Positions 1 through 64,000 of a stretch of DNA of 64,000 nucleotides are shown piece after piece; positions within the stretch are counted from its first letter, which is position 1, and each line of letters opens with the position of its first letter. Source of the DNA: Candidatus Woesebacteria bacterium GW2011_GWB1_39_10. Its GTDB lineage: Bacteria > Patescibacteriota > Microgenomatia > UBA8517. The stretch spans positions 85,820-149,819 of the forward strand of contig LBVU01000003.1 in NCBI GenBank assembly GCA_000993205.1, written 5' to 3'. The notes under the pieces are model-generated. The model ran no database searches, had not been told where the DNA came from, and saw nothing but the letters and a program-made list of their open reading frames with translations. Both the position numbers and the translations under genes were made by a program.

Positions 1-1860
1 GACTGTACCCGCCTTGGTCATAGTTGTGACTTCGTCGGTATATTGAGTTGGAATTCCCTGATTTTTAACAAATGCCACTAACGCTTCTATTTCTTTATCA
101 TTAACAAATGCGCCCTGAATTCTTAAAGGTTTTGCTTGTTCAGGGGGCAAATATAACATATCCCCTTTACCCAACAGTTTCTCTGCTCCTTGAGTGTCAA
201 GGATAACACGAGAATCTACTTGGGAGGCTACAGCAAAAGCAATACGGGAAGGAACATTAGCCTTAATTAAACCTGTAATGACATCAACCGAAGGCCTTTG
301 TGTGGCCAAAACCATGTGAATACCTGTAGCCCTACTCATTTGAGCAATTCGGGTAATTGCATCTTCAACTTCAACCGGAGAAAAAAGCATAATGTCCGCA
401 AGTTCGTCTATAAAAAGAATTATAAAAGGCAGGGCTTGGAACCCGCTCATTTCGTTATAACCATCGATATTCCTGGCACCCGCTTCCGCAAAAAGTTTAT
501 AACGCCTATCCATCTCCGCCATAACCCAACGGAGAGCACTTAAGACTTTTTCAGGTTCTACAATAACCGGGGACAAAAGATGTGGTATACCATTATATCC
601 TGTAAGTTCAACCCGTTTGGGATCAACCAAAATTAATTTCACTTCAGTCGGGGCCGCGCGGAAAAGAATTGATGCAAGAAATGCATTAATACAAACCGAT
701 TTACCGCTTCCGGTTTGCCCTGCTATAAGAACATGCGGCATTCTGGCTATATCGGCAACAACCGGTTTACCGGAAACGTCAAAGCCCAAAGAAACTGCCA
801 ATTTTGAACGAGTTCCCTGCATTTCCTCTGACTCCATCATTCTTTTGAGGGTTACAAATTCTGCTGCACGGTTGGGAAGCTCTATTCCAACAAGCGATCT
901 ACCGGGAATTGGGGCTTCAATCCTAATTGTACCGGTGGGGGCAGCCAACGCCAGAGCCAAGTCGCGTTCCAAAGCGGTAATTTTAGATAATTTGGTCCCG
1001 AGGGCAACTTCAATAGCGTATTGAGTTACGGCCGGACCAAGATTTACCTCAACCACCCTCGCTGTAATTCCAAAAGATTCCAGGGTCTTTTCAATAACTG
1101 CGGCATTGCCCTTTATATCTCCTCTGTCGGCTTTGCCCACGCCGGTATCGCTAAGAAGTTCAAAACTTGGATATTTCCATATCTTTTCCTCTCCGGGAAT
1201 ATTGCTCACAAGCTTTTGTTCCAAAGGCTCCTTGAGTGTATTTGCCGCAGTCGCCGTCTTTGCAGAATTTATAGCCACCTGAGACCTGATGTTGCTTCCG
1301 CCGGAAACTTTCATAGGTCCCTTGCTCATTTGATTACCGCTGATTTTTATCGGCGACTGGCCGTAAACATATCCTCCAACATACTTAAACATTTCCACTG
1401 TGAATTTAATAACTTGGTCAATCGAAGTATTGAAAAGGACAATCAAACCAACAAGGCTGGTTCCGATTAGAACTATTCCGGCTCCTATTCCTGTAATCAG
1501 AGCCTCTATTCCCTCCCAGGCAGAAGTTCCCAAAATCCCCGCCCTTGTTAAAGTAACCATAGAAATAAAGAAAAGGAGTCCCCCCACAATAACATTGGGT
1601 TGGGCAAGAGGAAACTTGGCCCTGGACATTAAGAATGCAAAAGCCAAAAAAAGAAAAGGTAAAAAGAAGGATGACCAAGAAAAGTAAGTTACAAGAAGAT
1701 CATTAAATTTGATTAAAATTGCCCCCTGCCGGGAAAAGGAAATAAAAACCAGCGCCGCTAACGCAAAAAAGAAAATTTTAGCAATGGAAAAAGAAGTATC
1801 TCTTTTAATTTTTAATTTAAATCCGCGTTTGTCTATCCTTCTTTTACGCTTTTTTAGCAT
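1..1860 (-). CDS. ftsK: DNA translocase FtsK/SpoIIIE (N-terminal TM region + motor; C-terminus beyond window edge)
   Basis: Minus-strand translation from ATG at 1860 is continuous to position 1. Polytopic N-terminus, then '...VADIARMPHVLIAGQTGSGKSVCINAFLASIL' Walker A at ~640-720, and downstream 'ILFIDELADIM' and 'TQRPSVDVITG' FtsK motifs. Absent from the ORF track because it runs off the edge. Confidence 0.9.
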   Translation of the reverse strand, partial: MLKKRKRRIDKRGFKLKIKRDTSFSIAKIFFFALAALVFISFSRQGAILIKFNDLLVTYFSWSSFFLPFLFLAFAFLMSRAKFPLAQPNVIVGGLLFFISMVTLTRAGILGTSAWEGIEALITGIGAGIVLIGTSLVGLIVLFNTSIDQVIKFTVEMFKYVGGYVYGQSPIKISGNQMSKGPMKVSGGSNIRSQVAINSAKTATAANTLKEPLEQKLVSNIPGEEKIWKYPSFELLSDTGVGKADRGDIKGNAAVIEKTLESFGITARVVEVNLGPAVTQYAIEVALGTKLSKITALERDLALALAAPTGTIRIEAPIPGRSLVGIELPNRAAEFVTLKRMMESEEMQGTRSKLAVSLGFDVSGKPVVADIARMPHVLIAGQTGSGKSVCINAFLASILFRAAPTEVKLILVDPKRVELTGYNGIPHLLSPVIVEPEKVLSALRWVMAEMDRRYKLFAEAGARNIDGYNEMSGFQALPFIILFIDELADIMLFSPVEVEDAITRIAQMSRATGIHMVLATQRPSVDVITGLIKANVPSRIAFAVASQVDSRVILDTQGAEKLLGKGDMLYLPPEQAKPLRIQGAFVNDKEIEALVAFVKNQGIPTQYTDEVTTMTKAGTV

Positions 1861-1941
1861 TGCCAATCATTGTATAACGAACTTAAGCTAAACCTCAACA
1901 GGAGATACGATGATATTCTTGAAACCTGTTAAAATTAGCAG

Positions 1942-3402
1942 GTGAAAAAGACAATCGCAAAATTTATCCTCAATCATCCTTTGACTATTCTCTCTCTAAT
2001 ATATTTTCTTTCAAGAATAATCAACTTAACCAAACTCCCTATTTTTAATGATGAAGCAATTTATCTGGACTGGGGTTGGAAATCTCTTCACACCAGTGCG
2101 GGTTTGTTTTATTCATTGTATGATGCCAAACCCCCTCTCCTTATTTGGATTTTCGGAATATTTGAAAGCGTTTTTAATTCACCACTTCTGGCGGGCAGGA
2201 TCGTATCCGTTATATTTGGATTTTTGACATTAGTCGGAATATTTAAAATCGCAAAAAACTTAGGAGACGAAAGGTTCGCGCGTTTATCTTCAATCATTTA
2301 TATTATTGTTCCTCTTTTCGCTTTTTTTGACCGCCAGGCTTTGATGGAATCAGCGGTCGGGGCCACTGGCATTTGGTCCTTTTATTTTTTACTAAAGGTT
2401 CTTGAAACCAAAAAAACTCAATACGCGATTTACCTGGGTTTGATTCAGGGGTTGGGCATCTTTACAAAACTTTCGGCACTTGTTTTTTTGATTCCGATCG
2501 GTTTAATTTTGATTTACAGAAAACGTTTTAAAGAAACTGTTGTATCTATCATAACCGGTCTTATTGTTCTCGCCCCACTCTTTTTTCAAAAAATATTTTG
2601 GACCTCATTTAACGCCAATAATCGTTTTATTTTGTCTGTTCCGGAAATTTTGGTCTTCCCACTTTCTTTGTGGATAAAAAATTTTTCAACCTCAATCGAT
2701 GTATCATTTTTCCACTTAACCCCCCTGATTTTTATATTAGGAATTTACGGACTATATTTATCTGTAAGAGATAAAATTGGGATTCTTCCCATATTTTTCT
2801 TGACAGGGTGCCTCCTTGTCATACTTCTCGGCAGATCTATCGGTCCAAGATATTTGACGGCTTTTCTTGTATTAACACCAATCTTCGCGTCACGGGCAAT
2901 TTTTAGTTTTAAAAAAACACCTGCAATTTTAATCGGAGGCACCTCAACTTTCACGGCAATCGCTGTAACTTCACTTTTAATTTTTTCTCCTATCGTCTAC
3001 TTCAATTCTATGGACAAAGTGACAACATTTTCGCAAAAATCTGAATATATAACAGGCTGGACATCGGGATATGGGATTTTGGAGACGGTAGATTATCTAA
3101 ACCAAAAAGCGAAGGATGAAAAAATAATCGCCGGTTTTAGAATTGATGCGGGTAATCCCGAAAGTGCGATGTTTGTATATTTTAACAACTCGGCTAGAGT
3201 AAAACCAATATATATAGATTCAAAGAATCTTGACAAATCCATCTTAAATCTAAATTGTGTGAAAAGCCCATTTCCTATATATTTCGTGGCCCGGGCTGGA
3301 AATTTAGCGGGGCTTGATAAACTCTTTATCGAAGAAAAGAGGTTTTATAAACCGGAGGCAAAAGACTTCGTTTCTATCCACAGGCTCAAGAAGTGTGATT
3401 AA
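1942..3402 (+). CDS. GT-C membrane glycosyltransferase, PMT/ArnT (GT39/GT83)-like
   Basis: 486 aa, GTG start. Multi-TM with a first-loop 'FNDEAIYLDWG' DE motif typical of dolichyl/undecaprenyl-phosphate sugar transferases. Confidence 0.7.
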   Translation: MKKTIAKFILNHPLTILSLIYFLSRIINLTKLPIFNDEAIYLDWGWKSLHTSAGLFYSLYDAKPPLLIWIFGIFESVFNSPLLAGRIVSVIFGFLTLVGIFKIAKNLGDERFARLSSIIYIIVPLFAFFDRQALMESAVGATGIWSFYFLLKVLETKKTQYAIYLGLIQGLGIFTKLSALVFLIPIGLILIYRKRFKETVVSIITGLIVLAPLFFQKIFWTSFNANNRFILSVPEILVFPLSLWIKNFSTSIDVSFFHLTPLIFILGIYGLYLSVRDKIGILPIFFLTGCLLVILLGRSIGPRYLTAFLVLTPIFASRAIFSFKKTPAILIGGTSTFTAIAVTSLLIFSPIVYFNSMDKVTTFSQKSEYITGWTSGYGILETVDYLNQKAKDEKIIAGFRIDAGNPESAMFVYFNNSARVKPIYIDSKNLDKSILNLNCVKSPFPIYFVARAGNLAGLDKLFIEEKRFYKPEAKDFVSIHRLKKCD

Positions 3403-5051
3403 ACTTCTACAACAACAGGAAGAATCATCGGGCGACGGCCTGTTTTTTGGGCAAAATATCTTTCCAGAAAGTCTATTGCAGTATTTCTGGCTAACGTTGA
3501 ATTAACCGATTTTTTCTTCTGAAGTTCGCGCGCCAGGTCGCGGGAAGCGTCGTCCAAAACTCTGCCGTATTTCTGTTCAAAAACAAAGCCACGGCTTATT
3601 ATTTCGGGCGGAGAAAGAAGGGTCCCGCGGTTTCTGTCAAAGTGGATAATGGTTATAACAATTCCTTCCTTGGAAAGTATATGCCGGTCCCTTAGCACAG
3701 TATTTCCCACGTCTCCAACCCCAAGTCCGTCAATTAAAACCTCTTTGACAGGAACTCTTCCCGCAATTCTTGCGTTCTGATTGTTATACTCCACAATTTG
3801 CCCGGGGGTAAGCTCCAGAACCTCTCTTTCCGACGCGCCCATCGATTGCGCGATAAGCCCGTATGCCCTCATGTGACGAATAGTTCCACCGATTGGGATG
3901 TAATATTTAGGTTTAACTAGCGCAAAAAGCATTTCAATATCTTTAATGCTTCCGTGTCCTGAGACATGAAGATCCTCCTGCATGTCGTAGTAATGTACAT
4001 CAATATCACTTTCGATAAATTTATCTACCAAAAAATTAATTCCACCGGCGCTTCCGGGTGGCCCCGGGTCTGCCGAAAAAATAACCATATCCCCTTTGTT
4101 TATCGTCAAAAAATCATGTTCACCTGTTGCCAACCGGTAAAGGGCGCTCCCGGACTGTCCGTAACAGCCGGATATAATATAGAGAACTTTATTCGGAGGA
4201 AGCTTAGCAGCCTGTTTTGAACGGATGACAACATCTTTGGGATAAAATATGTAACCTAATTGTCTTGCAATCTCTGCTTTCCTTTCAATTGATCGACCAA
4301 TCAACACTACTTTTCTTCCCAATTTTGCGGCGGCATTAATTGTCTGCTGCATCCTTGAAATGTTTGATGATATTGTTGTCAAATAAATTTTGCCCGTCGC
4401 CTCTCTTCCTGCTTGTTCAATTCTTCCCTCAATCGCCTTTTCGCTCTCGGTGTAACCCGGGGATGTTGCCCCCAACGAATCCGATGCTAAAGCAAGCGCT
4501 CCACCAGAAGCCAATGTTGCCACTTTTGCTACGTCGAATGGACGCCCGTCTACCGGGGTCCAGTCAAATTTATAATCTGGAACATGGAAAAGTTTCCCTT
4601 CCGGGGAATCAATGCAAAAACCAACCCCGTCTGGAACTGAATGGGCAACCCTAAACGGGGTTACTTTAAATACTCCGAGAGTCAGAACGTCATGATCCGG
4701 ATCAAAAACCTTAACATTTTTGGTATCCATCCCGGAATCTATTAATTTTTCTTGAATAAAACCGGCAACTAATTTGGTCGCGTAAACTGGGGTGTTGACC
4801 TCTTTAAGAAGAAATGGAATTGCCCCCAGGTGATCTTCGTGTCCATGAGAAATAAGAACCCCGCGAAGTTTATGTTTATTTTGAACTACGTAAGTAAAAT
4901 CGGGAATAACAAGATCCACACCAAACATTTCGCTATCGGGAAAGCCCACGCCGCAATCAACAACAATCATGTCGTTTCCGTATTCGTAAACGTAAAGATT
5001 TTCCGTTACGCCGGTAGTTCCCGAGAGGGCAATGAATTTGAGGGAGTTCAT
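3399..5051 (-). CDS. rnj: Ribonuclease J (metallo-beta-lactamase / beta-CASP)
   Basis: 550 aa. 'VVDCGVGFP...ISHGHEDHLGAIPFLL' HxHxDH motif, beta-CASP region and a C-terminal domain. Confidence 0.9.
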   Translation of the reverse strand: MNSLKFIALSGTTGVTENLYVYEYGNDMIVVDCGVGFPDSEMFGVDLVIPDFTYVVQNKHKLRGVLISHGHEDHLGAIPFLLKEVNTPVYATKLVAGFIQEKLIDSGMDTKNVKVFDPDHDVLTLGVFKVTPFRVAHSVPDGVGFCIDSPEGKLFHVPDYKFDWTPVDGRPFDVAKVATLASGGALALASDSLGATSPGYTESEKAIEGRIEQAGREATGKIYLTTISSNISRMQQTINAAAKLGRKVVLIGRSIERKAEIARQLGYIFYPKDVVIRSKQAAKLPPNKVLYIISGCYGQSGSALYRLATGEHDFLTINKGDMVIFSADPGPPGSAGGINFLVDKFIESDIDVHYYDMQEDLHVSGHGSIKDIEMLFALVKPKYYIPIGGTIRHMRAYGLIAQSMGASEREVLELTPGQIVEYNNQNARIAGRVPVKEVLIDGLGVGDVGNTVLRDRHILSKEGIVITIIHFDRNRGTLLSPPEIISRGFVFEQKYGRVLDDASRDLARELQKKKSVNSTLARNTAIDFLERYFAQKTGRRPMILPVVVEV

Positions 5052-5053
5052 TA

Positions 5054-5641
5054 TTACACTTTCATTTTACTCAATATTTCTCTCAATTGCACGAAATCGA
5101 CCTTTTCTGCTTCCAGTACTTTCCCATTCCTTAGAGATGCGGCAGGGTGATACATTGGGATAACTGTTAACTGTTGATTGTTTACTGTTAAATTGAACAC
5201 TTTTCCGTGGACTCCAGAGATGAAAACATCTGACAAAAATTTTGCCATAGAAAACCTACCCAATGTAATTACTATTTTTGGTTCGATAATTTCAATTATT
5301 TTGTCCAGATATTTCCCGTATGCCGATATTTCCTCAGGGAGCGGATCGCGGTTTTCAGGGGGTCTATGGTGAACGATATTTGTTATAAACACCTTTTTCC
5401 TTTCGAGGCCGGCAAGAAGTAAGAGCTTGTCTAAAAGTTTTCCCGCCTGCCCCACAAATGGCAGACCTTGTTCATCTTCGTTTCTCCCTGGCCCCTCCCC
5501 GATACAGAGAATTGAGGCCTCGGTATTTCCCGATCCGAAAACCAATTTGTTTGCTCCTTTTTTGAGAGGAAGCGAGTCGTCTTTCTCCATCTCATCTTTC
5601 AACTCGTGTAATTTCTTATATTTTGATTTCATATATTGCAT
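5054..5641 (-). CDS. Uracil-DNA glycosylase, family 4
   Basis: 'CIGEGPGRNEDEQGLPFVGQAGKLL' and 'MYHPAA' motifs of family-4 UDG. Confidence 0.85.
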   Translation of the reverse strand: MQYMKSKYKKLHELKDEMEKDDSLPLKKGANKLVFGSGNTEASILCIGEGPGRNEDEQGLPFVGQAGKLLDKLLLLAGLERKKVFITNIVHHRPPENRDPLPEEISAYGKYLDKIIEIIEPKIVITLGRFSMAKFLSDVFISGVHGKVFNLTVNNQQLTVIPMYHPAASLRNGKVLEAEKVDFVQLREILSKMKV

Positions 5642-5643
5642 TG

Positions 5644-5698
5644 ATTGACAGGGTCGGACCTTGTCAAACCGCTATCTATCCTGAAAAGGTCCGACCCT
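5644..5698. promoter_or_regulatory. Nested inverted repeats in the MPE–UDG intergenic spacer
   Basis: 'TTGACAGGGTCGGACCTTGTCAA' near-palindrome. An 11-bp arm AGGGTCGGACC (5650-5660) is repeated as its complement GGTCCGACCCT (5688-5698). Function unknown. Confidence 0.35.
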
Positions 5699-5699
5699 T

Positions 5700-6173
5700 T
5701 CAGTCCTCATTAAAAAATTCTATCTCATTTGTCACTGTCTCATACACTGCAAAATTTATACCGTTAATTATGGCTCCAGGGCGCACAAATTTAGTCCAAT
5801 TTATCGTTTTTTCCTCTTTTGAGTGGTAATGCCCGCTGAAGACGATACTAAGAGACTCGATACTAGATATTAAGTTTTGGGACATTCTGTGAACTATTCC
5901 GATTTCAAGTCCGTCGACGTTTAGTTTAAGAAGATGAGGATCAAACTTTTCGGCATTAAATTTTAAATATTCTTCAATTCCATCCTCTACATCCGCATTT
6001 CCCAAAACAGAATAAAGGGGAATTCCATATGATAAAACAGTTTCAATCGACGCGACGTTGTCCCAGTCACCGCAGTGGATAACGGCACCAATCTTGGCTT
6101 TTTTGCCAATCTCCATTACGGCTTTAAGGTTGGCAATATGGCCGTGAGAATCGGAAATAATTAAAATCTTCAC
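5700..6173 (-). CDS. Metallophosphoesterase, YfcE/MJ0936 family
   Basis: 'KILIISDSHGH', 'HCGDWD', 'GNAD' and 'GHYH' motifs. Confidence 0.8.
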   Translation of the reverse strand: MKILIISDSHGHIANLKAVMEIGKKAKIGAVIHCGDWDNVASIETVLSYGIPLYSVLGNADVEDGIEEYLKFNAEKFDPHLLKLNVDGLEIGIVHRMSQNLISSIESLSIVFSGHYHSKEEKTINWTKFVRPGAIINGINFAVYETVTNEIEFFNED

Positions 6174-6262
6174 CTGTAAATTATACCAAACTTGTGTTTT
6201 TGTGTCCTATAGGTTAGAATCCTCCATATAAATAGGCTACAAATCCCAGAAAGGAGTTAGTT

Positions 6263-6682
6263 ATGCCCGACCTATTTTTGATTGCATCCCAAGAGGACGC
6301 AGAAGTTTTGAAAAAGCACATTAAAACCGTCATTGGCCCAGCTCTCCGCCAGGCCACAGCAAACTCTTTCGAGGACCTCGAAAAAGACCCTAAAAAGGTG
6401 GCCTTATATATTTTGGCCCACCAAGGCGGAGACAACATTCCGCCCCTTCAAATCATTGGCATCGCGAGCTGGAATGCTGAAAGGGAAAGGGAGTTAGAAG
6501 GTTGGCGAAACAGGCTCGGAAGGGAGTGGGGGCTCATTCTGTCCGATAAAAAAATTGGCAAAGAGTTAACAGACAGATTCCCTTTTGACAAGGTCGAGAT
6601 CTGGCCGCTCCTGCCGAAAGGTTCATTCGCAACCGCTGCATTTGCCGCAAAGATGTTCTTGGCAGAGCAGGAATGGCGCTAG
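6263..6682 (+). CDS. Hypothetical protein (GC-rich, likely horizontally acquired)
   Basis: 139 aa ORF with strong RBS 'AAAGGAGTTAGTT-ATG'. GC content visibly higher than flanks. No recognisable domain. Confidence 0.55.
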   Translation: MPDLFLIASQEDAEVLKKHIKTVIGPALRQATANSFEDLEKDPKKVALYILAHQGGDNIPPLQIIGIASWNAERERELEGWRNRLGREWGLILSDKKIGKELTDRFPFDKVEIWPLLPKGSFATAAFAAKMFLAEQEWR

Positions 6683-6708
6683 ACAAATAGAAAACAAAAG
6701 GAGTTCCA

Positions 6709-7023
6709 ATGCAACACTTAGTTAAATTTTTTATGCCTGAGGCCATTGCCAAAGCTATCAATGCTCATTCTGAGCTTGTAACCTCGACTTTCGCCAGAAA
6801 GTTAAAAGTCCCAGAGAGCAGTGTAACCTGCATCGCCATGGCCATACCTGGAGGCAATCAGCGTATCATCGAGATCGCATTCCCCGTTATTCATACCACC
6901 GAAATGGAACGTGCGGCCCAGGATGCCTGGATCAACGCCGCCAGTATAATCACCGGCGATGTTGCAGAGCTTGTGTTCGACCGCGAATCGGATATCTGGT
7001 TTACTATTGGCTCTAAGGCTTGA
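6709..7023 (+). CDS. Hypothetical protein (GC-rich, likely horizontally acquired)
   Basis: 104 aa ORF with RBS 'AAAGGAGTTCCA-ATG', followed by an intrinsic terminator. No recognisable domain. Confidence 0.55.
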   Translation: MQHLVKFFMPEAIAKAINAHSELVTSTFARKLKVPESSVTCIAMAIPGGNQRIIEIAFPVIHTTEMERAAQDAWINAASIITGDVAELVFDRESDIWFTIGSKA

Positions 7024-7034
7024 TCGTTCGCAAG

Positions 7035-7076
7035 AAGGCGCTTTTCTTTTCAAAAAAGACTAGCGCCTTTTCTTTT
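7035..7076 (+). terminator. Rho-independent terminator after the GC-rich ORF pair
   Basis: Stem AAGGCGCT(7035-7042)/AGCGCCTT(7062-7069) followed by TTTCTTTTG. Confidence 0.7.
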
Positions 7077-7080
7077 GCAG

Positions 7081-7409
7081 TCATCCTGAATTCATTTCAG
7101 GATCTTCCTTGTCCTGAACTTGTTTCAGGATCTGCGTGAACAAATCCTTGAACTCCGGATTTTTTGTTTTAATCAAATCAATCTTCCATTCTCTATGCAA
7201 TTCTTGAGTTGTTTTTCTCTTTTGATCGCTTCCAATATTTCTTCAAAAACCTCGTAATAAAGAAGTTTGTAAGTCTTATATTTAGAGCTAAACATACTAC
7301 CAAACCCACTTCTATGCCGCGCAATTCTATTAATTAAATTAGAAGTCACCCCAATATACAAAACCGGTTTTTGATTTCCCAAAATGTAAACGAATCCTTG
7401 TTTAGACAT
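7081..7409 (-). pseudogene. GIY-YIG nuclease family protein, frameshifted near 7197
   Basis: 'FVYILGNQKPVLYIGVTSNLINRIARH' GIY-YIG motif. Frame 0 stops at 7173 ('...REKQLKNCIENGRLI*'). The +2 frame continues as the family-typical 'HREWKIDLIKTKNPEFKDL...' to 7081. A single missing G (TGG to TG) would restore '...QLKNWHREWKIDLI...'. Confidence 0.7.
7083..7131. repeat. Two tandem hairpins with YCCTGAA-N5-TTCAGGR stems
   Basis: ATCCTGAA-ttcat-TTCAGGAT (7083-7103) and TCCTGAA-cttgt-TTCAGGA (7112-7130). Related to the hairpins at 7420-7472 and to the infB/dnaK leader elements. Confidence 0.6.
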
Positions 7410-7419
7410 AATGACAAAG

Positions 7420-7472
7420 ATACTGAAACGAGTTCAGTATGACACACGCAGAAGCTGAACTGAATTCAGCTT
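7420..7472. repeat. Two hairpins, ATACTGAA-N5-TTCAGTAT and AAGCTGAA-N5-TTCAGCTT, between the Lon-like and GIY-YIG genes
   Basis: Perfect 8-bp stems at 7420-7440 and 7452-7472. Same CTGAA/TTCAG core as 7083-7131. Confidence 0.6.
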
Positions 7473-7486
7473 GACTCGGTGACTCA

Positions 7487-8533
7487 TCACTGTGGTATAA
7501 ATGTCTTTACGTTTTCGGAAGTTACCCGAACTTCTTTAGCTTTTCCTTCAACAATCATCCTGGCCACCTTACGCACAACTCCGTCGATATTCCGCTCAAG
7601 TGTACGGATTCCGGCGTCATAGCCCAAGGGTCTAACAATATTAGGCCAAACTTCGTCGGAAATAACAAGTGAGCCTTCAGGCAGCCCCGATGCTTTCATT
7701 GCGGCCGGCAAAATATATCTTTGAGCGATAACAGTCTTTTCCTGGTCGGAATAACTGGGCATGCTAATGGGCTCAAGCCTATCCATAACGGCAGTTGCGA
7801 TGCTTGTGGTGTTATTGGCTGTTGCAATAAACAGAGTCTCGGAAAGGTCGAAGGGGAAGTCGATATAATGGTCCACATAGGCATAATTCTGTTTGGGGTC
7901 CAAAAGCTCGACCAAAACTCCCATTATGCTGCTTCTGCCCTGTTCTGTAACCCTGTCGATTTCGTCCAAAAGTATAACCGGATTTCTGCACTGGGTATCC
8001 CTCAAGGCCTTAATAACTTTCCCAGGTTCTGCCTCAGGGTGCATTCGCGATTGACCGCGAAGGTCTAAAGGGTCTCCCATACCTCCAAAGGGAATACGGG
8101 CAATAGGCCTGCCCAGCGCTTCTGCAATCGAATAAGCAATCGTTGTTTTACCGGTACCAACAAGCCCCACAAAACATAGAATCGGGGCACGATACAAATC
8201 TTTCATTTCCCCTTTTTCGGTTTTTAGTTTCATAACACTCATGTACTCCAAAACACGGGTTTTAATATCATCAAGGCCATAGTGGTGAGCTTCAAGAATT
8301 TTCTTAGCATTTTCCAGGTCCAGAGTATCCTGGATTCTTTTGTTCCAGGGAAGGATTGTTATCCAATCAATATATTTTTCCATGCTGTCAAACTCGGGTA
8401 AAAATGAGGGGGAATTAGTAAGCTTGGCCAGTTGATTAAGACGAACCAGAACCATCTCGCGGAGTTTATCCGGTAAGCTGGCATTTTTAATTCTTTCTAT
8501 TAAAACAGTAATTTCCTGGGCAGCAGGTTCCAT
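7487..8533 (-). CDS. Lon-like AAA+ ATPase module, with no Lon N-domain and no S16 protease domain
   Basis: 348 aa. 'YIDWITILPWNKR...HYGLDDIKTRVLEYMSV...ILCFVGLVGTGKTT...VILLDEIDR...LLDPKQNYAYVDHY' aligns to the Lon ATPase core and alpha-helical subdomain. The ORF ends before any Ser-Lys protease domain. No SD upstream. Confidence 0.75.
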   Translation of the reverse strand: MEPAAQEITVLIERIKNASLPDKLREMVLVRLNQLAKLTNSPSFLPEFDSMEKYIDWITILPWNKRIQDTLDLENAKKILEAHHYGLDDIKTRVLEYMSVMKLKTEKGEMKDLYRAPILCFVGLVGTGKTTIAYSIAEALGRPIARIPFGGMGDPLDLRGQSRMHPEAEPGKVIKALRDTQCRNPVILLDEIDRVTEQGRSSIMGVLVELLDPKQNYAYVDHYIDFPFDLSETLFIATANNTTSIATAVMDRLEPISMPSYSDQEKTVIAQRYILPAAMKASGLPEGSLVISDEVWPNIVRPLGYDAGIRTLERNIDGVVRKVARMIVEGKAKEVRVTSENVKTFIPQ

Positions 8534-8559
8534 ACATTCATGATATCACGAAGTCTTTT

Positions 8560-9429
8560 TTAAATCCCAATTTTCCAAACACCATTCTCCCTAAATGCAG
8601 GTATTGCCTGTCTTTTAGCGGAGTTGAAAACCCCGGACCCTTCTAATCTATTTATTTTTACATATTCAGTCAGTGTTATTATTTTCAGACCTTTCAGATA
8701 GGTTATTCTTTTATTTAAAGACTCTATCAGGGCTTTGCTGATTATTTTAGTCATTAACTTTATGCTTTTGGTATCGTTAAACTCGTTAAAGGCTAAATAA
8801 TACTCAAGCTTTTCTTTATTTTTAACAATGATGTTTGGAAAACCAAGACTTAATAGTTGGAAGTTCAGTAAAACTCGACCGATTCTTCCGTTTCCGTCAT
8901 TAAAAGGGTGGATTGATTCAAACCCGAGGTGAAAACCAGAAATCTTATCCAAAAAATATTTTGTATTGTCGCTTGAATAACTTAACAACAAATCAGAAAT
9001 TAAACCTTCAATTTTTTCTGGTGGAGCGCCAATATGCGTCCCTACGCGAACATTTTCCGTCCCATTCCTAAATCTTCCCGAAATTTTGTCATTAATATTA
9101 TCTAAGAGCATTTTATGGAGAAACAAAATTACATGAATATCTAAATCAGTTCTTTCTTTATTTCTCAAATATTCAAAAATCCGGGCCAAATTTTTAGCCT
9201 CAAAAACCTCCCTTAAACTAACATCACGGGGAACCTCCATTTCCATGAGGATTTTTTCTGTCTCTTTCAAGGTAAGAGTCGAGTTTTCAATAGCATTGCT
9301 GTTATAGACACTCTCGGCGATTTCAGCCTCGTCTATTAAATTAAGCAAAGAGGATTTTCCTACCCTTCGTTGATCAAATTCCTTTTTGAGCTCATCGATT
9401 TTGGCTTTTGTAGAAGTTCCAACTGTCAT
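8560..9429 (-). CDS. Fic/Doc family protein (Fido AMP-transferase) with an N-terminal inhibitory motif
   Basis: Canonical Fic motif 'HPFNDGNGRIGR'. N-terminal 'SNAIEN' matches the (S/T)xxxE(G/N) auto-inhibitory helix motif (class II arrangement). Confidence 0.85.
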   Translation of the reverse strand: MTVGTSTKAKIDELKKEFDQRRVGKSSLLNLIDEAEIAESVYNSNAIENSTLTLKETEKILMEMEVPRDVSLREVFEAKNLARIFEYLRNKERTDLDIHVILFLHKMLLDNINDKISGRFRNGTENVRVGTHIGAPPEKIEGLISDLLLSYSSDNTKYFLDKISGFHLGFESIHPFNDGNGRIGRVLLNFQLLSLGFPNIIVKNKEKLEYYLAFNEFNDTKSIKLMTKIISKALIESLNKRITYLKGLKIITLTEYVKINRLEGSGVFNSAKRQAIPAFRENGVWKIGI

Positions 9430-9447
9430 ATAGTCATATTATACAAT

Positions 9448-9516
9448 ATTCACGCCTTTTTGTCAAATATGCGTGAATTTATGTCAAAAGTCGCCCAAAT
9501 TCACGCCAAATTCACC
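9448..9516. promoter_or_regulatory. TTCACGC repeat cluster (putative operator) in the Fic/DinD divergent promoter region
   Basis: ATTCACGCC (9448-9456), inverted GCGTGAAT (9471-9478), ATTCACGCC (9499-9507), AATTCACC (9509-9516). The spacer carries a TGTCAAA x2 direct repeat. Confidence 0.5.
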
Positions 9517-9534
9517 TTCCGAAGTCTTTCCTTG

Positions 9535-9563
9535 CCCTTCCGTAGCCTTGGCGAAGGAGGGTC
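9535..9563 (+). repeat. GC-rich ~29-bp repeat family, copy A (intergenic)
   Basis: 'CCCTTCCGTAGCCTTGGCGAAGGAGGGTC'. See copies at 29001, 29481, 49411 and 49945. Confidence 0.7.
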
Positions 9564-9695
9564 TCTAGCTTTTGTTATCAGTTCCTTGCAGGGTTTCTGC
9601 TTACAAGGAGTCATACTACTTGAAGGCGTTCCTTCCAAGGTGCACAAAAAAACCATATCTTGACTTCGGGTAATGTTTGGTTCTAAAGTGTATGT

Positions 9696-10523
9696 ATGGC
9701 CAAAACTTCTAAGATTGCATTATTTGAGGGGAATAAAATACGCAGGCATTGGGATAACAATAAAGAATTGTGGTATTTTTCTGTTGTCGACGTTGTCCAA
9801 ACACTAACAGATCAACCAGATTTTACCAGGGCCCGTAAATATTGGAATAAATTAGCAGAAAGACTTCGAAAAGAAGGAAGCGAGTCGGTGACAAAATGTC
9901 ACCAACTGAAAATGAAATCCTCTGATGGCAAATACTATCTTACTGATGTGGCGGACACTGAAACAATGTTACGTTTAATTCAGTCAATCCCCTCCCCAAA
10001 AGCCGAGCCTTTCAAATTATGGCTGGCCAGCGTAGGTTATGAACGATTGGAAGAAACTGCCGATCCGGAATTGGCTATTAATCGCGCTTTAAAAACATAT
10101 TTACAAAAAGGCTACAGCAGAGAATGGATCAACCAGCGTTTAAAAAGTATTGAAATTCGAAAAGAATTAACTGATGAATGGGAAAGCCGTGGGGTAAAAG
10201 AAGGGTTGGAATTTGCAATTTTAACCAATGAAATTACTGAAGCCTGGGCCGGGTTAACTACTAAACAATACAAAAATCTCAAAGGATTAAAGAAAGAGAA
10301 CTTAAGAGACAATATGACTAACTTGGAATTAGTTTTAAACATGTTGGCAGAAACAGCCACAACTGAAATTTCTCAAAAAAGAAAACCCAAAAACTTTCCT
10401 GAAAACAAAAAGGTTGCCAAAGAAGGAGGAACTGTGGCGGGGAACGCAAGACGCGAAATAGAATCAAAAACAGGTAAAAAAGTGATTACCGGAAAGAATG
10501 CTAAGAAATTGAAACTTATATGA
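9696..10523 (+). CDS. DNA-damage-inducible protein D (DinD)-like / Bro-N domain protein
   Basis: 'IALFEGNKIRRHWDNNKELWYFSVVDVVQTLTD...IQSIPSPKAEPFKLWLASVGYERLEE' matches the DinD/Bro-N antirepressor-type family from memory. Confidence 0.75.
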   Translation: MAKTSKIALFEGNKIRRHWDNNKELWYFSVVDVVQTLTDQPDFTRARKYWNKLAERLRKEGSESVTKCHQLKMKSSDGKYYLTDVADTETMLRLIQSIPSPKAEPFKLWLASVGYERLEETADPELAINRALKTYLQKGYSREWINQRLKSIEIRKELTDEWESRGVKEGLEFAILTNEITEAWAGLTTKQYKNLKGLKKENLRDNMTNLELVLNMLAETATTEISQKRKPKNFPENKKVAKEGGTVAGNARREIESKTGKKVITGKNAKKLKLI

Positions 10524-10552
10524 TCGTTGTGTTCACAACATCACTATCGATG

Positions 10553-12988
10553 TTACCTTCCAAAGTCTTTATTGCTATCATCTCCCATTAGTCTTGAAGT
10601 TGGGAAATGGGGACCGCCTGCTTCTCCCGGTCTGTCGCTATTTCCAAAATCACGTCTTGGTCCACCAAAACCCGTTCTTGGACCTCTCGAAAATCCACCA
10701 CTTCTTCCTCCACTAAAACCTCCTCTTGAGCCTCCTCCAAAACCACCCCGTCCTTCACCGAATCCACCTCGTGAACCTCCGCCGAACCCACCGCGTCCGC
10801 CGCCCCTTGGTCTTTCCTCTCTCGGTTTATCTTTTGCCGGGTCCATGTTCATAGAGAGATTAATTCTTCCCATTTCGTCAATTTTGACTACACGAACCTT
10901 TACTTTATCGCCGATTTTAACAACATCGTTGGCGTCGGCTACAAATTCCTCTCGGCCCATGTCGCTTACATGTACCATTCCGTCTTTTCCGGGAAGAATA
11001 TTCACGAATGCTCCAAAAGGCATAATTCTAACAACTTCTCCGTCATAAATTTCTCCTGCTTGGACTTCTTTTGCAAAACCTTCGACGTAGGAAATTGCTG
11101 ACTGCATCTTTTCAGGATCAACTCCGCTTACCGCAACGCTTCCGTCATCGCTAACATCCACCGTTACTCCAAAGTCTGCCATAACCTTCTTAATATTCTT
11201 CCCTCCGGGGCCAATAAACTCACCAATCTTATCGACCGGAATCTTAACAACTTGAATCTTGGGCGCATATTGCGAAACTGTCTTTCTGGGTTCGGCTAGA
11301 GTATCAACAATCGCTTTCATCACCTGTCCTCTGGCATCTTTTGATTGTTCTAATGCCTTTTCTAAAATTTCGGGTGTTAAATTTAAGGTTTTAACATCAA
11401 GCTGAAGCGCTGTAATCCCCTTTTCCGTTCCCGCGACCTTAAAGTCCATGTCACCGTTATAATCCTCGATTCCCATGATGTCGCTTAGGACCGCAAATTC
11501 TTTCTCACTACTTCCGAATATAAGTCCCATCGCAATTCCGGCAACCGGAGCTTTTATGGGAACTCCTGCGTCCATCAACGAAAGAGTAGACCCAACAACT
11601 GAAGCCATAGAAGTCGAGCCGTTTGAACTCATTACTTCGCTGACTACGCGGATAGCATATGGAAAGTCATCTTGAGATGGGATAACCGGCTCAAGAGCCC
11701 GCTCGGCCAAAGCTCCGTGTCCAATTTCACGCCTGCCGGGATTTCCAAATCTCCCAACCTCACCGCTGGCGTAAGGAGGCATGGAATATTGGTGCATATA
11801 GCGCTTTTCTGCTTCACCCTCGGCAGATTCCAAGAGTTGACCCATTGATTGGGCGCCAAGTGTGGCGACAGAAAGAACATGGGTTTGACCCCTCTTGAAC
11901 AATGCCGATCCATGGACTCGTGGTAAATATCCGACTTCTCCGGATAATTTTCTTACCTCCGTCAGTTTTCGTCCGTCGGGGCGAATTCCCTTTTTAAGAA
12001 TTTGCTCACGAATGAAATCTTTCTTCATGTGATCAACAATTTCCGGTACCCATTTTGCGTCTGTCTCAGTTACATTTTCCGTAACGGCGTCGATTAAATC
12101 AGCCAGTTCAGTAGATCTTCCATTTTCAACCTGAACCAAACTTGCTACAACGCCGGCAATTTTGTCTCCAACTAATTTTTTGACTTGATTTTCAAGTTCA
12201 GCTGATGGCTTTTCTTCTTTGTATGTTTCGCGGGTTCTGCCAACCTCTTTAGAAAGATCTTCTATTAATTTAAGAACTGCTTTGGATTCTTTGAATGCAA
12301 GTTCAACGCCTTTTACAATTTGTGCCTCAGTTACTTCATTTGCGCCGGCCTCGACCATCAAAACCGCCTCTTTTGTTGAAGAAACGGTAAGATTCATTAA
12401 AGAAGCCTTCATCTCAGATGCTATCGGATTAATTTTGTATTTATCTTCGATCAAACCAACTGTTAGGGGAGCCACTGGGCCTTTCCAGGGAAGAGTCGAG
12501 ACGTGAATTGCAGCGCTTGCGGCAATTGCGCCCAAAGTCTTTGGATCATTTTCCATGTCAACGGAAAGAACGGTAACTGTAACCTGAACTTCCATTTTGT
12601 AGGATTTGGGGAAAAGCGGACGGATTGAACGATCGATTAGGCGGGCGGAAAGAATCTCATCATCGGTTGGTCTACCTTCTTTTTTAACCCATTTGCTTCC
12701 TTTAATTCGTCCTCCTGCATAAAGCCTTTCAAGATAGTCGACGGAAAGAGGAAAATAATCCATTTCCATTTTCATGGGCGCCGAGGCGACGGTTGCAAGA
12801 ACAACAGTATCACCGTGTCTGGCTATAACTGCTCCCCCTGCCTGTTCAGCAAGTTCTCCTGTTGAAAGGGTAAGGGTTCTGCCTCCAAGTTCTATACTTT
12901 TTTCGATCTTTTTCATTATTTTGAGGTAAGTTTGAAGATTGAGTTCTGAGGTCTCACTACTATCGTGAGACACCATTTCCAATCTCAA
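10553..12988 (-). CDS. pnp: Polyribonucleotide nucleotidyltransferase (PNPase) with a C-terminal RGG/RG-rich tail
   Basis: Two RNase PH domains, KH and S1 ('GEIYDGEVVRIMPFGAFV'), then a ~95-aa 'RGGGRGGFGGGSRGGFGEGRGGFGGGSRGGF...' tail. The true start is probably M25 at 12916 ('MKKIEKSIELGGRTLTLSTGELA'). Confidence 0.9.
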   Translation of the reverse strand: MRLEMVSHDSSETSELNLQTYLKIMKKIEKSIELGGRTLTLSTGELAEQAGGAVIARHGDTVVLATVASAPMKMEMDYFPLSVDYLERLYAGGRIKGSKWVKKEGRPTDDEILSARLIDRSIRPLFPKSYKMEVQVTVTVLSVDMENDPKTLGAIAASAAIHVSTLPWKGPVAPLTVGLIEDKYKINPIASEMKASLMNLTVSSTKEAVLMVEAGANEVTEAQIVKGVELAFKESKAVLKLIEDLSKEVGRTRETYKEEKPSAELENQVKKLVGDKIAGVVASLVQVENGRSTELADLIDAVTENVTETDAKWVPEIVDHMKKDFIREQILKKGIRPDGRKLTEVRKLSGEVGYLPRVHGSALFKRGQTHVLSVATLGAQSMGQLLESAEGEAEKRYMHQYSMPPYASGEVGRFGNPGRREIGHGALAERALEPVIPSQDDFPYAIRVVSEVMSSNGSTSMASVVGSTLSLMDAGVPIKAPVAGIAMGLIFGSSEKEFAVLSDIMGIEDYNGDMDFKVAGTEKGITALQLDVKTLNLTPEILEKALEQSKDARGQVMKAIVDTLAEPRKTVSQYAPKIQVVKIPVDKIGEFIGPGGKNIKKVMADFGVTVDVSDDGSVAVSGVDPEKMQSAISYVEGFAKEVQAGEIYDGEVVRIMPFGAFVNILPGKDGMVHVSDMGREEFVADANDVVKIGDKVKVRVVKIDEMGRINLSMNMDPAKDKPREERPRGGGRGGFGGGSRGGFGEGRGGFGGGSRGGFSGGRSGGFSRGPRTGFGGPRRDFGNSDRPGEAGGPHFPTSRLMGDDSNKDFGR

Positions 12989-13002
12989 ACTTACTTATTA
13001 TA

Positions 13003-13272
13003 TTACTTCTCTATCTTTAAGTCACTGGCCAATTTCGCAAACCTCTCTTCATCGCGTCTTTTTAGATAGCTTAAAAGCCTTCGTCTTTTGGCTACCATTG
13101 AAAGGAGTCCGCGCCTACTGTGAACATCTTTTTTGTGTTCTTTTAGATGGGTGACAAGTTTGTCTATCTGATTAGAAAGAAGTGCAATTTGAACTTCAGG
13201 AGAACCTGTGTCACCTTTCTCGCGGGAAAACTTCTTAATTATGTCCTGTTTTGTATCTTTGGCTAGTGCCAT
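13003..13272 (-). CDS. rpsO: 30S ribosomal protein S15
   Basis: 89 aa '...SPEVQIALLSNQIDKLVTHLKEHKKDVHSRRGLLSMVAKRRRLLSYL'. Classic rpsO-pnp arrangement. Confidence 0.95.
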   Translation of the reverse strand: MALAKDTKQDIIKKFSREKGDTGSPEVQIALLSNQIDKLVTHLKEHKKDVHSRRGLLSMVAKRRRLLSYLKRRDEERFAKLASDLKIEK

Positions 13273-13405
13273 ATGTGTGTCATGAGAAGCAAAGTAGGTC
13301 TTGAGTCTGTCGAATGGACGAACCTAGCTTTCATCTTGTGAATGATATCACAGGCAAGGGAAAAAGTAAAAGGGAAAGTAAGAGCTTTTCACCATAGGCA
13401 TCGGC

Positions 13406-13798
13406 TTACCAAATAGTTTCTAGTGGGAAGGTCGACCTCAAGATTTTGTCTTTTGTAACAAGTTTTGATCCTGTCAAAATTGCTGTAGAAATAATAATTC
13501 GGTCGTGAATATTTATGTTTTTGGGTAATTCATAGCCGATCTTAAGAATTTCTTCATTTAGGGAAATAACAACAAATTCTGCGTGACTTAAAAAGCCTAT
13601 GAACTCCGAGAAGACAAAATCTTTTTCTTTCAAACTTATGTGAAATGCCTCAAAAAGAACAATCGAGGAAACAAACGCTACCGAGTTACCCAAAAAAGCA
13701 TCATCCAAAATTAGCCTAGCTTCTTTAGATAATGTTTCTGAATTCTTAAAATACCAAACCAAAGCATGGGTATCAAAAGAATATTTAGGTAAGCTCAT
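13406..13798 (-). CDS. PIN-domain toxin (VapC-like)
   Basis: Conserved acidic residues in 'FDTHALVWY', 'LFEAF', 'IHDRIII' and 'TKDK'. Overlaps the upstream antitoxin gene by 14 nt. Confidence 0.8.
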   Translation of the reverse strand: MSLPKYSFDTHALVWYFKNSETLSKEARLILDDAFLGNSVAFVSSIVLFEAFHISLKEKDFVFSEFIGFLSHAEFVVISLNEEILKIGYELPKNINIHDRIIISTAILTGSKLVTKDKILRSTFPLETIW

Positions 13799-14054
13799 CT
13801 ACAATTTTGTCCAAACTCGAAGTAACTTCGTCTATGTCTTTCTCAGTGATTTCAGGACCTTTAAATATGCCGAATGGGGTTTTGTATTTTGCCCACAACT
13901 TTTGACTTTTGGAAGCTGTGAAGGATTTTTCCTCTACAAACTTTTTTAGATGATTATTAATAACAGCGCTCAAAGTTAATCCCAGCTCAGCAGCTGTTTT
14001 CTGGGCCTTGGCCTTAAGTTTCGAGTCAGTTCTAATAATAATGGTGCTTGTCAT
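13785..14054 (-). CDS. RelB/DinJ-like ribbon-helix-helix antitoxin
   Basis: 'IIRTDSKLKAKAQKTAAELGLTLSAVINNHLKKFVEE' RHH pattern, placed upstream of the PIN toxin. Confidence 0.7.
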   Translation of the reverse strand: MTSTIIIRTDSKLKAKAQKTAAELGLTLSAVINNHLKKFVEEKSFTASKSQKLWAKYKTPFGIFKGPEITEKDIDEVTSSLDKIVDELT

Positions 14055-14082
14055 ATATACACAGTATATATGTTCACTGTGT
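14052..14082. promoter_or_regulatory. Overlapping palindromes (putative TA operator) at the antitoxin start
   Basis: CATATATAC-aca-GTATATATG (14052-14072) and ACACAGT-N10-ACTGTGT (14059-14082). The first overlaps the start codon. Confidence 0.55.
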
Positions 14083-14144
14083 GAATTGTCAAATCTGTCG
14101 GGTAGATAGGTACGGTTAAAGAAATAAGGAAAATGTTGCGCGGA

Positions 14145-14759
14145 CTATCTTTCAATATTTAATATCGCAGTTCCAGATTTTAATCTTACATCCCATTGAC
14201 CGACATTATAACCAAATGCTTTATATAATACCCGTCTGGCCGAAAGTCTAGCTTTTGAATCTTCGCTTAATTCACCCGGTTTATCCCCACCGATAAGTTG
14301 GACAAAGATATTGTCTCCTCTGGAAAGAGTTTCTTTCAAGGATGATTTCATCGCCTTAAAAAAGGCATCACGGTCTTTATCTTCAATCAGAAGTCTGATC
14401 GCGTAGTCTCTATCTTTTTCCGCGTGTACAACTTCTGGAATACTATCGTCCCCTTCGTAAACTAAGGCATGAGATATTTCTGTTTTGGGGTTAAACGAGA
14501 ATTGTTTTAAATCTATTCCGATCGCATTTCCCAACCTTCTGTATGCGGAGATTAACTCCTTCCCGTCTTCGGTCGCCGGATTGGCCACCAACGACAACAT
14601 TCCATTCTTAGCGCCAACCACAACCCCGTTCATCATATTTGCAAAATCTTCATAACCTCTGTCGGGCTTTTCCCAGTATTTACGGGCATATATCAAGTCT
14701 TTATCAGGTTTGTTAATGAGGGTCTCATGCTGCGGTATTACTGAGTCCAGTTTATCCAT
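14145..14759 (-). CDS. Hypothetical protein
   Basis: 204 aa ORF within the infB-rpsO cluster. No recognisable motifs. Confidence 0.5.
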   Translation of the reverse strand: MDKLDSVIPQHETLINKPDKDLIYARKYWEKPDRGYEDFANMMNGVVVGAKNGMLSLVANPATEDGKELISAYRRLGNAIGIDLKQFSFNPKTEISHALVYEGDDSIPEVVHAEKDRDYAIRLLIEDKDRDAFFKAMKSSLKETLSRGDNIFVQLIGGDKPGELSEDSKARLSARRVLYKAFGYNVGQWDVRLKSGTAILNIER

Positions 14760-14773
14760 CTACAAATTATATA

Positions 14774-15736
14774 TTATCCTTTATTCTCACTGTAGGTATC
14801 GGGTTGATTAGTAGAAGCGCCTTTGAATATTTTTGGCTGGAGCCAATCGTCGGGCGGGTTTACATCTTGTTCCGTCTCCTGAGTACCATTTATATCTTGG
14901 GCATCTAACTCCTGAGGCTGGGGAACTTGAGGTTGAGCATTCATAATTGGTCTTGAAAACGGCTGGGTTGGAATTGCGCCCGGCGGGAAACTGGCGGGGC
15001 TTAATCTGGTTTTTGGCAGTCGTTGTCCGCCGCTTCTTAAAAGATAGGCAAATGTTTCAAAAGTTTCGGCAGTTACGTCGCTTCCGGCAAAATTGCTGCT
15101 GCCTTCCTCAACTCCCATAATAAGGTTTGTGGCAATGTCGGGCTCCATATTTAAACTATTTTCTTTAATTAGGTTGGCAATCAGCTCACTGGTGGATGCT
15201 CCCGGTTTGGCAAACGACATAACTTCGCTATTTGATGCAAGAACTCTTGTTCCGATGTGTACAACTTTTGCCCCTGCAAAATCCCCGGAAGAAAGAATCG
15301 GGAAATGGGAATCGTTAGCCCCGCCAATCAATATGACCAAGTCAGACGCTACACCGGCATAACTTAAATCCAATTGTTCTTTTTGGGGCGCGACAAAACC
15401 CGTCTTTGGTACAACTATAAGTTTGAATTCACCCTGTTCAATGTCATAACTGACTTTTTCGATATTGTTCGCATCATACCCCTCAAATTTTATCGTCAAA
15501 TTTTTATTTCCAATCTCCCCGACAATTTTATCTATTCCTATCAAACGGTTAAAACCAACAAGCATGGGGGAGGAACTTGCTATCGTCACGTCTTTTCCCG
15601 ATCTCAAAGAGAGATATAACGAAAGACCTGCGGCTACCTGATCAAAATATGGTTTTGTAGGCAACAAAACAAGAATTGAGGTGGCAGAGTCAATTAATTG
15701 TGAGAAGCTGTCTTGCATTTTTGTATCCGTCTCCAA
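14774..15736 (-). CDS. DHH/NrnA-like protein with degenerate catalytic motifs
   Basis: 'LPTKPYFDQVAAGLSLYLSL' and 'LIGGANDSHF' resemble DHH motifs I and III, but the Asp/His residues are largely substituted. Q/P-rich C-terminal tail. Confidence 0.45.
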   Translation of the reverse strand: METDTKMQDSFSQLIDSATSILVLLPTKPYFDQVAAGLSLYLSLRSGKDVTIASSSPMLVGFNRLIGIDKIVGEIGNKNLTIKFEGYDANNIEKVSYDIEQGEFKLIVVPKTGFVAPQKEQLDLSYAGVASDLVILIGGANDSHFPILSSGDFAGAKVVHIGTRVLASNSEVMSFAKPGASTSELIANLIKENSLNMEPDIATNLIMGVEEGSSNFAGSDVTAETFETFAYLLRSGGQRLPKTRLSPASFPPGAIPTQPFSRPIMNAQPQVPQPQELDAQDINGTQETEQDVNPPDDWLQPKIFKGASTNQPDTYSENKG

Positions 15737-15766
15737 TTTGTAAATTGAAAATTGAAAATTCCGCTC

Positions 15767-17197
15767 CTAGCGGATGGATACTATCACGTCACCCACCCCG
15801 AAATCAAGCTGAGGTTCAAGTATCGCTCCGAATTCTTCGGAAGGTCCAACCGAGGCAACCTCATTTTTTTGTTTTCTGATTGAAACTATTTTTGCCTTTC
15901 CTATTGTTTTTTCGTTCCTTAAAAGAACGACTGTGTCACCTTTTGTGATTCTGCCGCTAACTACTTTTGCGCCGGCAACTTTTTTGTTATTAAAAGGAAA
16001 ACTCGCCAATATGTTTGCGCGTCCTATTTCCTGGATCTTACCTTTTTTAAGTATTTCTTCCAACCTCTGTATAAACTCATAAATTATTTCAAATCTTTCC
16101 AATCTCACATTCTCCGCTTCTGCCAGTTTGGTCACATCGCTTCCTATTTTGGACTCAAAAGAAAAGATATAAGCATTTCCGGTTTTGGCCGCAATTACAT
16201 CCGACGAATTTATTTCTCCGACTCCGTTATCAACAACAATAATTTTAGGCGGAATGGACGCGATAATTGCTTCCAGTGCCCCCGCATTACTAGCCTTAAT
16301 TATTATCGGGATCTCGTCTTCCCGAAGCCGCCTAAGATCAAAAGTTCCTCGAGCCTTCGGAGGCGCAGACCCCGAACTTGCTTCAGGGTTTTCGCCAACT
16401 CTGGCTCCAACCGGCGGAACCAGGCTAAAACCAATAACTTTCGCGGGGTACCCCGGCAAGACTTCGCGAATTGTTTTTCCTTTATCATCAAATAATCCGC
16501 GTACTTTGCAAAGAACTTCTTCGGCAAAAATTGTCTGACCCACCTTTATACTGCCGTTTCTGACAACTACTGAAGCCACCTGACCCATCTTTTCCTTGTT
16601 TGACTCAATAACGACACCTTCAAGATCTGCCGCCGGGTCCCCTTTTAAATCGGCGACTTCAGACATTAGAATAATCATTTCTAATAGTTCCTTTATCCCC
16701 GTCCCGATTTTTGCCGAAACCGAGAAAAAAGGAACATCTCCACCACGTCCTTCAAAAAAAACCTGCTCTTTTTCAAGCTGTCCTTTAAGCGCCTCAACAT
16801 TAACCCCGACAACGTCTGCCTTAGTTCCCGCAACAAGAAATGGGATTTTAGCATCCCGTATTATTTGTAAGGCTTCCTTGGTCTGGGGAGCAACTCCATC
16901 GTCTTGAGCAACCACAAGTACGGCAATATCGGCAATTTTAGCTCCGCGACTGCGCATCTTGGTAAATGCCGCATGTCCCGGAGTATCTATGAAGGTTATT
17001 TTTTTATTTATCCCGCCTGTGGACGGGACCTCAATTACACTGGCCCCTATTGCTTGTGTTATTCCTCCCGCCTCAGCACCAGCCACATTAGTTTTTCTTA
17101 TCGCGTCTAGCAACGTGGTTTTTCCATGATCGACATGGCCGAGCACCACAACAATTGGCGGGCGTGTTTGATTATTTTGATTTTTATTTTCTTCCAT
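15767..17197 (-). CDS. infB: Translation initiation factor IF-2 (short form lacking N-terminal domains)
   Basis: 'VVVLGHVDHGKTTLLDAIR...DTPGH...' G-domain, then domain II and the C-terminal domains. 476 aa. Confidence 0.9.
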   Translation of the reverse strand: MEENKNQNNQTRPPIVVVLGHVDHGKTTLLDAIRKTNVAGAEAGGITQAIGASVIEVPSTGGINKKITFIDTPGHAAFTKMRSRGAKIADIAVLVVAQDDGVAPQTKEALQIIRDAKIPFLVAGTKADVVGVNVEALKGQLEKEQVFFEGRGGDVPFFSVSAKIGTGIKELLEMIILMSEVADLKGDPAADLEGVVIESNKEKMGQVASVVVRNGSIKVGQTIFAEEVLCKVRGLFDDKGKTIREVLPGYPAKVIGFSLVPPVGARVGENPEASSGSAPPKARGTFDLRRLREDEIPIIIKASNAGALEAIIASIPPKIIVVDNGVGEINSSDVIAAKTGNAYIFSFESKIGSDVTKLAEAENVRLERFEIIYEFIQRLEEILKKGKIQEIGRANILASFPFNNKKVAGAKVVSGRITKGDTVVLLRNEKTIGKAKIVSIRKQKNEVASVGPSEEFGAILEPQLDFGVGDVIVSIR

Positions 17198-17245
17198 AAT
17201 GTCATCCTGGAGTCCCGCACTGCGGGACGATAGGATCTTATTCAG
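17198..17245 (-). promoter_or_regulatory. infB 5'-leader element, AATAAGATCCTATCG-[hairpin]-CTCCAGGATGACA, with the SD inside the outer stem
   Basis: On the mRNA strand: CTGAATAAGATCCTATC-GTCCCGCAGTGCGGGAC-TCCAGGATGACATT-ATG. The inner perfect hairpin is 17212-17228. ATCCT/AGGAT pairing would occlude the AGGA SD. Near-identical architecture upstream of dnaK. Confidence 0.6.
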
Positions 17246-17327
17246 AATTTAGAAAACGGAAGTTAGATTACGAAGACTGATGTTTGAAATTCGGCCACAA
17301 AGTGGTTCATAATTCGATCTTCAATGT

Positions 17328-18632
17328 TCATTTTTCGTTATCAGACTTCTCGCTTCCATCATCTGTCTTCTCCGGTTCAACACTTACAGGAAAAGATGGT
17401 TCTACGTTTTCCTGAGCACCACCTTCTCCGTCTTTCTTTTCGACTCCGTCTGTATCTGATTTTTCTGCCAGGGCTGATTTCGCCTTTTTAGCCAATTTCT
17501 TAGCTTTAGTCTTTGTAATCTTTTTAACAGGAGGAATCACAACTGCCGATTCCTCATTCTTAGTTATTAGCTCTTCGATTTTAGTTAATTCTCCGTTACC
17601 TTCCACCTCTATTCGATAACCTGTAAGTTTAGCCGTTAACCGAACATTCTGACCATCTTTTCCGATTGCCATAGAAAGTTGATCTTCAGGCGCGGACACC
17701 CTTGCAATCATTCTTTCTTTATCAAGTGTTACTATTAAGCTCTCCGCGGGGGAAAGAGAGGCCTTAATAAGTTCCGACACATCCTGGCTCCAGGGGATTA
17801 CGTCTACCCGCTCTCCACCAATTTCATTTGTAACAGCCTGAACCCTAACGCCTTTTTGGCCAACACAGGATCCAACCGGATCAACCCCGGTCTGGGATGA
17901 AAAGACTGCAACTTTTGTTCTTACTCCGGCTTCTCTGGCGATAGATTTGATTTCTACAGATTTAGATGAAATTTCGGGAACTTCTCTCGCAAAAAGTTTT
18001 TCAACAAATTCGGGAGCGGCCCGGGAAAGAAAAATTTCCTTGCCCCTGGGAGTTTCCGAAATAACTTTTATCAAAAATGTAAGCCTCTGATTCAGGTCAA
18101 GACGTTCATTGGGAATCCTGTCCTCGACCAAGAGTATCGCCTCAGTTCTACCTAAATCTACTCGAACATTTGGCCCGTCGAAGCGAAGGATCAAACCGGA
18201 TGCTAAAGAGCCGACTTTTTCTTCAAATTCTTCCATTATCGCCCCTTTTTCTGCCTCGCGAATTTTTTGATGAATAACCTGCTTTGCGGTTTGGGCCGCA
18301 ATTCTTCCAAATCCCGGAGGTGTCACATCGCGCTTTTCCTTTTTGGCTTTTGCCTTTTCCTTCTCTGTAGCATCTTCCGCAGGTAGCACCCAAGCAAAAA
18401 CGCGCGTTTCGCCGCTTACCGGGTCAAGTACCGCTTCGTAATCAAAAGTGTCAACATCTTCACCCTGTTCTTTTGCATCCCTCTTGTAAGCGGCAATTAT
18501 GGCTTGTTTAATCGTATCCAAAATCACGTCAGGATCAAGCCCCCGCTCCTGAGCGATGGCTTTTAAGGCCTGACTAAATTCTGTTCTTGCTGTTTGCATA
18601 TTACAAAAAAAGGCGGGCGTGTTAGTTCCCAC
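17328..18632 (-). CDS. nusA: Transcription termination/antitermination factor NusA (with K/E-rich C-terminal tail)
   Basis: S1 and tandem KH regions ('GVDPVGSCVGQKGVRVQAV', 'IGKDGQNVRLTAKLTGYRIEVE'). Confidence 0.9.
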   Translation of the reverse strand: MGTNTPAFFCNMQTARTEFSQALKAIAQERGLDPDVILDTIKQAIIAAYKRDAKEQGEDVDTFDYEAVLDPVSGETRVFAWVLPAEDATEKEKAKAKKEKRDVTPPGFGRIAAQTAKQVIHQKIREAEKGAIMEEFEEKVGSLASGLILRFDGPNVRVDLGRTEAILLVEDRIPNERLDLNQRLTFLIKVISETPRGKEIFLSRAAPEFVEKLFAREVPEISSKSVEIKSIAREAGVRTKVAVFSSQTGVDPVGSCVGQKGVRVQAVTNEIGGERVDVIPWSQDVSELIKASLSPAESLIVTLDKERMIARVSAPEDQLSMAIGKDGQNVRLTAKLTGYRIEVEGNGELTKIEELITKNEESAVVIPPVKKITKTKAKKLAKKAKSALAEKSDTDGVEKKDGEGGAQENVEPSFPVSVEPEKTDDGSEKSDNEK

Positions 18633-18681
18633 CTAATTTCCCGTACCCTGCGTAGATTTTACCTCAAGAAGCCTCATTAAG

Positions 18682-19398
18682 TCAAACATTTGGAACTGAG
18701 ATTATTGTTGGGAGCAAACCCTTCCTAGATTTCGAGCCTCCGAATTCCCCCACAGTGTAAACAACAGGCACTCCGAGAGCGCGAATTTTGGTTTCACCGG
18801 AATAACAACTTGCGAGTAATATTCCGGCATAGTTGACTGTATTGTCATATCTTTTTAGAATTCTATTCACCGCAACCTCATTTCCAAGCTTCTGAACCCT
18901 AGTCTCTTTTGTAAAATATGGCTGACGTGAACATTGTTCACCTATAGTCAAGGGTGCATCCCATCCGTGTCCGCTGACGATAACGATTTCTTTTCCGCGA
19001 TTTTTCTTAATCAACGAATTAAACTCATCTATTTGTTCATAATTCCTCCCGAACATAAGGTAAAAAAAATCGGCTATTATTTCTCTTCGAAAAGTATCTG
19101 TTCCCCGACCCGTGGTAGCAAGGTATCTTAGACTTGTGTCTTTATAATATTTCCAATCCGATTCAATATTTCGAAGTTCAATAGGAAGGGATTCTTGCGG
19201 ATTCAGATCGAGAAATCTTATTCCGAAAATTCTATCCGGTAAAATTACCCCGCTTAGTTTCCTAACAGCTTTCTTATCAAGAGAGCCTAAGGGAATTTCA
19301 ATTTCGATTCCCCATGCAAGAGGTCTATTTTTGGTAAAGTCAACACGCCTACCCACAATATTTATAGACCCAAGAATTCTTTCTGACATGGACGGCAT
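18682..19398 (-). CDS. Hypothetical protein with a His/Cys dyad suggestive of a caspase-like (C14/CHAT) fold
   Basis: 'EIVIVSGHGWD' and 'ILLASCYSGE' about 60 residues apart, resembling the caspase/metacaspase SHG...(Q/D)xCxG dyad. Speculative. Confidence 0.35.
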   Translation of the reverse strand: MPSMSERILGSINIVGRRVDFTKNRPLAWGIEIEIPLGSLDKKAVRKLSGVILPDRIFGIRFLDLNPQESLPIELRNIESDWKYYKDTSLRYLATTGRGTDTFRREIIADFFYLMFGRNYEQIDEFNSLIKKNRGKEIVIVSGHGWDAPLTIGEQCSRQPYFTKETRVQKLGNEVAVNRILKRYDNTVNYAGILLASCYSGETKIRALGVPVVYTVGEFGGSKSRKGLLPTIISVPNV

Positions 19399-19419
19399 TT
19401 TAACGTTTTGGAGTAAAAT

Positions 19420-21762
19420 ATGTCAAACATCTGCAATTTCATCAATCATAAAAATAATCACATACAATACTTGCAAACTATTATATGTAATGGCAAAATG
19501 AAGTACCCTGTCATGCAAGAACAAAATCCATATTTAATCAAAATTCCGGAAGTTCCGTATCAACCGCCTTCAAAGTCTCCATCTTTTCCTAAAAATAATA
19601 TTTCAAAAACGATTTTCGGCTTTCTTGGAATTATGATGCTTACAATCGGTGCCGGACTTGGTGTCCTTCTTGTCCAAAATCAACAAATATTTAGAGGAAA
19701 AGCAGCCGAAAATACCACAGCGCAAAAAATAGCCGAAATAGCTGAAAATCTTGGTCAGAATCAACCTTCAAATACCTCTGTATACACATCCAGTGACCTG
19801 GGTTATCAAATTACTTTCGATAAGAATTACTGGACACCCACGACCGATTTAAACCAATCTAATCTACAAACAATAAGCCTATCTCTTAACAATCAGGCTG
19901 GAAACGCTCAAATAACTTTTGCCTCTTTTGATCTGACAAAGAAACTTAAATCGGCAAAGGGAGTCGGCAATTCACTTGACTTACTCGCCCAAACTTATGC
20001 AACAGATACAAATTCCACTTCCAAAGAAAAAGTAAGAATGAACGGACGAGACTATTATAAATTGTCATATGACCTCAACTTCCTGAACCAAAGAAGTCAA
20101 TACTTTAAATATTTGACCATAAACGGAAATAACTACTATGTCATAACCGCCAAATACTCTACGTTTGGAAACGGGCAAGCATTTGCCAATCAATTCATCG
20201 ATTCGCTTTCGTTCTTACCTCAAAATCCATCGGTAAAGGCGGCAACAACCAATTCAATTCCCGCCACGGTCCTTGACGAATCAAAGATCGTGGAATTAAC
20301 TAAACCGTCTGTTTTTGAGATTGCGCATATCTACTGCAACAATATTGATATCCCCAACCTATCCGGGACCAAATATCTTAAAGCAAGTTACACTTTCTGC
20401 AATGGCGCTTTGGGATCCGGTTTTGCAATCAACAAAGACGGTTTTATCGCGACGAATGGTCACGTCGCCAAAAGTTACCCCGAGGAAGCAATGGTGCAGG
20501 CATTTTTGTATAAGAGCACCAGTATCAAACCGTTTGCAATTGACCTAATTCAAGAAATTGCCCTAATTCAAACAGGTCAGGAAATAAGCACGGATCAAGC
20601 CACAATTTTTCTTGCCCAAGCTGAAAATGATCCGAATGTGTTTCAGATACTCATGAATCTGATTTATAAAATGATGCAACAAAACCTGCTTGTTCTTAAG
20701 GAAAACCAGAACAGATATTTTGTGAAATTAAGTAATGATCCTCTCGTTATAGATACCAAAAAATCCGGACTCGATATTTTAAATTCAATCACATCGTCCG
20801 ACACGGTTAAGGAAGCAACTTACGTGGCATCAAATTATCCAAATGCTTACACCACAGATGCGATACTTAATAATAAGCCCCCAACTGGCTCCGATGTTGC
20901 CATTCTTAAGATTATAAACCCTGGTAAGCTAGTTTTTCCTTCAGTCAACCTCGGTACTTCCGATGGCTTAAAAGAGGGTTCTGATGTAATAGTAATCGGT
21001 TATCCGGGTTTGGTGTCGGGAAGCGCCTCGGCAGATTCTCTTATAAATCAAAAATCTTCTGCGACTGCCACTGTAACCAGGGGAATTATTTCCGCTATCA
21101 AAAATGATCAGGGCGGACTAAAGTTGATCCAAGTTGACGCCTCGATTGACCATGGGAATAGCGGTGGCCCGGCTTTCGATACAAATGGGAATGTAATTGG
21201 AATTGCAACTTACGGTATGGGGAGCACTAGCGGTAATTATAATTTTTTAAGGGATATAAACGATCTTAAAAAATTAGCGAGCGACAACTCAGTTTCAATT
21301 GGCACTTCTGCTACTTATGACCAGTGGGCACAGGGCTTGTCTTACTTTTGGATCGAACACTACAGACAAGCTGAAATTCCATTTGCCCAAGTACAAAAAG
21401 ACTATCCAATCCATCCAACAGTTATCGGTTATGTTTCGGATTCAAACACGGCAATTCAAAAAGGGCAGGACAAAAGTGGACTGTTGTTTCTTCTAACTCA
21501 CGATCTTAAAACACAGCTTATTTTTGCCGGAATAATCTTTGCTGTCATTGGCGGTGGAGTTGGAATAATTATTTTTATACATAGAAAAAAGACTCCAGGA
21601 ACGGGGATTACCCCTACTCAACAAACAGTGCAAACAACCCAAAGTATCCAACCCACCCCTCTGCCTTTACCACAACAACCGACTTTTGTTGGCCAAAACA
21701 CCACACCTGTAAGTCCTCCGAGAGTTTTTTCCACAAACGGGCCACTTGCTAACAATATCTAA
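19420..21762 (+). CDS. Membrane-anchored trypsin-like serine protease (S1/HtrA-like domain plus N-terminal unknown domain and Pro/Thr/Gln-rich tail)
   Basis: Catalytic triad context 'IATNGHVA', 'SDVAILKI', 'DHGNSGGPAF'. N- and C-terminal TM segments. Start may be the downstream ATG at 19498. Confidence 0.75.
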   Translation: MSNICNFINHKNNHIQYLQTIICNGKMKYPVMQEQNPYLIKIPEVPYQPPSKSPSFPKNNISKTIFGFLGIMMLTIGAGLGVLLVQNQQIFRGKAAENTTAQKIAEIAENLGQNQPSNTSVYTSSDLGYQITFDKNYWTPTTDLNQSNLQTISLSLNNQAGNAQITFASFDLTKKLKSAKGVGNSLDLLAQTYATDTNSTSKEKVRMNGRDYYKLSYDLNFLNQRSQYFKYLTINGNNYYVITAKYSTFGNGQAFANQFIDSLSFLPQNPSVKAATTNSIPATVLDESKIVELTKPSVFEIAHIYCNNIDIPNLSGTKYLKASYTFCNGALGSGFAINKDGFIATNGHVAKSYPEEAMVQAFLYKSTSIKPFAIDLIQEIALIQTGQEISTDQATIFLAQAENDPNVFQILMNLIYKMMQQNLLVLKENQNRYFVKLSNDPLVIDTKKSGLDILNSITSSDTVKEATYVASNYPNAYTTDAILNNKPPTGSDVAILKIINPGKLVFPSVNLGTSDGLKEGSDVIVIGYPGLVSGSASADSLINQKSSATATVTRGIISAIKNDQGGLKLIQVDASIDHGNSGGPAFDTNGNVIGIATYGMGSTSGNYNFLRDINDLKKLASDNSVSIGTSATYDQWAQGLSYFWIEHYRQAEIPFAQVQKDYPIHPTVIGYVSDSNTAIQKGQDKSGLLFLLTHDLKTQLIFAGIIFAVIGGGVGIIIFIHRKKTPGTGITPTQQTVQTTQSIQPTPLPLPQQPTFVGQNTTPVSPPRVFSTNGPLANNI

Positions 21763-22334
21763 GGAGTCTTGAAAGCGCTTATCAGGGCGTCATAGACGTC
21801 CTTATATACCACGCCATTCTTTATAAAGTTGGATACCGCACTCGAGACTAAATTGAATTCTAAAAATATGATAGCCGCCAAAACAACCACTCCCAAAAAT
21901 GCAAGTTTCTTATTACCGGTAACCACATAACTATCGACTATTTGATCGTGCCATGTGCGTCTTTCTTTGTCCACTAAAATCCATATGAATCCGAGCCACA
22001 AAAGAACTCCGGAAACTATATATGCAATCCTGTCGCGGAAAAAAGCTTTCCAGAAACTCAACAATTGACCGTCAGCAAGAACAACTTTTATTCCGGTCGC
22101 CAATTTACCCACAGTTCCCCCAAACCTTGAAACAAGGAACGAAGATAAAAAGATATAAACAATGGGGTAGACCATGATCAACAACACCACATACAAAGAT
22201 AGTCGGTTGAGCATGCTCACGGTATCGGTAGAAGTCGAAAAAATGGAGATTAAGAAAATTGGGAAAAGCCACAAAAACGCAACGTCTATGCTACGTGCTA
22301 AAAGTCTTTGCCAAGGGCTTGCAATATTATTCAT
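21759..22334 (-). CDS. RDD family membrane protein
   Basis: 'WQRLLARSIDVAFLW' and 'RTWHDQIVDSYVV' RDD signatures. Confidence 0.75.
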   Translation of the reverse strand: MNNIASPWQRLLARSIDVAFLWLFPIFLISIFSTSTDTVSMLNRLSLYVVLLIMVYPIVYIFLSSFLVSRFGGTVGKLATGIKVVLADGQLLSFWKAFFRDRIAYIVSGVLLWLGFIWILVDKERRTWHDQIVDSYVVTGNKKLAFLGVVVLAAIIFLEFNLVSSAVSNFIKNGVVYKDVYDALISAFKTP

Positions 22335-23370
22335 TTTTTACCTCCTCATTAAAAATTTCCTTGAACAACAAGTTCCAGTTCCCATAATTAAATACAATAA
22401 ACACCGCTTTGATTAATGAATTTATTGAAACAAAAATCAAAAACAAAATCGCAATACCAATTATCTGACCAATTCCCGGAAAATGAAACCCATTATCAAA
22501 AGATGGCGCAATCAAAAAGTAACCGGGGATTCCAAATACCAGACCCAAAAGTAAAAGCCCCACGCATCCCGAAGTGCAACCAATAACCGAATTAATAAGA
22601 CCCATAACAAAAGTGGGTATAAAGTTGCCTTTACTTAGGGACAAACCTTTTTTCCAAGCATTCCATGGTGAATAATTTTTAAGAACTATTAAACGCTCCG
22701 CGTATATCGAAAGCATAACAAAAAGAACCATGGAGATGATAAAACCCAATACTCCGACTATTCCAAAAAGAATAAGCCAGATAATTCCGAGCACGGGTAT
22801 TAATAGCTTGATTAGAAAACCAATTCCTATAATGAAAATTATTCCTAAAATTAAAACAGTAGTTATACCTGATGAAATCAAATTGAAAATAATTAAATCT
22901 TTGATTTTGGCGATTCCTTTTGGTGAAACATTTTTTAAGTCAACCGACTCGTCCATATCAGCCATATTAAGTCCCGCTATAAGCGCTCCTTTAGCCCAGG
23001 ACGTCAGCACCCAGATTACGGCAGTTGTAAAAACCGCAACTATTAAAATCAGAAGCCCCAGGAGAATCCACGTTCCGACTGGAATCCCCGTAACCCAATT
23101 TTTAAAAATATTTGTGGCCTCCCCCAAAACGTACGAAGTCTGTTGCCGAATGTTTTGGATATTTGTCGGGCCAGGGCTTAGAGAAGCATTGGGAAGATTT
23201 GTATTTGCACTACCGCCACCACCGGAACCTCCACCGCCTCCGGAACCTCCGCCAAAAGCCGCAAGCACCAATCCCATCACCCACAACCATTTATTTTTCC
23301 AGGTTAGTTCCCAGGAGCGTTTAATTATTTTCCCGTAATCAATATTTTGCATGAAGTTAGACTTTAACAA
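22327..23370 (-). CDS. Polytopic membrane protein with Gly/Ser linker (unknown function)
   Basis: 347 aa. 'GGGSGGGGGSGGGGS' after the first TM, then 6-8 predicted TM segments. Overlaps both flanking RDD genes (8 and 14 nt). Confidence 0.55.
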   Translation of the reverse strand: MLKSNFMQNIDYGKIIKRSWELTWKNKWLWVMGLVLAAFGGGSGGGGGSGGGGSANTNLPNASLSPGPTNIQNIRQQTSYVLGEATNIFKNWVTGIPVGTWILLGLLILIVAVFTTAVIWVLTSWAKGALIAGLNMADMDESVDLKNVSPKGIAKIKDLIIFNLISSGITTVLILGIIFIIGIGFLIKLLIPVLGIIWLILFGIVGVLGFIISMVLFVMLSIYAERLIVLKNYSPWNAWKKGLSLSKGNFIPTFVMGLINSVIGCTSGCVGLLLLGLVFGIPGYFLIAPSFDNGFHFPGIGQIIGIAILFLIFVSINSLIKAVFIVFNYGNWNLLFKEIFNEEVKNE

Positions 23371-23872
23371 CTACGGTACCTGCAATTTTGTCGTGCCATG
23401 TCTGCTTATTTTTATCCCAAAGCATCCACAAAAATCCGAGTAGGAACACAAAAGATGATATAAACTTTCCTACAACCTCTCTTAAAAAGGCCTTAAGATA
23501 TCCTGGAGCCTCGTTTGTCCCGGCTCTTACAACCTTAATCTTTAGGGCCATCTTGCCCAAGGTTTGCCCTTTTGCACCTATAAAATAGATGAAGTAGACA
23601 AGTTCAAGTACAAAAAATATTAAAGACACCACCATGGAAACCACCGCGACGACAGAAGAAGCTGAGCCACCTCCAGCAACCGTGGTAACAATCCCCATCA
23701 CGAGATTAATTACAAAAGAGACCACACCGATAATAAGCCCATCCAACACTGAAGCTCCAAGTCGGGCCCAAAAACCGGCGTAAACTACCGTTCCGGCAGC
23801 GGAAACAGCCTGAGGATCAACCTGGGGCTGTGGCTGACTAACAATTGGTGATGGTGTATTTTCCTGTGGCAT
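23357..23872 (-). CDS. RDD family membrane protein (paralog)
   Basis: 'YAGFWARLGASVLDGLII' and 'QTWHDKIAGTVVV'. Confidence 0.75.
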   Translation of the reverse strand: MPQENTPSPIVSQPQPQVDPQAVSAAGTVVYAGFWARLGASVLDGLIIGVVSFVINLVMGIVTTVAGGGSASSVVAVVSMVVSLIFFVLELVYFIYFIGAKGQTLGKMALKIKVVRAGTNEAPGYLKAFLREVVGKFISSFVFLLGFLWMLWDKNKQTWHDKIAGTVVVKV

Positions 23873-23925
23873 GTTTTAAGTTTATATTCAGATATTCTTA
23901 TATGTCAACTGACAACAGCATAAAT

Positions 23926-24483
23926 TTAATACCCTCTGTCTATTGCTTCAATTGCTTCGATTTTTTTATCAATTCTTTGTTTGGCCTTCACTAGGTTTTC
24001 GTTAGCCCAAGCAATAGCGGTTTCACCAGCAAAAATTTCGCTTCCCCGTCTTTTGGATATTTCCCCCACAACCGCTATCAGCAAATCTGGTTCGTTTAGC
24101 GATATGTTTTCGACAAATTTGACAGAACGGCCAAGCATTCTATTGATGTCTGCAAGGCTTTCTGTATCCTCAACAAACTGTTTTTTATAGGATTTTGCTT
24201 CAATTATTTGCAACGCCGCCTCCACAGATAATCCAAGCGACGCTTTTCTCGCTTCCTCTATCGATTCTGGTCCAATTTTTCCTTTGTAGTTCAAAGCGTC
24301 CACATATTCTCTGAAAAATTTCTCAGGTTCTAGAAAAAGTATATTGGGGCGGTCTTGCACTACTCTGAATTCGCTTCTGGCTCTCGCAGTATTTAAGATG
24401 TCTGCACCTATTCCTCTTGCACTTGCAAACTCAACCTCTAGGGTGGCCCCCATATCGTTTGCTCCAGGTGTACCAATCGCCAT
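23926..24483 (-). CDS. Hypothetical protein
   Basis: 185 aa ORF. No recognised motif. Confidence 0.45.
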   Translation of the reverse strand: MAIGTPGANDMGATLEVEFASARGIGADILNTARARSEFRVVQDRPNILFLEPEKFFREYVDALNYKGKIGPESIEEARKASLGLSVEAALQIIEAKSYKKQFVEDTESLADINRMLGRSVKFVENISLNEPDLLIAVVGEISKRRGSEIFAGETAIAWANENLVKAKQRIDKKIEAIEAIDRGY

Positions 24484-24534
24484 AATAAGTATATTATAAT
24501 CCTTCTTCCTTCATCTCTTCAATCAAACTTTTGG

Positions 24535-24732
24535 TTAATTTTGAGTATTCGCTTTTACAAAGGCCTCTTCAAGTTCTTTTTCGGTTGGGGATCTGCCCTC
24601 TTTTTCCGTCTTTTTCATTAATCTGCAAACAGGGCAGTCATCAAAAAATTCATCACTGCTGGAAATTAATTGGTATTCTGAATCGACTTCTTTTTTAACC
24701 TCTTTTTTAACCTTCGATTTTGCCTTCGACAT
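24535..24732 (-). CDS. Small hypothetical protein with CPVC motif
   Basis: 65 aa. 'EFFDDCPVCRL...SPTEKELEEAF' shares the EFFDD...SPTEK string with the divergent TrpR-like neighbour. Confidence 0.4.
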   Translation of the reverse strand: MSKAKSKVKKEVKKEVDSEYQLISSSDEFFDDCPVCRLMKKTEKEGRSPTEKELEEAFVKANTQN

Positions 24733-24794
24733 TATAAATACTTTAAATCAAAACAACTGGTATATTCAACCCCACCTACACATCTTGCAATCCA

Positions 24795-24822
24795 CACTTC
24801 ATTACTATATAGTAATGAAGTG
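24795..24822. promoter_or_regulatory. 28-bp perfect palindrome CACTTCATTACTAT|ATAGTAATGAAGTG in a divergent promoter region
   Basis: Core TTACTATATAGTAA is shared with the palindromes at 25273-25306 and 48103-48130. Sits 2 nt upstream of the TrpR-like start. Confidence 0.7.
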
Positions 24823-24824
24823 AT

Positions 24825-25274
24825 ATGACAAAAGTTTCAGGACTTCCACTTAGGCCAGATGTTTGGAATAGAGTATTGGAACTATTTGTTTCTACACTTG
24901 CCAACCAAACGAATAATAAAAAATTGTCGGAGTTTTTCGATGACTTTTTCTCCCCAACAGAAAAAATAATGTTTGCCAAACGGCTTGCGGCGGCAGTTTT
25001 ACTGGCCAAAAACCATGATTACCAAAGCATCCATGAAATTCTCAGAATCAGTCCTCCCACAATAGCAAAATTGAGTTTGAAAATTAAATACGGGGGAGAA
25101 GGACTAAAACCCGTGATAGAAGATATTTTTAAAAAGGAAGCAAATCAAATAGTTTGGAAGGAAATCGAGAGTCTGTTTGATCTGCCAACTAAAGGAAATA
25201 TAAAATCTCCTGAAAGATTTAAAAGAAACCTCAAACGCGAGCAAAAAATTCGAGAAATAAAATCCGAATTTTAA
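24825..25274 (+). CDS. TrpR/YerC-YecD-like DNA-binding protein
   Basis: 'LSEFFDDFFSPTEKIMFAKRLAAAVLLAKNHDYQSIHEILRISPPTIAKLS' matches the Trp-repressor-like YerC/YecD pattern. Confidence 0.65.
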   Translation: MTKVSGLPLRPDVWNRVLELFVSTLANQTNNKKLSEFFDDFFSPTEKIMFAKRLAAAVLLAKNHDYQSIHEILRISPPTIAKLSLKIKYGGEGLKPVIEDIFKKEANQIVWKEIESLFDLPTKGNIKSPERFKRNLKREQKIREIKSEF

Positions 25275-25306
25275 ATACTTAATTACTATATAGTAATTAA
25301 GTATTT
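25273..25306. repeat. 34-bp perfect palindrome AAATACTTAATTACTAT|ATAGTAATTAAGTATTT
   Basis: Located between the convergent TrpR-like and dnaJ genes. Second copy of the TTAATTACTATATAGTAATTAA core. Confidence 0.7.
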
Positions 25307-25324
25307 GGAGCTAAAATATTATAT

Positions 25325-26173
25325 TTACAATCCTTCTTCTTTCATTTCTTCAACCAAACTTTTTTGATTCCTATTCAATTTTTCCGGAATTGCAACATTT
25401 ATACGGATATACTCATCACCTTTTCCCCGCCCATGCAAATGTGGAACACCCTGCTCCCTAAGCCTCATCATTACTCCGCTTTGAGTCCCCTGGCGGATTC
25501 TGATCTTAATTTCATCTCCAATTGTCGGAACTTTTATCTCACCGCCGAGCACGGCGAGGGAGAAGGGGATTCCTACAGTTACATAAATGTCATCGTCCTG
25601 TCGCTCAAAAAGTTTATGGGGCTTAATATTGACTGAAAGCGTAAAGTCCTCGAAATTAATCCTTGCTCCTTCATAAATGCCGGCAGGAATCTTAATCTTT
25701 CTCTTTTTTCCACCCACATCAACCTCTTTTGAAACTCCGTGTACAGCCTCCATGAAATCAATCGTCATTGAGTATCTCGGTATTTGTTGGCGTTGGGTAC
25801 GCCCAAAAGGATTCCCGCCACCGAAAAAACTTTCAAAAATGTCAAAGGGGTCACCAAAGTCAACATTGCCAAAAGGGTTCTCTCCTCCGCTTGTATAGGT
25901 GTATGTAAAAGGAGAACCTCCACCAGCAAATGGATTCCCGGCAGGGCCATTTGTGCTGCCATACTGGTCAAACATTGATTTCTTTTTGGGATCGCTAAGC
26001 ACCTGATAGGCCTCATTTATCTCTTTGAATCTCTTTTCCGCCGCCTCTTTATCGTCTTTGTGTCTATCCGGATGCCACTCGAGAGCCTGCTTGCGGTAAG
26101 CCTTTTTGATTTCGTCGGCCGAAGCAGATTTCGAAACTCCGAGGATGTCGTAATAGTCCGTTTTTGTGACCAT
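25325..26173 (-). CDS. dnaJ: DnaJ-class co-chaperone, type II (J-domain + G/F + C-terminal domains, no Zn-finger)
   Basis: 'DYYDILGV...AYRKQALEWHPDR' J-domain with G/F-rich linker. No CxxCxGxG repeats. Confidence 0.85.
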   Translation of the reverse strand: MVTKTDYYDILGVSKSASADEIKKAYRKQALEWHPDRHKDDKEAAEKRFKEINEAYQVLSDPKKKSMFDQYGSTNGPAGNPFAGGGSPFTYTYTSGGENPFGNVDFGDPFDIFESFFGGGNPFGRTQRQQIPRYSMTIDFMEAVHGVSKEVDVGGKKRKIKIPAGIYEGARINFEDFTLSVNIKPHKLFERQDDDIYVTVGIPFSLAVLGGEIKVPTIGDEIKIRIRQGTQSGVMMRLREQGVPHLHGRGKGDEYIRINVAIPEKLNRNQKSLVEEMKEEGL

Positions 26174-26177
26174 GAAG

Positions 26178-28094
26178 CTATTCTACCACTTCACCCTCTT
26201 CAACTTTGGCGTCATCTTTCTTTCCATCCTCAGACTTCTTCCCTCCATTTTCACCCTCAGTCTTCTGGCTTCCGTCGTCTGTCTTCGCACCCTGATCCTT
26301 GTACATTGCTTCTCCAATTTTAGAAAGTTCTTCTGACAATTCTTTGGTCGCGGTTTCGATATCTTCCTTTGAAGAATCTTCTTTTCCTGCAACTTCTTTT
26401 ACTTTTTTGATTTTTTCTTCAACTTTTTCTTTTACGTCGGCCGGAACTTTGTCCCCGGCATCTTTAATAGATTTTTCAGCTGTGGCCACCATCGAATCAG
26501 CGGTATTTTTGGATTTGATAGTTTCAGCCTTCTTTTCATCTTCTTCTTTGTGTTTTTCCGCCTCTTCTTGCATGCGTTTAATTTCATCGTCGGATAAACC
26601 AACCGCGCCGGTAATTTTAATATTCTGGGTTTTCCCTGTCGCTTTATCTTTGGCTGTAACGGTTAGGATACCTGAGGCATCCATATCAAAAGTAACCTCA
26701 ACCTGCGGTACTCCACGTGGGGCCGGTGGAATTCCGTCCAATACAAAAGTCCCAAGAGTTTTGTTGTCTGCACTCATCGGCCTCTCGCCTTGAGTAACAA
26801 CTATTTGGACCTGCGTTTGGTTATCACTGGCTGTGGAAAATGTTTCGGTTTTACTTGTTGGAACTGTAGTATTTCTTGGAATCATGGGGGTGGCAATATT
26901 GCCCATTGTTTCAATTGCCAATGTTAACGGAGTAACGTCCAAAAGAAGAATGTCTTTAACCTCGCCTCCCAAAACTCCACCTTGAATTGCAGCTCCAATG
27001 GCCACGACCTCATCTGGATTAACTGATTGATTTAGATCTTTACCAAAAAAGTTTTTGACTGTTTCTACAACTTTAGGCATTCTGGTCATTCCTCCAACCA
27101 TAATTACCTCGTCTATATCGTGTGCATCAAGTTTGGCATCTTTCAAACAGGATTCAACCGGTTTAATTGTTTTTTGAATAAGGTCATCAACCAAGCTTTC
27201 CAATTTAGCGCGGGTTAATTTCATTGTTAAATGAAGCGGCGCGCCGTTATTCTGGGTTATATAAGGCTGATTAATTTCAACTTCATTCGCCGCGGAAAGC
27301 TCAATTTTTGCTTTTTCGGCGGCATCGCGAACTCTCTGAAGAGCTTGTGAGTCGGCTTTAAGGTCCACCGAATTTTCCTTTTTGAATTCAGAAACTATGT
27401 GGTCAACAATCACCGCATCAAAATCGTCCCCACCAAGATGGGTATCTCCATTTGTTGCTTTAACCTCAAAAACCCCGTCCCCAAGTTCCAAAACTGAAAT
27501 ATCAAAAGTTCCGCCTCCAAGGTCATAAACAGCAATTTTGTGAGCATTTTTTTTCTCCAGGCCGTAAGCAAGCGCAGCCGCTGTAGGTTCATTGATAATT
27601 CGCTCAACTTTTAGTCCCGCAATTTCACCGGCCTGTTTGGTGGCCTGACGTTGGGCATCGTCAAAATAGGCTGGAACTGTGATGACTGCTTTATCAACTT
27701 TTTCACCAAGATATTTTTCTGCATCAGCCTTAAGCTTCATCAAAATCCTGGCCGAAATTTCCTGAGGTGTGTAAGTTTTTCCTTCGACTTCAACGTCGGC
27801 CATGCCGCTTTTTCCCTCAATAATTTTATAAGGAACCATTTCTATAGTTCTTTTAACTTCTTTATCTTCAAATCTCCTACCCATAAGGCGCTTAACCGAA
27901 TAGATAGTATTTTTACCATTGAGGATCATCTGTCTCTTGGCAACGTCCCCAACTAAATTTTTAACCACCTCAACAATGGAGGGTGTAGTATTCCTCCCTG
28001 TATCGCCCGCGGAAATAACTTTTGGCCTGCCGCCTTCCATCACCGCAAGACAAGAGTTTGTCGTTCCTAAATCAATTCCGATTATTTTTGACAT
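26178..28094 (-). CDS. dnaK: Chaperone DnaK (Hsp70)
   Basis: '[15 protein letters not shown]', 'DLGGGTFD' and others. 638 aa. Confidence 0.95.
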
Positions 28095-28147
28095 ATTTCA
28101 TATTGTCATCCTGGAGCGAAGTATCTACTTCGCGATAGGATCTTATT
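28095..28147 (-). promoter_or_regulatory. dnaK 5'-leader element with the same architecture as the infB leader
   Basis: mRNA strand: GTTAATAAGATCCTATC-GCGAAGTAGATACTTCGC-TCCAGGATGACAATATGAAAT-ATG. Inner hairpin at 28116-28133. A further ATCCT...AGGAT element lies at 28161-28182. Confidence 0.6.
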
Positions 28148-28175
28148 AACTTTTGATATGATCCTTCAACTTCGT

Positions 28176-28655
28176 TCAGGATAATTGTTTGCTAACAATC
28201 ACCTTCGCATGTCTTACTACATTACCATCTTTAAACTTCCAACCCGTAACAAGAACCTCTGAGATCATATTATCCATCTTTCCGTCAATTACTTCAATAA
28301 CTTCTTGACTGTTTTCGTCAAATTCACTTCCAATTTTAGGATTTATTTCTTCCAAACCTTCTTCAATAAAAACTTTTTTAAATTCCAAAATCGATATCGC
28401 AAGTCCGGAATCTTTTAGATGCTCCTGAGCTTTTTCTAACATGTCCATTATTGGCAGCAGTCTTGAGATTATGCTTAAAGACGAAAATTTTGTCCAAGAA
28501 ATTTTCTCTTCCTCAGTCCTTCGCTTTAAATTATCATAATCCGCCAAAGTTCTTGCCAGTTGGCTTTTCAGCTGTTCCATCTCCAAACTATTCGCTACCA
28601 GGGCTTTGACTGGCCAAGCTTTGCTTATTCGCTTTTCGCTTTTCGCTTTTTTCAT
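28176..28655 (-). CDS. grpE: Nucleotide exchange factor GrpE
   Basis: 159 aa, positioned between hrcA and dnaK, with a GrpE C-terminal pattern. Confidence 0.85.
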   Translation of the reverse strand: MKKAKSEKRISKAWPVKALVANSLEMEQLKSQLARTLADYDNLKRRTEEEKISWTKFSSLSIISRLLPIMDMLEKAQEHLKDSGLAISILEFKKVFIEEGLEEINPKIGSEFDENSQEVIEVIDGKMDNMISEVLVTGWKFKDGNVVRHAKVIVSKQLS

Positions 28656-29413
28656 TGGTTTGCAACTTCCTCAATTAAATTACCAAAATATCTCAAAATC
28701 GGAATGACTGACGCATAGTCTGCTCTGGCGGGGCCAATCACTCCAAGGGCCCCAGGCTTTCCTTTTATACTAAAATGTGTCGAAATTATTCCCGACGTTG
28801 CCAGTTCCGGCATTCCTAATTCTTCACCAAACAAAACTTCCAAGGGTGAAGTAGACTGGAATCCAAAGAAAAGCCTGTCTAGTTTATCAAACTCATCAAA
28901 AATTGAAAATAGATTCTGACAAGCTGCCATTTCTGCAAACTCAGGATTATTAAAAACATAGGAATGTCCAGCCTGCCAAAAGCGGTCCCTCGCCCCGCGA
29001 AGCCCATTGGGTGAAGTGGGGTTTTTTAGTGCCGCTATCGCGAGGGAGCGTGTCCGACTTGCCAAGGCGTGTGTTGCCTCGTCCATGAGTTCGTCGATAT
29101 CGTCCCGAGAGTCCCAAACTTCCTCTTTAGCTTTGACTTCATCGACCAAGCTCATTTGTTTTTCTTCCATAAGTTGATTTATATAAAATTTCATCGCAAG
29201 CGGCGACGGAATTCTTCCTGCTGAGGTATGGGGTTGACGGAGGTAACCGGATTTTGTCAGCGCAACCATTTCGTTTCTGATTGTTGCCGGGGAAACTCCA
29301 AGATTATATTTTTTGTCGAGTGCGTCACTTCCCACAGGTTCGGCAGTTTCGATATATTCATCAATAATCGTCTTTAATATTTGGGTTTGACGGGAAGTAA
29401 GTGAATCAGTCAT
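28652..29413 (-). CDS. hrcA: Heat-inducible transcription repressor HrcA (short)
   Basis: 'LTSRQTQILKTIIDEYIETAEPVGSDAL' N-terminal wHTH. hrcA-grpE-dnaK-dnaJ order. Carries an in-frame GC-rich repeat insertion (29001-29032). Confidence 0.85.
   Translation of the reverse strand: MTDSLTSRQTQILKTIIDEYIETAEPVGSDALDKKYNLGVSPATIRNEMVALTKSGYLRQPHTSAGRIPSPLAMKFYINQLMEEKQMSLVDEVKAKEEVWDSRDDIDELMDEATHALASRTRSLAIAALKNPTSPNGLRGARDRFWQAGHSYVFNNPEFAEMAACQNLFSIFDEFDKLDRLFFGFQSTSPLEVLFGEELGMPELATSGIISTHFSIKGKPGALGVIGPARADYASVIPILRYFGNLIEEVANQ
29001..29032 (+). repeat. GC-rich repeat family, copy B (inside hrcA, translated in-frame as NPTSPNGLRGA)
   Basis: 'CGCCCCGCGAAGCCCATTGGGTGAAGTGGGGT'. Confidence 0.7.
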
Positions 29414-29440
29414 TTAGCAGTATCTTACCTCGAGTGCTAA
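29414..29440. promoter_or_regulatory. CIRCE-like operator TTAGCAGTA-N9-GAGTGCTAA abutting the hrcA start
   Basis: Right half is a perfect GAGTGCTAA; left half matches 7/9. The N9 spacer (GAGGTAAGA on the mRNA strand) carries the only SD-like sequence for hrcA. Confidence 0.75.
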
Positions 29441-29480
29441 CAGTTGTCAAGGGGTAGCACCAGTCGGCGCACCCCGCAGA

Positions 29481-29523
29481 CCCCGCGAAGCCCTGAGCGT
29501 AGTCGAAGGGGCGAAGTGGGGTC
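29481..29523 (+). repeat. GC-rich repeat family, copy C (expanded; intergenic upstream of hrcA)
   Basis: 'CCCCGCGAAGCCCTGAGCGTAGTCGAAGGGGCGAAGTGGGGTC', flanked by related 'CACCCCGCAGAC' and 'CCTCGCAGACC' fragments. Confidence 0.7.
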
Positions 29524-29652
29524 AAGAGCCGTTTAGCTCCTCGCAGACCTTGAACGAAACCGAAGGATAAAGCGCTGATTTAGACAATACCCAACAGAAA
29601 TCCACCCGACCTTGACAAACCTTAGATTAATCTATAGACTAATCTTACTACT

Positions 29653-29922
29653 ATGTTGATACCTACGACCAAAAACGTAAAAACCATTACAGACATGCGG
29701 GAGGACGCTTTAGGTCTTCTTGAGCTTGTGCAAAAAAATGGCCTTGCCTATATCTTCCACAGATCCCAACCAAAAGCGGTTTTGATGAACATAGAAGACT
29801 TTGTTGCCCTTCAAAATGCGGCGGAAGACTTAGAGGATTACATGGCAGTTCAGGAGTTAAAGAAAGAGCCCAGAGGCAAAGGAATTCCAATAGAGGAAAT
29901 TGCCAAAAAGTATGGCCTATAA
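29653..29922 (+). CDS. Phd/YefM family antitoxin
   Basis: 'TITDMREDALGLLELVQKNGLAYIFHRSQPKAVLMNIEDF' Phd/YefM fold pattern. Overlaps the toxin gene by 23 nt. Confidence 0.75.
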   Translation: MLIPTTKNVKTITDMREDALGLLELVQKNGLAYIFHRSQPKAVLMNIEDFVALQNAAEDLEDYMAVQELKKEPRGKGIPIEEIAKKYGL

Positions 29923-30175
29923 AGTCATTGTCACCAAAAAAACTGACAAACAGCTACAAAAACTTTCAAAAATTGACGTAAAAAGAATCGTCGAAAAAAT
30001 CCTTAGACTTAGTTATCCGTTTCCTTCAAATTACGATATCAGTAAAATGGCCGAAGCTCATGATTATTTTAGGTTAAGAGTCGGAACAATTAGAACAATA
30101 TTTGAAATTGACCATGATAGAAAAGAAATCTGGATCAGAAAAATTAAATACCGAGGCCAAGTCTATAAAAAATAG
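29900..30175 (+). CDS. RelE/ParE family toxin
   Basis: 91 aa basic protein immediately downstream of and overlapping the Phd/YefM antitoxin. Confidence 0.7.
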   Translation: MPKSMAYKVIVTKKTDKQLQKLSKIDVKRIVEKILRLSYPFPSNYDISKMAEAHDYFRLRVGTIRTIFEIDHDRKEIWIRKIKYRGQVYKK

Positions 30176-30176
30176 T

Positions 30177-31877
30177 TTATTGTTCCTGCGTATCTGTAGT
30201 TGTGGGGCTTACCGGCTCCTGCTCTTTATCGGAAATGCGCGGAAGCATTCGTCTGGTTATCAATCTCTTTACAATAGTTAAGAAATAGCCAGCCTCTGCT
30301 ACTTTTAGAATAAGCGAGACTCCGATATAAATTGCCATTCCGATTAAAAAGGTGACAACCGTTAAGATCAGCAAGTTTCCTGCGTAACGTGTATCGAGAA
30401 CAAATTTTTCAAATGGAATTGATGTAACCTGTTTTAGCCAATACCATCTGTCGAAAAATTTGATTAGGAAAAACATTGAAAATCCGGAAATTACAGTCGC
30501 TACAAAAATTTTGGAGAGATGTCCAAAAAATCTCAATCCGATTAACTCACCAACCTTCTTGTGAATAAGAACAGATAAAATTACGGCCTCAATTATAGTG
30601 CTAAAGGAAAAGGATGCGGCAAGCGCCCAAACAGGAAGTCCAAAACCCTTCACCAAAAGAAAATCCCCCGCGATTAAAAGACCAAGGCCTATAAAGGAAA
30701 TTTTAACCGGGGTTTTTGTATCATGAAGCGCAAAAAATGCGCGGGCTAAAATCGACATCAGGGTTTGCGATACAATCCCTACCGCATAAACCGAAAGGAC
30801 CATTCCGGTTTGTACCGTTGCCTCCCAATCGAAAATCTTTGTTCCATAGACAAGACGTACTATTGGAATCCTAAGTATAATGAGTGCTATAGAAAGAGGT
30901 AGTGTAAAAAATATTGCCTGGAAAATCGCAGTCAGAAGGATTCTTCTGTACTCCTTTAGGTTTCCGTCTGCGCGTGACAAAAGCGGTAAAACCGCCTTTG
31001 CAAGTGAGGTTCCAAAAAGAGTCACCGGCAAAAGCTGCAAGGTATTAGCAAATATGTAATATGTATAAGAGGCCTGAGAAATAAGAGACGAAAGAAAGAG
31101 TTCGGTGGTTTTGCCCACCTGATCAAAAGTTAAGTCTATTACACGGGGAAGGGCTAAGATTCCGACCTTTTTAACTCCTACGTCGGGCTTAAAATCCCAA
31201 ACAAACCGAAAACCGAGTTTGCGCGATAACGGGAACTGAACCATAAAATGGGCAAAGGCTCCGATTACAACTCCAACAGCCGGAGCTAAAAGCCCCAAAT
31301 AAGGTGTAAGCAGTACCGTTCCTAAAATTATGCCAATATTGTAGAAAAGCGGAGCCAGTGCCGGCACTAAAAATCTTCTTAAACTTTCCAAAACGCCAGT
31401 TAAAACATAACTTATGACAAAAAAACCCTGAGCGGCAAAAAGAATTCTGGCAAGATTCGCAATTTGGGCAGTTTCCCCGTTTTTATAACCTGGCGCTATA
31501 ACCGAATAAATTTGAGGCGCCCAAATGGCTAAAATGATTGCGGTAAAGCCAAACACCAATAGGCCTATCGTGACCACTCGTCCGGCAATTTCCCAAGCTC
31601 TTCTTTGGCCTTCCCTCAAGGCTTTTGTAAAAACCGGAATAAAGGCAGATGAAAATGTTCCAAAAACCAAAACCTCGAAAATCGCATCAGGTAAACGAAA
31701 GGCTGCGAAAAAGAGCGAAAGATCGCTTGGAGCAAAATAATTGGCCAGCACCCTCTGTCTGACCAATCCCAAAATCCTGCTTGCAATAATCATTGTCATT
31801 ATAAGAGTTGCTGCCGAAAGAACTGTATTTTGCTGAGAATTTAAAAGTTTTTTGCCCTTTGCGATTAAATCATTCAT
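30177..31877 (-). CDS. murJ: Lipid II flippase MurJ/MviN
   Basis: 'MNDLIAKG...TLIMTMIIASRILGLVRQRVLANYF...FRLPDAIFEVLVFGTFSSAFIPVF'. Start placed at 31877. The longer ORF to 32165 overlaps rpsT on the other strand and is rejected. Confidence 0.8.
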   Translation of the reverse strand: MNDLIAKGKKLLNSQQNTVLSAATLIMTMIIASRILGLVRQRVLANYFAPSDLSLFFAAFRLPDAIFEVLVFGTFSSAFIPVFTKALREGQRRAWEIAGRVVTIGLLVFGFTAIILAIWAPQIYSVIAPGYKNGETAQIANLARILFAAQGFFVISYVLTGVLESLRRFLVPALAPLFYNIGIILGTVLLTPYLGLLAPAVGVVIGAFAHFMVQFPLSRKLGFRFVWDFKPDVGVKKVGILALPRVIDLTFDQVGKTTELFLSSLISQASYTYYIFANTLQLLPVTLFGTSLAKAVLPLLSRADGNLKEYRRILLTAIFQAIFFTLPLSIALIILRIPIVRLVYGTKIFDWEATVQTGMVLSVYAVGIVSQTLMSILARAFFALHDTKTPVKISFIGLGLLIAGDFLLVKGFGLPVWALAASFSFSTIIEAVILSVLIHKKVGELIGLRFFGHLSKIFVATVISGFSMFFLIKFFDRWYWLKQVTSIPFEKFVLDTRYAGNLLILTVVTFLIGMAIYIGVSLILKVAEAGYFLTIVKRLITRRMLPRISDKEQEPVSPTTTDTQEQ

Positions 31878-31932
31878 ATCTGGTTGATATTCTAGCCTCT
31901 TTATCGTATACTCACAATCACAAAACAAAGAT

Positions 31933-32229
31933 ATGCCGGTAACAAAAACAGCCAAAAGGGCCCTAAGGGGAAGTAGGGTCAAAGAATCCATAAATAAGCT
32001 TATTATCAGTAAGCTTGAAATTGCTGTCCGCAAGGCAAAAAAATCCAAATTGGAAAAAGACGTCAGAGTGGCCTCGTTCTTGTCCGACCGCGCCGCCAAA
32101 AAGAGGGTGATCCACAAAAATAAGGCAGCCAGAATAAAGTCGCAGATGGCAAAACTTTTGGTCAAGAAAACGGAAAAGAAAGAAGTTAAACCTAAAGCCC
32201 AAAAATCTTCAAAGGCTCCAAAAATTTAA
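31933..32229 (+). CDS. rpsT: 30S ribosomal protein S20
   Basis: 'MPVTKTAKRALRGSRVKESINKL...IHKNKAARIKSQMAKLL'. Confidence 0.85.
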   Translation: MPVTKTAKRALRGSRVKESINKLIISKLEIAVRKAKKSKLEKDVRVASFLSDRAAKKRVIHKNKAARIKSQMAKLLVKKTEKKEVKPKAQKSSKAPKI

Positions 32230-32285
32230 CAGCTTCTTTCACTCCTTTTCATATGCTATATTGAATACAAGTAGATCTTGTTGTC

Positions 32286-32819
32286 ATGCCCAAAAATAAA
32301 TCAATCAATTTATTGCCTCAAGAAGAATTTGAAGCCTCTACTATCGGTCGTGTGTTAAAGTGGGCCACTGGAACTTTTAGAATTATTGTCATAATAACAG
32401 AGATGGTGGTTATGGCCGCATTTCTTTCGCGCTTTTGGCTGGATGCGCAAAATTCAGATTTGACCGATTCTATTAAGATTAGAAGCGCTCAAATATCCGC
32501 TCAGGGAGACTTGGAAAAACGCTTCAGGGAAATTCAAACCAAACTGGACATTTTCAAAGCCCTCGCCTTAATACCCAAGCCCGGTGACAGGGTGGAAAAT
32601 GTCACATCAAAAACCCCAACCGACGTTATTCTCTCCTCAATGGCGGTCCAGGAAAATTCCATGTCCATAAAAGGAACCGCTTCTAATGAACTGGCAATTG
32701 CGCAGTTTGCAAGCAATCTTAAAAATGAACCTTCTTTTAAAAAGGTCGAACTTAATTCAATTAACTCGTCTGAAGACAATTCAGGATCAACAATTTTTAT
32801 GATTAAAGTTTCGTACTAA
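32286..32819 (+). CDS. pilN: Type IV pilus assembly protein PilN-like
   Basis: 'INLLPQEEF' start, single TM, coiled region. 177 aa. Confidence 0.65.
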   Translation: MPKNKSINLLPQEEFEASTIGRVLKWATGTFRIIVIITEMVVMAAFLSRFWLDAQNSDLTDSIKIRSAQISAQGDLEKRFREIQTKLDIFKALALIPKPGDRVENVTSKTPTDVILSSMAVQENSMSIKGTASNELAIAQFASNLKNEPSFKKVELNSINSSEDNSGSTIFMIKVSY

Positions 32820-32824
32820 CAAAA

Positions 32825-33478
32825 ATGGCACTTGGCTGGAGGGGATCATACCTGCGTTATAGAGAATATTTCTTAAACATCATGTCTCTTTACAAAAAAA
32901 GGGCTGAGGTCCGCGCGTTTCTCGAAATTATACTTTCTCTCGTTACTATCACAATATTTCTTACCTTCGCGCTAAAGCCGACAGTATTAACAATTATAAG
33001 TCTGGTTCAACAAATTCAGGAAAAAAAGACCACGGTTGCCGCCCTTGATCAAAAAATAAAAAATTTGAAGACGGCTGTGGCGGTTCTTGCACAAAATGAG
33101 GCGGCCGCGGGGGATGTTGATTTTGCAATATCGTCACAGGCAAACTTTGATGCTGTCTCAAAACAAATTCAGGGGTTGGCGATTAAAGATTCTGTAACCA
33201 TTTTGGGACTTTCTATTGGCCAAACGATATTGGTCGGGGTTGACGCATCCGTAAAGAAAAGCTCCGATTACAAGCCAATACCGGGGAACCCGGGAGAAAT
33301 GCCCATCTCCTTAAGCATCAAGGGGACTTATTTCGATATTCTGTCCTTTGTTAAAGATTTCGGCAACTTGAGAATTGCAATTAAAATTGATAGTTTAGGA
33401 ATTAATTCTTCCCAAACCGACTCCGGACAAGTTATAGTGGCAGTGGTCGCAGGCAGAGTTCCTTATTTGAAAAATTAA
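32825..33478 (+). CDS. pilO: Type IV pilus assembly protein PilO-like
   Basis: 217 aa. N-terminal TM then coiled-coil. Immediately follows pilN. Confidence 0.55.
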   Translation: MALGWRGSYLRYREYFLNIMSLYKKRAEVRAFLEIILSLVTITIFLTFALKPTVLTIISLVQQIQEKKTTVAALDQKIKNLKTAVAVLAQNEAAAGDVDFAISSQANFDAVSKQIQGLAIKDSVTILGLSIGQTILVGVDASVKKSSDYKPIPGNPGEMPISLSIKGTYFDILSFVKDFGNLRIAIKIDSLGINSSQTDSGQVIVAVVAGRVPYLKN

Positions 33479-33479
33479 T

Positions 33480-33770
33480 ATGAAAACACAGAAGATTCCG
33501 AATATCGTAATCATACTTGTATTAACACTCATTACTGTAATTATGTGGATATCGCTAACTATTTACGGAGCCTTAACATCAAAGCCACCCATTGTCGTTC
33601 CGAAAGAAGTATCTCAACCCATTACCCCGGTTTTAGACAAAGATACTTTAAATCAAATAGAATCGCGGATCTTTTTTAATGATTCCGAAATTCCGGATAA
33701 TGTAATTGCCACCAAAATTACGTCTTTACCCAATCCAGATTCGTCGCCATCTGCCACACCATTACCTTAA
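33480..33770 (+). CDS. Small membrane-anchored protein (pilus-cluster associated)
   Basis: 96 aa, N-terminal TM, Pro-rich tail. Function unknown. Confidence 0.45.
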   Translation: MKTQKIPNIVIILVLTLITVIMWISLTIYGALTSKPPIVVPKEVSQPITPVLDKDTLNQIESRIFFNDSEIPDNVIATKITSLPNPDSSPSATPLP

Positions 33771-33779
33771 TTATTAAAA

Positions 33780-35081
33780 ATGATCAAAAAAAATAAAATA
33801 CCAACAATTTTAGGCATTATTATACTTCTTGCCGGAATTTTTGCCGGGGTCTTCTTTTTGGGCATGAATCAAGTTTTTAAAATTGGGGCAGATAGTTCCA
33901 TCGCTCCAAAAGATATTCGTATAAGTAATATTGACAACAGTTCCGCAACTATATCGTGGATCACAGATAAAGAAACTTTTAGTTTTGTTTCTTGGGGAGA
34001 GGGTCAAACGTCGTTAAACAAAATTGAAAGGGAGGGAAACGAAAAACTCTCAATTCATACCATTTCACTCACGGGGCTCAAACCCGGCACTAAATATTTC
34101 TACAAAATAAATTCCGGCGGAACGATGTTCGATAATAAAGGAATTCCGTGGCAGTTTTCTACCGGACCGGATTTGGGAATTAATCAGAAAGGTTTTCTTA
34201 TATCGGGCTCTGTCATAAACGCTTCCGGAGAACCGGAAAGGGAAGTCCTTGTCTATATAAATATCGACGGATATCTTCTTTCTACACTAACATCAAACAC
34301 GGGAAACTTTGTTTTTCAATTAGGGTCGGTCAGAACTCAAGATCTGGCCGACTATGCGCAAATTGACAAAGCCCAAACACTGCTACAGATTTCGGTTCAA
34401 GCGGGAGACCACGGGGTCGCTTCTGCGCAGATTTTTCCCCAATCTGCCAACCCCGTTCCACCCATGGTCCTGGGGCAGGTCTATGATCTAAGGAGTCTTC
34501 AGCCTTCCGAAAGTGGCCAAATTCCAACTGCAAACTTAAGCCTCCCGGAAGATGCAACAAAAGAATCAAAATTTTTTATCCCCATAGCAACGGGTTCTCC
34601 TACCCCGACCAGTGTAATACTGGAAAGCCTCAATGAAGGAGAAATTGTAACGAATTCCCGACCGGAATTTTTTGGCCGTGGCCCGGGAGGAGAAAAAATC
34701 ACCATTACAATTCAATCAGATCCGATTTCGCAAGATATGTTTATCGCCAGTGACGGCACTTGGACGTTTAGCGCACCAGTCGATTTAGGGGCAGGCGCTC
34801 ACTCAATTACAATTTCTTGGATTGATTCAAACGGAATAACCAGAACCCTTACCAGAAACTTCATTGTCCAAGCCAGTGAAAATCCTGCTTTTACTGCATC
34901 TGATTCAGGAATATTCCCCTCACCCAGCGCTTCTCCGGGGGCAACACCCACCACAACACCAACCGCCTCCCCTAAACCAATTCCGGTTACTGGTGAAACA
35001 GCGCCCACTCTTATATTGTTTGCGATAGGTGTAGCAATAATGATTTTCGGCACCTTTATCTGGAAAATGTCTGAAAATTAA
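33780..35081 (+). CDS. Surface protein with Fn3-like and Ig-like domains and an LPXTG-like C-terminal sorting signal
   Basis: 'ISNIDNSSATISWIT...LKPGTKYFYKI' Fn3/PAP-N-like. C-terminus 'IPVTGETAPTLILFAIGVAIMIFGTFIWKMSEN' reads as sortase motif + hydrophobic segment + charged tail. Confidence 0.6.
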   Translation: MIKKNKIPTILGIIILLAGIFAGVFFLGMNQVFKIGADSSIAPKDIRISNIDNSSATISWITDKETFSFVSWGEGQTSLNKIEREGNEKLSIHTISLTGLKPGTKYFYKINSGGTMFDNKGIPWQFSTGPDLGINQKGFLISGSVINASGEPEREVLVYINIDGYLLSTLTSNTGNFVFQLGSVRTQDLADYAQIDKAQTLLQISVQAGDHGVASAQIFPQSANPVPPMVLGQVYDLRSLQPSESGQIPTANLSLPEDATKESKFFIPIATGSPTPTSVILESLNEGEIVTNSRPEFFGRGPGGEKITITIQSDPISQDMFIASDGTWTFSAPVDLGAGAHSITISWIDSNGITRTLTRNFIVQASENPAFTASDSGIFPSPSASPGATPTTTPTASPKPIPVTGETAPTLILFAIGVAIMIFGTFIWKMSEN

Positions 35082-35084
35082 TCT

Positions 35085-36062
35085 ATGACTACTAAGCAGT
35101 ATGTTTTTGTCGTTGCCATCTTCGTGTTAAGTGTCCTTGCCTCGTTTTATTCAGGATATTTTTTGAAGGATTTGCTTATAAAAGCTAATGTTGGCACTGA
35201 CACAAGCCAGTCAAATTTAAAGCCTTATTTTAGCGATGAAATAATTCTCATTTCTAAAAACAAACCCCACTATACTTTAATTGCTTATTCCTCGAGATCT
35301 TCAAAAAAAAATCTGTTATTTTCTCAGACGCAAAGGGTGTTTTTTTTCGACGGTAACCGGTGGCAAAAAAAATTTTTTAACACAGACTCCAAGGAATCTG
35401 AGATCGCAAAAACACCAATAATCCCAAGCTGGAACATCGAGGTTGATCCAACCCTTGTATTAAAAGAGAGAGTTGGTGGCGAAATACAAATAGATAGTAA
35501 CAAAATCGGGTTTGACGTCCCGGAGATTGATAATGAGCTGGGAATTAGGAGTCAGGAGGACTATACAATTTTTAGATCAGAAGCTACAGGAAAATTAATT
35601 GTTAATGGTAAAGAGTATGAAAGCTACGTCTTGTATAGCAGAACATATTCCTACTCTGTTTCAATTGATCTGGTTAGAATAACCGATCCACTTGGAATAA
35701 ATACAGATTGGGTTGCTTTTTGGGACAACGAAGGCAATTTTTACAACGTCGATAAAACATCAGTAGACGATAACTACAAAGGCGTATATAAATCACATTC
35801 AATTGCCGTCTTAAAAGACAATCTCGGAAGAGTGCAAAAGTCCTTTTCTTTGGCCATCAAGAAGAAATCAACCACGGGTTACATTGTTGATATTACGGAT
35901 GGAATCAATAGGTCAATTGATGTCAACATTTTGAATTCCACGGACAAGAATGAGGTATCTTCACCATATATTTGGGCGACAGGACAAGTCGAAGGGGAAG
36001 TTGTTGCCAATAATGGGAAACGGATAAAAGGATTTGGTATTTACGAACAGCTGTATCAATAA
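35085..36062 (+). CDS. Hypothetical membrane-anchored protein
   Basis: 325 aa, single N-terminal TM. Confidence 0.5.
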   Translation: MTTKQYVFVVAIFVLSVLASFYSGYFLKDLLIKANVGTDTSQSNLKPYFSDEIILISKNKPHYTLIAYSSRSSKKNLLFSQTQRVFFFDGNRWQKKFFNTDSKESEIAKTPIIPSWNIEVDPTLVLKERVGGEIQIDSNKIGFDVPEIDNELGIRSQEDYTIFRSEATGKLIVNGKEYESYVLYSRTYSYSVSIDLVRITDPLGINTDWVAFWDNEGNFYNVDKTSVDDNYKGVYKSHSIAVLKDNLGRVQKSFSLAIKKKSTTGYIVDITDGINRSIDVNILNSTDKNEVSSPYIWATGQVEGEVVANNGKRIKGFGIYEQLYQ

Positions 36063-36349
36063 ATTGGCCTTTGGGGACTAATTATCTTAAATACAATTGT
36101 AATTATAATCCCCAAAAGAACCAGTAGGCCCATCCCAAAAAGTATCCCCACAGCCGGTGATTTCTTTTTTATTTTGAAATAAAGAGCGCTTAACCCTAAA
36201 ACCGGTGTAGCAACTGCACCAATAATCCAAGCCGCAATATGAACTATTGGGATAATAATAGTTGGTACAACAACAATGATAGCCTTCGCCTCTCGAGTCG
36301 AAAAAATAAAAAGCAATAAAAGAATTAAAAAAGAAAACAATAATTTCAT
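36056..36349 (-). CDS. Small hydrophobic membrane protein
   Basis: 97 aa, three predicted TM segments. Confidence 0.4.
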   Translation of the reverse strand: MKLLFSFLILLLLFIFSTREAKAIIVVVPTIIIPIVHIAAWIIGAVATPVLGLSALYFKIKKKSPAVGILFGMGLLVLLGIIITIVFKIISPQRPIY

Positions 36350-36364
36350 TTATAATTAGTATAT

Positions 36365-37000
36365 ATGAATTTATTTAGGCTTATATATTGGGTATTAGAT
36401 CCTCAAAAAGCAGTTGACTATGCCAACGGTTTACTAACTGATATTAAAAATAATAAAGGAGACCGGATTAAAAAAACAAAATCTATTGGTTATCTGAATG
36501 AGTTTTTTTCGAAATATTTAGCTTATGGAAAATCAAATCAAGAAATCGTTTTAGTTAATCAGGATATTGATAAAAAGAAAAAAACTAATGACAAAATAGC
36601 TAACGCTTTAATAGAATTGAGGAAAATTCGGTTAGAAATAAAAAAAATGAGCAATGACCAAAATGATCAGATTATAAAAACCGTCAAAACGTTTGGAGTG
36701 TCAAGCGGGATTGTTAGAGGAACAGCTCTAAATATCACTTCCGAAAAGCAAGCAATTCCAAAAGGTTGTATCGGAATTTTTCCAACATCCGGAACTAAAC
36801 ACACAAGGCAATTTTCAAAATGTGCCGGCATCATTTTCGCCAATGGCGGAATGACATCTCACGGGGCAATTATCACCAGAGAATTTAACATTCCGGCAGC
36901 AGTCTCCCCAAGATTAAAAATCCCCGATGGAACAAATGTTTTAATTGACGGAAGTACTGGAAAAATCATAATTTCTGGTACATTTGACCGATCTTCTTGA
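36365..37000 (+). CDS. Stand-alone PEP-utilizing enzyme mobile (phosphohistidine swivel) domain protein
   Basis: 'FANGGMTSHGAIITREFNIPAAV...IDGSTGKII' matches the PEPS/PPDK mobile domain. N-terminal ~110 aa unknown. Confidence 0.65.
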   Translation: MNLFRLIYWVLDPQKAVDYANGLLTDIKNNKGDRIKKTKSIGYLNEFFSKYLAYGKSNQEIVLVNQDIDKKKKTNDKIANALIELRKIRLEIKKMSNDQNDQIIKTVKTFGVSSGIVRGTALNITSEKQAIPKGCIGIFPTSGTKHTRQFSKCAGIIFANGGMTSHGAIITREFNIPAAVSPRLKIPDGTNVLIDGSTGKIIISGTFDRSS

Positions 37001-37053
37001 CTATAACTATTCTTTTCTCTATTCTGAGTATAGATGCCGTTTGACATCGTCTT

Positions 37054-37893
37054 TTGTTACCTACAAATATGCCCAACCAAAACGACCAAAATCAAAACAA
37101 CAACCAAACATCTGGAACTATCCCCGTTGTTTTTCCTCAGACCGACCTTCCACCCCTTCCTCCCGATTTCCAAACAGTTCAAAATGTTCCACCCGATTCA
37201 TCGGTGACTGCAACCTCTACTACAACAGCAACTAATGTCATATCGAATGTACAAACAGGATCGGCGGCGCCCGCCGATCTCCCGCCAATAATAGTATCTA
37301 CCCCAAAAAAGAAATTTGGCGGCGGAAAAATCATCGCGACAATTTTGGGATTATTTTTGTTGGTAGGTGGAATATCTGGTGGAGTGATTTTAACAAGACA
37401 AGGACCAGGTTTTACCAATAAAGCGGGAGGTAGTGGGGATACCTGCGATTTTGGCACCACTCCCGGACAGTGTGAAGCAAATTGTGAAGCCATTGTAAAA
37501 AGCACCCCGGGTTGCCATCCAAATACTGGCATTGGCTGTGGGTCGGAATACAACGCTGATTGTCTCGATCGACCAAGAAACGTCACAATTAATTGTGGAG
37601 GGGCTGAAGCGTATTCAATCACCTGGACTTTGCTGAATTCGTCAGATTTAACTAACCTAAAAGCCGGCGATCAAGTTAACTTCTGTGTAACCGGGGAGAC
37701 AAATCAGAACATCGTTCCTTTTACAGCGGCCAGGTTTACGATCAATGGTGTCCTACGACCTGAAACATCAAATAAAAGGCCCGGAGACCATCCCAACGAA
37801 TTCTGCGATCAATATACCATCCCTGATGAAGTAACAACCTTTAATGTCACAGCTGAAGTAAAAATAGGGCGTAACCACTGGATTGGTTCATAA
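37054..37893 (+). CDS. Cys-rich, N-terminally anchored secreted protein (unknown function)
   Basis: 279 aa. Q/N/P-rich N-terminus, TM, then a domain with 10+ Cys. Confidence 0.5.
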   Translation: MLPTNMPNQNDQNQNNNQTSGTIPVVFPQTDLPPLPPDFQTVQNVPPDSSVTATSTTTATNVISNVQTGSAAPADLPPIIVSTPKKKFGGGKIIATILGLFLLVGGISGGVILTRQGPGFTNKAGGSGDTCDFGTTPGQCEANCEAIVKSTPGCHPNTGIGCGSEYNADCLDRPRNVTINCGGAEAYSITWTLLNSSDLTNLKAGDQVNFCVTGETNQNIVPFTAARFTINGVLRPETSNKRPGDHPNEFCDQYTIPDEVTTFNVTAEVKIGRNHWIGS

Positions 37894-37895
37894 CT

Positions 37896-38453
37896 ATGAA
37901 AAAATCTAAATTTGTAACTGGTTTAATAATAATTATTACCCTGATCTTGGCGGGTGTTGCCATTTTTACCGCTATCAGGCTGTATCAACTTCGACAAACA
38001 TCCGTGGCTCCAAATGTTCCGGAAAGTAATCCCAAAGCCGCCGGTAGTTGCAGTCTTTCTTTCACCTTAACAACATCCACCGCTTCCCCAACTGCAACAG
38101 CTACACCAACCGCTACCGCAACGGCCACAGCCACAGCAACTGCCACGGCAACCGCTACAGCTACCGCGACTGCTACCGCAACCGCAACTGCAACAGCTAC
38201 ACCAACCGCTCCACCGAACTCATGCGGCGGAACTTGCGGAAGCAATTTTAACTGTGGAAGCGAATTGGTTTGCTACAACGGTTACTGTAGAAACCCGTCT
38301 TGTACAGCTGAAAATGACTGTGTTTGTAACGGTACACCGGGTCCAACCGCAACACCACCGACTCTTCCACAATCAGGAACGGATTGGCCGACTATGGTAG
38401 GAGCCGGACTTGGAATATTGGTTATCTTGGGGTCAATCTTACTGGCACTTTGA
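37896..38453 (+). CDS. Membrane-anchored protein with (Ala-Thr)n repeat, Cys-rich module and C-terminal TM
   Basis: 'TATATPTATATATATATATATATATATATATATATATPTAPP', then 'CGGTCGSNFNCGSELVCYNGYCRNPSCTAENDCVCNG', then 'LPQSGTD'+TM. Confidence 0.6.
   Translation: MKKSKFVTGLIIIITLILAGVAIFTAIRLYQLRQTSVAPNVPESNPKAAGSCSLSFTLTTSTASPTATATPTATATATATATATATATATATATATATATATPTAPPNSCGGTCGSNFNCGSELVCYNGYCRNPSCTAENDCVCNGTPGPTATPPTLPQSGTDWPTMVGAGLGILVILGSILLAL
38089..38215 (+). repeat. In-frame (GCN-ACN)n hexanucleotide-type repeat encoding (AT)n
   Basis: About 21 tandem Ala-Thr codon pairs. GC-rich relative to the surroundings. Confidence 0.7.
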
Positions 38454-38728
38454 TCACACTTCTAAACACATTGTTGGATTTTTTTAAAAACAATTATGTT
38501 TTCATTATTGTTATCCTCGTTACAGCTATTGTTGTATATCTTGCTTTTTATTTAACAACGTCTTCCCTCAAAAAACTTAAGACTTCAATCTTTACGTCAT
38601 ACCCATTTGATCTTTTCTTCCCACACGAAGGAACTTGGTCTGTCGGATATTTCCTCATAATAGTTTTGTTCTTGGGACTGCTCATATATTTTCTGGGGAA
38701 GGGAAATTTTGTCCTTGGTCCTGCTTAA
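38450..38728 (+). CDS. Small membrane protein (possible TTG start overlapping upstream stop)
   Basis: Hydrophobic 92-aa ORF. A TTGA start/stop overlap with the preceding gene suggests coupling. Low confidence. Confidence 0.3.
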   Translation: MITLLNTLLDFFKNNYVFIIVILVTAIVVYLAFYLTTSSLKKLKTSIFTSYPFDLFFPHEGTWSVGYFLIIVLFLGLLIYFLGKGNFVLGPA

Positions 38729-38749
38729 CCTATTGTCAAACTTCGTTTT

Positions 38750-41218
38750 TTATCTCCAAGAATTCACCCAGTAATAGCTCCTGTCCAACCATAACGGGAT
38801 TTGAAGACCAATCCAGTGGGGATAAAAATAAATAAAGAATAATAAGCAAATAAGCAAACAGGCAAATGTTAATTTGGGATTTCTGCGGAGGACGTACCCC
38901 GTTGCAATCGCCAAAAAAGGAACCGACGGCAAATAGTGATATAAAAACATTATTCTGGGGGAGGCGGCCCAAGGCACGAAGAATATCAAATAAGCAAATA
39001 CTACAAATGCTAAATTTTTGTTTCGTTCTAAATAGGAATAGATAGCGGAAGTCGCAATCGATACAAACCCGAACCAAAAAATAAACGGGTTCCCCATTGC
39101 ATAGATTCTTGCAACCCATCCGCCTACCTCGTCAGAGGTATAAAGGTAAATCGGGCGGATCAAGAAGGGCCAGGTCCACCAGGAAGAAGAATAGGCGTGG
39201 GTCGCGACAAGTCCGGTGTGATACCACCACATTTGTTTCTGCATTCCCCACCAGATCCCAAGATCGTGGCCAGTCAAAAACATCGGGATGTAAGATGAAA
39301 GGTATATGATAAACGGAACAACTAAAAAAAACGCAAAAGTAGAAAGTCTAAATTTATTCTTCCGCCTGAGCCATAAAACAAAAAATATTGGGGTTGCCCA
39401 AATAGCGGACCACTTGGAAGAAATTGCCAAACCAAAAGAAATTGCAGACCAAAAATCCCATCGGGCCGTACGGCCCTTTGGGCCGGAGGCTTCTCCTTTC
39501 ATGAATAGATATATTGATAGCAACACAAAAAACAATAAGTAAATATCATTCATTCCTATACGGCTCATCACAAGCGCTAGTCCGTCAAGCGAGAAAATGG
39601 CTGCCGATAAAAGCCCGGTTAATTCATCTTTAAACAATAATTTTGCTAAAAGATAAACCATTAGCACCGACCCTACACCAAGAAGAACTCCCGGAATCCT
39701 GTAACCAAAAGAATTTTCGCCGAATATTTTCATTCCCATTACCATCCCCAATTTTGCCAAAGGCGGGTGCGTCCATTCATATGCAAACCCTTCCGGTGGG
39801 GTATTCCACCATTCCCAAGCTTTATTGGCGTCGGCATGCATCATTACTTTTGCCGTAAAGGCGTGATAAACTTCATCAAAATATTCGTTTTTAGGAGAAT
39901 TTAAATTATATATTCTGGTAATAAAAGCAAATGTCAAAATTCCAATTAGAATATATTTAGATTTGTTTTTAGAGAGATTAATATTAGGCAACTTGTATTC
40001 GGTAATCAATCGTTTCTTGTTTCCGATTAATCGATTAATCGGATATTTGAACCATGACCATGTTTTATTTATTTTTTTAGCGATGACGGTAAACATAAAA
40101 AAAACTGATCCAATATTTGCTACCTCTATTGCTTTGATTACAAAATCAGAAAAGATTTCTTTAAAGTTAGAGGAAATCCAAACATAGGCATAATAAAGAT
40201 TAGCAATATAAGTTAAAGAGAAACCGACGTATGGAATTAACAGAATCGGGCTTTCTATAGTTGCTATGGCAAGAGGCGCAAAAAGCGGCAAAAGATGTCT
40301 CTCGTGCATTCTGGTAAAAAAGACAAAACTTGAGGCAAAAATTAAAGCTGCCAAAAAATATTTCGTATTTTTTTGCTCTCTGTTCCTTCGTATAGCTATT
40401 ACAATTGTTATAATTAAAACCAAAAGATATCCACCAACCTGCATAAACACGTTGTCAGGTTTCCAGATCCCGATAAGCCCCCAGAAATTAAAGGCATTTA
40501 TCGAAGTATAAGGGTATTGATTTAAAGATATCCCCAACCTTTCCAAAATAAAAGATGCCAGATTTCCATGATTCCAGAAGGGGATAAATGAACCAATAAA
40601 TACAAATAAACCAACGGACAAATAAGCAAATATTTTTTGCAACTTCCATCTTTCCTTAAACACCATGAACACGATTACCGGAAATATAAACGCTGTTTGT
40701 GGTTTGACAAGAGTCCCAATCGCCAAAGAAATAGCGGATAGCAAATAATTGATAGGTAATAGATAAATCGACAAAACCGAAAAAAGTGAAGTCAAAGAAT
40801 CCACTTGACCCCATAAAGCAGAGTTGGATAAAATCGCAGGATTAAAAATATAGATTGCCGCACCAATCAAGCCCCATTTAACTCCCTTAGATTTCCTTAA
40901 AATCCTGTAAATCAAATAGCCGGTGGCAATGTCAGACAAGATGGCTGGAAGTTTATATAGAATCGTAGTCGGAATCACTCCTGCCAAATTTATTTTTCCC
41001 AAAAGCCATAGAACATAAAGGTATCCGGGTAAATAGTCGCTCCACCCATTATAGAAATTTTTAAACCCGTCACGGGTGAGATTGGCACTCCAGGCAACAA
41101 AAGTTCCCTGGTCCAAGTTCAACGTCCCAAAAAAAGATAGGATAATTCTTAAAAACAAACCAAACAAAAGCAGTAAAAAAATCTTACTGCTTGATATTCT
41201 TTTGATGAATGTGAACAT
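38750..41218 (-). CDS. Fused double GT-C glycosyltransferase (N-terminal DUF2029/GT87-like module + C-terminal PMT/GT39-like module)
   Basis: 822 aa. The second half begins 'NEYFDEVYHAFTAKVMM' (PMT loop-1 DE motif). The N-terminal half is a separate multi-TM GT-C-like module. Confidence 0.6.
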   Translation of the reverse strand: MFTFIKRISSSKIFLLLLFGLFLRIILSFFGTLNLDQGTFVAWSANLTRDGFKNFYNGWSDYLPGYLYVLWLLGKINLAGVIPTTILYKLPAILSDIATGYLIYRILRKSKGVKWGLIGAAIYIFNPAILSNSALWGQVDSLTSLFSVLSIYLLPINYLLSAISLAIGTLVKPQTAFIFPVIVFMVFKERWKLQKIFAYLSVGLFVFIGSFIPFWNHGNLASFILERLGISLNQYPYTSINAFNFWGLIGIWKPDNVFMQVGGYLLVLIITIVIAIRRNREQKNTKYFLAALIFASSFVFFTRMHERHLLPLFAPLAIATIESPILLIPYVGFSLTYIANLYYAYVWISSNFKEIFSDFVIKAIEVANIGSVFFMFTVIAKKINKTWSWFKYPINRLIGNKKRLITEYKLPNINLSKNKSKYILIGILTFAFITRIYNLNSPKNEYFDEVYHAFTAKVMMHADANKAWEWWNTPPEGFAYEWTHPPLAKLGMVMGMKIFGENSFGYRIPGVLLGVGSVLMVYLLAKLLFKDELTGLLSAAIFSLDGLALVMSRIGMNDIYLLFFVLLSIYLFMKGEASGPKGRTARWDFWSAISFGLAISSKWSAIWATPIFFVLWLRRKNKFRLSTFAFFLVVPFIIYLSSYIPMFLTGHDLGIWWGMQKQMWWYHTGLVATHAYSSSWWTWPFLIRPIYLYTSDEVGGWVARIYAMGNPFIFWFGFVSIATSAIYSYLERNKNLAFVVFAYLIFFVPWAASPRIMFLYHYLPSVPFLAIATGYVLRRNPKLTFACLLICLLFFIYFYPHWIGLQIPLWLDRSYYWVNSWR

Positions 41219-41220
41219 TG

Positions 41221-42879
41221 TTATTTAGAGTCGCATTTTACAGAATAAATCCTGTAATTTGTAGTAGCTTTAACAAGACAGAAATTTTCTATAAAAAATC
41301 TTTCGTTTGCTTTTAAAACATCCCTTTCTCCCGGACCTATCACAACATAATTAACATCATATTTATACAACAAACTTTTTGCATTGGCGGTGCCGGAATA
41401 TATAACCTTTATATCCCGTTCCCTGTCCCCATACTTTATTCCGTGAACCCAAAGACTACCCTGATAACCCATTAATATTTTTCTACCTCCCAAGTTGCTT
41501 GCAAAACTTCTGTGAGTAAATTCAGTTAAAAATAACGAATCAAACTGTGTATTTTTCCTAACCCACAACCCTAAATCAACTTCTTCTTTAGAAAATAGTT
41601 GATAACTAACATTTATTTCGCGGTATATAGAAAGTAACGAAGACAAAGTCAGCGAAGCAATAAGAATTCCAGTTAATATTTTTCCAAAAAAAATTTTACT
41701 TTGCCATAGTTTTACCAAAAGAAAGGCGACGGCCGCATAGGCAAAAATCGCGAACCAGAAAAGAAATTTGATGTTATCCCAATCAAACGGCTGAAAAATA
41801 AACAGGTTGATAATCACGAAAATAAAAGATGAAAACAAAATCAATCTAGTCAACAGTTTGTAGGGTTTGATAAAAAATATAGACAAAATTAACGATGGAA
41901 TAAGTATGCCGGTGTTTTTCCACCAAAATATTATAAATTCAAGTATTCCGGGATCGCTCATCCAACCCAAATGGAATCTAAAAAAAGAGGAGCTGGTATT
42001 CAGATGAAAAAAGATTAATTTTAACTGGGGGGCCGCGATTAATAGGACTATGGTTCCAAAAATCGACCATTTTTTTAACCATTCTACCCAATTATTTTTG
42101 CGCAACTCAAAAACGGCTAAAAACGGAATTAGAAGACTAAAAACAATGAAGGTGTGAGTATGTGATAATGGCAAAAAGCCAGTTAACACCGCCGCAAAAA
42201 TATACCACCAATTTAGATTCTTTTCATCTTTTTTCTCCTTCAAAAAAAGTATATATAAAATAGCTATCCCCATCGGAATTCCCAAGAGGACGCTCCGCTC
42301 AGGAATTAATATTCTGGACAAAAAATTACACCACTGGATATTTTGTCCGAATAAATGGCTGTAATCCGGAAAGGCGCCGGGGCCAGTTATAAAATTTTGA
42401 AGTTTGCCGTTAAAAACCACATCTTTAAAAAAATAATAAAAACCAAGACCACCGTTAAGAAAAAATAAGAGTGTACCCAAAAAGGCAACTGATTTAAGTC
42501 CTGTCAATTTTTTGTAAAAAAAGTATAACGACACAATCATGAGGATGGAAAAAAACATTCCCGGTAAAATTATCGAAGCTCTAAGACCAAACCCCCAAAT
42601 AACCATTGCTGCCGACAAAACATTTATAAAAAATGGGTAAACCAGTGGGATATCGGAAAACAAAGGGTTTTCCGGGGGAAAAGTTCCCGTATATGCCATT
42701 CGAGAAATTGTCGCCAAATGAAATGGCAAATCCCCATAAGTGCTTTCTCCTGTTGTTAAATTTCCGTTTAAATCCTGTTTGATTATGTGACTATTAAAAA
42801 TAGCGTAAATAAAAAAACTAAGCGCTAGCACAAGTATCCAAACAGGTTCTTTGCGTATTTTTTTAAATAGATCTCGCAT
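41221..42879 (-). CDS. Large polytopic membrane protein, GT-C/YfhO-like (unknown)
   Basis: 552 aa with more than 10 TM segments. Adjacent to other GT-C genes and LCP. Confidence 0.45.
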   Translation of the reverse strand: MRDLFKKIRKEPVWILVLALSFFIYAIFNSHIIKQDLNGNLTTGESTYGDLPFHLATISRMAYTGTFPPENPLFSDIPLVYPFFINVLSAAMVIWGFGLRASIILPGMFFSILMIVSLYFFYKKLTGLKSVAFLGTLLFFLNGGLGFYYFFKDVVFNGKLQNFITGPGAFPDYSHLFGQNIQWCNFLSRILIPERSVLLGIPMGIAILYILFLKEKKDEKNLNWWYIFAAVLTGFLPLSHTHTFIVFSLLIPFLAVFELRKNNWVEWLKKWSIFGTIVLLIAAPQLKLIFFHLNTSSSFFRFHLGWMSDPGILEFIIFWWKNTGILIPSLILSIFFIKPYKLLTRLILFSSFIFVIINLFIFQPFDWDNIKFLFWFAIFAYAAVAFLLVKLWQSKIFFGKILTGILIASLTLSSLLSIYREINVSYQLFSKEEVDLGLWVRKNTQFDSLFLTEFTHRSFASNLGGRKILMGYQGSLWVHGIKYGDRERDIKVIYSGTANAKSLLYKYDVNYVVIGPGERDVLKANERFFIENFCLVKATTNYRIYSVKCDSK

Positions 42880-42881
42880 TT

Positions 42882-43850
42882 TTACTTAAAAAGTTCACTG
42901 ACCCATTTTTGAATTTCCCCCCATTTCCCATTGCCTTCTTTTGGTATGAGGACATACTGATTGTCGTAATTGTTTGTAATCGGAGGATTAACCAAAAATC
43001 CGTCCGGAATTAAATATTTATTTATTGAATTCCTGGAATCAAAAACTTTTCTGGCGACAGTTGCCGCAGTTTTATCGTCCACGTTCGTTTCGATAGAAAC
43101 TCTTAGCACCTTAAAGATCGCTTTATCTGTCCTCATTGAAAGATAAATCTGCGGGGAAAGTAATTTATTCTTGATAGCATCAATGATTTTTTGTTGCCTG
43201 GCCTCACGCGCCTGATCCGTCCCCTCGGATCCTTCGGCATGCCGTGAACGGACAAACTTTAAAGCCGTGTCCCCATTCATCAATTGAAGACCCGATACAA
43301 AAGTTACTGTCTCATAACGGCAGGCGAACGCTCTATCTCCATCGCAAGTATCATTCTCCCGCTCCGCAATTGGATACAATTTGTCGGAAAAACCTGTTTC
43401 AACATTCACCAGGATTCCTCCGAGCGCATCCACCATGTCTTTAAAGGCTGAGAAATCCACTATAGCTGAATATTGTATTTTTATCCCCGTAACCTTTTCT
43501 ACTGCAGCCTTCGCCAAATCCGTGCCTCCGTAATGATAGGCGCTATTAATTTTGGCGCGGATTTCAGGAATCCATAAGTCCCTTGGAACTGAAACAATAT
43601 CTACTCCGGGACCTTCCAGATTTATGGAAACAAGCATTATAGTATCAGTTAAATCTCCACCAGTATGGTCCTTTCCCCCAATTCCCAGAACCAGGAAGTT
43701 TGCGCGACCTTTGTCTGATTTAATCTGTGACGTGTCCGGAAACAGAAACTTCGAAGCTAGAGAAACTTGAGATCTAAAAATATATAAAAGGGCAAAAAAA
43801 AGTACAAAAACAACACCCAATATCAAGAGGGTAATTTTTTTAATACTCAT
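42882..43850 (-). CDS. LytR-CpsA-Psr (LCP) family cell-envelope phosphotransferase
   Basis: 'NFLVLGIGGKDHTGGDLTDTIMLVSIN...VSVPRDLWIP...RHAEGSEGTDQAREARQQKII'. Confidence 0.85.
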   Translation of the reverse strand: MSIKKITLLILGVVFVLFFALLYIFRSQVSLASKFLFPDTSQIKSDKGRANFLVLGIGGKDHTGGDLTDTIMLVSINLEGPGVDIVSVPRDLWIPEIRAKINSAYHYGGTDLAKAAVEKVTGIKIQYSAIVDFSAFKDMVDALGGILVNVETGFSDKLYPIAERENDTCDGDRAFACRYETVTFVSGLQLMNGDTALKFVRSRHAEGSEGTDQAREARQQKIIDAIKNKLLSPQIYLSMRTDKAIFKVLRVSIETNVDDKTAATVARKVFDSRNSINKYLIPDGFLVNPPITNNYDNQYVLIPKEGNGKWGEIQKWVSELFK

Positions 43851-43868
43851 GTTACTATTGTATTTGGA

Positions 43869-45803
43869 ATGAATGACGTAGACAAGCTAACAAACGATTT
43901 AAACAAAGACCAGTTCGCTGCCGTAATTTATACCGCAGGACCCCTTCTGGTTTTGGCCGGAGCGGGATCGGGAAAGACAAAAGTTTTAACACACCGTGTG
44001 GCCTATTTTATCCAACAAGGCCTAATTAAACCTGAAAACGCGCTTCTTTTAACATTCACCAACAAAGCAGCCACAGAGATGCGGCAAAGAATTAACGACC
44101 TACTCGGTCAGTCATCAGCCAACAGTAAACAGTCAACGGTTTTCTCCGGAACATTTCATAGTTTTTGTGCCAAAGTTCTCAGAATTGACGGAAAACATAT
44201 TGGAATTCCAATAAACTTCATTATTTACGATGATCAAGACCAAAAAGACGCCGTTAAACAAATTTTGGAGAGTATCAACATTTCAACTGATCAGTTTGCC
44301 CCGGCTTCAATTTTAAACGGAATCGGAGAAGCAAAGAATCAAATGTTGACTCCGGCCGAGTACAAGAATTTTGTCAGAGGTGAGTGGCAAGAGGTGGTTG
44401 CCAAGGTCTACGAGCAGTACGAAAAAATGCTCAAGGATATTGGGGCTCTGGATTTTGATGACCTGATGATCAAAACAGTCCAACTTTTCAAGGAGGTTCC
44501 GGAAATTCTTACAAAATGGCAAACAACTCTAACACATATTTTCGTTGACGAATGGCAAGATACAAATAAAATCCAGTACACCCTAACAAAACTTTTAGTC
44601 GGAAAAAATCGCAACATTACAGCGGTGGGGGATGCTTCCCAATCGATTTATTCATGGCGAGGAGCTGACTATCGAAATATAACACTACTTACGAGGGACT
44701 ACCCGGATATTAAAATCGTTAATTTAGAACAAAATTACAGATCGACTCAAAACATTCTTGATGCCGCCAACCTGGTCATTTCAAAAAATACAAATCATCC
44801 TATTTTGAAACTTTGGACAGATAAACACGCTGGATCTAAAATCAAGCTCTACTCTGCCAGAAATGGTTTTGATGAGGCAGATTTTGTTGTTTCTGAAATT
44901 CAATCCCGAGATTCAAAGTATGGCGACTTCGCCATACTTTATCGCACCAATGCCCAATCCCGTGTTTTAGAGGAGGCCTTCTTACATGCCGGCATTCCTT
45001 ATTCCTTAGTTGGAGGGACAAGATTTTACGACCGTAAAGAAGTCAAGGATATCATTAGCTACTTAAAATATTTAGTTAATCCAAAAGATTCAGTTTCCCG
45101 AAAGAGGATTGAGAAAATCGGAATTCGTCGTTTTGAAAAATTAGAAGAATTTCGCAACTCCCAAAATTCCCTAAATTCCCTAACCACCTTGGAAATGCTT
45201 GATGCTGTTATACAAAAAACCGATTATCTTTCTTTGTTTCAAAAGGAATCGGAAGAAAATTTGGCCCGTCTGGAAAACATAAAGGAATTAAGAAGCGTCG
45301 CCACAGAATTCCCCGCTATCAGTGATTTTTTGGAAAATGTTGCGCTTGTGGAATCAACCCAAAAACCTGCTAATTCCGCCTCAATTGCTAAAGATTCCGT
45401 GACCCTTATGACCCTGCATGCGGCCAAGGGATTGGAATTCCCGATCGTTTTTATAGTTGGCATGGAGGAGGGACTTTTCCCCCACAGTAGAAGCTTAATG
45501 GACGGAAATCAGCTGGAGGAGGAACGTCGTTTGGCATATGTGGGTATCACCCGTGCCAAAGATGTTCTTTATTTAACTTATGCCAGTTCCCGTCTTTACT
45601 TCGGAGAAAGAATCAGTAACCCCCCGAGTAGGTTTATAATGGACATTCCAGAGGACTTGATCGAGAATATAGATGCTAATATATGGAAGGATGACTTGTC
45701 CTCCAAAGCCTTGGCGTCGGAGGATCTAAAATTGGATTCTGTAGAAGATATCAAGGGAACTTTTGACGATATAATTGAGAAATATTTACCACATGACGAC
45801 TAA
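43869..45803 (+). CDS. UvrD/PcrA/Rep-family DNA helicase
   Basis: 'LVLAGAGSGKTKVLTHRVAYF', 'IFVDEWQDTN', 'GTFHSF', 'VGITRAK'. Confidence 0.9.
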   Translation: MNDVDKLTNDLNKDQFAAVIYTAGPLLVLAGAGSGKTKVLTHRVAYFIQQGLIKPENALLLTFTNKAATEMRQRINDLLGQSSANSKQSTVFSGTFHSFCAKVLRIDGKHIGIPINFIIYDDQDQKDAVKQILESINISTDQFAPASILNGIGEAKNQMLTPAEYKNFVRGEWQEVVAKVYEQYEKMLKDIGALDFDDLMIKTVQLFKEVPEILTKWQTTLTHIFVDEWQDTNKIQYTLTKLLVGKNRNITAVGDASQSIYSWRGADYRNITLLTRDYPDIKIVNLEQNYRSTQNILDAANLVISKNTNHPILKLWTDKHAGSKIKLYSARNGFDEADFVVSEIQSRDSKYGDFAILYRTNAQSRVLEEAFLHAGIPYSLVGGTRFYDRKEVKDIISYLKYLVNPKDSVSRKRIEKIGIRRFEKLEEFRNSQNSLNSLTTLEMLDAVIQKTDYLSLFQKESEENLARLENIKELRSVATEFPAISDFLENVALVESTQKPANSASIAKDSVTLMTLHAAKGLEFPIVFIVGMEEGLFPHSRSLMDGNQLEEERRLAYVGITRAKDVLYLTYASSRLYFGERISNPPSRFIMDIPEDLIENIDANIWKDDLSSKALASEDLKLDSVEDIKGTFDDIIEKYLPHDD

Positions 45804-46743
45804 CAGCTTAGATAAAATTGCCACACACCCTCTTCAAACTTCCGCTTGGGCAGACTTTCGCCGCAAATGGGGGAATGAAGTTCTGGAGACAAAATGGGGA
45901 CTGCTTACTGTTCACAGATTACCGTTTACTGACTACAAACTAGCAATATTTGAAAAAGGCCCAACTCCAACTAGGGATATGCTAAATGCTTTATGCCGAA
46001 TGGGGAAAGAACAAAAACTAATTTTTATCAAACTAGAATCCAATTGCCTCAAATCAGACAAATTGGCCAAATTGCTCCAATCTTTTGGTGCTGTTCCCGG
46101 TAAAACCGTTTTTACCCCTACCACTTTTTGGATTGATTTAATTCCAAGTGAAGAAAATTTAATGAAAGGCTTTTCTTCAAAGACCAGATATAACATCCGC
46201 TTAGCTATCAAAAATGGCGTTACAGTTAAAGAGAATAATCGTGACCAAGCTTTCGAGAGATACCTCGAATTAACACGCGAAACCGTTAACAGACAAGGCT
46301 TTTACGCACACACAGAAAAATACCACCAACTGATGTGGAAAATTTTAAGGAAAGCTGGAATTGCCCACCTACTAACTGCCACCTATCAAAAACAAATTAT
46401 CACAACATGGATCTTATTCGTCTGGAAAGACTTTTTGTACTACCCATATGGAGCTTCAACCGAAGAACATAAAAATGTTATGGCCAACAACTTAATGATG
46501 TGGGAGGCTATAAAGTTTGGAAAGAAGTTGGGACTTAAAACATTCGATCTCTGGGGGAGGGAGGAGGGCAAGGGGTTTACAAAATTTAAGGAAGGATATA
46601 ACCCTCACGTTGTAGAATTTTTTGGAACTTGGGACCTGGTTATAAATAAACCGATGTATTTAATATATAAAATCGGCGAATGGATCAGGTGGCCCTCACT
46701 TAAGCTCGCCGCTAAATTTGGATTACCCAAGCATCGTTTTTAG
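45793..46743 (+). CDS. FemAB-family peptidoglycan interpeptide-bridge aminoacyltransferase
   Basis: 'SKTRYNIRLAIKNGVTV', 'YYPYGAS'. Start ATG at 45793 overlaps the helicase stop by 8 nt. Confidence 0.75.
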   Translation: MTTNSLDKIATHPLQTSAWADFRRKWGNEVLETKWGLLTVHRLPFTDYKLAIFEKGPTPTRDMLNALCRMGKEQKLIFIKLESNCLKSDKLAKLLQSFGAVPGKTVFTPTTFWIDLIPSEENLMKGFSSKTRYNIRLAIKNGVTVKENNRDQAFERYLELTRETVNRQGFYAHTEKYHQLMWKILRKAGIAHLLTATYQKQIITTWILFVWKDFLYYPYGASTEEHKNVMANNLMMWEAIKFGKKLGLKTFDLWGREEGKGFTKFKEGYNPHVVEFFGTWDLVINKPMYLIYKIGEWIRWPSLKLAAKFGLPKHRF

Positions 46744-46756
46744 ACCACAACCCCTT

Positions 46757-46784
46757 CACTACCATAATTCGAATTATGGTAGTG
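46757..46784. promoter_or_regulatory. 28-bp perfect palindrome CACTACCATAATTC|GAATTATGGTAGTG between the femAB paralogs
   Basis: 14-bp arms with no U-tract. Ends 8 nt before the next start codon. Confidence 0.6.
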
Positions 46785-46791
46785 TCCAAAC

Positions 46792-47769
46792 ATGATCGAC
46801 ATCAGACAAACTAAAAATTACGCCGATTACTTAAGACGTGAGGCTTGGGTTGTGGAAAGAGTTGACGAAACGAACTACTTTATTCGTAAATTTCCACTCA
46901 TTGGATCTGTTTTAAAACTCCAAAGGCCGGAAAAGATTAATTTTGGAATAATAGATAAACTAGCCCGAAAATATCGCGTATTTCAGATTATAATAGAACC
47001 CGATTTAGGTTCCGGTCCCGTCACCGTATTTGACCATAAATTATTATTACACAACGGCTTCAAGTTGTCAAAAAGCCCGTATTTACCGTCTAAAACCCTC
47101 CAAATTGATCTAACCCAGCCAAAAGAAAAGATTTACACAAATTTTACGAAGGAGTGTAGATATACAATTCGAAAAGCTGCCGTCGCTAAGACTATGGCCG
47201 GCAAGGGAGTAGGGGGGTTTTATAATTCGTCTTGTTCAACCCCCGCAGAAATAATAAAGTGGCGCGAAGCATGGAAAAATTCTGTTAAATTTAATAGATA
47301 TGTCCCAAGCGCCAAGCAACTTTTAAATATAAAAAAAAGTTTTCCACAAAACCACTCTCTTTTCCTTGCGTCGCACAATATTTCTGGCAGAATTACAGGT
47401 GGAGCGCTTTTCACGGTTTCTTCACACGATGTATCAAACCATATCACATATTATTGGTATGGATTTACAAATAAGGAAGGCCGCGCTTCCCTCTCCCAGT
47501 ACTCTCTCCTCTATCAAGGTATACTATGGGCTAAAAAGATGGGTTGTAAAGTTTTTGACTTCGAAGGTGTTTACGATTCAAGATTTCCTAATAAATCCTG
47601 GCTCGGTTTCACTCATTTCAAGCGCTCTTTCGGTGGACGCGAAGTTCTCTACCCCGGGGCCTATACTAAAAATGTGCTATCATTTGGGCTGTGGAACAAC
47701 AAGAGACAACGGCTAGCGACACAGAAAAAGCGAAAAGATTGGCCAGAAAAACATTCGGGAGGATCTTAA
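46792..47769 (+). CDS. FemAB-family aminoacyltransferase (paralog)
   Basis: 'CRYTIRKAAVAKT...', 'HITYYWYGFT'. Same family as the upstream gene. Confidence 0.7.
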   Translation: MIDIRQTKNYADYLRREAWVVERVDETNYFIRKFPLIGSVLKLQRPEKINFGIIDKLARKYRVFQIIIEPDLGSGPVTVFDHKLLLHNGFKLSKSPYLPSKTLQIDLTQPKEKIYTNFTKECRYTIRKAAVAKTMAGKGVGGFYNSSCSTPAEIIKWREAWKNSVKFNRYVPSAKQLLNIKKSFPQNHSLFLASHNISGRITGGALFTVSSHDVSNHITYYWYGFTNKEGRASLSQYSLLYQGILWAKKMGCKVFDFEGVYDSRFPNKSWLGFTHFKRSFGGREVLYPGAYTKNVLSFGLWNNKRQRLATQKKRKDWPEKHSGGS

Positions 47770-48053
47770 ATGAATCCCATTGGATGAGAGACCCAGATGG
47801 CGAGGATCATTGTGCAAAATGTTGGGAAGAATATCTGATAATTTTTGACGAAAATATACGCCAAATAGTTATCGGAGATTCGAAAAGGACAGCCCAGATG
47901 TTAACCGATGCCATCGACACATTGAGAACAAGAGATGGTTGGTATGCTTCGTGTCAAGGCTCCGGGCACAAAAGATCTTGCTCAGACAAAGCAAGTATTA
48001 TTGTTTCCGACGACTTATTGACATTTAAAATTAATGGAGCAGATCAAGAATAA
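47691..48053 (+). CDS. Hypothetical small Cys/His-containing protein (start uncertain; possibly ATG 47784)
   Basis: 'DPDGEDHCAKCWEEY...CQGSGHKRSC'. GC-richer than the flanks. Confidence 0.4.
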   Translation: MEQQETTASDTEKAKRLARKTFGRILNESHWMRDPDGEDHCAKCWEEYLIIFDENIRQIVIGDSKRTAQMLTDAIDTLRTRDGWYASCQGSGHKRSCSDKASIIVSDDLLTFKINGADQE

Positions 48054-48102
48054 TGTCGTTTTTGGAATGAGTCGATTCGGTTTTATCTATTTGATTGAAC
48101 TC

Positions 48103-48130
48103 AACTTAATTACTATATAGTAATTAAGTT
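48103..48130 (+). terminator. Third copy of the AT-rich palindrome (AACTTAATTACTAT|ATAGTAATTAAGTT) followed by TTTTTAG
   Basis: Lies in the convergent intergenic region. A hairpin plus T-run on the + strand fits a terminator. The shared core with 24795 and 25273 suggests it is also a regulator site. Confidence 0.55.
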
Positions 48131-48131
48131 T

Positions 48132-51092
48132 TTAGCTTCTGGATTTGCAAAACATTGAGAACTCACATTTTCCCTGACAAAAAAAGTTGTTGTTGCATTT
48201 GAAATCCGAATTTTCGATTTCGTCACGGATCTTTAAAATTTCTTCTTTTACTTTTTCCAGATCTTTCTCTGTCCTGGTTGTAGAAATTTTTTCCTGAGTA
48301 TCCAAATAATAAAGTGAAAGTTTTATATCTTCCGGTTTTATCTTTCTTATATTGCTCATCGCTAATGCATAAAAAGATAATTGAAGATCTTTATTAACTT
48401 CTTTTTGAGTAGGAATCGTTGCCCCGGTCTTATAGTCAATAATTTCTATTCTGCTTCCACCCAAATCATCAACCCTGTCGATTGTGCCGCCGATCCGCAA
48501 GGATCGTCCTGAACTCGTTTCAGGACCTAACGGTAGAACAAATTTTCCCTCAAGCAAAATAGTTCTTATCTTTGGATCATACCCATTCTTTATAAATCCC
48601 TGAAGATAAAGCTCGCCTTTCTTGTAGAATTCCTGTTTATGTTTTTTGTTTAAATATCCATCTTCGAGGAAAGATTCTTTATATATTTCAATCAATCTTT
48701 CCGAAAAACCCCGTAAAGCCGCAGGCGTTGTGGGGTTCAATGAAATTTCTTGATAGAATTTTTTAAGCGTCTCATGAATCGAAATTCCGAAACTACTCGA
48801 TGCAAAAGCTTTTGTCGGAAGTTTGTAAACATATTTAAGTTTGTAATGTAGCGGACATGTTTGGAATGTTTCGATTTGACTCACCGAAAGGTATTCTACC
48901 TTTCGTGGCTCTATGCTATATGGTTTATGCTTTATGGGTTCGCTACCATATTGCTTATGGCTTAAAGCATATGGCTTTTCATTGGCATAAGGCATACGGC
49001 TTGTGGCATCTTCCCCAAGCGTTTCATACACGAACGGGCTAATTTTCTTCTTTCTCTTTGCCTCACCATAGAAATCCGCCGCGCTAAAGTACAATTTTTC
49101 CTTTGCTCTGGTCATTCCAACATAAAAAAGCCTTCGCTCTTCCTGCAAATGAAAATCCCCTTCCGGTAAAACTTCTTTTATTAATTCTTGTGGAATTGGA
49201 ATTTGTTCATGACGTTCGCGTCCAGGAAATCTCTCCCCCACCAGGTTAACCAAAAACACGATCGGAAATTCAAGGCCTTTCGAAGAATGAACTGTCAAAA
49301 TATTTACGGCGTTATTTTCCTGCCAGTCGCCATCTGTAACATTGGGGCTCTCCCCCACCTCAAGCAAAAGATCTATATAGTCCACAACCTCAGCAACCCA
49401 ATTTTTGCTTGCCCCGCGAAGCCTTGGCGAAGTGGGGTCGTCTTCATAGGATTTAATCTTTTCAAAAAACTTGGCAATGTTTTTGGCTTTGGTGTCCTCC
49501 GAATTTTCTATCAACTTTTGCAACAACCCAATCTCCCGAATACAATCGTATAAAATTTCCCCGGCTGTCTGAGACTTAATTACTTTTAAATGCTTATCGA
49601 TAATCAACAAAAGTTTTTTGATTTGTTCATTTCCTGATTCTGCCGCGATTTCAAAAACCGACAAGCTTCTCTTTTTTGCTGCAGATGAAATTTTAATAAG
49701 CTCCAATGGAGATATATCAAAAATGTCAGATGATAATAGTCTGTAAAAAGATTCTGAATCTTCCGGGTTATATAAAATTTTGAGATATGAAATCAAATCA
49801 ACAATTTCCTCTTTTTCAAATAAATTACTTGGTCCCAAAAATTGATTTGGTATCCCCCGTCTTTCTAGTTCTCTTACAAATGGATCTGCATGGTTGTTCG
49901 CACGTATTAAAATAGCCATGTCTTTAAAATCATATCGTGCGAACCTTCCCGAAGCCTTGTGCGAAGGAGGGTTGGTTGTCAATTTGAGGATCTCCTTCAC
50001 AACAGAGTGCGCCTCATCCCCAACATTGGCGGCATGAACAAATTTTATTTCCGACTTCCCGCCCCTAACTTCCGACTTCAATCGCTTGTCTATCCCCTCC
50101 ACAACTTCCAACCTGTCCGGGTTGTTGTGTTGAATTAAATCATATGCCCTATCCAGAATTTCTTGAATAGAACGGTAGTTTTTTGTAAGAACTATTATTT
50201 TTGTTTTTGGAAACGTTTTTCTAAATTGAATAATGTTAGAAACCGCCGCTCCGCGGAAACGGTAAATTGATTGATCATCGTCCCCCACCACTGTAATATT
50301 TTGAGATTTGCCAGCCAAAAGAATGGCGAGTTGATTTTGCGCAAAATTTGTATCCTGAAACTCATCTATTAAAATATATTTAAATTTCTCTTGATAAATT
50401 TTAAGAATATTAGGACGTTCTTTGAAAAGTTTTATCGTATTTGTGATGAGGTCACCGAAATCCATTACGTTTTCTTTTATTTTTAGATCACTATATTTTT
50501 TATAAGCATTGGCCAACTCCACATTTTTCTTGGCTTCTAGTTTTTCCTCATCACTCAATTTTAAATTTTTAATTTTAAATTTTAAATTCACCCATGCGAC
50601 ATAGTCGCTGGGTGCTACGCATTCATCCTGCAGTCTATTAAAGTGTTGCAAAAGTCCATCAATAAACTTATTCGGGTTCCCCAAGGGTCTAAAATAATCT
50701 AGATCGAGGTCAAATAGGTTTTTTCTGACTAGATCAATTGCTTGCGCTTCTGTCATTAATTTATAACTCGGAGATAGACCAATGTGTATCGCATTATCCC
50801 GGAGAATTTGATCGCAAAAAGAATGAAATGTCATAACCCACATTTGTGTATAACCATATGGGAGTGCCACATCAATTCTTTCTTCCATTTCCTTTGCCCC
50901 TTTTTCTGTAAAAGTCAGCGCCAATATCTCTTCGGGTTTGGCCAGTCCACTCATTATTAAGTGTTTAACCCGCTCGGAAATTACTGTGGTTTTGCCAGTC
51001 CCCGCGCCGGCGATAATGAGAAGCGGTCCATCGCCAAACTTGACGGCTGCGATTTGCTCTTTGTTGAGTTTTAAATTTGAAGTTTCTATCAT
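48132..51092 (-). CDS. UvrD-family helicase fused to a C-terminal Cas4/AddB-type PD-(D/E)xK nuclease with Cys cluster
   Basis: N-terminus 'LIIAGAGTGKTTV', 'ILIDEFQDTN'. C-terminus 'TCPLHYKLKY...RIEIIDYKTG...CNNNFFCQGKCEFSMFC'. Contains a KPY-type low-complexity linker and two in-frame GC-rich repeat copies. Confidence 0.8.
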   Translation of the reverse strand: MIETSNLKLNKEQIAAVKFGDGPLLIIAGAGTGKTTVISERVKHLIMSGLAKPEEILALTFTEKGAKEMEERIDVALPYGYTQMWVMTFHSFCDQILRDNAIHIGLSPSYKLMTEAQAIDLVRKNLFDLDLDYFRPLGNPNKFIDGLLQHFNRLQDECVAPSDYVAWVNLKFKIKNLKLSDEEKLEAKKNVELANAYKKYSDLKIKENVMDFGDLITNTIKLFKERPNILKIYQEKFKYILIDEFQDTNFAQNQLAILLAGKSQNITVVGDDDQSIYRFRGAAVSNIIQFRKTFPKTKIIVLTKNYRSIQEILDRAYDLIQHNNPDRLEVVEGIDKRLKSEVRGGKSEIKFVHAANVGDEAHSVVKEILKLTTNPPSHKASGRFARYDFKDMAILIRANNHADPFVRELERRGIPNQFLGPSNLFEKEEIVDLISYLKILYNPEDSESFYRLLSSDIFDISPLELIKISSAAKKRSLSVFEIAAESGNEQIKKLLLIIDKHLKVIKSQTAGEILYDCIREIGLLQKLIENSEDTKAKNIAKFFEKIKSYEDDPTSPRLRGASKNWVAEVVDYIDLLLEVGESPNVTDGDWQENNAVNILTVHSSKGLEFPIVFLVNLVGERFPGRERHEQIPIPQELIKEVLPEGDFHLQEERRLFYVGMTRAKEKLYFSAADFYGEAKRKKKISPFVYETLGEDATSRMPYANEKPYALSHKQYGSEPIKHKPYSIEPRKVEYLSVSQIETFQTCPLHYKLKYVYKLPTKAFASSSFGISIHETLKKFYQEISLNPTTPAALRGFSERLIEIYKESFLEDGYLNKKHKQEFYKKGELYLQGFIKNGYDPKIRTILLEGKFVLPLGPETSSGRSLRIGGTIDRVDDLGGSRIEIIDYKTGATIPTQKEVNKDLQLSFYALAMSNIRKIKPEDIKLSLYYLDTQEKISTTRTEKDLEKVKEEILKIRDEIENSDFKCNNNFFCQGKCEFSMFCKSRS
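49411..49439 (+). repeat. GC-rich repeat family, copy D (in-frame in helicase-nuclease; encodes DDPTSPRLRGA)
   Basis: 'GCCCCGCGAAGCCTTGGCGAAGTGGGGTC'. Confidence 0.7.
49945..49973 (+). repeat. GC-rich repeat family, copy E (in-frame in helicase-nuclease; encodes NPPSHKASGR)
   Basis: 'CTTCCCGAAGCCTTGTGCGAAGGAGGGTT'. One extra base relative to copy D, so it is translated partly in a different frame. Confidence 0.7.
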
Positions 51093-51191
51093 GTAGCAAT
51101 TTTAGCAGAAAAATCTATTCTGATATTGTATAATTCCCCCACTAAGTGTCAATTGGGACGCTTTTGCACGTATTACAAAAAGGAGTCAGAA

Positions 51192-51638
51192 ATGTCCGAC
51201 AAAATAGTTCTACAGCTGTTTAAGGAAATGGGCCAAAGAGAAGTTCATACGATTTCCGAAGACGCAACCGCACTCGATGCAGCGAGAATGATGAGAGCTA
51301 AAAATATCGGGGCGCTTGCTGTTGTGAACGAAAAAGTGGACCTCGTTGGAATCGTATCCGAAAGAGACGTCAACAACAAGGTTGCAGCTCTCAACAAACT
51401 GTCCGTAGAAGTTCAGGTTTCAGAGATTATGACCAAAAAAGTTGCCGTCGTATTTTTGACAACGAATCTCAAGGAATGTGAAGAGACAATGAAGGATCTT
51501 CATGTTCGCCATCTCATTGTAATGGACAAAGGAAAACTTGTTGGGATCGTATCAATTCGAGACCTACTTGTTTCAACAAGAGAAGAATTGGAAGACATTG
51601 TTCGGCACCTAAAACACTATATTGGTATCCCAGGGTAA
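51192..51638 (+). CDS. CBS-domain pair protein
   Basis: Two CBS motifs ('...GALAVVNEKVDLVGIVSERDV...', '...HLIVMDKGKLVGIVSIRDLL'). RBS AAAAAGGAGTCAGAA-ATG. The track ORF starting at 51126 is probably too long. Confidence 0.75.
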   Translation: MSDKIVLQLFKEMGQREVHTISEDATALDAARMMRAKNIGALAVVNEKVDLVGIVSERDVNNKVAALNKLSVEVQVSEIMTKKVAVVFLTTNLKECEETMKDLHVRHLIVMDKGKLVGIVSIRDLLVSTREELEDIVRHLKHYIGIPG

Positions 51639-51644
51639 TTTCAC

Positions 51645-51700
51645 AACCAGCCTCTTTCATTTTTGAAAGTTAAAAAAATGAAATGCTGGTTATTTTTTTG
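51645..51700. terminator. Long-stem hairpin + T-tract between convergent genes (bidirectional intrinsic terminator)
   Basis: AACCAGCCTCTTTCATTTTT...AAAAATGAAATGCTGGTT imperfect ~19-bp stem followed by ATTTTTTTG. Confidence 0.7.
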
Positions 51701-51733
51701 CATTTTGCCGGCGAGGGTCAAATATTTAACCTT

Positions 51734-52258
51734 TCAACCTTTGATTGCTGATTCGATTAAATCTTTTGGAAGAGAGGCTGTTGCCTTCAAGGCCTCTCTA
51801 ACAGATTTCCCAGCTTCCGATCCAATACCATCAGCAGCTTTCACCGCAGAAGTAACCGCTTCTTTGGTGGCTTCACCCGTATCTTTTCCAACCTTGCCAA
51901 CGGCTTCAATTGCTCCTTCGACTGCAGAAACTGCAACCTTACCGACGTCTTCTCCAACTTCAGAGGCAGCCATAACTGCTCCGGAAACTGCTTTTCCGGA
52001 AGCTGAAATCACATCTCCTCCGGTTTCCGAAACGGCCGTTACTGCTGTTGATACCGTATCGCGGGTTGCATCAATAAATACTACCCCCATATCTTTTGCT
52101 GAAAGAATTCCGGCGGCAACAACATCGGAAACGTCTTTGGCACTCCCCACAATTTGGGTTTTTACACCATCACGAAGGGCGGATAAAACATCAGATGCAC
52201 CCTTAAGGGTGGCGACCATCACGCCTTTTAATTCGTTAATTATAGAACTTAATGCCAT
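51734..52258 (-). CDS. Ala/Val/Gly/Ser-rich amphipathic-repeat protein (phasin/LEA/YtxH-like; unknown)
   Basis: Strong RBS GGAGGTG 9 nt upstream. Repetitive 'G.DV..A..A' units. The antisense ORF 51663..52325 is its low-complexity shadow. Confidence 0.6.
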   Translation of the reverse strand: MALSSIINELKGVMVATLKGASDVLSALRDGVKTQIVGSAKDVSDVVAAGILSAKDMGVVFIDATRDTVSTAVTAVSETGGDVISASGKAVSGAVMAASEVGEDVGKVAVSAVEGAIEAVGKVGKDTGEATKEAVTSAVKAADGIGSEAGKSVREALKATASLPKDLIESAIKG

Positions 52259-52372
52259 AAATATTTCACCTCCAATCTATCTTGTTACTAACTTGTTACT
52301 GTTTTGTGACGCTATATTAATTTAATATATTGGTAACCATGAAGTCAACTGGTTTATTTTTTTTGTCACGGT

Positions 52373-52402
52373 CCACTTAAATACTGTACAGTATTTAAGT
52401 GG
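52373..52402. promoter_or_regulatory. 30-bp perfect palindrome CCACTTAAATACTGT|ACAGTATTTAAGTGG
   Basis: Overlaps the 3' end of the MBL gene, upstream of the repeat-protein gene. No U-tract in the transcribed direction. Confidence 0.55.
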
Positions 52403-52982
52403 CAACTTTAAACATTTTCCCGTGTCCTGGAATTATAATGTGCGCTTTGGATAAAACTAATTTTCTTGATGCAAGAAGCGCTTCTTTGTCATTAGCAAAC
52501 GGATCTTCTAAATTTAATAAATCTTCTACATTATCCGATTTTTGTTTTCCATCCTCCCACCAGAAAACATCTGGACAAATACAAACCACCCCATCCTCTG
52601 TTTCTATCAGAAGCGACGTGTCTTCAGTTGCATGGCCAGGAGTTTTTAATATTTCTACATCTACATCCGGCAATTTACCTTGATGAAAAATTTCCCGATC
52701 ACCACTCCAACAAATTTCTCCATCATAAATATCTAAATTTGGAAAAAGCCTGGTATTTAGCCAATGATCCGGGTGATAGTGACTTAAATAAATAAAGGAT
52801 AAATCGCTTTCATTTATGTTTTCTTTCTTTAGTGCTTCTAGAAGTTTTTCCCTACTTGTTCCCGGATCGACCAAAAACTTTTTTCCATTCGACTCTACCA
52901 AAGTGCATGTGGGGCTGGCGGTATAACTTCCATCCTCATTTGGGTGTGCATACCCTTCCACCAATACTTTTGCTTTATTCAT
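52395..52982 (-). CDS. MBL-fold metallohydrolase
   Basis: 'LSHYHPDH' and a second 'TPGHATED' motif. Confidence 0.75.
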   Translation of the reverse strand: MNKAKVLVEGYAHPNEDGSYTASPTCTLVESNGKKFLVDPGTSREKLLEALKKENINESDLSFIYLSHYHPDHWLNTRLFPNLDIYDGEICWSGDREIFHQGKLPDVDVEILKTPGHATEDTSLLIETEDGVVCICPDVFWWEDGKQKSDNVEDLLNLEDPFANDKEALLASRKLVLSKAHIIIPGHGKMFKVAT

Positions 52983-52986
52983 CTCT

Positions 52987-53301
52987 TTATTTTTTGTTAG
53001 GTTCCAGTGGCTTCACCAGAGATGCAAATTGTTTCCAAATGGCATCAACTTTTATACTGTTCCACCTGCCTTGAGTTGAATCTGCGACAAACTTCTGGAT
53101 AACTTTACGGCTTATCAGTCCGTCTTCCGAAAACCTGACTAAGGATTCTAAAACCCTAGCAAGCTGTTCGCGATCCGACAGGTAGTCTGCCTTTCCCCAA
53201 ACCACACCTTCAATTTTATTATGTGTAGCCAAAACGTTCCGTGCTTCGTGTATAAACCAGTCGGTCAAATTTTTAGAACGCAAATCATCAAACTTTTCCA
53301 T
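52987..53301 (-). CDS. Hypothetical protein
   Basis: 104 aa, no recognised motif. Confidence 0.4.
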   Translation of the reverse strand: MEKFDDLRSKNLTDWFIHEARNVLATHNKIEGVVWGKADYLSDREQLARVLESLVRFSEDGLISRKVIQKFVADSTQGRWNSIKVDAIWKQFASLVKPLEPNKK

Positions 53302-53304
53302 ATT

Positions 53305-53901
53305 TCAGTCAGACAACAACTTCCGAACTTTTGGGCCAATTTTTGAAACTATCAAAAAGGACATCGCAGCATTCGCAATTAATAAATAAATCGGAAACGC
53401 GTAATTTTGGAAATTCCATTCCTTGATTACCAAAAGAGCAATTCCGGCATTTACGACCCCCATTGTAAAAATCAAGTGACTTTCTGATTCCGGTTCTATA
53501 TAAGATTTGTAAACCGTAAGGTATGTGGCAAGTGCATCAGTCGCCAAACTAAAAATGATTGCTATATTTCCAACTCTTGTAAACATCCACAGAACCAAAC
53601 CCAATACGGACAGTCCCCCGCAAATATAATCCAATTTGGTTATTTCCCAATACGCCTTTTTGTTTACAAATGAAGCAAAGAAAACCAACAAAGGCATGAA
53701 GCCAACAATGAAAGTTGCCCAGGCTTCGGGCCCAACTCCTTGTTTAATCATGGCGAAAAATGCAATGAGGGGAGCAACAGACCATAGAAGCCAACTGACT
53801 TTATTGGGTTTAACCTTTCCCTTTAGGGTGTCTATTAAATATCCAACGCCACCGATAGCCTGAATAATTACCCCAACATAAATCCAGTTTTGATTAATCA
53901 T
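53305..53901 (-). CDS. Hypothetical 6-TM membrane protein
   Basis: Hydrophobic profile. Overlaps the ALDH gene by 4 nt. Confidence 0.5.
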   Translation of the reverse strand: MINQNWIYVGVIIQAIGGVGYLIDTLKGKVKPNKVSWLLWSVAPLIAFFAMIKQGVGPEAWATFIVGFMPLLVFFASFVNKKAYWEITKLDYICGGLSVLGLVLWMFTRVGNIAIIFSLATDALATYLTVYKSYIEPESESHLIFTMGVVNAGIALLVIKEWNFQNYAFPIYLLIANAAMSFLIVSKIGPKVRKLLSD

Positions 53902-55271
53902 TTTTCTTCCGCCACAACTTTTACTTGAGTTAGATCGTAAAAACCAAATTTACCATGTTCTCTGCCGATTCCGGATTCTTTAAATCCTCCAAAAGGACTG
54001 CTTGGCTGTAAATATCCGGCATTATTGGTTTGAACCATACCCGTTTTTAATTCTGCAGCAACCCTTTCTGCCTTTTCTCTGTCTTCCGTAAAAATATAAC
54101 CTCCCAAACCATATTTTGTGTCATTCGCAAGATCGATGGCTTCTTTTTCAGTTTTAAAAGTTACTATTGGTAGAACCGGGCCAAACACTTCCTCGCACCA
54201 TACTCTCATATTTGGATTTATATTTGTTAAAACTGTTGGTTTGTAAAAATAGCCTCCATTTAAATTTAATTTCTCGCCGCCGACTTCGACTTTGGCTCCT
54301 TTTTGGACGGCGTCCTCAACCTGTTCTTCTAAAGTAATAAGTTGTTTCTCGGAGACCAATGGGCCGATCTCGGTTTTGTCATCAAGCGGGTCGCCTACTT
54401 TAGTATTACCTATTTTTTCAACAAGCTTATTTAGAACCTCGTCAAATTTATTTTCATGTACGATTAAGCGTTTCAGCCCGTCACAAACCTGGCCGGAATA
54501 TAAAAATCTGTTTCCAAAAAATGAATCTATCGTCCGTTCAATATCCGCGTCTTCAAAAATAACTCCGGGGGCCGATCCACCCAACTCCAAAAATATTTTT
54601 ATAAATTTTTCAGCGGCAACTTTGTATAAATATTTACCGATTGAGGTACTTCCCGTAAAACAAATTAAATCGATATCACCATTCACTAAAATATTACCAA
54701 CTTCACCGTCACCATAAATTTCTGAAAACACTCCATCTGGTAACCCTGATAAGTTAATTATCTCTTCAATCAATCTCCCGCTTAGGGGCACTTCTTCAGA
54801 GGTTTTATAAACGACCACATTTCCAGAAACCAACGATTGAGCAACCGACCAAACAAAATTTGAGGTTGTGAAGTTCCACGGTGTTATGTTTGCAGAAACT
54901 CCAATTGGTTCCCTGAATGCTACATGTTTCGTTTTATCGTCTTCATATACAACCTCCGGAGATAAATATTCTTTTGCATTATCAATATACCAACTAAAAT
55001 AATGCATAGAATCGTCCACGTCACTCCTGCTCATGGTGATCGGCATACCCATTTCTTTAGATGAAATTTGGGCAAGTTCTTCTTTGTGTTCTAAGAAATT
55101 TTCTACAACTTTTCGTAAATATTCGTTTCTTCCGGAAATTCCCAACTTATTCCAGCTTTCTTGGGCTTTTCTGGCTTTGGCGATCTTTTCATTGATTTCT
55201 TTCTCAGAAGAAATATCCACCTCTCCAAGAAGGTTGCCGTTCGACGGATTGGTTGATTTTAGTGTTGCCAT
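53898..55271 (-). CDS. NAD(P)-dependent aldehyde dehydrogenase
   Basis: 'LELGGSAPGVIFEDAD...FLYSGQVCDGLKRLIV' (ELGG and catalytic-Cys contexts). 457 aa. Confidence 0.85.
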   Translation of the reverse strand: MATLKSTNPSNGNLLGEVDISSEKEINEKIAKARKAQESWNKLGISGRNEYLRKVVENFLEHKEELAQISSKEMGMPITMSRSDVDDSMHYFSWYIDNAKEYLSPEVVYEDDKTKHVAFREPIGVSANITPWNFTTSNFVWSVAQSLVSGNVVVYKTSEEVPLSGRLIEEIINLSGLPDGVFSEIYGDGEVGNILVNGDIDLICFTGSTSIGKYLYKVAAEKFIKIFLELGGSAPGVIFEDADIERTIDSFFGNRFLYSGQVCDGLKRLIVHENKFDEVLNKLVEKIGNTKVGDPLDDKTEIGPLVSEKQLITLEEQVEDAVQKGAKVEVGGEKLNLNGGYFYKPTVLTNINPNMRVWCEEVFGPVLPIVTFKTEKEAIDLANDTKYGLGGYIFTEDREKAERVAAELKTGMVQTNNAGYLQPSSPFGGFKESGIGREHGKFGFYDLTQVKVVAEEK

Positions 55272-55276
55272 TGAAG

Positions 55277-56209
55277 TTATTCTAACCGACCCTCCTCTTT
55301 TTTGCCATCTCCCAATCTTTGAGTGCTGCTGATCTTTTGTCCCAACTGGTTGAACGAGGAAAACACATTACCCATCATGTTATAAGCGTTATTCAAATGT
55401 TTTTGTAACGTACTTAGGTTTTCTTCGACCTTTCCATAATCTGTCTGAATCGCCCGCAATATTCTAAAAACTTCTTTGGATTTTGCTTCCAAATCTTTCC
55501 CCTCAAAAGAAAGAAGTAGAACTTGAAGATGGGCATATAAAGTGTTTGGAGACACCGGATAAACTCTCAGTCTGCGCGCAAAAGTGGAAAGTTCGGGAAT
55601 GTTTACCGCCTCGTAATAAACCGCCTCTGACGGAATATACATCAAGGCAAAATCCATCGTTCCCTCATCCGGTAAAATGTATTTTCTTGAAATATCCTCT
55701 ATGTGTGTCTTGACGTCGTTAATAAACTGTTTTCTTGCCGAGTCCCGAGCAGCTTCCGTTTGGGCTTTATGCATCAAATTAAAGTTTTCCATTGGAAACT
55801 TGGAGTCAATACACAAAAGCCCCGCGTCAGTTTTAAGAACCGCATCCACTTTTACTCCGGATTTGAAAGGATATTGGAGATGAAATGCGTTTTTGGGAAA
55901 AGTCTGGCCTATCATTTCTTTTAAAACCTCCTCCCCCAACCCCCCGCGAAGTTTTGGTGATTGCAGAAAATCCTGAAGAGTTCTAATTCCTTTTCCGATC
56001 TCACTCATCTCCCCCAAACTTCTTTGAAGCGCGCTCATTACGTGTGCCGCGTTATCCAAACGGTCGTTAAAAGATTTGCTTTGACCTTCCATCCTTTGGT
56101 GGGTAGACTTTAACCATTCAACAATTTCCCCGGATGGTTTTTTGTTTATGTTCAAATAGATGAGAATAACGAGAGCTATTGATATTATAATGAGTAATGA
56201 GAGTTCCAC
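55277..56209 (-). CDS. rmuC: DNA recombination protein RmuC
   Basis: N-terminal TM, coiled-coil and RmuC nuclease-like C-terminal pattern ('LMYIPSEAVYYEAV'). Confidence 0.7.
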   Translation of the reverse strand: MELSLLIIISIALVILIYLNINKKPSGEIVEWLKSTHQRMEGQSKSFNDRLDNAAHVMSALQRSLGEMSEIGKGIRTLQDFLQSPKLRGGLGEEVLKEMIGQTFPKNAFHLQYPFKSGVKVDAVLKTDAGLLCIDSKFPMENFNLMHKAQTEAARDSARKQFINDVKTHIEDISRKYILPDEGTMDFALMYIPSEAVYYEAVNIPELSTFARRLRVYPVSPNTLYAHLQVLLLSFEGKDLEAKSKEVFRILRAIQTDYGKVEENLSTLQKHLNNAYNMMGNVFSSFNQLGQKISSTQRLGDGKKEEGRLE

Positions 56210-56547
56210 GACATAAGTATATCAGGCGTACAGAGCAAAAACTAAAGCGTAAAAATTTCTTACCCACTCTTTTGGTCACAATTTTATTGTGGCTGGCGAC
56301 TTTCGGAATTGTTTACTTCGTGGATCCCGGAACTTTTGGCGCAATACCTCTTTTTTTTATTGTAGTTTTTTTGAGTTTCCTTTTTACTTTTTCACTCTTG
56401 TTTGCCGATAGCCGGCGTGGAATGGTTGCAACCATCGCATCAACCCTATTCCTTACACTTCTCTACTTGGGTGTTGGAAATATATTAAATTTAATTTTGA
56501 TTGTTGCAATTGCAGTTAGTATCGAGATATATTTCAGCTTGAAGTGA
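56197..56547 (+). CDS. Small hydrophobic membrane protein
   Basis: 116 aa with 3 TM segments. Confidence 0.4.
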   Translation: MRVPRHKYIRRTEQKLKRKNFLPTLLVTILLWLATFGIVYFVDPGTFGAIPLFFIVVFLSFLFTFSLLFADSRRGMVATIASTLFLTLLYLGVGNILNLILIVAIAVSIEIYFSLK

Positions 56548-56873
56548 ATCCATCTCTTAAAAAACAATTGCTCCGAACTTTCTCTCAGATGATTGATGAC
56601 CTTAAGGACCCAAAAGAGATCGAAATCTTTTTGACAGACTTTTTTGACGAGGCCGAGCTTGAAAAATATGTTAAAAGAATATCTATTGCCTATTGGTTAA
56701 AAAAGGGACGGGACTCGGAAAATATCAAAAGGAACTTATTGGCTACTTCAAAAGAGATAACAGAGGCCGAAAAATCTTTAAAAAAAGGGGGGGTCAGGCT
56801 CGCCCTCAAAAAAATCGAGGCAGAAGAGTGGGCGAATGTGTGGAGTGAAAAAATCAAGAAATTTAAAAAATAG
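56544..56873 (+). CDS. TrpR/YerC-YecD-like DNA-binding protein (second paralog)
   Basis: 'IEIFLTDFFDEAELEKYVKRISIAYWLKKGRDSENIKRNLLATSKEI' follows the same pattern as 24825..25274. Confidence 0.55.
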   Translation: MNPSLKKQLLRTFSQMIDDLKDPKEIEIFLTDFFDEAELEKYVKRISIAYWLKKGRDSENIKRNLLATSKEITEAEKSLKKGGVRLALKKIEAEEWANVWSEKIKKFKK

Positions 56874-56935
56874 TAGCTTCAAATACCCTTCACGAATGAT
56901 ATTTCCAATCTAGATTGTAGTGCTCACATTATTAG

Positions 56936-56964
56936 TTGACATATTGTTATTGTTGATTAATAAT
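56936..56964 (+). promoter_or_regulatory. Sigma70-like promoter (TTGACA-N17-AATAAT) giving a near-leaderless LAGLIDADG transcript
   Basis: TTGACA at 56936-56941 and AATAAT at 56959-56964. The ATG at 56971 is 7 nt downstream of the -10 element. Confidence 0.45.
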
Positions 56965-56970
56965 TTATTA

Positions 56971-57993
56971 ATGCCTCACACCAGAAAAAATATTAATTGT
57001 AACAAGTTGAAGGATCTGTATATCAAAAGAAAACTCTCACTTTTAAAAGTTGGTAAAATTCTAGGCTATTCTTCAAGAACAATTGAGATCAAAACCAAAG
57101 AATGTAAAATACCCATTAGAAAACCAGGTTCGATCCCTCCAAAGATAAGCGATAAAACATTAAAACATTTATATATTCAAAAAAAAATGTCTAGCAGAAA
57201 AATAGCAAAGATATATAAATGTGCCTATTCATATATTGACACTCGAATAAAATCAATGAATATCCCCAGAAGGAATCTTTCTATTGCTCATATTGTCTCG
57301 AAAAGAATTAACTTTTCTGGTGACGTAAATGAAAAAGCATATCTAATTGGTTTTAGAATTGGAGATCTAAGAGTTAGAAAGATGTACAAAAATAGCGAGT
57401 CTATTTTAGTTGACTGCGGTTCAACCAAGCTAGAACAAATAAGACTAATAAAAAGATTGTTTGAAAAATACGGAAGAATCTGGATTAGCAGACCTAAAAC
57501 TAATGGGAAAACTCAAATTGAGATTGGCGTCAATGAATCGTTTTCTTTTTTACTTCCTAAATACCAAATATTCCCTCATTGGACAATGAAAATGAAAAAA
57601 ACATTCTTGAACATTCTTGCTGGCTTTGTCGATGCTGAGGGAAGCTTTTTCATATCTAACAACAAAAAATCTGCTACTTTTTCACTCGGTAATTATAACA
57701 AATCGATTCTCGAACAAACAAAACAAAAGCTATATGGATACAATTTTCACGCAAACCTATTTCAAGGTGTTAAAAAAGGATATACAGGAAAAGACGGTTA
57801 TTCACACAGACAGGATTATTGGATATTGTCTATTTCAAGGAAAAAAGATTTACAATTATTTATCGAAACAATATCTTCTTATTTGAAACACAAGGACAGA
57901 ATAAAACAAACACAAAAAGTACTGGAAAATATAGAAATGAGAAACAAAAAACATGGCTTTATAGGCATGCAACGTGATAAACTTCAACCATGA
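56971..57993 (+). CDS. Free-standing LAGLIDADG homing endonuclease (two-motif, single-chain) with duplicated N-terminal HTH-like segments
   Basis: 'KAYLIGFRIGDLRVRK' and 'FLNILAGFVDAEGSFFIS' LAGLIDADG motifs. Stop overlaps the metG ATG (ATGA). The ORF extension to 56920 runs through its own promoter and is likely spurious. Confidence 0.8.
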   Translation: MPHTRKNINCNKLKDLYIKRKLSLLKVGKILGYSSRTIEIKTKECKIPIRKPGSIPPKISDKTLKHLYIQKKMSSRKIAKIYKCAYSYIDTRIKSMNIPRRNLSIAHIVSKRINFSGDVNEKAYLIGFRIGDLRVRKMYKNSESILVDCGSTKLEQIRLIKRLFEKYGRIWISRPKTNGKTQIEIGVNESFSFLLPKYQIFPHWTMKMKKTFLNILAGFVDAEGSFFISNNKKSATFSLGNYNKSILEQTKQKLYGYNFHANLFQGVKKGYTGKDGYSHRQDYWILSISRKKDLQLFIETISSYLKHKDRIKQTQKVLENIEMRNKKHGFIGMQRDKLQP

Positions 57994-59420
57994 TTGATAA
58001 AAAGTCTGTTTATATAACAACAACGCTCCCATATGTGAACTCTGACCCACATCTGGGATTTGCGCTGGAAATAACGCAAGCCGATACTGTTGCCAGATTT
58101 AAAAGGCAAGAAGGATTTGATGTCTTTTTTAATTTTGGCACCGACGAACATGGTTTAAAAATATACCAAAAAGCTCTCGAACAAGGAAAAGAAACTCAAA
58201 CATACGTTGATGAGTATGCTGAAAAATTTGATGCCCTTAAGAAAGCTTTAAACTTAAGCTATAACAATTTTATAAGAACCACAGACCCCCACCACATAAT
58301 GGCGGCTCGGGGGTTTTGGGAAAGATGTGATAAAAATGGAGATATTTACAAGAAAAATTATAAACAAAAATATTGTGTAGGTTGCGAGCTAGAGAAAACA
58401 GATTCTGAACTTATTGAAAACAAGTGTCCTCTGCATCCGAATCGGGATATAGAAATTATTGAAGAAGAAAACTACTTTTTTAAATTTAGTAAATATCAAC
58501 AGCCACTCCTAGAATTCTACAAAAAAAATCCAGATTTTGTAGTTCCAGATGGGAAATTTAGTGAGATAAGATCATTTGTTGAAGGTGGCCTTCAAGATTT
58601 TTCCATTTCTAGAATTAAGAACAAAATGCCTTGGGGAATTCCTGTTCCAAACGACCCAGAACATGTCATGTTCGTGTGGTTCGATGCTTTAGTAAATTAT
58701 GTATCTGCAATCGGATGGCCCGATGACATGAAGAAGTTTGATAAGTGGTGGCCCGTGGTTCAGTTTGCCGGAAAAGACAATTTAAGACAGCAAACTGCTA
58801 CATGGCAAGCAATGCTCATGAGCGCAGGAATTTCGAATTCAAAACAAATTTTTATACACGGATTTATTACAGTAAATGGTCAAAAAATTAGCAAAAGCCT
58901 AGGAAACACGATCAATCCAATAGATGTTGTAAAAAAATATGGGACTGACCCTGTTCGATACTATTTATTGTCTAAAATAAATCCATATGACGATTCAGAT
59001 TTTACTTTTGAAAAATTTGAAGATGTTTATAATGGTGACCTGGCAAACGGACTTGGAAATTTGGTTTCCAGATGCGCTAAGCTTTGCGAGAATTCCAGTT
59101 TCGATTTCCCGTATGATATATCGATATATCATATTCTTGATAAAAAAATTGAGGTATCTCTAAATGATTATAGATTTGACGAGGCGCTGAAAATAGTTTG
59201 GACCAAAGTCGCTGAAACAGATAAATATATCAACGAAAACGAACCATGGAAGTTGGAGGGAGACAAACTCAAGGGGGTCCTTAGCAGCTCAGTTGAATCC
59301 ATAAGACATATTGCATATAACTTGAAGTCATTCCTCCCTGAAACTGCAGAAAAAATTGAAGCTCAATTTAAGGGCCCAAAAATAAAATCCGACAGATCGT
59401 TATTCCCCCGTTTGCCATAG
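57990..59420 (+). CDS. metG: Methionyl-tRNA synthetase (short form) with an HLGF variant of the HIGH motif
   Basis: 'YITTTLPYVNSDPHLGFALE', 'KISKSLGN' (KMSKS), 'CVGCELE...CPLH' knuckle. Confidence 0.85.
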   Translation: MIDKKSVYITTTLPYVNSDPHLGFALEITQADTVARFKRQEGFDVFFNFGTDEHGLKIYQKALEQGKETQTYVDEYAEKFDALKKALNLSYNNFIRTTDPHHIMAARGFWERCDKNGDIYKKNYKQKYCVGCELEKTDSELIENKCPLHPNRDIEIIEEENYFFKFSKYQQPLLEFYKKNPDFVVPDGKFSEIRSFVEGGLQDFSISRIKNKMPWGIPVPNDPEHVMFVWFDALVNYVSAIGWPDDMKKFDKWWPVVQFAGKDNLRQQTATWQAMLMSAGISNSKQIFIHGFITVNGQKISKSLGNTINPIDVVKKYGTDPVRYYLLSKINPYDDSDFTFEKFEDVYNGDLANGLGNLVSRCAKLCENSSFDFPYDISIYHILDKKIEVSLNDYRFDEALKIVWTKVAETDKYINENEPWKLEGDKLKGVLSSSVESIRHIAYNLKSFLPETAEKIEAQFKGPKIKSDRSLFPRLP

Positions 59421-59453
59421 CTCTTTACGGTTTAAACCGTTAAACAATTTAAA

Positions 59454-60944
59454 ATGAGGAACTACATCATCAAACACGAAAAAGGTATCTTACGGGCCTT
59501 GGAAATTTTACCAGGGTTAGTCTCCTGGAACCTCATTCTCTTCCCCTATTGGGGAATTCTGGTTATCCCCGTTGTTGTTGCCTATTTCATACTTTTTTTC
59601 AATATTTACTGGTTTTATCAATCACTCCAAATTGCAATTTCCTCAATCGTCTCGCACCTTAAAATTCAGTCGGCTAAGATTTACGACTGGATGGGAGATG
59701 TTAGAGGATTCTCCGATTGGGAAAGAGTCAGACACATTGTAATTATTCCAACATACAACGAACCGATTCATATTTTGGAAAGAACCCTCAGGTCCCTCGC
59801 CGATCAGGAATTCCCAACTAAACACATAATTCCAGTAGTGGCTATGGAAGGAAAGGAAACACGCGAAGCGCGAAATGACAAATTTCAAATACTAAATAAT
59901 AAATTTGGGGAAAAATTTAGTCACTTATACATGACTGTCCACGAACTGGAAATGGGGGAAGTGACCGGAAAAGCTTCTAATGAGAGATTCGCAGCTGTCT
60001 GGATCAAAAAAAACTATATTGACTTAAATAAAATCGATATTAATTATGTAACAGTGACCAGTTGCGACGCGGACCATAAATTCCATCCTAAGCATTTCGC
60101 AAATTTAACTTACAAATTTCTGGACAATCCAAAAAGATATAAAACTTTTTGGCAACCGGCTGTTATGTTTTATAATAATATTTGGGAAATTCCCGCAATT
60201 ACACGAGTTCCAAATACTCTTATGACAATTTGGAATCTTTCACTCCTCCCCAGACACGACAGGCTTATTAACGCTCAGAATTACTCTCTTTCTTTTAAAC
60301 TTCTAGATTCTGTGGGCTATTGGGATCCGGATAAAATTCCGGAAGATTGGGGATTATTCTTTAAGGCGTTTTATAAGAGTGGCGGCGGGATCGAGGTGGA
60401 ACCTATTTATCTACCCCTAATGGCCGATGCTGCCCAATCTTCTTCATTTTGGAAAACTTTGCAAAATCAATATCAACAAATTCAAAGGTGGGCGTGGGGA
60501 GTAAGCGACGATCCTTGGATTATAAAAAGTTATTTGCTTGCTAGAGACGTTCCTTTTTGGGATAAAACCACCCGCCTGTTCCAAGTGATTTGGGCCCATT
60601 TCCTCTGGCCCGTTAACTGGTTTATCATCACAATAGGCTTAACACTGCCAACACTTCTAAATCCAGCCTTTGGTAGAACAGCACTGGGTTATACCATTCC
60701 CAAACTTTCCTCTTTTATTCTAACCGTTTCGTTGATTTTTCTGGTCGTTGTACTTGTAATCGACAACATCCAAAAACCGGTAAGACCTAAGGAGGTTTCT
60801 GTGTGGAAACAAATTCTCGCACCATTTGAATTTGTTTTAATGCCCATTGCCGGGTTTTTCTTTTCCGCTCTGCCCGGCCTCGATGCGCACACGAGGCTTA
60901 TGCTAGGCAAGTACATCGAGTACAGGGTGACAGAGAAAATGTAG
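59454..60944 (+). CDS. Processive GT2 membrane glycosyltransferase (cellulose/chitin/hyaluronan-synthase-like)
   Basis: 'TSCDADH' (DxD) and 'QQIQRWAWG' (QxxRW). N- and C-terminal TM segments. Confidence 0.8.
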   Translation: MRNYIIKHEKGILRALEILPGLVSWNLILFPYWGILVIPVVVAYFILFFNIYWFYQSLQIAISSIVSHLKIQSAKIYDWMGDVRGFSDWERVRHIVIIPTYNEPIHILERTLRSLADQEFPTKHIIPVVAMEGKETREARNDKFQILNNKFGEKFSHLYMTVHELEMGEVTGKASNERFAAVWIKKNYIDLNKIDINYVTVTSCDADHKFHPKHFANLTYKFLDNPKRYKTFWQPAVMFYNNIWEIPAITRVPNTLMTIWNLSLLPRHDRLINAQNYSLSFKLLDSVGYWDPDKIPEDWGLFFKAFYKSGGGIEVEPIYLPLMADAAQSSSFWKTLQNQYQQIQRWAWGVSDDPWIIKSYLLARDVPFWDKTTRLFQVIWAHFLWPVNWFIITIGLTLPTLLNPAFGRTALGYTIPKLSSFILTVSLIFLVVVLVIDNIQKPVRPKEVSVWKQILAPFEFVLMPIAGFFFSALPGLDAHTRLMLGKYIEYRVTEKM

Positions 60945-60967
60945 CCCCAATTTTTAATTCTAAATTC

Positions 60968-61912
60968 TTAATTATTAATTGATTTGTAATATTCAATCGT
61001 CTTTAGAAGGCCTTTGTCTACACTCACCACAGGTTTCCAGTTTAAAAATCTTTCGGTTTTGCTTATATCCGGCCGTCTTTGTTTTGGATCGTCCGGTGGA
61101 AGTTCTTTATTTATAATATCGGACGCAGAATCTGTCATTTCCCTGATCTTTTTGGCCAAATCATTCATTGAATATTCCTCCGGGTTTCCCAAATTAAAAA
61201 CTTCCCCGGTTGTTCCCTCAGTAAACATCACTTTTGTTAGACCCTCAACCAAATCGCTTACAAAACAAAAAGAGCGCGTTTGTGTTCCATCGCCATAAAT
61301 GGTGATCGGTTCATTTGTTAAGGCCGCATTGATAAAATTACTTACTACCCGTCCATCGTTTACCTGCATTCTGGGACCGTAGGTGTTAAAAATTCTTACA
61401 ACACTCGCATCTAAATTATATTTATGTAGATAAACGTATGTTGCCGATTCTGCAAATCTTTTACTCTCATCGTAACAAGAACGAGGACCAAAGGTGTTAA
61501 CGTTCCCCCAATATGTTTCTTTTTGAGGATGTTCCAGAGGGTCCCCGTAGACTTCTGACGTCGAAGCAATCAATATCTTGGCACTCATTTTTTTTGCCAA
61601 TTCCAACATATTAATTGTACCCATGGAATTGGTCAAAAGTGTTTCTTCTGGGTAATTTTGATAATCAACAGGAGACGCCGGGGAGGCCAAGTGAAATATA
61701 TAGCTAATATCTAAAAGCGAAGAACTAAGAGGTTTGGTAACGTCGGACTCTACAAATTCAAAGTTGGGGTTATCCAGAAGGTGTTCTATATTCTTTTTTG
61801 AACCAGTAAGAAAGTTATCCAGACAAATTACTTCATAATCTTTTCCGATAAGAAAATCGCAAAGGTGAGAACCAATAAACCCCGCCCCGCCTGTTACCAA
61901 GACTTTTTGCAT
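60968..61912 (-). CDS. UDP-glucuronate decarboxylase / UDP-xylose synthase (SDR)
   Basis: 'VLVTGGAGFIGSHL', 'YDESKRFAE' (YxxxK), 314 aa. Confidence 0.85.
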   Translation of the reverse strand: MQKVLVTGGAGFIGSHLCDFLIGKDYEVICLDNFLTGSKKNIEHLLDNPNFEFVESDVTKPLSSSLLDISYIFHLASPASPVDYQNYPEETLLTNSMGTINMLELAKKMSAKILIASTSEVYGDPLEHPQKETYWGNVNTFGPRSCYDESKRFAESATYVYLHKYNLDASVVRIFNTYGPRMQVNDGRVVSNFINAALTNEPITIYGDGTQTRSFCFVSDLVEGLTKVMFTEGTTGEVFNLGNPEEYSMNDLAKKIREMTDSASDIINKELPPDDPKQRRPDISKTERFLNWKPVVSVDKGLLKTIEYYKSINN

Positions 61913-61953
61913 ATGGGCAAATTATACATTAAACTGATTTAAGATAACATTCT

Positions 61954-61973
61954 TCGCAAACAAAAGTTTGCGA
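61954..61973. promoter_or_regulatory. Hairpin TCGCAAAC-aaaa-GTTTGCGA in a divergent intergenic region
   Basis: Perfect 8-bp inverted repeat between the UXS and GT-C gene starts. Confidence 0.45.
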
Positions 61974-61989
61974 TTCCCCTTGAGGGAGA

Positions 61990-63546
61990 ATGATATATCA
62001 GGTTCAATTCCTCCCTGAATTAAAATTCAGGGTATCCTTGAAATCTGTTATGAAATCTCTTTGGCAAAAATTTCACAAAATTGGCGACACCTTACGTCTC
62101 CCAAATATTCCAAATTGGCTCTGTGGACTTTTATTTTTAGTGTTAATTCTTAGAATTCCATCCTTTTTCGAACCATATTATTACGGTGATGAGATGGTAT
62201 ATATGACACTGGGACAAGGGGTTCGCCAGGGATTGTCCTTATATAGAGATGTTTATGACAATAAGCCCCCCCTCCTATATTTGGCCGCTGCTACCGCCGA
62301 CAATCTCTTCTGGTTTAAAGTAATACTTGCCTTTTGGATGCTTATTTCCTCTATTTGGTTTTACAAGCTGTCAAAAACTCTTTTTGGCCAGAATGAAGGA
62401 GCGCAAAAAATTTCGACAATTGTTTTTGCCATTCTTACCACTCTTCCACTGCTCGAGGGCAACACTGTAAACTCCGAACTTTTTATGATTGGTTTTACGA
62501 TCCTCGCTCTGTTGACTCTACTTAAACACAGACTTACATCAAAGAGAGTCTTATTTGCCGGAATCCTTTTGGGGCTTGGCACACTCTTCAAAGTTCCCGC
62601 AGCTTTCGATGCCCCGATAATCGTCGTCTACTGGTTAATAACGGGCGACCTTAAAAAAGAATGGAAAGAAATAATTAAGAATACATTTGTCCTAATTCTT
62701 GGATTTACACTACCAATTGTTTTAACTTTTATCTGGTACTATTTTGCCGGCGCCTTGCCTGAATATATCAAGGCTGCATTTTTACAGAACATAGGATACC
62801 TAAGTAGTTTTAGGCCCAGTGATATCCAAAAACCATTTATCATTAGAAATGCTCCGTTATTGACCAGGGCTCTGATTGTTCTTATTGGATCAATTGTCAT
62901 ATGGTTTTTTAGAAAAAAACTTTCAAAGAGATTTATTTTATTTGCGGTTTGGACTCTTTTTGCGCTTTTTGCGATAACGCTTTCGGAAAGGCCATATCCG
63001 CATTATTTTATACAGGTAGTAGCCCCGATCTCATTTCTTCTAACTATGTTTTTTACCAGCAAAAATATTGAACAATCACTTGCCGTAATTCCCTTGGCAA
63101 TAGCCTTTACTGTCCCCGTCCTTTATAAATTTTATCTTTACCCCACTACCAGTTACTATTTGCGTTTTGTAAATTTTGCCACCCATAAAATTAACAAGAG
63201 TGTATATTTTGACGGCTTTTCCTCAACAACAAACAGAAATTATCAAATTGCCCTGTTTTTGTCGCAATCAAGCCGCAAAACTGATCGAGTATTTATGTGG
63301 GATCCAGATTCAGCAGCGGTCTATTCCCTGGCCAAAAGACTTCCTCCAATCAAATACGTAGTACCTTACCACGTAAACGATTTTTCGTCCCGCATCATAA
63401 TTGCCAAACAGATTGAAGCAAATCCTCCTAGATTTATTATTCTTACATCCGGAAATCCTTACCCGGAATTGACTGTACTAATTGCCAATAAATATATTCT
63501 ATTGCAACAGATAGACGGAGCAAATATATACTCCTCACTTCCTTAA
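61990..63546 (+). CDS. GT-C membrane glycosyltransferase (ArnT/PMT-like)
   Basis: 'YYYGDEMVYM' DE motif and multiple TM segments. Start may be the downstream ATG at about 62050. Confidence 0.65.
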   Translation: MIYQVQFLPELKFRVSLKSVMKSLWQKFHKIGDTLRLPNIPNWLCGLLFLVLILRIPSFFEPYYYGDEMVYMTLGQGVRQGLSLYRDVYDNKPPLLYLAAATADNLFWFKVILAFWMLISSIWFYKLSKTLFGQNEGAQKISTIVFAILTTLPLLEGNTVNSELFMIGFTILALLTLLKHRLTSKRVLFAGILLGLGTLFKVPAAFDAPIIVVYWLITGDLKKEWKEIIKNTFVLILGFTLPIVLTFIWYYFAGALPEYIKAAFLQNIGYLSSFRPSDIQKPFIIRNAPLLTRALIVLIGSIVIWFFRKKLSKRFILFAVWTLFALFAITLSERPYPHYFIQVVAPISFLLTMFFTSKNIEQSLAVIPLAIAFTVPVLYKFYLYPTTSYYLRFVNFATHKINKSVYFDGFSSTTNRNYQIALFLSQSSRKTDRVFMWDPDSAAVYSLAKRLPPIKYVVPYHVNDFSSRIIIAKQIEANPPRFIILTSGNPYPELTVLIANKYILLQQIDGANIYSSLP

Positions 63547-63567
63547 CTGTGGTAAAATCTCCATATC

Positions 63568-63927
63568 GTGTCTACTAAAACAGAAATCATTTCCTCGTGG
63601 CAAAGAACGCCTTTCAAGGAGTATTTTTATGCATCTCTCTGTCTCGGCATTTTTTCGATTTTATCAATATTTGTATTTAAAGGATCTCTTCCTCCGATTG
63701 TCCCTCTTTTTTATGGCCGTCCTTCCGGAGAATCACAATTGGTTCCTGTTCTAAACTTGTTTTTCGCTCCATTTGTCTCAATTGTTGTGACTTTGGTAAA
63801 TTCCGGCCTTGCGCTTTTAACGGAAAGCGCTTTTTCCAAAAGGATCCTAATTGCGGCAGCATTTCTTTTTTCCCTTTTGACAACAATTACTGTTTTAAAA
63901 ATAATTTTTTTGGTAGGCTTTTTTTAA
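63568..63927 (+). CDS. Small membrane protein
   Basis: 119 aa with 3 TM segments. Confidence 0.4.
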   Translation: MSTKTEIISSWQRTPFKEYFYASLCLGIFSILSIFVFKGSLPPIVPLFYGRPSGESQLVPVLNLFFAPFVSIVVTLVNSGLALLTESAFSKRILIAAAFLFSLLTTITVLKIIFLVGFF

Positions 63928-64000
63928 CTATACAATCAATGAATATTAATAACCTTTTTTTCCTACCCTGGACCATCGCAGGAATTTTGTCTTTTTTAAT

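Follow-up and report, generated by a model that had tools for sequence, protein, structure and literature searches.

Hairpin repeats and their partner nucleases

Chenal et al. (Nat Commun 2025, PMC11893778) described SsnA from Neisseria as the founding member of the Ssn family of site-specific single-stranded DNA (ssDNA) nucleases. Proteins of this family, which corresponds to cd10448 (GIY-YIG_unchar_3), are about 94 amino acids (aa) long and consist of a single GIY-YIG domain with no extra DNA-binding domain. SsnA from N. meningitidis contains the catalytic GIY-YIG tyrosines Y6 and Y17 and the metal-binding glutamate E64. Ssn enzymes bind and cut ssDNA in a strand-specific manner, the cut falling a few nucleotides 5' of a hairpin, and act on neither double-stranded DNA (dsDNA) nor RNA. 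The ssn genes are flanked by oriented hairpin repeats, designated NTS/SRM, for which the degenerate expression HGTCWYN(0-2)YYVSBRHN(0-5)WNVSBRGN(0-2)RNCYNB was published (PMC11893778).

Hairpins of similar form are also found in the CGTC-tagged REP superfamily, which includes the family CGTC-2 (Di Nocera, De Gregorio, and Rocco, BMC Genomics 2013, PMC3733652). These repeats reach a high copy number in their genomes and are built from an unpaired CGTC or TGTC tag, an 8- to 9-bp stem opening with A-T, a 4- to 5-nt loop, and a short tail starting with C. That survey, in which RPE-4 and RPE-6 of the Rickettsia palindromic elements (RPEs) were placed among the CGTC repeats, found no dedicated enzyme for them; CPR genomes lay outside its scope (PMC3733652).

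The 64-kb stretch analyzed here, referred to as the window, comes from the small genome of a Microgenomates-group (CPR) bacterium. One locus in it is very probably an SRM-ssn-SRM module, in which oriented hairpin repeats stand on both sides of their cognate nuclease gene, a small GIY-YIG gene of the Ssn family (Table 1). It would thus represent a new member, of modest novelty, of the known Ssn/SRM system, here frameshifted and in a candidate-phyla bacterium. As in Neisseria, the gene encodes (after repair of the frameshift) a single-domain GIY-YIG protein of ∼95 aa with the catalytic Tyr, Tyr, and Glu, repeats lie both upstream (H4 and H3) and downstream (H2 and H1), and further copies are dispersed in the genome. 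The repeats share the NTS frame, with a YGTC tag, an A-T stem opening, and a C after the stem followed by Y, and also the 8-bp stem and the 5-nt loop. The differences concern the stem core, which is the AT-rich CTGAA/TTCAG in the window and TCCCGCG/CGCGGGA in the NTS repeats, as well as the host, the few copies, and the frameshifted gene.

Table 1. Features of the ssn locus and dispersed repeat copies in the window
Feature	Position	Strand	Sequence	Description
ssn pseudogene	7081..7409	-		single-domain GIY-YIG nuclease gene, Ssn family, with 1-bp deletion
H1 hairpin	7080-7104	+	GTC-ATCCTGAA-ttcat-TTCAGGAT-C	canonical CTGAA-core repeat (SRM / CGTC-type REP); antisense to ssn, at ssn 3' end; outer right end of module; GGATGAC flank contains repaired ssn stop codon
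H2 hairpin	7111-7132	+	GTCCTGAA-cttgt-TTCAGGATC	short, degenerate copy
H3 hairpin	7419-7443	-	GTC-ATACTGAA-ctcgt-TTCAGTAT-C	canonical, sense
H4 hairpin	7451-7475	-	GTC-AAGCTGAA-ttcag-TTCAGCTT-C	canonical, sense
Bipartite repeat	17201..17237	+	GTCATCCTGGAG-TCCCGCactGCGGGAC-GATAGGATC	spacer just upstream of infB (start 17197, -)
Bipartite repeat	28105..28142	+	inner hairpin GCGAAGT-atct-ACTTCGC	spacer between upstream 159-aa ORF and dnaK (start 28094, -)
Probable decayed copy	28160..28182	+	GATCCTTCAActtcgTTCAGGAT	adjoins dnaK-leader bipartite element; identified by reading the sequence
Probable decayed copy	32768..32788	+	GTCTGAAgacaaTTCAGGATC	3' half intact, 5' arm degenerate; 3' end of a + strand ORF
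Short-form copy	48506..48526	+	GTCCTGAA-ctcgt-TTCAGGAC	in helicase/nuclease gene (see text)

The ssn pseudogene

The open reading frame as written (7409..7173) encodes 78 aa and is interrupted by a missing G between 7198 and 7197, in the TGG codon of W71. After repair, the frame encodes 109 aa, comprising a 95-aa core and a 14-aa hairpin-encoded tail; close homologues measure 94 to 108 aa. The repaired frame runs through H2 and then H1 (...ILKQVQDKEDPEMNSG) to a TGA stop codon at 7083-7081, within the conserved GGATGAC flank. The original prediction of a decayed GIY-YIG gene is borne out, as is its placement of two hairpins in the out-of-frame C-terminal part: the 1-bp deletion is present identically in six independent assemblies, and the syntenic gene of a sister lineage (L089) is intact, with the extra G. 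The deletion is therefore genuine, and the copy is a pseudogene. Programmed frameshifting was considered and rejected, given this extra G in the sister lineage and the lack of a slippery motif at the site, which reads AAG-AAT-TG and, across the break, C-ATA.

GIY-YIG is the sole Pfam domain above the cutoff in the ssn product (1.6e-14), and a search of NCBIfam matched no family. A tblastn search of a plasmid collection with the window protein identified an N. gonorrhoeae chromosome (mislabeled there) with an E value of 2e-13, below the published limit for SsnA homologues (tblastn E < 1e-10, PMC11893778). The matched ORF of 94 aa contains Y6, Y17, and E64 as published for SsnA and has 9 exact NTS repeats within 900 bp. 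In BLASTP, the repaired window protein is 44% identical to this SsnA orthologue (E 5e-26). Its residues Y8, Y18, and E65 align with Y6, Y17, and E64 of SsnA and are invariant in a 23-sequence alignment (A1). A sequence-profile search of the PDB yielded no SsnA structure; its best matches were the distant UPF0213 proteins 1zg2 (E 2.6e-8) and 1ywl (E 1.6e-7).

The truncated 78-aa product is probably inactive, because W71, W75, K76, L79, N84, P85, D89, and L90, all invariant in A1, are lost. As the gene is broken, the window copy cannot act now, and with an inactive product the hairpins of this genome would be relics of recent date, unless a further copy beyond the window serves them; the window itself contains one ssn locus only.

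Form and conservation of the flanking hairpins

The original prediction had reported four hairpins with 7- to 8-bp stems and 5-nt loops around the gene, and these are present at 7080-7475. H1, H3, and H4 each have an 8-bp stem whose first pair is A-T, a loop of 5 nt, and a CT tail. H2 has a 7-bp stem that lacks the outer A-T, shares the orientation of H1, lies within the repaired reading frame, and has a counterpart in the sister lineage in which the loop variant is exchanged. H3 is located 10 nt upstream of the ssn start codon, and H4, the conserved outer left end of the module, is located 11 nt past the stop codon of the upstream AAA/Lon-lid gene. All canonical copies carry the GTC tag. A T precedes it in H3 and the two bipartite copies, and H1 and H4 have an A at that position.

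The count of YCCTGAA-N5-TTCAGGR against shuffled sequence, which had been proposed as the check on chance, refutes a chance origin: the 64-kb window contains 3 matches compared to 0.02 expected, and none of 100 dinucleotide-preserving shuffles of the window reaches 3. For the shorter CTGAA-N5-TTCAG, 6 matches compare to 0.07 expected from the same shuffles. The generic pattern GTC-X5...revcomp(X5)-C, as a class, is not enriched (15 observed versus 12 expected in the window), and only its GTCA[TA] copies are real. Folded as ssDNA, H1 to H4 have energies of -5.0 to -6.8 kcal/mol (z of -3.0 to -3.8). Rfam gave no match at gathering thresholds in the whole window and none on the hairpins at an E-value threshold in the region 6900-7600. 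Between the window and the sister lineage, the stems of H1, H3, and H4 are identical at 48 of 48 positions, compared to 91% identity for the region overall; despite the broken gene, something may still be acting on these stems.

Association of gene and hairpins across phyla

A set of 80 loci with ssn homologues was compiled from Bacteroidota, Patescibacteria, Pseudomonadota, Melainabacteria, Elusimicrobiota, and others. The pattern GTC-N3-CTGAA-N5-TTCAG-N3-C occurs 212 times in these loci, with full complementarity at the three free stem positions in 195 cases. A copy lies ≤200 bp from the gene in 66 of the 80 loci and on both sides in 38. The commonest arrangement is the one seen in the window, sense upstream and antisense downstream; a sizeable minority of loci show both orientations on both sides of the gene. 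Hairpins number 6.4 per kb at distances of up to 100 bp from the gene and 0.09 per kb at distances above 700 bp, an enrichment of about 70-fold for the CTGAA-core hairpin beside the gene. The clustering around the gene noted in the original prediction is thus upheld, but mere neighborhood is not: the hairpins are the cognate repeats of this gene family.

Stem positions 2 and 3 covary (TA/CG/AT and GC/CG/TA), with a covariation score of 0.268 versus 0.064 in shuffles, none of 500 of which reaches the observed value. Among 210 instances, the base preceding GTC is C in 53% and T in 33% (86% together), the first stem base is A in 97% and its partner T in 99%, a T follows the closing C in 88%, and the loop is polar, with the consensus YTYRT. 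The conserved positions that the pattern does not force match the NTS frame CGTCAT...ATCY. Stem mismatches are G-U in 3 of 16 cases, which is no excess. The published SRM expression, which recovers each of the 9 NTS repeats at the Neisseria locus, has no match in the window or in the 80 loci; the AT-rich stem departs from it at the S/V positions. The window repeats fit its tag and tail positions.

If it behaves like Neisseria SsnA and three tested homologues, an Ssn enzyme of this type would bind its repeat solely as ssDNA folded into a hairpin, the bound strand reading (C/T)GTC-stem-loop-stem-C. Repeat specificity and orientation would come from the stem together with the GTC tag and the C that follows the stem, and the cut would be expected a few nucleotides 5' of the tag. 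For the present subfamily, ssDNA cleavage at CTGAA-core hairpins is an extrapolation from proteins that are about 44% identical. This distance speaks against the module reading, as do the missing matches to the SRM expression, the broken state of the gene, the low copy number in the window, and the loci with mixed orientations.

Dispersed and bipartite copies

About 9 copies can be counted in the 64 kb (3 canonical, 2 short forms, 2 bipartite, and 2 decayed), far below the number in Neisseria. The short-form copy outside the module lies in frame within a gene for a 986-aa UvrD-type helicase/PD-(D/E)XK nuclease (48132..51092, - strand) and encodes ...GPETSSGR..., residues that are absent at that loop in most orthologues (alignment A4). 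In this it resembles the RPEs, which are inserted in frame in protein-coding genes; here the short peptide extends a variable loop in an enzyme of essential type. The RPEs, however, span about 100 to 150 bp, in contrast to about 21 to 24 bp for the helicase insert. Of the two probable decayed copies, the one at the 3' end of an ORF has a stem of only 5 bp and could be due to chance, and the one adjoining the dnaK-leader element was recognized by eye.

The bipartite repeats precede infB and dnaK, with identical frames and different inner hairpins. On the mRNA strand of the infB copy, AGGAUGAC supplies AGGA 7 nt before the AUG. The pattern GTCATCCT-N(10-40)-AGGATC has 3 matches in the window, at 7080, 17201, and 28105, compared to 0.01 expected, which confirms the flanks that the original prediction had linked to the infB and dnaK leaders. 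Its further proposal, that the hairpins were seeded from these leaders or the reverse, finds no support; CTGAA hairpins and the bipartite leader elements represent two classes within a single superfamily that is widespread and present in many phyla.

In a metagenome set, the tail of bipartite copies is commonly CCA. Of 89 bipartite metagenome copies, 12 lie just upstream of gene starts, which does not exceed a crude random control, and none was found beside a dnaK or infB start. Among viral contigs, 53 stretches contain the exact H1-type hairpin. The CTGAA copies of such contigs show a strand bias relative to GC skew, with the GTC strand on the C-rich strand in 56 versus 19 cases; the bias is absent for bipartite copies (28 versus 32).

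The dispersed copies probably represent a genome-wide repeat population of the same superfamily, equivalent to the CGTC-tagged REPs. With CGTC-2, the window hairpins share the tag, the 8-bp stem opening with A-T, the 5-nt loop, and the unpaired tail starting with C, together with frequent head-to-head pairs and copies within DNA-repair genes, including UvrD-type helicases. Back-translation of the CGTC-2 insert peptide RHSELVSGS of Sulfurovum is consistent with a CTGAA-core hairpin in one frame. Unlike in the CGTC REPs as described, the base before GTC in H1 and H4 is A instead of C or T, and an enzyme partner, the ssn gene, is apparent here and in PMC11893778.

REP/BIME elements with their RAYT (Y1 HUH) proteins and the sub-terminal hairpins of IS200/IS605 offer a further parallel, in which a small nuclease recognizes a short hairpin repeat as ssDNA. 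These systems also resemble the module in the single-copy nuclease gene flanked by the repeat, the clusters of alternating orientation, and a probable domestication. They differ in using a GTAG tag and an HUH tyrosine transposase, in contrast to the GTC/CGTC tag and adjacent GIY-YIG gene of the window. No Y1 HUH transposase gene lies beside the window hairpins, which sets them apart from REP/RAYT.

History of the locus

The module is a discrete unit of about 370 to 400 bp between the AAA gene and a metallophosphoesterase gene, present in six related lineages and absent in four. Filled junctions are seen in L216, L217, L007, and L008 and empty ones in L093 to L096; these empty junctions contain no hairpin. 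In L216, L217, and L007, the module fits tightly into the gap from a stop codon to the start codon that follows, its terminal H1-type hairpin being followed directly by the AT-ATG of the next gene. The counterpart of H4, an AAG-type hairpin with the same 11-nt junction, is found in these three lineages and in L089. The extra insertion, whose far end lies near the metallophosphoesterase start, showed no hairpin remnant at that end.

Alternative explanations

An unlikely reading takes the module as an autonomous IS-like mobile element, present or recent, in which H4 and H1 are terminal inverted repeats, the GIY-YIG protein is the transposase, and the dispersed hairpins are nonautonomous derivatives in the manner of REPIN/RAYT or IS200/IS605. 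The same idea was raised by the authors of PMC11893778. The outer hairpins are indeed inverted, with GTC pointing outward at both ends, inverted flanking is the commonest arrangement in the 80 loci, and the ends of the unit coincide with hairpins. On the AAA-protein tree, lineages with a filled site are intermingled with those whose site is empty, one copy sits in frame within the helicase gene, and the H1-type hairpin recurs in viral contigs. However, the module junction, including the 11 nt on its left, is constant across lineages whose AAA proteins are 71 to 97% identical, which fits an old vertical residence with losses better. No target-site duplication is definable because the intergenic spacer is not conserved among the empty-site relatives, the window has a single ssn locus, and the GIY-YIG nucleases of this family have no known strand-transfer chemistry, their characterized activity being cleavage only. 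A still less probable, speculative variant lets both the CTGAA-core and the bipartite GTCAT...ATC hairpins spread by ssn-dependent ssDNA mobility, followed by repeated exaptation as expression signals. In that case, infB here and the metallophosphoesterase gene of L216, L217, and L007 would owe their Shine-Dalgarno sequence to the AGGATGAC flank, AGGA could be occluded by the outer stem, the dnaK copy would be a heat-labile translational gate, and the viral strand bias would stem from replication- or transcription-coupled insertion or from selection against self-cleavage. The exaptation envisaged by this variant is placed in compact genomes.

The original prediction had also offered a terminator or processing-site family. 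Read more broadly, the hairpins would act in RNA as terminators, mRNA stabilizers, or processing sites of convergent genes, their proximity to the GIY-YIG gene being incidental. This is very unlikely, even if hairpin pairs fold as RNA at -22 to -25.7 kcal/mol, E. coli REP elements have documented 3'-untranslated-region effects, and many REPs are transcribed, as argued by Di Nocera et al. (PMC3733652). H1, alone among the hairpins, is a marginal match in a terminator consensus scan, and in the bipartite copies of the infB and dnaK leaders the outer stem takes up the AGGA of the likely Shine-Dalgarno sequence. Against this stand the absence of a T/U tract after the hairpin (past the single conserved T, T makes up about 40% in the 210 instances) and a separate GC-rich terminator with a T-run at 7029-7076, after the + strand gene. 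Flanking copies point either way relative to the gene (73 versus 75), with the asymmetric tag and loop retaining a polarity of their own. G-U pairs are not in excess among the stem mismatches, RNA is not bound by SsnA (PMC11893778), and hairpins are entirely missing from the empty junctions of relatives. That the hairpins are palindromic dsDNA operators of a dimeric regulator, or chance inverted repeats of an AT-rich genome, has next to no probability. The stems are perfect palindromes, and two copies lie just upstream of the ssn start, but a symmetric operator would not be expected to carry the conserved, non-palindromic GTC tag, the closing C-T, or the polar loop. Copies also occur within ORFs and at 3' ends, and chance is excluded by the shuffle and flank-pattern counts.

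Implications for the Ssn/SRM system

An SRM-ssn-SRM module at this locus makes the hairpins and the small GIY-YIG gene parts of a single system, not coincidental neighbors. The Ssn/SRM system would thereby extend to a candidate-phyla (Microgenomates-group) genome and to an AT-rich CTGAA-core class that is widespread across phyla. This class is invisible to the published SRM expression, and counts based on that expression may therefore understate the association. The system would also be linked to the 2013 catalogue of CGTC-tagged REPs, reported without a dedicated enzyme. Lineages with intact and frameshifted ssn at the same site form a natural experiment on the fate of repeats after nuclease loss, and new pairs of Ssn proteins and hairpins would have practical value as site-specific ssDNA cutters.

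Hairpin cluster and decayed nuclease gene

A GIY-YIG gene on the minus strand of the window (Pfam 1.6e-14) lies between two pairs of hairpins, all four with a CTGAA/TTCAG core (region 7080-7475). The pattern YCCTGAA-N5-TTCAGGR has three matches in the window, compared to 0.02 expected, and CTGAA-N5-TTCAG has six, compared to 0.07. The original prediction of a non-random hairpin family around this gene is borne out by these counts, and chance occurrence and a symmetric operator are both effectively excluded.

Restoring one G after position 7198, in the TGG codon of W71, converts the ORF into a 109-aa GIY-YIG protein. The repaired frame runs through H2 and H1 (...ILKQVQDKEDPEMNSG) and stops at a TGA (7083-7081) within the GGATGAC flank of H1, so that two hairpins do lie inside the out-of-frame C-terminal coding region, as had been proposed. 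Positions 7020-7500 are identical in six independent assemblies from different samples, and in a sister lineage with ∼91% identical DNA the gene, found at the corresponding place, has the G; the frameshift is therefore not an assembly error. The predicted decay of the gene is thus real.

Repeat elements and associated features of the window
Feature	Position	Strand	Structure or remark
Extended -10-like motif	6174-6262	-	TGGTATAAT; ahead of metallophosphoesterase gene
Terminator	7029-7076
H1	7080-7104	+	GTC-ATCCTGAA-ttcat-TTCAGGAT-C
H2	7111-7132	+	GTCCTGAA-cttgt-TTCAGGATC; short form, 7-bp stem
GIY-YIG ORF as written	7409..7173	-	78 codons
H3	7419-7443	-	GTC-ATACTGAA-ctcgt-TTCAGTAT-C
H4	7451-7475	-	GTC-AAGCTGAA-ttcag-TTCAGCTT-C
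Fic gene	8560-9429
Bro-N gene	9696-10523
Leader element (infB)	17201-17237	antisense	GTCATCCTGGAG-[inner hairpin]-GATAGGATC; intra-operon spacer
Long perfect palindromes	24795-24822, 25273-25306, 48103-48130		11-15-bp arms, e.g., ACTTAATTACT-atat-AGTAATTAAGT
149-aa ORF	24825-25274
Leader element (dnaK)	28105-28142	antisense	GTCATCCTGGAG-[inner hairpin]-GATAGGATC; intra-operon spacer
Decayed-looking copies	28160-28182, 32768-32788
Long-palindrome variants	46757-46784, 52373-52402
Helicase/nuclease ORF	48132..51092	-	986 aa, UvrD-type helicase/PD-(D/E)XK nuclease
Short-form CTGAA hairpin	48506-48526		inside helicase/nuclease ORF
Imperfect hairpin	∼48707-48733		CCCCGTAAAGCCGCAGGCGTTGTGGGG; in helicase/nuclease ORF

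Identity of the nuclease

The Ssn family consists of small single-domain GIY-YIG proteins (CDD cd10448), described as site-specific, ssDNA-only nucleases (Chenal et al. 2025, PMC11893778). Binding of Neisseria SsnA to its hairpin repeat, NTS (CGTCATTCCCGCGMAVGCGGGAATCYRG), is restricted to one strand, and cleavage occurs a few nucleotides upstream; both the C directly following the palindrome and the three bases preceding it are critical. Such repeats, termed SRMs, flank ssn genes in many phyla (PMC11893778). A tblastn search matched N. gonorrhoeae chromosomes, mislabelled in a plasmid collection, at E 2e-13. The ORF at the match comprises 94 aa with Y6, Y17, and E64, the same as the SsnA of that paper (PMC11893778), and nine exact NTS copies lie within 900 bp around it. 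The repaired window protein shows 44% identity with this ORF over the whole length (BLASTP, E 5e-26), with the catalytic residues aligned. Only one ssn locus is found in the window.

Association of hairpins and gene

The 80 loci encoding relatives of the window protein (one genome per species scanned, ∼3.3 kb each) come from Bacteroidota, Patescibacteria, Alpha- and Gammaproteobacteria, Campylobacterota, Melainabacteria, Elusimicrobiota, WOR-3, and others. They contain 212 occurrences of GTC-N3-CTGAA-N5-TTCAG-N3-C, 195 of which are perfectly complementary at the three free stem positions. Stem positions 2 and 3 covary (TA/CG/AT and GC/CG/TA) with a score of 0.268, compared to 0.064 after shuffling (reached in 0/500 shuffles), and the covariation vanishes when the partner is slid by one column. 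A copy lies within 200 bp of the gene in 66 of the 80 loci and on both sides in 38. Copies are dense near the gene (6.4 per kb at distances up to 100 bp) and sparse beyond 700 bp (0.09 per kb). In 24 loci, more than for any other arrangement, the nearest copies are sense upstream and antisense downstream, as in the window. Positions not forced by the search pattern are conserved as well: C or T before GTC (86%), the stem-opening A (97%) and its T partner (99%), T after the closing C (88%), and a YTYRT loop. These positions reproduce the NTS frame, and the CTGAA-core hairpins belong to the ssn gene family. Read in different frames, the hairpins form the odd termini of many homologues, namely, C-terminal DPETSSG, DPEINSG, and ILKQVQDD and N-terminal MLNLFQHL.

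Relation to published repeat classes

Applied to the Neisseria locus, the published degenerate SRM expression recovers each of the nine NTS copies, but it has no match in the window or among the hairpins of the 80 loci. The mismatch is confined to stem positions demanding G or C. The window hairpins thus share the repeat architecture but form a class of it with AT-rich stems, which the published search expression misses. Di Nocera et al. (2013, PMC3733652) catalogued "CGTC-tagged REPs," with an unpaired CGTC/TGTC tag, an 8-9 bp stem opening with A-T, a 4-5 nt loop, and a short tail starting from C, in Proteobacteria, Bacteroidetes, Chlorobi, Spirochaetes, and Thermotogae. They take in the Neisseria dRS3 repeats and some Rickettsia RPEs, and copies are contained in DNA-repair genes, UvrD-type helicases among them; those authors concluded that there is no dedicated transposase (PMC3733652). 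The CGTC-2 geometry fits H1, H3, and H4, and the Sulfurovum CGTC-2 insert peptide RHSELVSGS (PMC3733652) is compatible with one reading frame of a CTGAA-core hairpin, a back-translation made here and not in that paper.

The short-form hairpin at 48506-48526 encodes GPETSSGR in a variable loop of the PD-(D/E)XK domain, where most orthologues are 5-8 residues shorter. This copy is an in-frame insertion of the kind described by Di Nocera et al. (PMC3733652). The same ORF encodes three more short peptides that seem to derive from repeats, PPSHKASGRFA, TSPRLRGAS, and TTPAALRGFS (∼48700-48740 and elsewhere); a close homologue has PSHKASARLS in place of the last, and these peptides may represent a second kind of in-frame hairpin insertion. 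Of the separate family of long palindromes, two bracket the 149-aa ORF beside the dnaJ-like and dnaK genes, and one directly follows the stop codon of the helicase gene. This family resembles operator sites or bidirectional terminators and has no relation to the GTC-tagged hairpins.

Leader elements of infB and dnaK

The flanks shared with the infB and dnaK leaders, as originally predicted, are confirmed by three matches to GTCATCCT-N(10-40)-AGGATC, compared to 0.01 expected. The two leader elements have identical frames and different, fully paired inner stems, with folding energies (as DNA) of -10.7 and -9.4 kcal/mol. In the transcript, the AGGA lying 7 nt before the infB start is paired within the outer stem; no general enrichment of the class at gene starts was found. 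The frame occurs in at least 119 metagenome stretches, and 89 instances examined show highly variable inner hairpins and commonly a CCA tail. In 5 of 80 loci (L097-L176), this bipartite element lies immediately next to an Ssn-like gene (45-49% identity with the window protein or Neisseria SsnA), either antisense at the 3' end or on both sides. The wide occurrence of the frame and the abutting genes therefore indicate a second class of the same repeat superfamily. The CTGAA hairpins are neither source nor offspring of the leaders, contrary to the proposed seeding in one direction or the other.

History of the locus

Four relatives with 84-89% identical AAA proteins have only 13-30 bp between the AAA/Lon-lid gene, which lies on the H4 side in the window, and the next gene, a metallophosphoesterase gene in three and a 184-aa ORF in L096; neither ssn nor a hairpin is found at this junction. 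In L216, L217, L007, and L008, the module by itself occupies the junction: the AAA stop TGA, 11 nt, an H4-type hairpin, ssn, a terminal hairpin GATCCTGAAnnnnnTTCAGGATGAC (seen in L216, L217, and L007), AT, and the metallophosphoesterase ATG. This layout places the ends of the module at the outer hairpins. The AGGA 6-7 nt before the downstream start codon comes from the AGGATGAC flank of the module. Filled and empty lineages are interleaved in a neighbour-joining tree of the AAA protein, yet every filled lineage, down to 71% AAA identity, has the same left junction. From these comparisons, the ssn module is probably a long-standing resident that was cleanly lost several times; repeated site-specific gain is the less likely alternative.

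A later insertion, found in both the window and the sister lineage, brought in two or three small genes on the reverse strand, together with their own terminator, exactly at the outer edge of H1, directly after GGATGAC. Between the two lineages, H1, H3, and H4 show no stem difference (48/48 positions identical; whole region, 91%), and their loops differ by transitions only, at positions 1, 3, and 4. The H4 loop of the sister lineage (L089 2860-3380 versus window 7020-7500) holds a 23-nt nested hairpin, TCCTGAC-ctgtc-GTCAGGA, and the loop variants ACAAG and ATGAA of H1 and H2 are exchanged there. At the H3 position of L007 (∼660-690), GTCATCCCGAA-cctgt-TTCGGGATC shows a compensatory T-A to C-G change in the otherwise invariant core. 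With an extended -10-like motif ahead of it, the metallophosphoesterase gene probably has its own promoter in the window lineage, the operon being split by the extra reverse-strand genes. The Fic and Bro-N genes lie between the PNPase and AAA/Lon-lid genes; this gap holds nothing in L093, L095, and L096 and a different 280-aa ORF in L094. The PNPase-AAA-metallophosphoesterase stretch is a hot spot of accessory insertions.

Proposed function and alternatives

The locus is very probably an Ssn/SRM module. The nuclease would recognize the GTC-tagged strand as an ssDNA hairpin and, judging from ∼44% identical homologues, would cut just 5' of the GTC tag. Since the local ssn gene is dead, the hairpins in this organism would be recent relics or targets of an ssn copy elsewhere in the genome.

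A self-mobile, IS-like module, which would be compatible with this function, is unlikely: recent transposition fits poorly with a genomic position kept constant across deep divergence, even though the inverted outer hairpins, the discreteness of the module, its patchy presence on the host tree, and the intragenic copy in the window suit such mobility. Viral contigs point the same way, with the exact H1-type hairpin GTCATCCTGAA-N5-TTCAGGATC in 53 stretches (IMG/VR, L219-L271) and an ssn homologue encoded by only one viral contig. Some stretches have 5-7 copies, all on one strand, and 56 of 75 instances have the GTC tag on the C-rich strand (p 2e-5). The originally proposed action in RNA, as terminators or processing sites, is highly improbable, as the hairpins lack a U-tract, occur in both orientations relative to the gene, show stem mismatches without G-U excess, lie beside a separate terminator, and are missing from the empty junctions of relatives.

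A system published in 2025 and repeats catalogued in 2013 together account for the hairpin cluster. Distinctive of this member are the CPR host, the AT-rich stem class unmatched by the published search expression, and the pseudogenized nuclease. Of further interest are the intact and broken ssn genes at the same site in two lineages, the repeat flank AGGATGAC in the role of a putative ribosome-binding site, and the strand bias of GTC hairpins in viral contigs.

Follow-up and report, generated by a model that had tools for sequence, protein, structure and literature searches.

The stretch of DNA analysed here (64 kb; hereafter the window, to whose positions all coordinates refer) encodes a stand-alone Lon-type AAA+ ATPase of 348 amino acids (aa), which we refer to as LonA'. 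The gene sits in a conserved backbone, infB–rpsO–pnp–[LonA']–(phosphoesterase)–(UDG)–RNase J–ftsK, with a variable segment on either side of LonA':

3399–6173, minus strand: conserved downstream backbone, with RNase J (3399–5051), a family-4-type UDG (5054–5641) and a YfcE-like metallophosphoesterase (5700–6173)
6174–7486: second variable segment, about 1.3 kb, between LonA' and the phosphoesterase gene
6263–6682 and 6709–7023, plus strand: two SD-bearing hypothetical ORFs in the second variable segment
7079–7476: GIY-YIG cassette in the second variable segment
7487–8533, minus strand: complete LonA' gene, with ATG start, 348 aa and TGA stop (7487–7489) included
8540–8548, minus strand: extended −10 element TGATATCAT, 6 nt upstream of the LonA' ATG
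8557–10560: lineage-specific insertion, about 2 kb, between pnp and LonA' and outside the LonA' unit
8560–9429, minus strand: Fic, inside the insertion, with its own TTGACA-17-TATAAT at 9466–9438
9696–10523, plus strand: Bro-N protein, inside the insertion
10553–13272, minus strand: conserved upstream backbone, with pnp (PNPase; 10553–12988) and rpsO (13003–13272)

The large ORFs of the window encode an HtrA-like protease, PMT, AddA/UvrD-type helicases, DnaK and MurJ, and none of its ORFs encodes a second Lon-like ATPase.

The Pfam models AAA (PF00004, residues 119–255) and Lon_lid (PF22667, residues 280–334) match LonA', and no further Lon-specific Pfam domain (no Lon_C) was found in it. The NCBIfam model TIGR00763 ('lon') aligns with E = 6.9e-95 over model positions 256–573 of 795, at 319 bits, below the curated cut-off of 608; PRK10787 aligns over model positions 244–579 of 784, at 230 bits, below the cut-off of 891. 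In the PDB, phmmer matched LonA' to B. subtilis Lon 3m6a (E = 5.8e-77) and to residues 245–578 of E. coli Lon 6u5z. These profile and PDB alignments place the beginning of LonA' at the three-helix bundle preceding the AAA+ module and its end at the boundary between AAA+ and protease domains. The AF2 monomer model (mean pLDDT 89.6) is continuous, without an inserted segment; it resembles the AAA+ modules of LonA and LONP1 (Foldseek TM 0.8–0.87) and covers the same extent as the AAA+ fragment of E. coli Lon crystallised as 6n2i (TMq 0.83, TMt 0.86). Pfam, the PDB matches and Foldseek all identify LonA' as a Lon-type AAA+ module with a Lon lid, which is divided as follows, all on the minus strand:

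8216–8533: N-terminal helical region, residues 1–106, resembling the LonA three-helix bundle before the AAA+ module
7754–8200: AAA+ large alpha/beta subdomain, residues ~112–260 (Pfam and AF2)
8144–8167: Walker A GLVGTGKT, residues 123–130 (alignment)
8021–8059: pore-loop 1 RGQSRMHPEAEPG, residues 159–171, in place of canonical RGHRRTY[VI]GA[ML]PG
7961–7978: Walker B VILLDE, residues 186–191, with invariant D190 and E191
7919–7954: pore-loop 2 region RVTEQGRSSIMG, residues 194–205 (alignment)
7778–7816: sensor-1 N240 (7814–7816) to arginine finger R252 (7778–7780), both invariant
7490–7750: Lon-type alpha-helical lid, residues 262–348 (Pfam and alignment), which holds sensor-2 R310

The N-terminal helices of the AF2 model (residues 3–17, 22–37, 44–60, 73–83 and 88–106) form the region that we equate with the LonA three-helix bundle, which in E. 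coli Lon runs from about residue 245 (PMC8244335). At its 3′ end the gene reads TGA TGA. A recoded stop codon was ruled out and the stop is genuine, because an ortholog with 85% identity terminates at the same codon with TAA.

An earlier note on this DNA had described the ORF as a Lon ATPase core with neither N-domain nor protease domain, a description that Pfam, TIGR00763, the PDB matches and tblastn confirm. Using parts of five canonical Lons as tblastn queries, we found no remnant of the Lon N-domain or protease domain in the 64-kb window (all E > 0.8, none near LonA'), nor any protease-domain sequence downstream in another frame, which the note had named as fatal to its reading. Neither domain was found within ±8 kb in 20 family loci (263 kb in total); as a positive control, the same queries recovered both Lon parts at each of 12 canonical lon loci. 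A search of genome contigs gave no Patescibacteria-labelled canonical Lon among the matches listed, at least 67 of them canonical, which is weak evidence. Among the nearest canonical Lons, whose clusters mostly carry no source name, the two named sources were Clostridiales and Deinococcus, which gives no evidence of a canonical Lon in CPR bacteria.

The short form of the protein is strictly maintained. It recurs in more than 120 protein clusters (90% identity); among the best 120, which are 84–100% identical to the query, 115 are exactly 348 aa long, and dN/dS is 0.035–0.067 against two orthologs: LonA' is under strong purifying selection. Assembly errors at the ORF ends, a concern raised in the note, are excluded because the identical protein is encoded on 22 contigs from independent assemblies (JGI, ENA and Logan), with one and the same gene layout at the four loci compared. 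At 40–60% identity to LonA', 29 ATPase-only sequences all terminate at the same lid position, and they are monophyletic with respect to 71 canonical LonA sequences in a neighbour-joining tree. Their sources are Microgenomates, Woesebacteria, Levybacteria, Shapirobacteria, Dojkabacteria and 'Patescibacteria group'. We define this unnamed patescibacterial clade of ATPase-only Lons by the lid end, a P-[DE]-A-E-P-G pore-loop 1, G-L-x-G-x-G-K-T, W296, P302/G304 and grouping in the tree, all of which LonA' displays. The candidates P0189, P0197, P0205 and P0213, which have long N-termini, were rejected as members; they have canonical pore loops, fall outside the clade and are probably fragments of ordinary Lons.

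The residues of the ATP site are retained throughout. K129 and T130 of Walker A are invariant in 33/33 short and 71/71 canonical sequences, although the ATPase-only family has G-L-x where LonA has G-P-P. Sensor-2 R310 (7604–7606, minus strand) is likewise invariant, as are all seven ATP-site residues in the 33 family sequences; the ATPase-only and canonical groups share the same residue at 45 positions that are conserved to at least 90%. With GxxGxGKT in Walker A, hhhhDE in Walker B, the sensor-1 Asn, the trans-acting Arg finger and the sensor-2 Arg, LonA' should, judged by its sequence, be a catalytically competent AAA+ ATPase. The lid carries the family-specific residues W296 and P302-L-G304-Y-D306.

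In the pore loops, by contrast with canonical Lons, the family is remodelled. The canonical pore-loop 1 motif TY[VI]GAMPG becomes xxP[DE]AEPG, giving a Pro-rich and acidic loop (P-[D/E]-A-E-P-G), and the Tyr found in 70 of 71 canonical Lons is His165 in LonA' and H, F, N, S, R or Q in the clade. An aromatic residue is retained at this position in 5 of the 29 clade members (four Phe, one Tyr) and four others have a Phe one residue upstream, so some gripping ability is possible. The canonical aromatic of pore-loop 2 (predominantly F, Y or W) is replaced by G, A or S in the family, Gly199 in LonA', and the canonical GDP is replaced, with P changed to I. In MtaLonA, Tyr397 and Trp431 touch the substrate and are needed for degradation (PMC8503904). 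Because both substrate-gripping aromatics of the LonA pore loops are lost, the name 'unfoldase' given to the protein in the note is doubtful.

The start region has no recognisable SD: GGAG, GAGG and AGGA are all missing from the 18 nt upstream of the LonA' ATG. This part of the earlier description stands, but the feature is a sign neither of decay nor of coupling to Fic. An SD precedes only 9 of the 57 genes of the window and the family gene at 0 of 20 loci. The distance from −10 element to start peaks at 6 nt in the window (12/57 genes), and roughly half of the family loci have a −10 hexamer at precisely this distance from the ATG, with TGn in six of them. As SDs are rare in the window and the −10 element lies at the typical leaderless spacing, the missing SD is normal here, and we predict that LonA' has an extended −10 promoter of its own and a leaderless transcript. 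Homology to the ortholog's upstream region covers the 23 nt before the ATG, as far as 8556. Heat-shock control through CIRCE/HrcA was considered and rejected: the only CIRCE of the window (29414–29440) precedes the dnaK operon, and none was found near LonA' in any locus, including two adjacent to groESL.

Fic and LonA' lie on the same strand, 26 nt apart and with no terminator between them, and the note had proposed that they are co-transcribed. The absence of Fic at 21 other loci, the low GC of the insertion and the perfect promoter of Fic itself contradict this proposal. The Fic motif is absent from 19/19 other Patescibacteria LonA' loci, and no Fic gene was called at two closer orthologs: in one (97% identity) the Fic spot is taken by a different ORF, of 1200 aa, and in the other (89%) by nothing; the suggested recurrence of ATPase-only ORFs next to Fic was thus found at none of these loci. 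The 1200-aa ORF and two small ORFs in the insertion of the 97% ortholog gave no Pfam or PADLOC match. GC content is 36.9% in the Fic/Bro-N insertion versus 45% in its flanks, and homology to the orthologous loci resumes directly after the Fic stop, 23 nt upstream of the LonA' ATG. Both insertion genes match candidate phage-defence models, with Fic matching PADLOC PDC-S04 and SoFic, which we take from the naming convention to be single-gene entries. Fic and Bro-N are passengers on a strain-specific insertion, at a site whose content varies, and are functionally unrelated to LonA'. As a defence-system member LonA' itself was rejected, its PADLOC matches being at P-loop level only.

Across relatives, the gene keeps other company. 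It lies at the end of a nusA–infB–rpsO–pnp translation/RNA cluster, with pnp directly upstream in 9 loci and RNase J no more than three genes downstream, often abutting or overlapping, in 14/21 other loci; the second variable segment is absent from the 85–89% orthologs. In three species LonA' is located elsewhere, near groESL or ftsA-like genes, and in two species it is divergent from groES–groEL. Inheritance of gene order, and not a shared function, may account for the synteny with pnp and RNase J.

We favour, with somewhat better than even confidence, the reading that LonA' is an intact, expressed core gene of Microgenomates-type Patescibacteria (CPR, ultra-small bacteria) and encodes a protease-less Lon ATPase that acts as an ATP-driven, non-proteolytic remodeller rather than as a classical unfoldase. 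In this reading the Lon-derived ATPase has permanently lost its N-terminal substrate-binding and S16 protease domains. The remaining module would assemble into an ATP-hydrolysing ring, because the conserved trans arginine finger would have no role outside an oligomer, although we know of no isolated Lon AAA+ modules lacking the protease domain that form stable active hexamers. Such a ring may act on particular clients, perhaps basic proteins, as a chaperone or remodeller driven by ATP, and would not be a processive hand-over-hand unfoldase. Its gene would yield a leaderless mRNA from an extended −10 promoter of its own and, in most relatives, would head the UDG/RNase J genes or be translationally coupled to them.

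The note had offered two accounts of the ORF, a functional ATPase paired with Fic or a doubly truncated lon relic. Conservation upholds the functional, ATPase-only part of the former, shorn of the Fic link, of the missing SD as a sign and of confidence in the word unfoldase; the relic is refuted by the fixed length of 348 aa, the dN/dS of 0.035–0.067 and the clade of ATPase-only relatives. A pseudogene would explain why two of the three LonA domains and the SD are missing, yet its length would not be constant in 115 of the best 120 clusters, nor its dN/dS so low, its catalytic residues invariant, its end position uniform through a deep clade and its −10 box conserved at leaderless spacing, and the lost domains left no detectable remnants; we regard it as the least probable of all readings. 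Scarcely more credible is a two-gene toxin or defence module of Fic and an AAA+ protein, co-transcribed from the Fic promoter. The shared strand, the 26-nt gap without a terminator, the perfect promoter upstream of Fic and the matches of Fic to PDC-S04 and SoFic would all suit it, but Fic is missing at the 19 other LonA' loci and at the 97% and 89% orthologs, homology to orthologs resumes right after the Fic stop, and the insertion is deviant in GC; LonA' matches PADLOC only at P-loop level, and the Fic entries are presumably single-gene.

Two further readings accept a functional ATPase; we consider both unlikely, and equally so. LonA' could be half of a split Lon, its ring docking on a separate Lon (S16) protease protein or another peptidase to drive proteolysis as ClpX does with ClpP. 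LonA' does terminate exactly at the boundary between AAA+ and protease domains with its ATPase machinery intact, and the inspection covered about 10% of the genome. However, split genes are usually adjacent, and queries whose positive controls worked detected no Lon_C or N-domain in the 64-kb window or within ±8 kb at 20 family loci; moreover, the pore-loop aromatics required for feeding a protease are missing, and the lid surface is changed in a family-specific way (W296, P302 and G304). Alternatively, LonA' could work with PNPase and/or RNase J, remodelling RNPs or basic ribosomal proteins in the place that a DEAD-box helicase occupies in other degradosomes. The position between pnp and RNase J, kept across 40–60% sequence divergence and often abutting or overlapping UDG or RNase J, speaks for this, as does the location at the end of the nusA–infB–rpsO–pnp cluster, and an acidic pore loop would fit basic clients. 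Yet gene order by itself is weak evidence, the gene is placed elsewhere in three species (groESL, ftsA-like), LonA' has its own predicted promoter, and an acidic pore speaks against direct threading of nucleic acid.

A bolder form of the preferred remodeller reading, which we put forward tentatively and rate slightly above the split-Lon and PNPase/RNase J alternatives, is that Microgenomates-type Patescibacteria lack a Lon protease altogether. LonA' would then be their sole Lon-lineage protein, a one-time protease motor turned into a non-threading remodeller with an acidic pore, at work in the neighbourhood of RNA decay and ribosome maintenance (PNPase, RNase J), for example on basic ribosomal or nucleoid proteins. 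If true, it would be the first natural Lon to abandon proteolysis entirely yet remain a conserved core gene.

Among known systems, LonA' is closest to the AAA+ module of LonA represented by 6n2i, with about 40% identity over all 348 aa and E = 1e-66 to 6e-77 against LonA/LONP1 structures. LonA and LonA' share the domain order (three-helix bundle, AAA+ alpha/beta subdomain, Lon lid) and have identical functional residues in Walker A and B, sensor-1, arginine finger and sensor-2. They differ in that LonA' is without the N-terminal substrate-binding domain, long coiled coil and S16 protease domain, and has remodelled pore loops, GLxG for GPPG in Walker A, and new lid motifs; 6n2i is a laboratory fragment, whereas LonA' is a natural, conserved protein. 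Membership of LonA also entails an S16 domain with a Ser–Lys dyad, an N-terminal LON domain, and the pore-loop 1 Tyr and pore-loop 2 aromatic, none of which is present in LonA', which starts at model position 256. Nor does it belong to LonB or LonC, as it has intact Walker motifs, no protease domain and no membrane insertion. LonC of Meiothermus taiwanensis is nonetheless comparable as a member of the Lon lineage that gave up one of two coupled activities, and it is the mirror image of LonA', having kept its protease with a dead ATPase where LonA' keeps the ATPase residues and no protease. A chaperone-type role is proposed for LonC (PMC3391209, PMC13069640). The chaperone-like activity of mitochondrial LONP1 requires ATPase but not protease activity (PMC8368198), a precedent for a Lon AAA+ ring that works on clients by hydrolysing ATP and without degrading them. 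The likeness to LONP1 is functional only, since LONP1 still has canonical pore loops as well as both the N-domain and the protease domain. Like the putative LonA' ring, those of ClpX, ClpB and MoxR-type proteins are AAA+ rings encoded apart from a peptidase, but they belong to other AAA+ subfamilies, as judged by Pfam/NCBIfam ranking only. ClpX and ClpB retain aromatic pore-loop residues. Multi-module Lons (from Dependentiae and others; P0121–P0127 and similar) are also non-standard Lon AAA+ architectures with high scores against LonA', but at 900–1700 aa they combine 2–4 tandem AAA+ modules with a single protease domain at the C-terminus and a hydrophobic segment at the N-terminus, and they fall outside the ATPase-only group.

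Full-text searches of the literature yielded no account of a Lon without its protease, of any Lon from Microgenomates, or of leaderless transcription among Patescibacteria. The family is annotated as 'ATP-dependent Lon protease' or as a generic 'AAA family ATPase'. The former label is wrong about its activity and would inflate the inference of Lon proteolysis in these organisms. That a large bacterial radiation with minimal genomes keeps the Lon motor alone, at a constant place among housekeeping genes and under strong selection, makes LonA' a natural experiment on the capabilities of a Lon AAA+ ring in the absence of degradation, and suggests that CPR bacteria have an unstudied factor of proteostasis or RNA metabolism.

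The stand-alone Lon-type AAA+ ATPase gene of the window, here called LonA′, lies beside two variable segments, the first of which carries a Fic and a Bro-N gene:

7487–8533, minus strand: LonA′ ORF, ATG start, 348 aa
8557–10560: insertion between pnp and LonA′, 2 kb, GC 36.9% versus 45% in the flanking genes
8560–9429, minus strand: Fic (PADLOC model PDC-S04, E = 6e-36; SoFic, 8e-27)
9696–10523, plus strand: Bro-N protein (PADLOC model PDC-S13, E = 4e-135, full length)
6174–7486: second variable segment, between LonA′ and the phosphoesterase gene

Pfam matches LonA′ to AAA (residues 119–255) and the Lon-specific lid PF22667 (280–334), and detects neither an N-terminal nor a protease domain. 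TIGR00763, the NCBIfam equivalog for endopeptidase La, matches at E = 6.9e-95 but with only model positions 256–573 of 795 aligned, which holds its score to 319 bits where the cut-off is 608. In phmmer searches of the PDB, LonA′ matched Bacillus subtilis Lon (3m6a, E = 5.8e-77), human LONP1 (about 1e-75) and residues 245–578 of Escherichia coli Lon. Its AlphaFold2 model (mean pLDDT 89.6, pTM 0.81) superimposes on the AAA+ modules of LonA and LONP1 with TM scores of 0.8–0.87 and has the same extent as the crystallized E. coli Lon AAA+ fragment 6n2i (TMq 0.83, TMt 0.86). In LonA, a three-helix bundle directly precedes the AAA+ module (PMC8244335); the sequence and structure alignments therefore place LonA′ from this bundle to the AAA+/protease junction. 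When the N-terminal and protease regions of five canonical Lons were used as tblastn queries, neither was found in the 64-kb window: the best E was 0.84, and no hit lay near the LonA′ ORF. The same queries picked up both regions at all 12 canonical lon loci examined. The stop codon is genuine: it reads TGA TGA, and the 85%-identical ortholog has TAA at the same codon. Assembly error at the ORF ends is excluded, because the identical protein occurs on 22 contigs from independent sources (JGI, ENA and Logan assemblies) and the gene layout is identical in the four loci shown. These results bear out the earlier description of an ATPase core without N-domain or protease domain, and without hidden protease-coding sequence.

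The earlier note had offered two readings of this ORF, a functional ATPase-only paralog or a doubly truncated lon relic. Among the best 120 clusters (90% identity clustering), all 84–100% identical to LonA′ and bearing Microgenomates or Woesebacteria source names, 115 are exactly 348 aa long. Against two orthologs at 85–87% protein identity, dN/dS is 0.035–0.067 (Nei–Gojobori; synonymous sites are close to saturated). ATPase-only relatives at 40–60% identity turned up when 1.84 billion cluster representatives were scanned in full with HMMER and GTDB species genomes were scanned as well; their named sources include Levybacteria, Shapirobacteria, Dojkabacteria and ‘Patescibacteria group’. All these relatives stop at the same lid position, and some carry N-terminal low-complexity extensions. 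Neighbour-joining of the shared region groups the 29 sequences that are truly ATPase-only in a single clade with none of the 71 canonical LonA representatives, and divergence inside this clade is as large as within the canonical set. Fixed length, low dN/dS and a deep single clade contradict the relic reading; judged from these comparisons, the family is old and stable, a decaying gene is ruled out, and the functional alternative was right in substance. Several neighbourhoods of relatives (L016–L018, L020, L021, L024 and L025) come from third-party MAG assemblies titled ‘uncultured Gammaproteobacteria’ or ‘Pseudomonadales’; these titles should be treated with caution and are probably taxonomic mislabels, because the MAGs carry a CPR-type gene and synteny.

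Aligning 33 short sequences, four of which proved to be canonical Lon fragments, with 71 canonical Lons revealed 45 positions at least 90% conserved and identical between the groups. Walker A K129/T130, Walker B D190/E191, sensor-1 N240, the arginine finger R252 and sensor-2 R310 are invariant in both. By every sequence test applied, LonA′ appears to be a competent AAA+ ATPase. Canonical pore-loop 1 reads G-H-R-R-T-Y-[VI]-G-A-[ML]-P-G, with Tyr in 70 of 71, whereas the clade has G-Q-S-R-x-x-P-[DE]-A-E-P-G, with H, F, N, S, R or Q at the Tyr position (RGQSRMHPEAEPG in the window). Pore-loop 2 of the clade has A, G or S in place of the canonical aromatic residue (F/Y/W) and Ile in place of the invariant GDP Pro; further clade-specific changes are Walker A GPPG to GLxG and, in the lid, W296 and P302-L-G304-Y-D306. 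In MtaLonA, the chain being translocated is contacted by Tyr397 of pore-loop 1 and Trp431 of pore-loop 2, and degradation depends on both residues (PMC8503904). The alignment shows a predicted inter-subunit ATPase site that is intact and a pore that is rewritten, acidic and largely non-aromatic. With these Tyr and aromatic residues replaced, the label ‘unfoldase’ proposed earlier is unsupported.

The backbone gene order, derived from 21 other loci, is nusA-infB-(unknown)-rpsO-pnp-[LonA′]-(YfcE-like phosphoesterase)-(UDG)-RNase J-ftsK-HTH_25. In nine loci pnp lies immediately 5′ of LonA′, and RNase J is at most three genes downstream in 14 of the 21; UDG or RNase J, as the next gene, often abuts or overlaps the LonA′ stop. 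Exceptions are two Patescibacteria species in which LonA′ diverges from groES-groEL (neighbourhoods L023, 5742–9017, and L024, 5878–9029), with no CIRCE element in the shared intergenic region, and one species in which it precedes an ftsA-like gene. The PNPase of the window (10553–12988, minus strand) has a C-terminal tail of about 100 aa with RGG/GGF repeats (GGRGGFGGGSRGGFGEGRGGF...); a 173-aa ORF on the other strand (10527–11048) is a spurious product of this tail.

A functional module of LonA′ with Fic, suggested by their adjacency, is contradicted by this comparison. A six-frame search found the Fic motif in none of 19 other LonA′ loci. The 89%-identical ortholog has only 40 nt between pnp and LonA′, and the 97%-identical ortholog carries at Fic’s place another ORF of 1200 aa (L096, 1309–4911) with no Pfam or PADLOC match. 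Nucleotide homology to the orthologous loci ends at the end of pnp (about 10560–10590) and restarts at 8556, right after the Fic stop and 23 nt upstream of the LonA′ ATG. Given the missing Fic elsewhere, the homology break and the deviant GC, the adjacency is due to a strain-specific insertion at a variable spot, and a functional pairing is rejected; since the 97% sister carries different content there, the site behaves as a cargo hot spot. Fic, which has the motif HPFNDGNGRIGR, an N-terminal SNAIEN inhibitory-helix-like motif and its own promoter (a perfect TTGACA-17-TATAAT), and Bro-N match candidate single-gene phage-defence models in PADLOC; LonA′ itself gave P-loop-level matches only.

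In the second variable segment, two hypothetical ORFs (6263–6682 and 6709–7023) have strong AAAGGAG Shine–Dalgarno (SD) motifs, unlike most host genes. A stand-alone 78-aa GIY-YIG ORF (7173–7409, minus strand) is flanked by two pairs of CTGAA-N5-TTCAG hairpins forming 27-nt imperfect terminal inverted repeats (7079–7105 and 7450–7476). Seven such hairpins occur in the window against 0.6 expected, four of them at 7079–7476; this stretch resembles a small mobile cassette that entered about 10 nt beyond the stop of LonA′.

LonA′ indeed has no upstream SD motif, as observed earlier, but the weight put on this absence does not stand, because only 9 of 57 window genes (non-overlapping ORFs of at least 100 aa) have GGAG, GAGG or AGGA upstream. 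In 12 of the 57, the start codon is preceded at a spacing of exactly 6 nt by a −10-like hexamer; most other spacings give a background of 0–3, and 8 nt a smaller shoulder of six genes. A sharp peak in −10-to-start spacing is a signature of leaderless transcription, and the 6-nt peak is its predicted genome-wide mark here. The extended −10 of LonA′, TGATATCAT (hexamer 5/6), lies 6 nt 5′ of the ATG; about half of the family loci have a −10 at this spacing, six of these with TGn, and an SD is missing from all 20 loci searched. From this spacing and the lack of SD motifs, we infer that LonA′ is transcribed from a promoter of its own into a leaderless mRNA; transcripts reading through from Fic may occur, though they are unneeded.

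Elsewhere in the window, a CIRCE-like inverted repeat (TTAGCAGTATCTTACCTCGAGTGCTAA, 29414–29440) lies immediately upstream of an operon ending in dnaK (26178–28094, confirmed by Pfam HSP70), in which ORFs of 253 aa (28652–29413) and 159 aa (28176–28655) are assumed to be hrcA and grpE. A 357-aa ORF with LAGLIDADG endonuclease domains (56920–57993) overlaps the start of a methionyl-tRNA synthetase ORF (57990–59420; best-scoring Pfam stretch at residues 139–362, plus a second stretch), a layout that may represent a split metG, or else an intein or a homing endonuclease. A 780-aa protein (19420–21762, plus strand) has a trypsin-like (HtrA-type) peptidase domain at residues 477–617 only, preceded by about 470 residues without a Pfam match.

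With its ATPase site intact and its acidic pore rewritten, we infer that LonA′ would form a ring that hydrolyses ATP, would no longer thread polypeptides in the LonA manner and would serve, without proteolysis, as a chaperone or remodeller, possibly for basic clients. LONP1 offers a precedent in the chaperone-like activity, ATPase-dependent and protease-independent, described for it (PMC8368198). A split Lon, with its protease encoded elsewhere, seems unlikely: the inspected share of the genome is only about 10%, but none of 20 loci has Lon_C within ±8 kb and the substrate-feeding pore loops are gone. Persistent gene order, the one pointer to a partnership, suggests that LonA′ could work with PNPase and RNase J.

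LonA′ matches the LonA AAA+ module in sequence and fold. Proteins of this family are labelled ‘ATP-dependent Lon protease’ or ‘AAA family ATPase’ in databases, but without protease domain, N-domain or gripping pore-loop residues, and with a score under the family cut-off, LonA′ is not filed as a Lon protease. LonC, the nearest conceptual relative, is the mirror image, keeping the protease with a dead ATPase (PMC3391209, PMC13069640). Among the top 150 representatives, 32 (P0121–P0127 and 25 more) are tandem Lons of 900–1700 aa with 2–4 Lon AAA+ modules; the four read (P0121–P0123 and P0125) each end in a single Lon protease domain and are hydrophobic at the N-terminus. One tandem Lon is named Candidatus Dependentiae (MFC1854773.1), and pore loops are degenerate in some modules. 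According to a recent review, all Lons contain both domains (PMC9569914), and a full-text literature search returned no natural protease-less Lon, no account of a Microgenomates Lon and none of patescibacterial leaderless transcription. LonA′ is a real, conserved and apparently undescribed Lon derivative, whose putative function, deduced from sequence, poses a clear biochemical question.

Follow-up and report, generated by a model that had tools for sequence, protein, structure and literature searches.

A candidate self-repressing operator in a Fic gene cassette of Candidatus Woesebacteria, and a probable passenger hairpin beside it

Short repeats in the A/T-rich spacer between two divergent genes raise the question of which protein, if any, recognizes them, and which of the two genes it controls. 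Such a spacer is found in the window analysed here, a stretch of 64,000 nucleotides from the genome of Candidatus Woesebacteria bacterium GW2011_GWB1_39_10, where a gene for a Fic protein and a DinD-like gene are encoded back to back (Table 1). A sequence-only reading had described in this spacer an inverted pair and direct repeats typical of the site of a dimeric repressor, possibly acting on both genes, next to a copy of a GC-rich repeat. Every sequence element listed in that description is present. The explanation favored here, with a probability of about 0.68, is that the Fic gene forms a self-contained cassette with an operator through which it represses itself, and that the GC-rich hairpin and the DinD-like gene are both separate from this switch.

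The promoter of the Fic gene (9438-9466, Fic strand) has the form TTGACA-17-TATAAT, matching the sigma-70 consensus at 12 of 12 positions; this promoter, lying beneath the repeats, is an addition to the earlier description. Its -10 hexamer ends 8 nt upstream of the ATG at 9429, a spacing kept at 8-9 nt across phyla, so that the Fic mRNA is probably leaderless or nearly so, with transcription likely to start at the start codon or within 1-2 nt of it. On the forward strand, ATTCACGCC is present at 9448-9456 and 9499-9507, GCGTGAAT at 9471-9478, and ATTCACC at 9510-9516. The three GTGAAT half-sites (9448, 9471, and 9499) alternate in orientation, lie 25-26 bp apart from centre to centre (about 2.5 helical turns), and bracket the -35 hexamer. 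The inverted repeat ATTCACGC-N15-GCGTGAAT is centred on TTGACA, overlaps the -35/-10 region of Fic, and is kept in 33 cassettes. The proposal of a dimeric repressor site thus stands in that the region is operator-like and conserved together with the Fic promoter, whereas three alternating half-sites at this distance are, judging by their layout, not a simple dimer site. A fourth half-site, at 9510, is the product of a local 11-bp duplication that was not found in any other cassette examined. The direct repeats reported earlier, ATTCACGCC-AA-ATTCACC, do exist, and are better described as this tandem duplication (CCAAATTCAC twice).

Table 1. Features of the Fic/DinD-like region and copies of the hairpin in the window.
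Feature	Position	Strand	Evidence or remark
Fic gene, 289 aa	8560..9429	-	Pfam PF02661 E=4e-19; motifs; AlphaFold models
-10 hexamer TATAAT, Fic promoter	9438..9443	-	promoter scan
Proximal half-site GGCGTGAAT (Fic strand)	9448..9456	-	within -35/-10 spacer
-35 hexamer TTGACA	9461..9466	-	promoter scan; invariant across cassette consensus; centre of 31-bp inverted repeat
Middle half-site ATTCACGCA (Fic strand)	9470..9478	-	directly upstream of -35; inverted relative to proximal and distal half-sites
Distal half-site GGCGTGAAT (Fic strand)	9499..9507	-	26 bp centre to centre from middle half-site
Extra partial half-site GGTGAAT	9506..9516	-	11-bp tandem duplication (CCAAATTCAC x2); this genome only
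Truncated 5' half of hairpin, CCTTCCGAAGTCTT	9515..9528	+	direct repeat; conserved in L052
Full hairpin, copy A	9531..9564	+	covariance model 44.5 bits, E=1.5e-9
DinD-like promoter-like site TTGACT, 18 nt, TAAAGT	9660..9689	+	promoter scan; ends 6 nt before ATG 9696
Bro-N/DinD-like gene, 275 aa	9696..10523	+	Pfam Bro-N; weak NCBIfam DinD match; position differs in L052
Diverged hairpin copy E	28988..29024	+	antisense in ORF 28652-29413 (-); 23.5 bits, E=6e-4
Diverged hairpin copy F	29480..29524	+	expanded loop; intergenic, upstream of ORF 28652-29413; 20 bits, E=0.005
Hairpin copy B	45694..45727	+	sense, C-terminal tail of UvrD-like gene (43869-45803, +); 39.7 bits
Hairpin copy C	49407..49440	+	antisense in AddA-like helicase-nuclease gene (48132-51092, -); 49.6 bits
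Hairpin copy D	49939..49974	+	antisense, same AddA-like gene as copy C; 27.4 bits

The exact 9-mer ATTCACGCC occurs at only two places in the 64 kb, both of them in the Fic operator. When one mismatch is allowed, its matches are not enriched over the window as a whole (10 against 11.4 expected), as would be the case if the repeats were functionless chance similarities in an A/T-rich spacer. Three of those ten, however, are clustered within 60 bp, the inverted pair ATTCAC-N14-24-GTGAAT is seen once against 0.07 expected, and the arrangement is repeated in 33 distinct upstream regions; the comparative data already refute chance, and next to no weight is left for it.

These comparative data come from a module of about 95 bp that is found upstream of Fic homologues (50-88% identity) in 33 distinct regions with unrelated neighborhoods, in Patescibacteria, Latescibacterota, and other phyla. 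At nine loci with unrelated neighbors, a module of about 80-95 bp precedes Fic homologues of 61-85% identity. Examples of its locations are the space between rplK and nusG (L008 and L013), the vicinity of a restriction-modification system (L015), and the region after a PIN gene (L001). Across the consensus of the 33 regions, conservation is confined to the three half-sites, the -35, the -10, and the ATG. In 19 of the 33 cassettes the Fic start codon is at +47 relative to the middle half-site, and in 27 a distal GTGAAT precedes that half-site by 26-27 nt. In one cassette (L017) both arms flanking the -35 are altered together, to ATTCATC and GATGAAT. Complementarity of the two operator arms at position 8 is at chance level (11/33). 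The ATTCACG repeats, proposed earlier as an operator whose motif should recur elsewhere, bracket the Fic -35 and are kept together with the promoter hexamers well beyond this locus.

A scan of 185,579 species genomes with the operator pattern ATTCACG-N4-TTTGACAA-N6-GTGA returned 38 loci, against about 4 expected from an arithmetic estimate, and at 30 of them a Fic homologue starts 46-47 nt past the match. Patescibacteria, Latescibacterota, Elusimicrobiota, and Cytophagales are among the phyla hit. No Fic gene lies immediately downstream of the other eight, so these sites could serve another factor, or the regulator may have further targets. Among these eight, the match in L019 looks like chance, the one in L052 corresponds to a cassette whose Fic gene was deleted, and those in L036, L038, L039, L042, L048, and L049 are followed by other genes or by nothing nameable; in L038, a sequence remotely similar to Fic (26% identity) is located about 1.5 kb upstream.

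The presence of the cassette at unrelated chromosomal sites in several phyla, including the conserved secE-nusG-rplK cluster, would also be expected if the GTGAAT repeats were recombinase or transposase sites for moving the cassette and not a transcriptional operator, and conservation does stop at the distal half-site and the A-tract that precedes it. The fixed spacing of the sites to the -35, the -10, and the ATG is nevertheless needed for repression and not for mobility. The 3' end of the Fic gene carries no repeats, no recombinase gene accompanies the cassette, and none of 2.9 million viral contigs contains the operator pattern, all of which makes a role in mobility very improbable.

If the repeats are an operator, the protein that binds them has to be found. 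No neighboring gene is conserved across the Fic cassettes compared, and the Fic protein itself is the likely candidate. Its match to Pfam PF02661 reaches 69.6 bits against a cut-off of 24. The catalytic motif HPFNDGNGRIGR (residues 174-185) fits HxFx(D/E)GNGRxxR, with H174, P175, F176, and D178-R185 invariant in 14 homologues. N-terminal to the Fic core lies SNAIEN (S44-N-A-I-E48-N49), invariant in the same number of homologues, which fits the class II inhibitory motif (S/T)xxxE(G/N) that Engel and colleagues are said to have defined in 2012. With both motifs present, the protein is, as predicted from its sequence, a class II Fic/Fido AMP-transferase with intramolecular inhibition.

The C-terminal 40 residues of this protein are nearly invariant among homologues (FNSAKRQxIPAFREKGVWKIG), and AlphaFold models the C-terminal domain (residues ~250-288) as a beta-alpha-alpha-beta-beta winged helix with a pLDDT of 92.5. 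Its Foldseek neighbors are mostly winged-helix DNA-binding proteins, all with E-values above 0.09; locally, BldC fits best (probability 0.97, rmsd 1.6-1.7 A). Searches with this domain against Pfam (E up to 10) and, by profile, against PDB sequences gave nothing meaningful, and a fold search with the whole protein returned Fic cores only. The lack of a conserved neighbor gene, the near-invariant C terminus, the winged-helix model, and the precedent of the Fic protein CccR together point to Fic as the likely binder. On this modeled fold and this analogy, the C-terminal winged helix probably binds the half-sites and represses its own promoter. The nearby helix-turn-helix gene suggested earlier as something to look for would thus most likely be the Fic gene itself, through its conserved winged helix.

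The alternative of a separate regulator, either the Bro-N/DinD-like protein or a global factor of the host, which would bind the repeats and co-regulate the divergent Fic and DinD-like genes, draws on the fact that Bro-N domains bind DNA, on the few operator copies located upstream of non-Fic genes, and on the position of the DinD-like gene in both the window and the related genome L052, where it adjoins a Fic cassette or what is left of one. The DinD-like gene is, however, absent from about 40 other operator-keeping loci, and no other intact Fic cassette has one; no other neighbor gene is conserved either. A host factor that spans Patescibacteria, Latescibacterota, Elusimicrobiota, and Cytophagales and is still tied to one gene would be unexpected. 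In addition, the promoter of the DinD-like gene is about 150 bp from the nearest GTGAAT half-site and relocates with its gene in L052, where gene and promoter block lie on the opposite side of the Fic remnant; the 52-nt block at 9647-9698 that contains this promoter is 88% identical to positions 866-917 of L052. A separate regulator is therefore considered unlikely. As to SOS control by LexA, known from dinD of E. coli, a repeat search in 9640-9695 revealed no palindrome, and we know of no LexA motif for this lineage.

Since the DinD-like gene comes with a promoter of its own and is missing beside all other intact cassettes, the joint regulation of both genes suggested earlier is unsupported. 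The gene appears to be a translocatable cassette of about 870 bp outside the Fic cassette, and is a separately promoted neighbor that came to lie there by happenstance in this lineage.

In the self-repressing cassette favored here, the consensus sigma-70 promoter would give rise to a leaderless Fic mRNA, and the C-terminal winged helix of the translated protein would occupy the GTGAAT half-sites and occlude the -35 region. This occlusion would restrict expression of a potentially toxic AMP-transferase to a low level set by the protein itself, following the logic of self-repression demonstrated for CccR of Yersinia pseudotuberculosis. The cassette would then offer a testable case, from Patescibacteria to Latescibacterota, in which a Fic enzyme brings along a putative repressor domain of its own and a compact leaderless promoter. 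It would also extend Fic self-repression from a single characterized example, CccR, to a large family with a different DNA-binding fold, and provide a defined candidate promoter and operator for organisms with almost no regulatory DNA known. The operator precedes other genes as well, including one for a type I methylase, which hints at a small regulon.

The GC-rich hairpin next to the operator seems to play no part in this switch. Copy A (CCCTTCCGTAGCCTTGGCGAAGGAGGGTC, 9535-9563) lies 106-134 nt upstream of the Fic ATG, and a partial copy (CCTTCCGAAGTC) is found at 9515-9526, in agreement with the distance of about 100 bp given earlier. The stem of copy A is formed by 9535-9541 and 9556-9561, leaves one T bulged, and encloses the loop GTAGCCTTGGCGAA. 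Truncated halves like that at 9515-9528 also adjoin full copies in L073, L084, and L135. The earlier inclusion of this repeat in the regulatory region is not supported, as the hairpin is missing from all other Fic cassettes compared and, in the close relative L052, the truncated half and the full copy start 6 nt past the pnp stop codon, 4.8 kb from the operator. Comparison of the cassettes thus indicates that the hairpin at 9515-9564 is most likely a passenger.

That same composite after pnp in L052 could mean that the hairpin does have a function here, as a displaced 3' stabilizer or terminator of pnp, as an insulator between the divergent promoters, or as part of a small RNA. Compensatory changes that maintain the stem across the family would agree with such a role, as would the ability of the truncated half to pair with the 3' arm used by the full 5' arm. 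On the other hand, the hairpin has no U-tract, and a scan for intrinsic terminators was negative at 9515-9570 on both strands; no hairpin follows pnp in the syntenic relative L004, the fold is no better than that of shuffled sequence, and no Rfam family matches. Other copies lie within ORFs in both orientations, which argues against a single transcript-level role, and a function at this site is judged rather unlikely. Members of the hairpin family share no conserved 3' flank, and folding of single sequences gives z-scores near zero, a measure that is uninformative for stems so short. The partial copy was also considered as a terminator/antiterminator alternative and rejected: the pairing is possible on paper, with no other support.

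The passenger belongs to a family with six copies in the 64 kb, all on the forward strand. Four of the six are inside ORFs, and two are in-frame insertions by comparison with orthologues. The 16-nt core, at up to three mismatches, gives 4 matches against 0.32 expected in the window. Copy C is an in-frame insertion of 8 codons net that replaces NKNAG and is common to 2 of 18 aligned orthologues, with a variant insertion at the same site in a third orthologue (P0130), whereas copy D adds 10 codons in frame and, among the aligned orthologues, is seen in this genome alone. Copy E encodes the peptide NPTSPNGLRGA in an ORF which we take, from its translation read by eye, to be hrcA.

Across the family, the element measures about 30-34 nt and combines a covarying stem of 6 bp with a loop of 14 nt that hardly varies, GwAGCCTTGGCGAA. 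Both sides of the stem changed in 53 cells, compared to 20.1 +/- 3.7 in shuffles, and none of 500 shuffles reached the observed value. Members are found across phyla in more than 120 metagenome stretches and in 65 viral stretches, phage contigs included. Over contigs with a GC content of 31-72%, and likewise in those from phages, the loop is near-identical. Many of the metagenome copies sit in housekeeping genes, identified by eye from their translations. All six frames of the consensus are free of stop codons; the CGTAG loop variant has a TAG in one of them. Neither the window nor the hairpin regions in 20 loci that carry the element reached the gathering score of any Rfam family, and those 20 loci yielded only unrelated tRNA and 16S matches; a tRNA scan of the window found nothing, and a literature search on the hairpin sequence and the peptides it encodes retrieved no relevant description.

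Three further observations on the family were set aside. A replication-strand bias did not show up in metagenome contigs (45 vs 37, p=0.44); in viral contigs the orientation is weakly biased (40 vs 23, p=0.04). The excess of G-T over A-C in the stem (24 vs 3) is confounded by the search pattern. A Shine-Dalgarno sequestered by the hairpin (motif GGAGGgtcATG) was ruled out because the downstream reading frames are short and unrelated.

Tentatively, and at somewhat less than even odds, the hairpin may represent an undescribed class of miniature insertion element that enters housekeeping genes in frame, intergenic regions, and sites next to or within its own copies. If so, copy A would be the mere mark of one insertion beside the Fic cassette, phages could act as vectors, and the spread could be driven by an enzyme of the single-strand (HUH/Y1) type or by another one specific for hairpins. 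A truly mobile hairpin would account for part of the odd short insertions seen in proteins of candidate-phyla-radiation bacteria, and would amount to selfish DNA of unusually small size and wide distribution.

Two known classes of repeats come closest to this hairpin. Rickettsia palindromic elements are likewise palindromic repeats that insert in frame into unrelated housekeeping genes, adding a peptide and leaving the protein undestroyed (Ogata et al. 2000, as reviewed in PMC10969869). They measure about 100-150 bp and are confined to Rickettsia, whereas the hairpin described here has about 30-34 nt and is hosted by Patescibacteria and many other contigs, including those of phages. REP/REPIN sequences, mobilized by RAYT (Y1/HUH) transposases (PMC3116915, PMC3479197, PMC6006769), are also short (20-40 nt), GC-rich, imperfect palindromes with many dispersed copies, some of them adjacent or nested, in which the hairpin is maintained. 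REPs are, however, extragenic and species-specific in sequence, while the present hairpin is often intragenic and common to several phyla; and the GTAG head lies 5' of the REP stem, whereas here GTAG, where present, is in the loop.

The Fic cassette resembles type II toxin-antitoxin systems in having an operator over the promoter of a potentially toxic gene, in being a mobile single-locus module, and in its putative negative feedback. It differs from them in that no antitoxin gene is present, inhibition is predicted to be intramolecular through the SNAIEN helix, and the modeled DNA-binding domain is fused to the enzyme. Among class II Fic proteins, SoFic (SO_4266; PDB 3EQX, deposited as a Fic domain transcriptional regulator) and BT_2513 (PDB 3CUC) emerged as structural relatives, and SoFic also carries an extra C-terminal domain of winged-helix type. 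Their identity to the window protein is only 15-24%, and the C-terminal domain is much shorter in the window family. To our knowledge, no operator has been defined for either protein.

The closest functional parallel would be CccR from Yersinia pseudotuberculosis, a class II Fic toxin with a C-terminal helix-turn-helix that represses its own promoter through the operator AGATAATCAT-N26-ATGATAATCT near the -35 and -10 (PMC9755527). Both systems place a widely spaced inverted repeat over their own -35/-10 region, and neither has a separate antitoxin gene. A phmmer comparison with PDB 7XUX, which is probably CccR, matches only the Fic core (residues 71-197), so that the window protein may work like CccR and is not its orthologue. 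CccR has 380 aa against 289 aa here, and its operator follows a 10-N26-10 scheme, in contrast to three half-sites of 7-9 bp at a spacing of 25-26 bp. The window Fic further differs in its probably leaderless mRNA, in having no type VI secretion context, and in a DNA-binding domain that is modeled as a BldC/excisionase-like winged helix of about 40 residues.

The 266-bp gap between the Fic gene and the Bro-N/DinD-like gene holds both the half-sites and the GC-rich hairpin, and all strings quoted by the sequence-only reading, the partial hairpin copy included, are in place (see table). The Fic promoter consists of TTGACA, a 17-nt spacer and TATAAT, matches the consensus at 12 of 12 positions and is the sole such site in the region. 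Its -10 ends 8 nt from the ATG, too close for a ribosome-binding site to fit, and the Fic mRNA is accordingly predicted to have little or no leader. The proximal half-site lies within the -35/-10 spacer and the middle one abuts the upstream side of the -35, the two forming a 31-bp inverted repeat centered at the -35 hexamer. The distal half-site is found 26 bp upstream of the middle one, in opposite orientation to it, which gives center-to-center spacings of 25 and 26 bp. The pair ATTCAC-N14-24-GTGAAT is observed once against 0.07 expected, and the direct repeat ATTCACGCC-AA-ATTCACC originates from an 11-bp tandem duplication. The three half-sites alternate in orientation at intervals of about 2.5 turns, which goes beyond what the proposed dimeric repressor would need.

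Coordinates of genes, promoters and repeats in the window
Feature	Position	Strand	Remark
Lon-like AAA+ gene	7487-8559		3' of Fic
Fic gene	8560-9429	minus	Pfam Fic, E=4e-19
Fic promoter	9466-9438	Fic strand	
Half-site ATTCACGCC	9448-9456, 9499-9507		
Half-site GCGTGAAT	9471-9478		
ATTCACC	9510-9516		
Partial hairpin copy	9515-9526		
Hairpin copy A	9535-9563; 9531-9564 by covariance model	plus	intergenic
DinD-like promoter-like site	9660-9689		
Bro-N/DinD-like gene	9696-10523	plus	
Hairpin copy B	45694-45727	plus	UvrD-like tail, sense
Hairpin copy C	49407-49440	plus	AddA-like gene, antisense
Hairpin copy D	49939-49974	plus	AddA-like gene, antisense
Hairpin copy E	28988-29024	plus	ORF read as hrcA, antisense
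Hairpin copy F	29480-29524	plus	upstream of hrcA-read ORF; expanded loop
26-bp palindrome (ACTTAATTACTATATAGTAATTAAGT)	24796-24825, 25277-25306, 48104-48133, 52375-52404		
GIY-YIG gene (small)	7173-7409		
TCCTGAAyTyrTTTCAGGAyCT repeats	7084-7133, 7418-7442		both sides of GIY-YIG gene
TCCTGAAyTyrTTTCAGGAyCT repeat	48504-48528		adjoins AddA-like gene

Fic homologues are abundant in Patescibacteria, and the loci of nine of them (61-85% identity) were compared. Their neighbors are unrelated to one another: a PIN gene (L001), a pnp/second Fic/HAD cluster (L004), rplK and nusG (L008 and L013), a restriction-modification system (L015), or a large TPR protein (L010 and L017). In eight of the nine, a module of about 80 bp is nonetheless preserved, with three GTGAAT half-sites, TTGACA, a TATAAT-like box and an ATG 8-9 nt further on. 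L017 shows a coordinated change of the two arms on either side of the -35, to ATTCATC and GATGAAT.

The exact 9-mer ATTCACGCC has no further occurrence in the 64 kb, but its arrangement does recur across genomes. A scan of 185,579 genomes, one per species, with the pattern ATTCACG-N4-TTTGACAA-N6-GTGA returned 38 loci, against about 4 expected by chance according to our own arithmetic; 2.9 million viral contigs gave no match. Of the 38, 30 are followed by a Fic homologue of 50-85% identity whose start codon, GTG in one case, lies 46-47 nt past the match. These come from many Patescibacteria classes and about a dozen Latescibacterota chromosomes, as well as from one MAG each of Elusimicrobiota and Cytophagales and from MAGs labelled Gammaproteobacteria. 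When 33 distinct Fic-linked regions are compared, the conserved positions are limited to an A-tract with the distal GTGAAT, the middle ATTCACG, TTGACAA, the proximal GTGAAT, the -10 and the ATG. The repeat arrangement is real and well above chance level, the operator reading is probably right for Fic and, as judged from these loci, the promoter and half-site module travels with the Fic gene, not with its neighbors.

The cassettes of L008 (5830-6870) and L013 (5786-6873), from two different Patescibacteria, sit between rplK (L11) and nusG, interrupting the normally invariant secE-nusG-rplKAJL cluster. L004 carries downstream of pnp a second Fic gene, of 343 residues, with its own consensus promoter (TTGACA, 17 nt, TACAAT; 9 nt to the ATG) and direct repeats ATCGGCTA / ACGGCTA across the spacer (2603-2680). 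It looks like another leaderless Fic cassette, whose candidate operator would be a different one. The Lon-like gene holds AAA and Lon_lid domains and no protease domain; with gaps to Fic of only 26 nt in the window and 18 nt in L004, it may be co-transcribed with Fic, in the window lineage only.

Eight of the 38 matches have no Fic gene immediately downstream; names for what follows them are read from translations, not from database matches. The match in L019 looks like chance, and that in L052 is a cassette with its Fic gene deleted. In the Latescibacterota loci L042 (5397-5480, operators in tandem) and L048 (2687-2717), the operator and -35 precede an 835-residue ORF, a putative type I restriction-modification methylase. 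The methylase copy of L048 shares chromosome OZ253462.1 with an intact Fic cassette (L043), a hint of a small regulon. Elsewhere the operator precedes a small membrane protein (L039, 5776-5806) or a MazG-like gene (L036, 665-700), after which comes a 676-residue ORF with no confident name. Nothing nameable follows in L038 and L049; L038 shows, about 1.5 kb upstream, a remote resemblance to Fic (26% identity). Operators before such genes would therefore represent either a few extra targets of the regulator or reused promoter fragments.

The sequence-only reading had also suggested that the operator possibly regulates the DinD-like gene, which is not supported. The gene is absent from all nine Fic loci compared, and has a promoter-like site of its own (TTGACT, 18 nt, TAAAGT; 6 nt to the ATG) some 150 bp away from the closest half-site. 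L052 (contig CAZBTH010000016.1) carries the label Gammaproteobacteria but clearly comes from a close relative of the window genome, and its pnp C-terminus looks near-identical by eye. There, the DinD-like gene and the same 52-nt promoter block lie on the opposite side of the Fic position (830-1710). The DinD-like gene thus acts as a self-standing cassette of about 870 bp, most likely next to the Fic operator by coincidence. After it, the final ~30 nt of Fic run straight into the proximal half-site, a deletion having removed Fic and its -10. A 15-16-nt sequence, CAATTTTCCAAACTC, is found on both flanks of the DinD-like cassette. The PNPase of the window ends in a long RGG/GGF-rich tail (10553-10800; RGGGRGGFGGGSRGGFGEGRGGF...), also present in L052.

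The link between operator and GC-rich repeat fares no better. The hairpin is absent from the nine Fic loci, copy A not being conserved with the cassette, and in L052 the operator is 4.8 kb away from the same composite of a truncated 5' half and a full copy (86% identical to the window over 51 nt). This composite begins 6 nt past the pnp stop codon, as a pnp 3' hairpin might, and no hairpin follows pnp in the syntenic relative L004; such a role, or that of an insulator, is less likely for 9515-9564. Most simply, the element there is a passenger, and its adjacency to the operator is coincidental.

A covariance model built from the hairpin family finds six copies in the window, all on the plus strand, a bias not reproduced in metagenome contigs. 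The AddA-like protein of the window is 100% identical to one from Candidatus Woesebacteria bacterium GW2011_GWA2_40_7. Compared with 18 AddA-like orthologues, copy D is a 10-codon insertion of this genome only; the copy C insertion is shared with two of them and absent from 15, and P0130 has a variant insertion at that site. At the copy D site, the orthologue L177 has a different short insertion (peptide NPNYKLRATG) and P0123 and P0129 have similar ones; on this alignment the site reads as a hot spot for short insertions. Separately, the window holds four perfect or near-perfect copies of an A/T-rich palindrome, which may represent a binding site or a terminator family and has no relation to the Fic/hairpin locus, and the TCCTGAAyTyrTTTCAGGAyCT hairpin repeats.

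A scan for CGNAGMCTTGGCGAAGKRGG gave at least 120 matches in metagenome contigs of 31-72% GC (L057-L176), and the viral-contig scan gave 65 stretches (L179-L243), some with three copies. The consensus is cYTGyCCnCCGwAGCCTTGGCGAAGGnGGr, with the loop GwAGCCTTGGCGAA, and truncated halves beside full copies recur. The stem of 6-7 bp is maintained by compensatory changes (CG 34 and UA 22 at one pair, UA 30 and CG 16 at another), with both-side changes in 53 cells against 20.1 +/- 3.7 in shuffles, none of 500 being as high. The A-variant of the consensus reads without stop codons in all six frames; the CGTAG variant has TAG in one. In low-GC contigs the hairpin lies, in either orientation, inside ORFs named by eye from translations, without database search, as GatB, ArgRS, UvrC, MnmA, YraN, an ABC-F ATPase, and ribosomal protein S6, adding peptides such as LLRQGFGGQA, SFAKASAG or RSLGEVG. 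It forms a cross-phylum family of covarying hairpins of about 30 nt, intergenic, in-frame in housekeeping genes, and on phage contigs. Rfam holds no matching family, and a literature search found no paper with the sequence or its peptides. The nearest known kinds are the Rickettsia palindromic elements, also inserted in-frame but longer (100-150 bp) and genus-restricted (PMC10969869), and REP/REPIN elements, which share the short hairpin form but are extragenic and species-specific (PMC3116915, PMC3479197). The repeat is the more unusual object of the locus and merits its own study.

As for the regulator, the sequence-only reading had proposed looking for a nearby HTH gene; no neighbor gene is conserved across cassettes, which makes the Fic protein itself the natural candidate. 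It belongs to class II, with conserved catalytic HPFNDGNGRIGR and inhibitory SNAIEN motifs, and its C-terminal ~40 residues (FNSAKRQxIPAFREKGVWKIG) hardly vary among homologues of 60-88% identity. Sequence methods found no match for this C-terminal domain, which AlphaFold models as beta-alpha-alpha-beta-beta (pLDDT above 90 in the full protein, 92.5 alone). Foldseek against the PDB returned mostly winged-helix DNA-binding proteins (RepE, BldC, Z-alpha, ArsR-type repressors), with E-values of 0.09 or worse, as expected for a small domain; BldC gave the best local superposition (probability 0.97, rmsd 1.6-1.7 A over 40-42 residues). Most likely, then, the half-sites would be bound by this predicted winged helix.

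A comparable system is CccR from Yersinia pseudotuberculosis, a class II Fic protein with a C-terminal HTH. It binds AGATAATCAT-N26-ATGATAATCT beside the -35 and -10 boxes of its own promoter and so represses it, the DNA-binding helices of the CccR dimer standing about 70 A apart (PMC9755527). The likeness to the window Fic is confined to the Fic core, so the latter is not a CccR orthologue. With its own winged helix as the likely regulator, the window Fic would work like CccR and most likely represents a new family-level variant of the CccR-type self-repressing Fic proteins.
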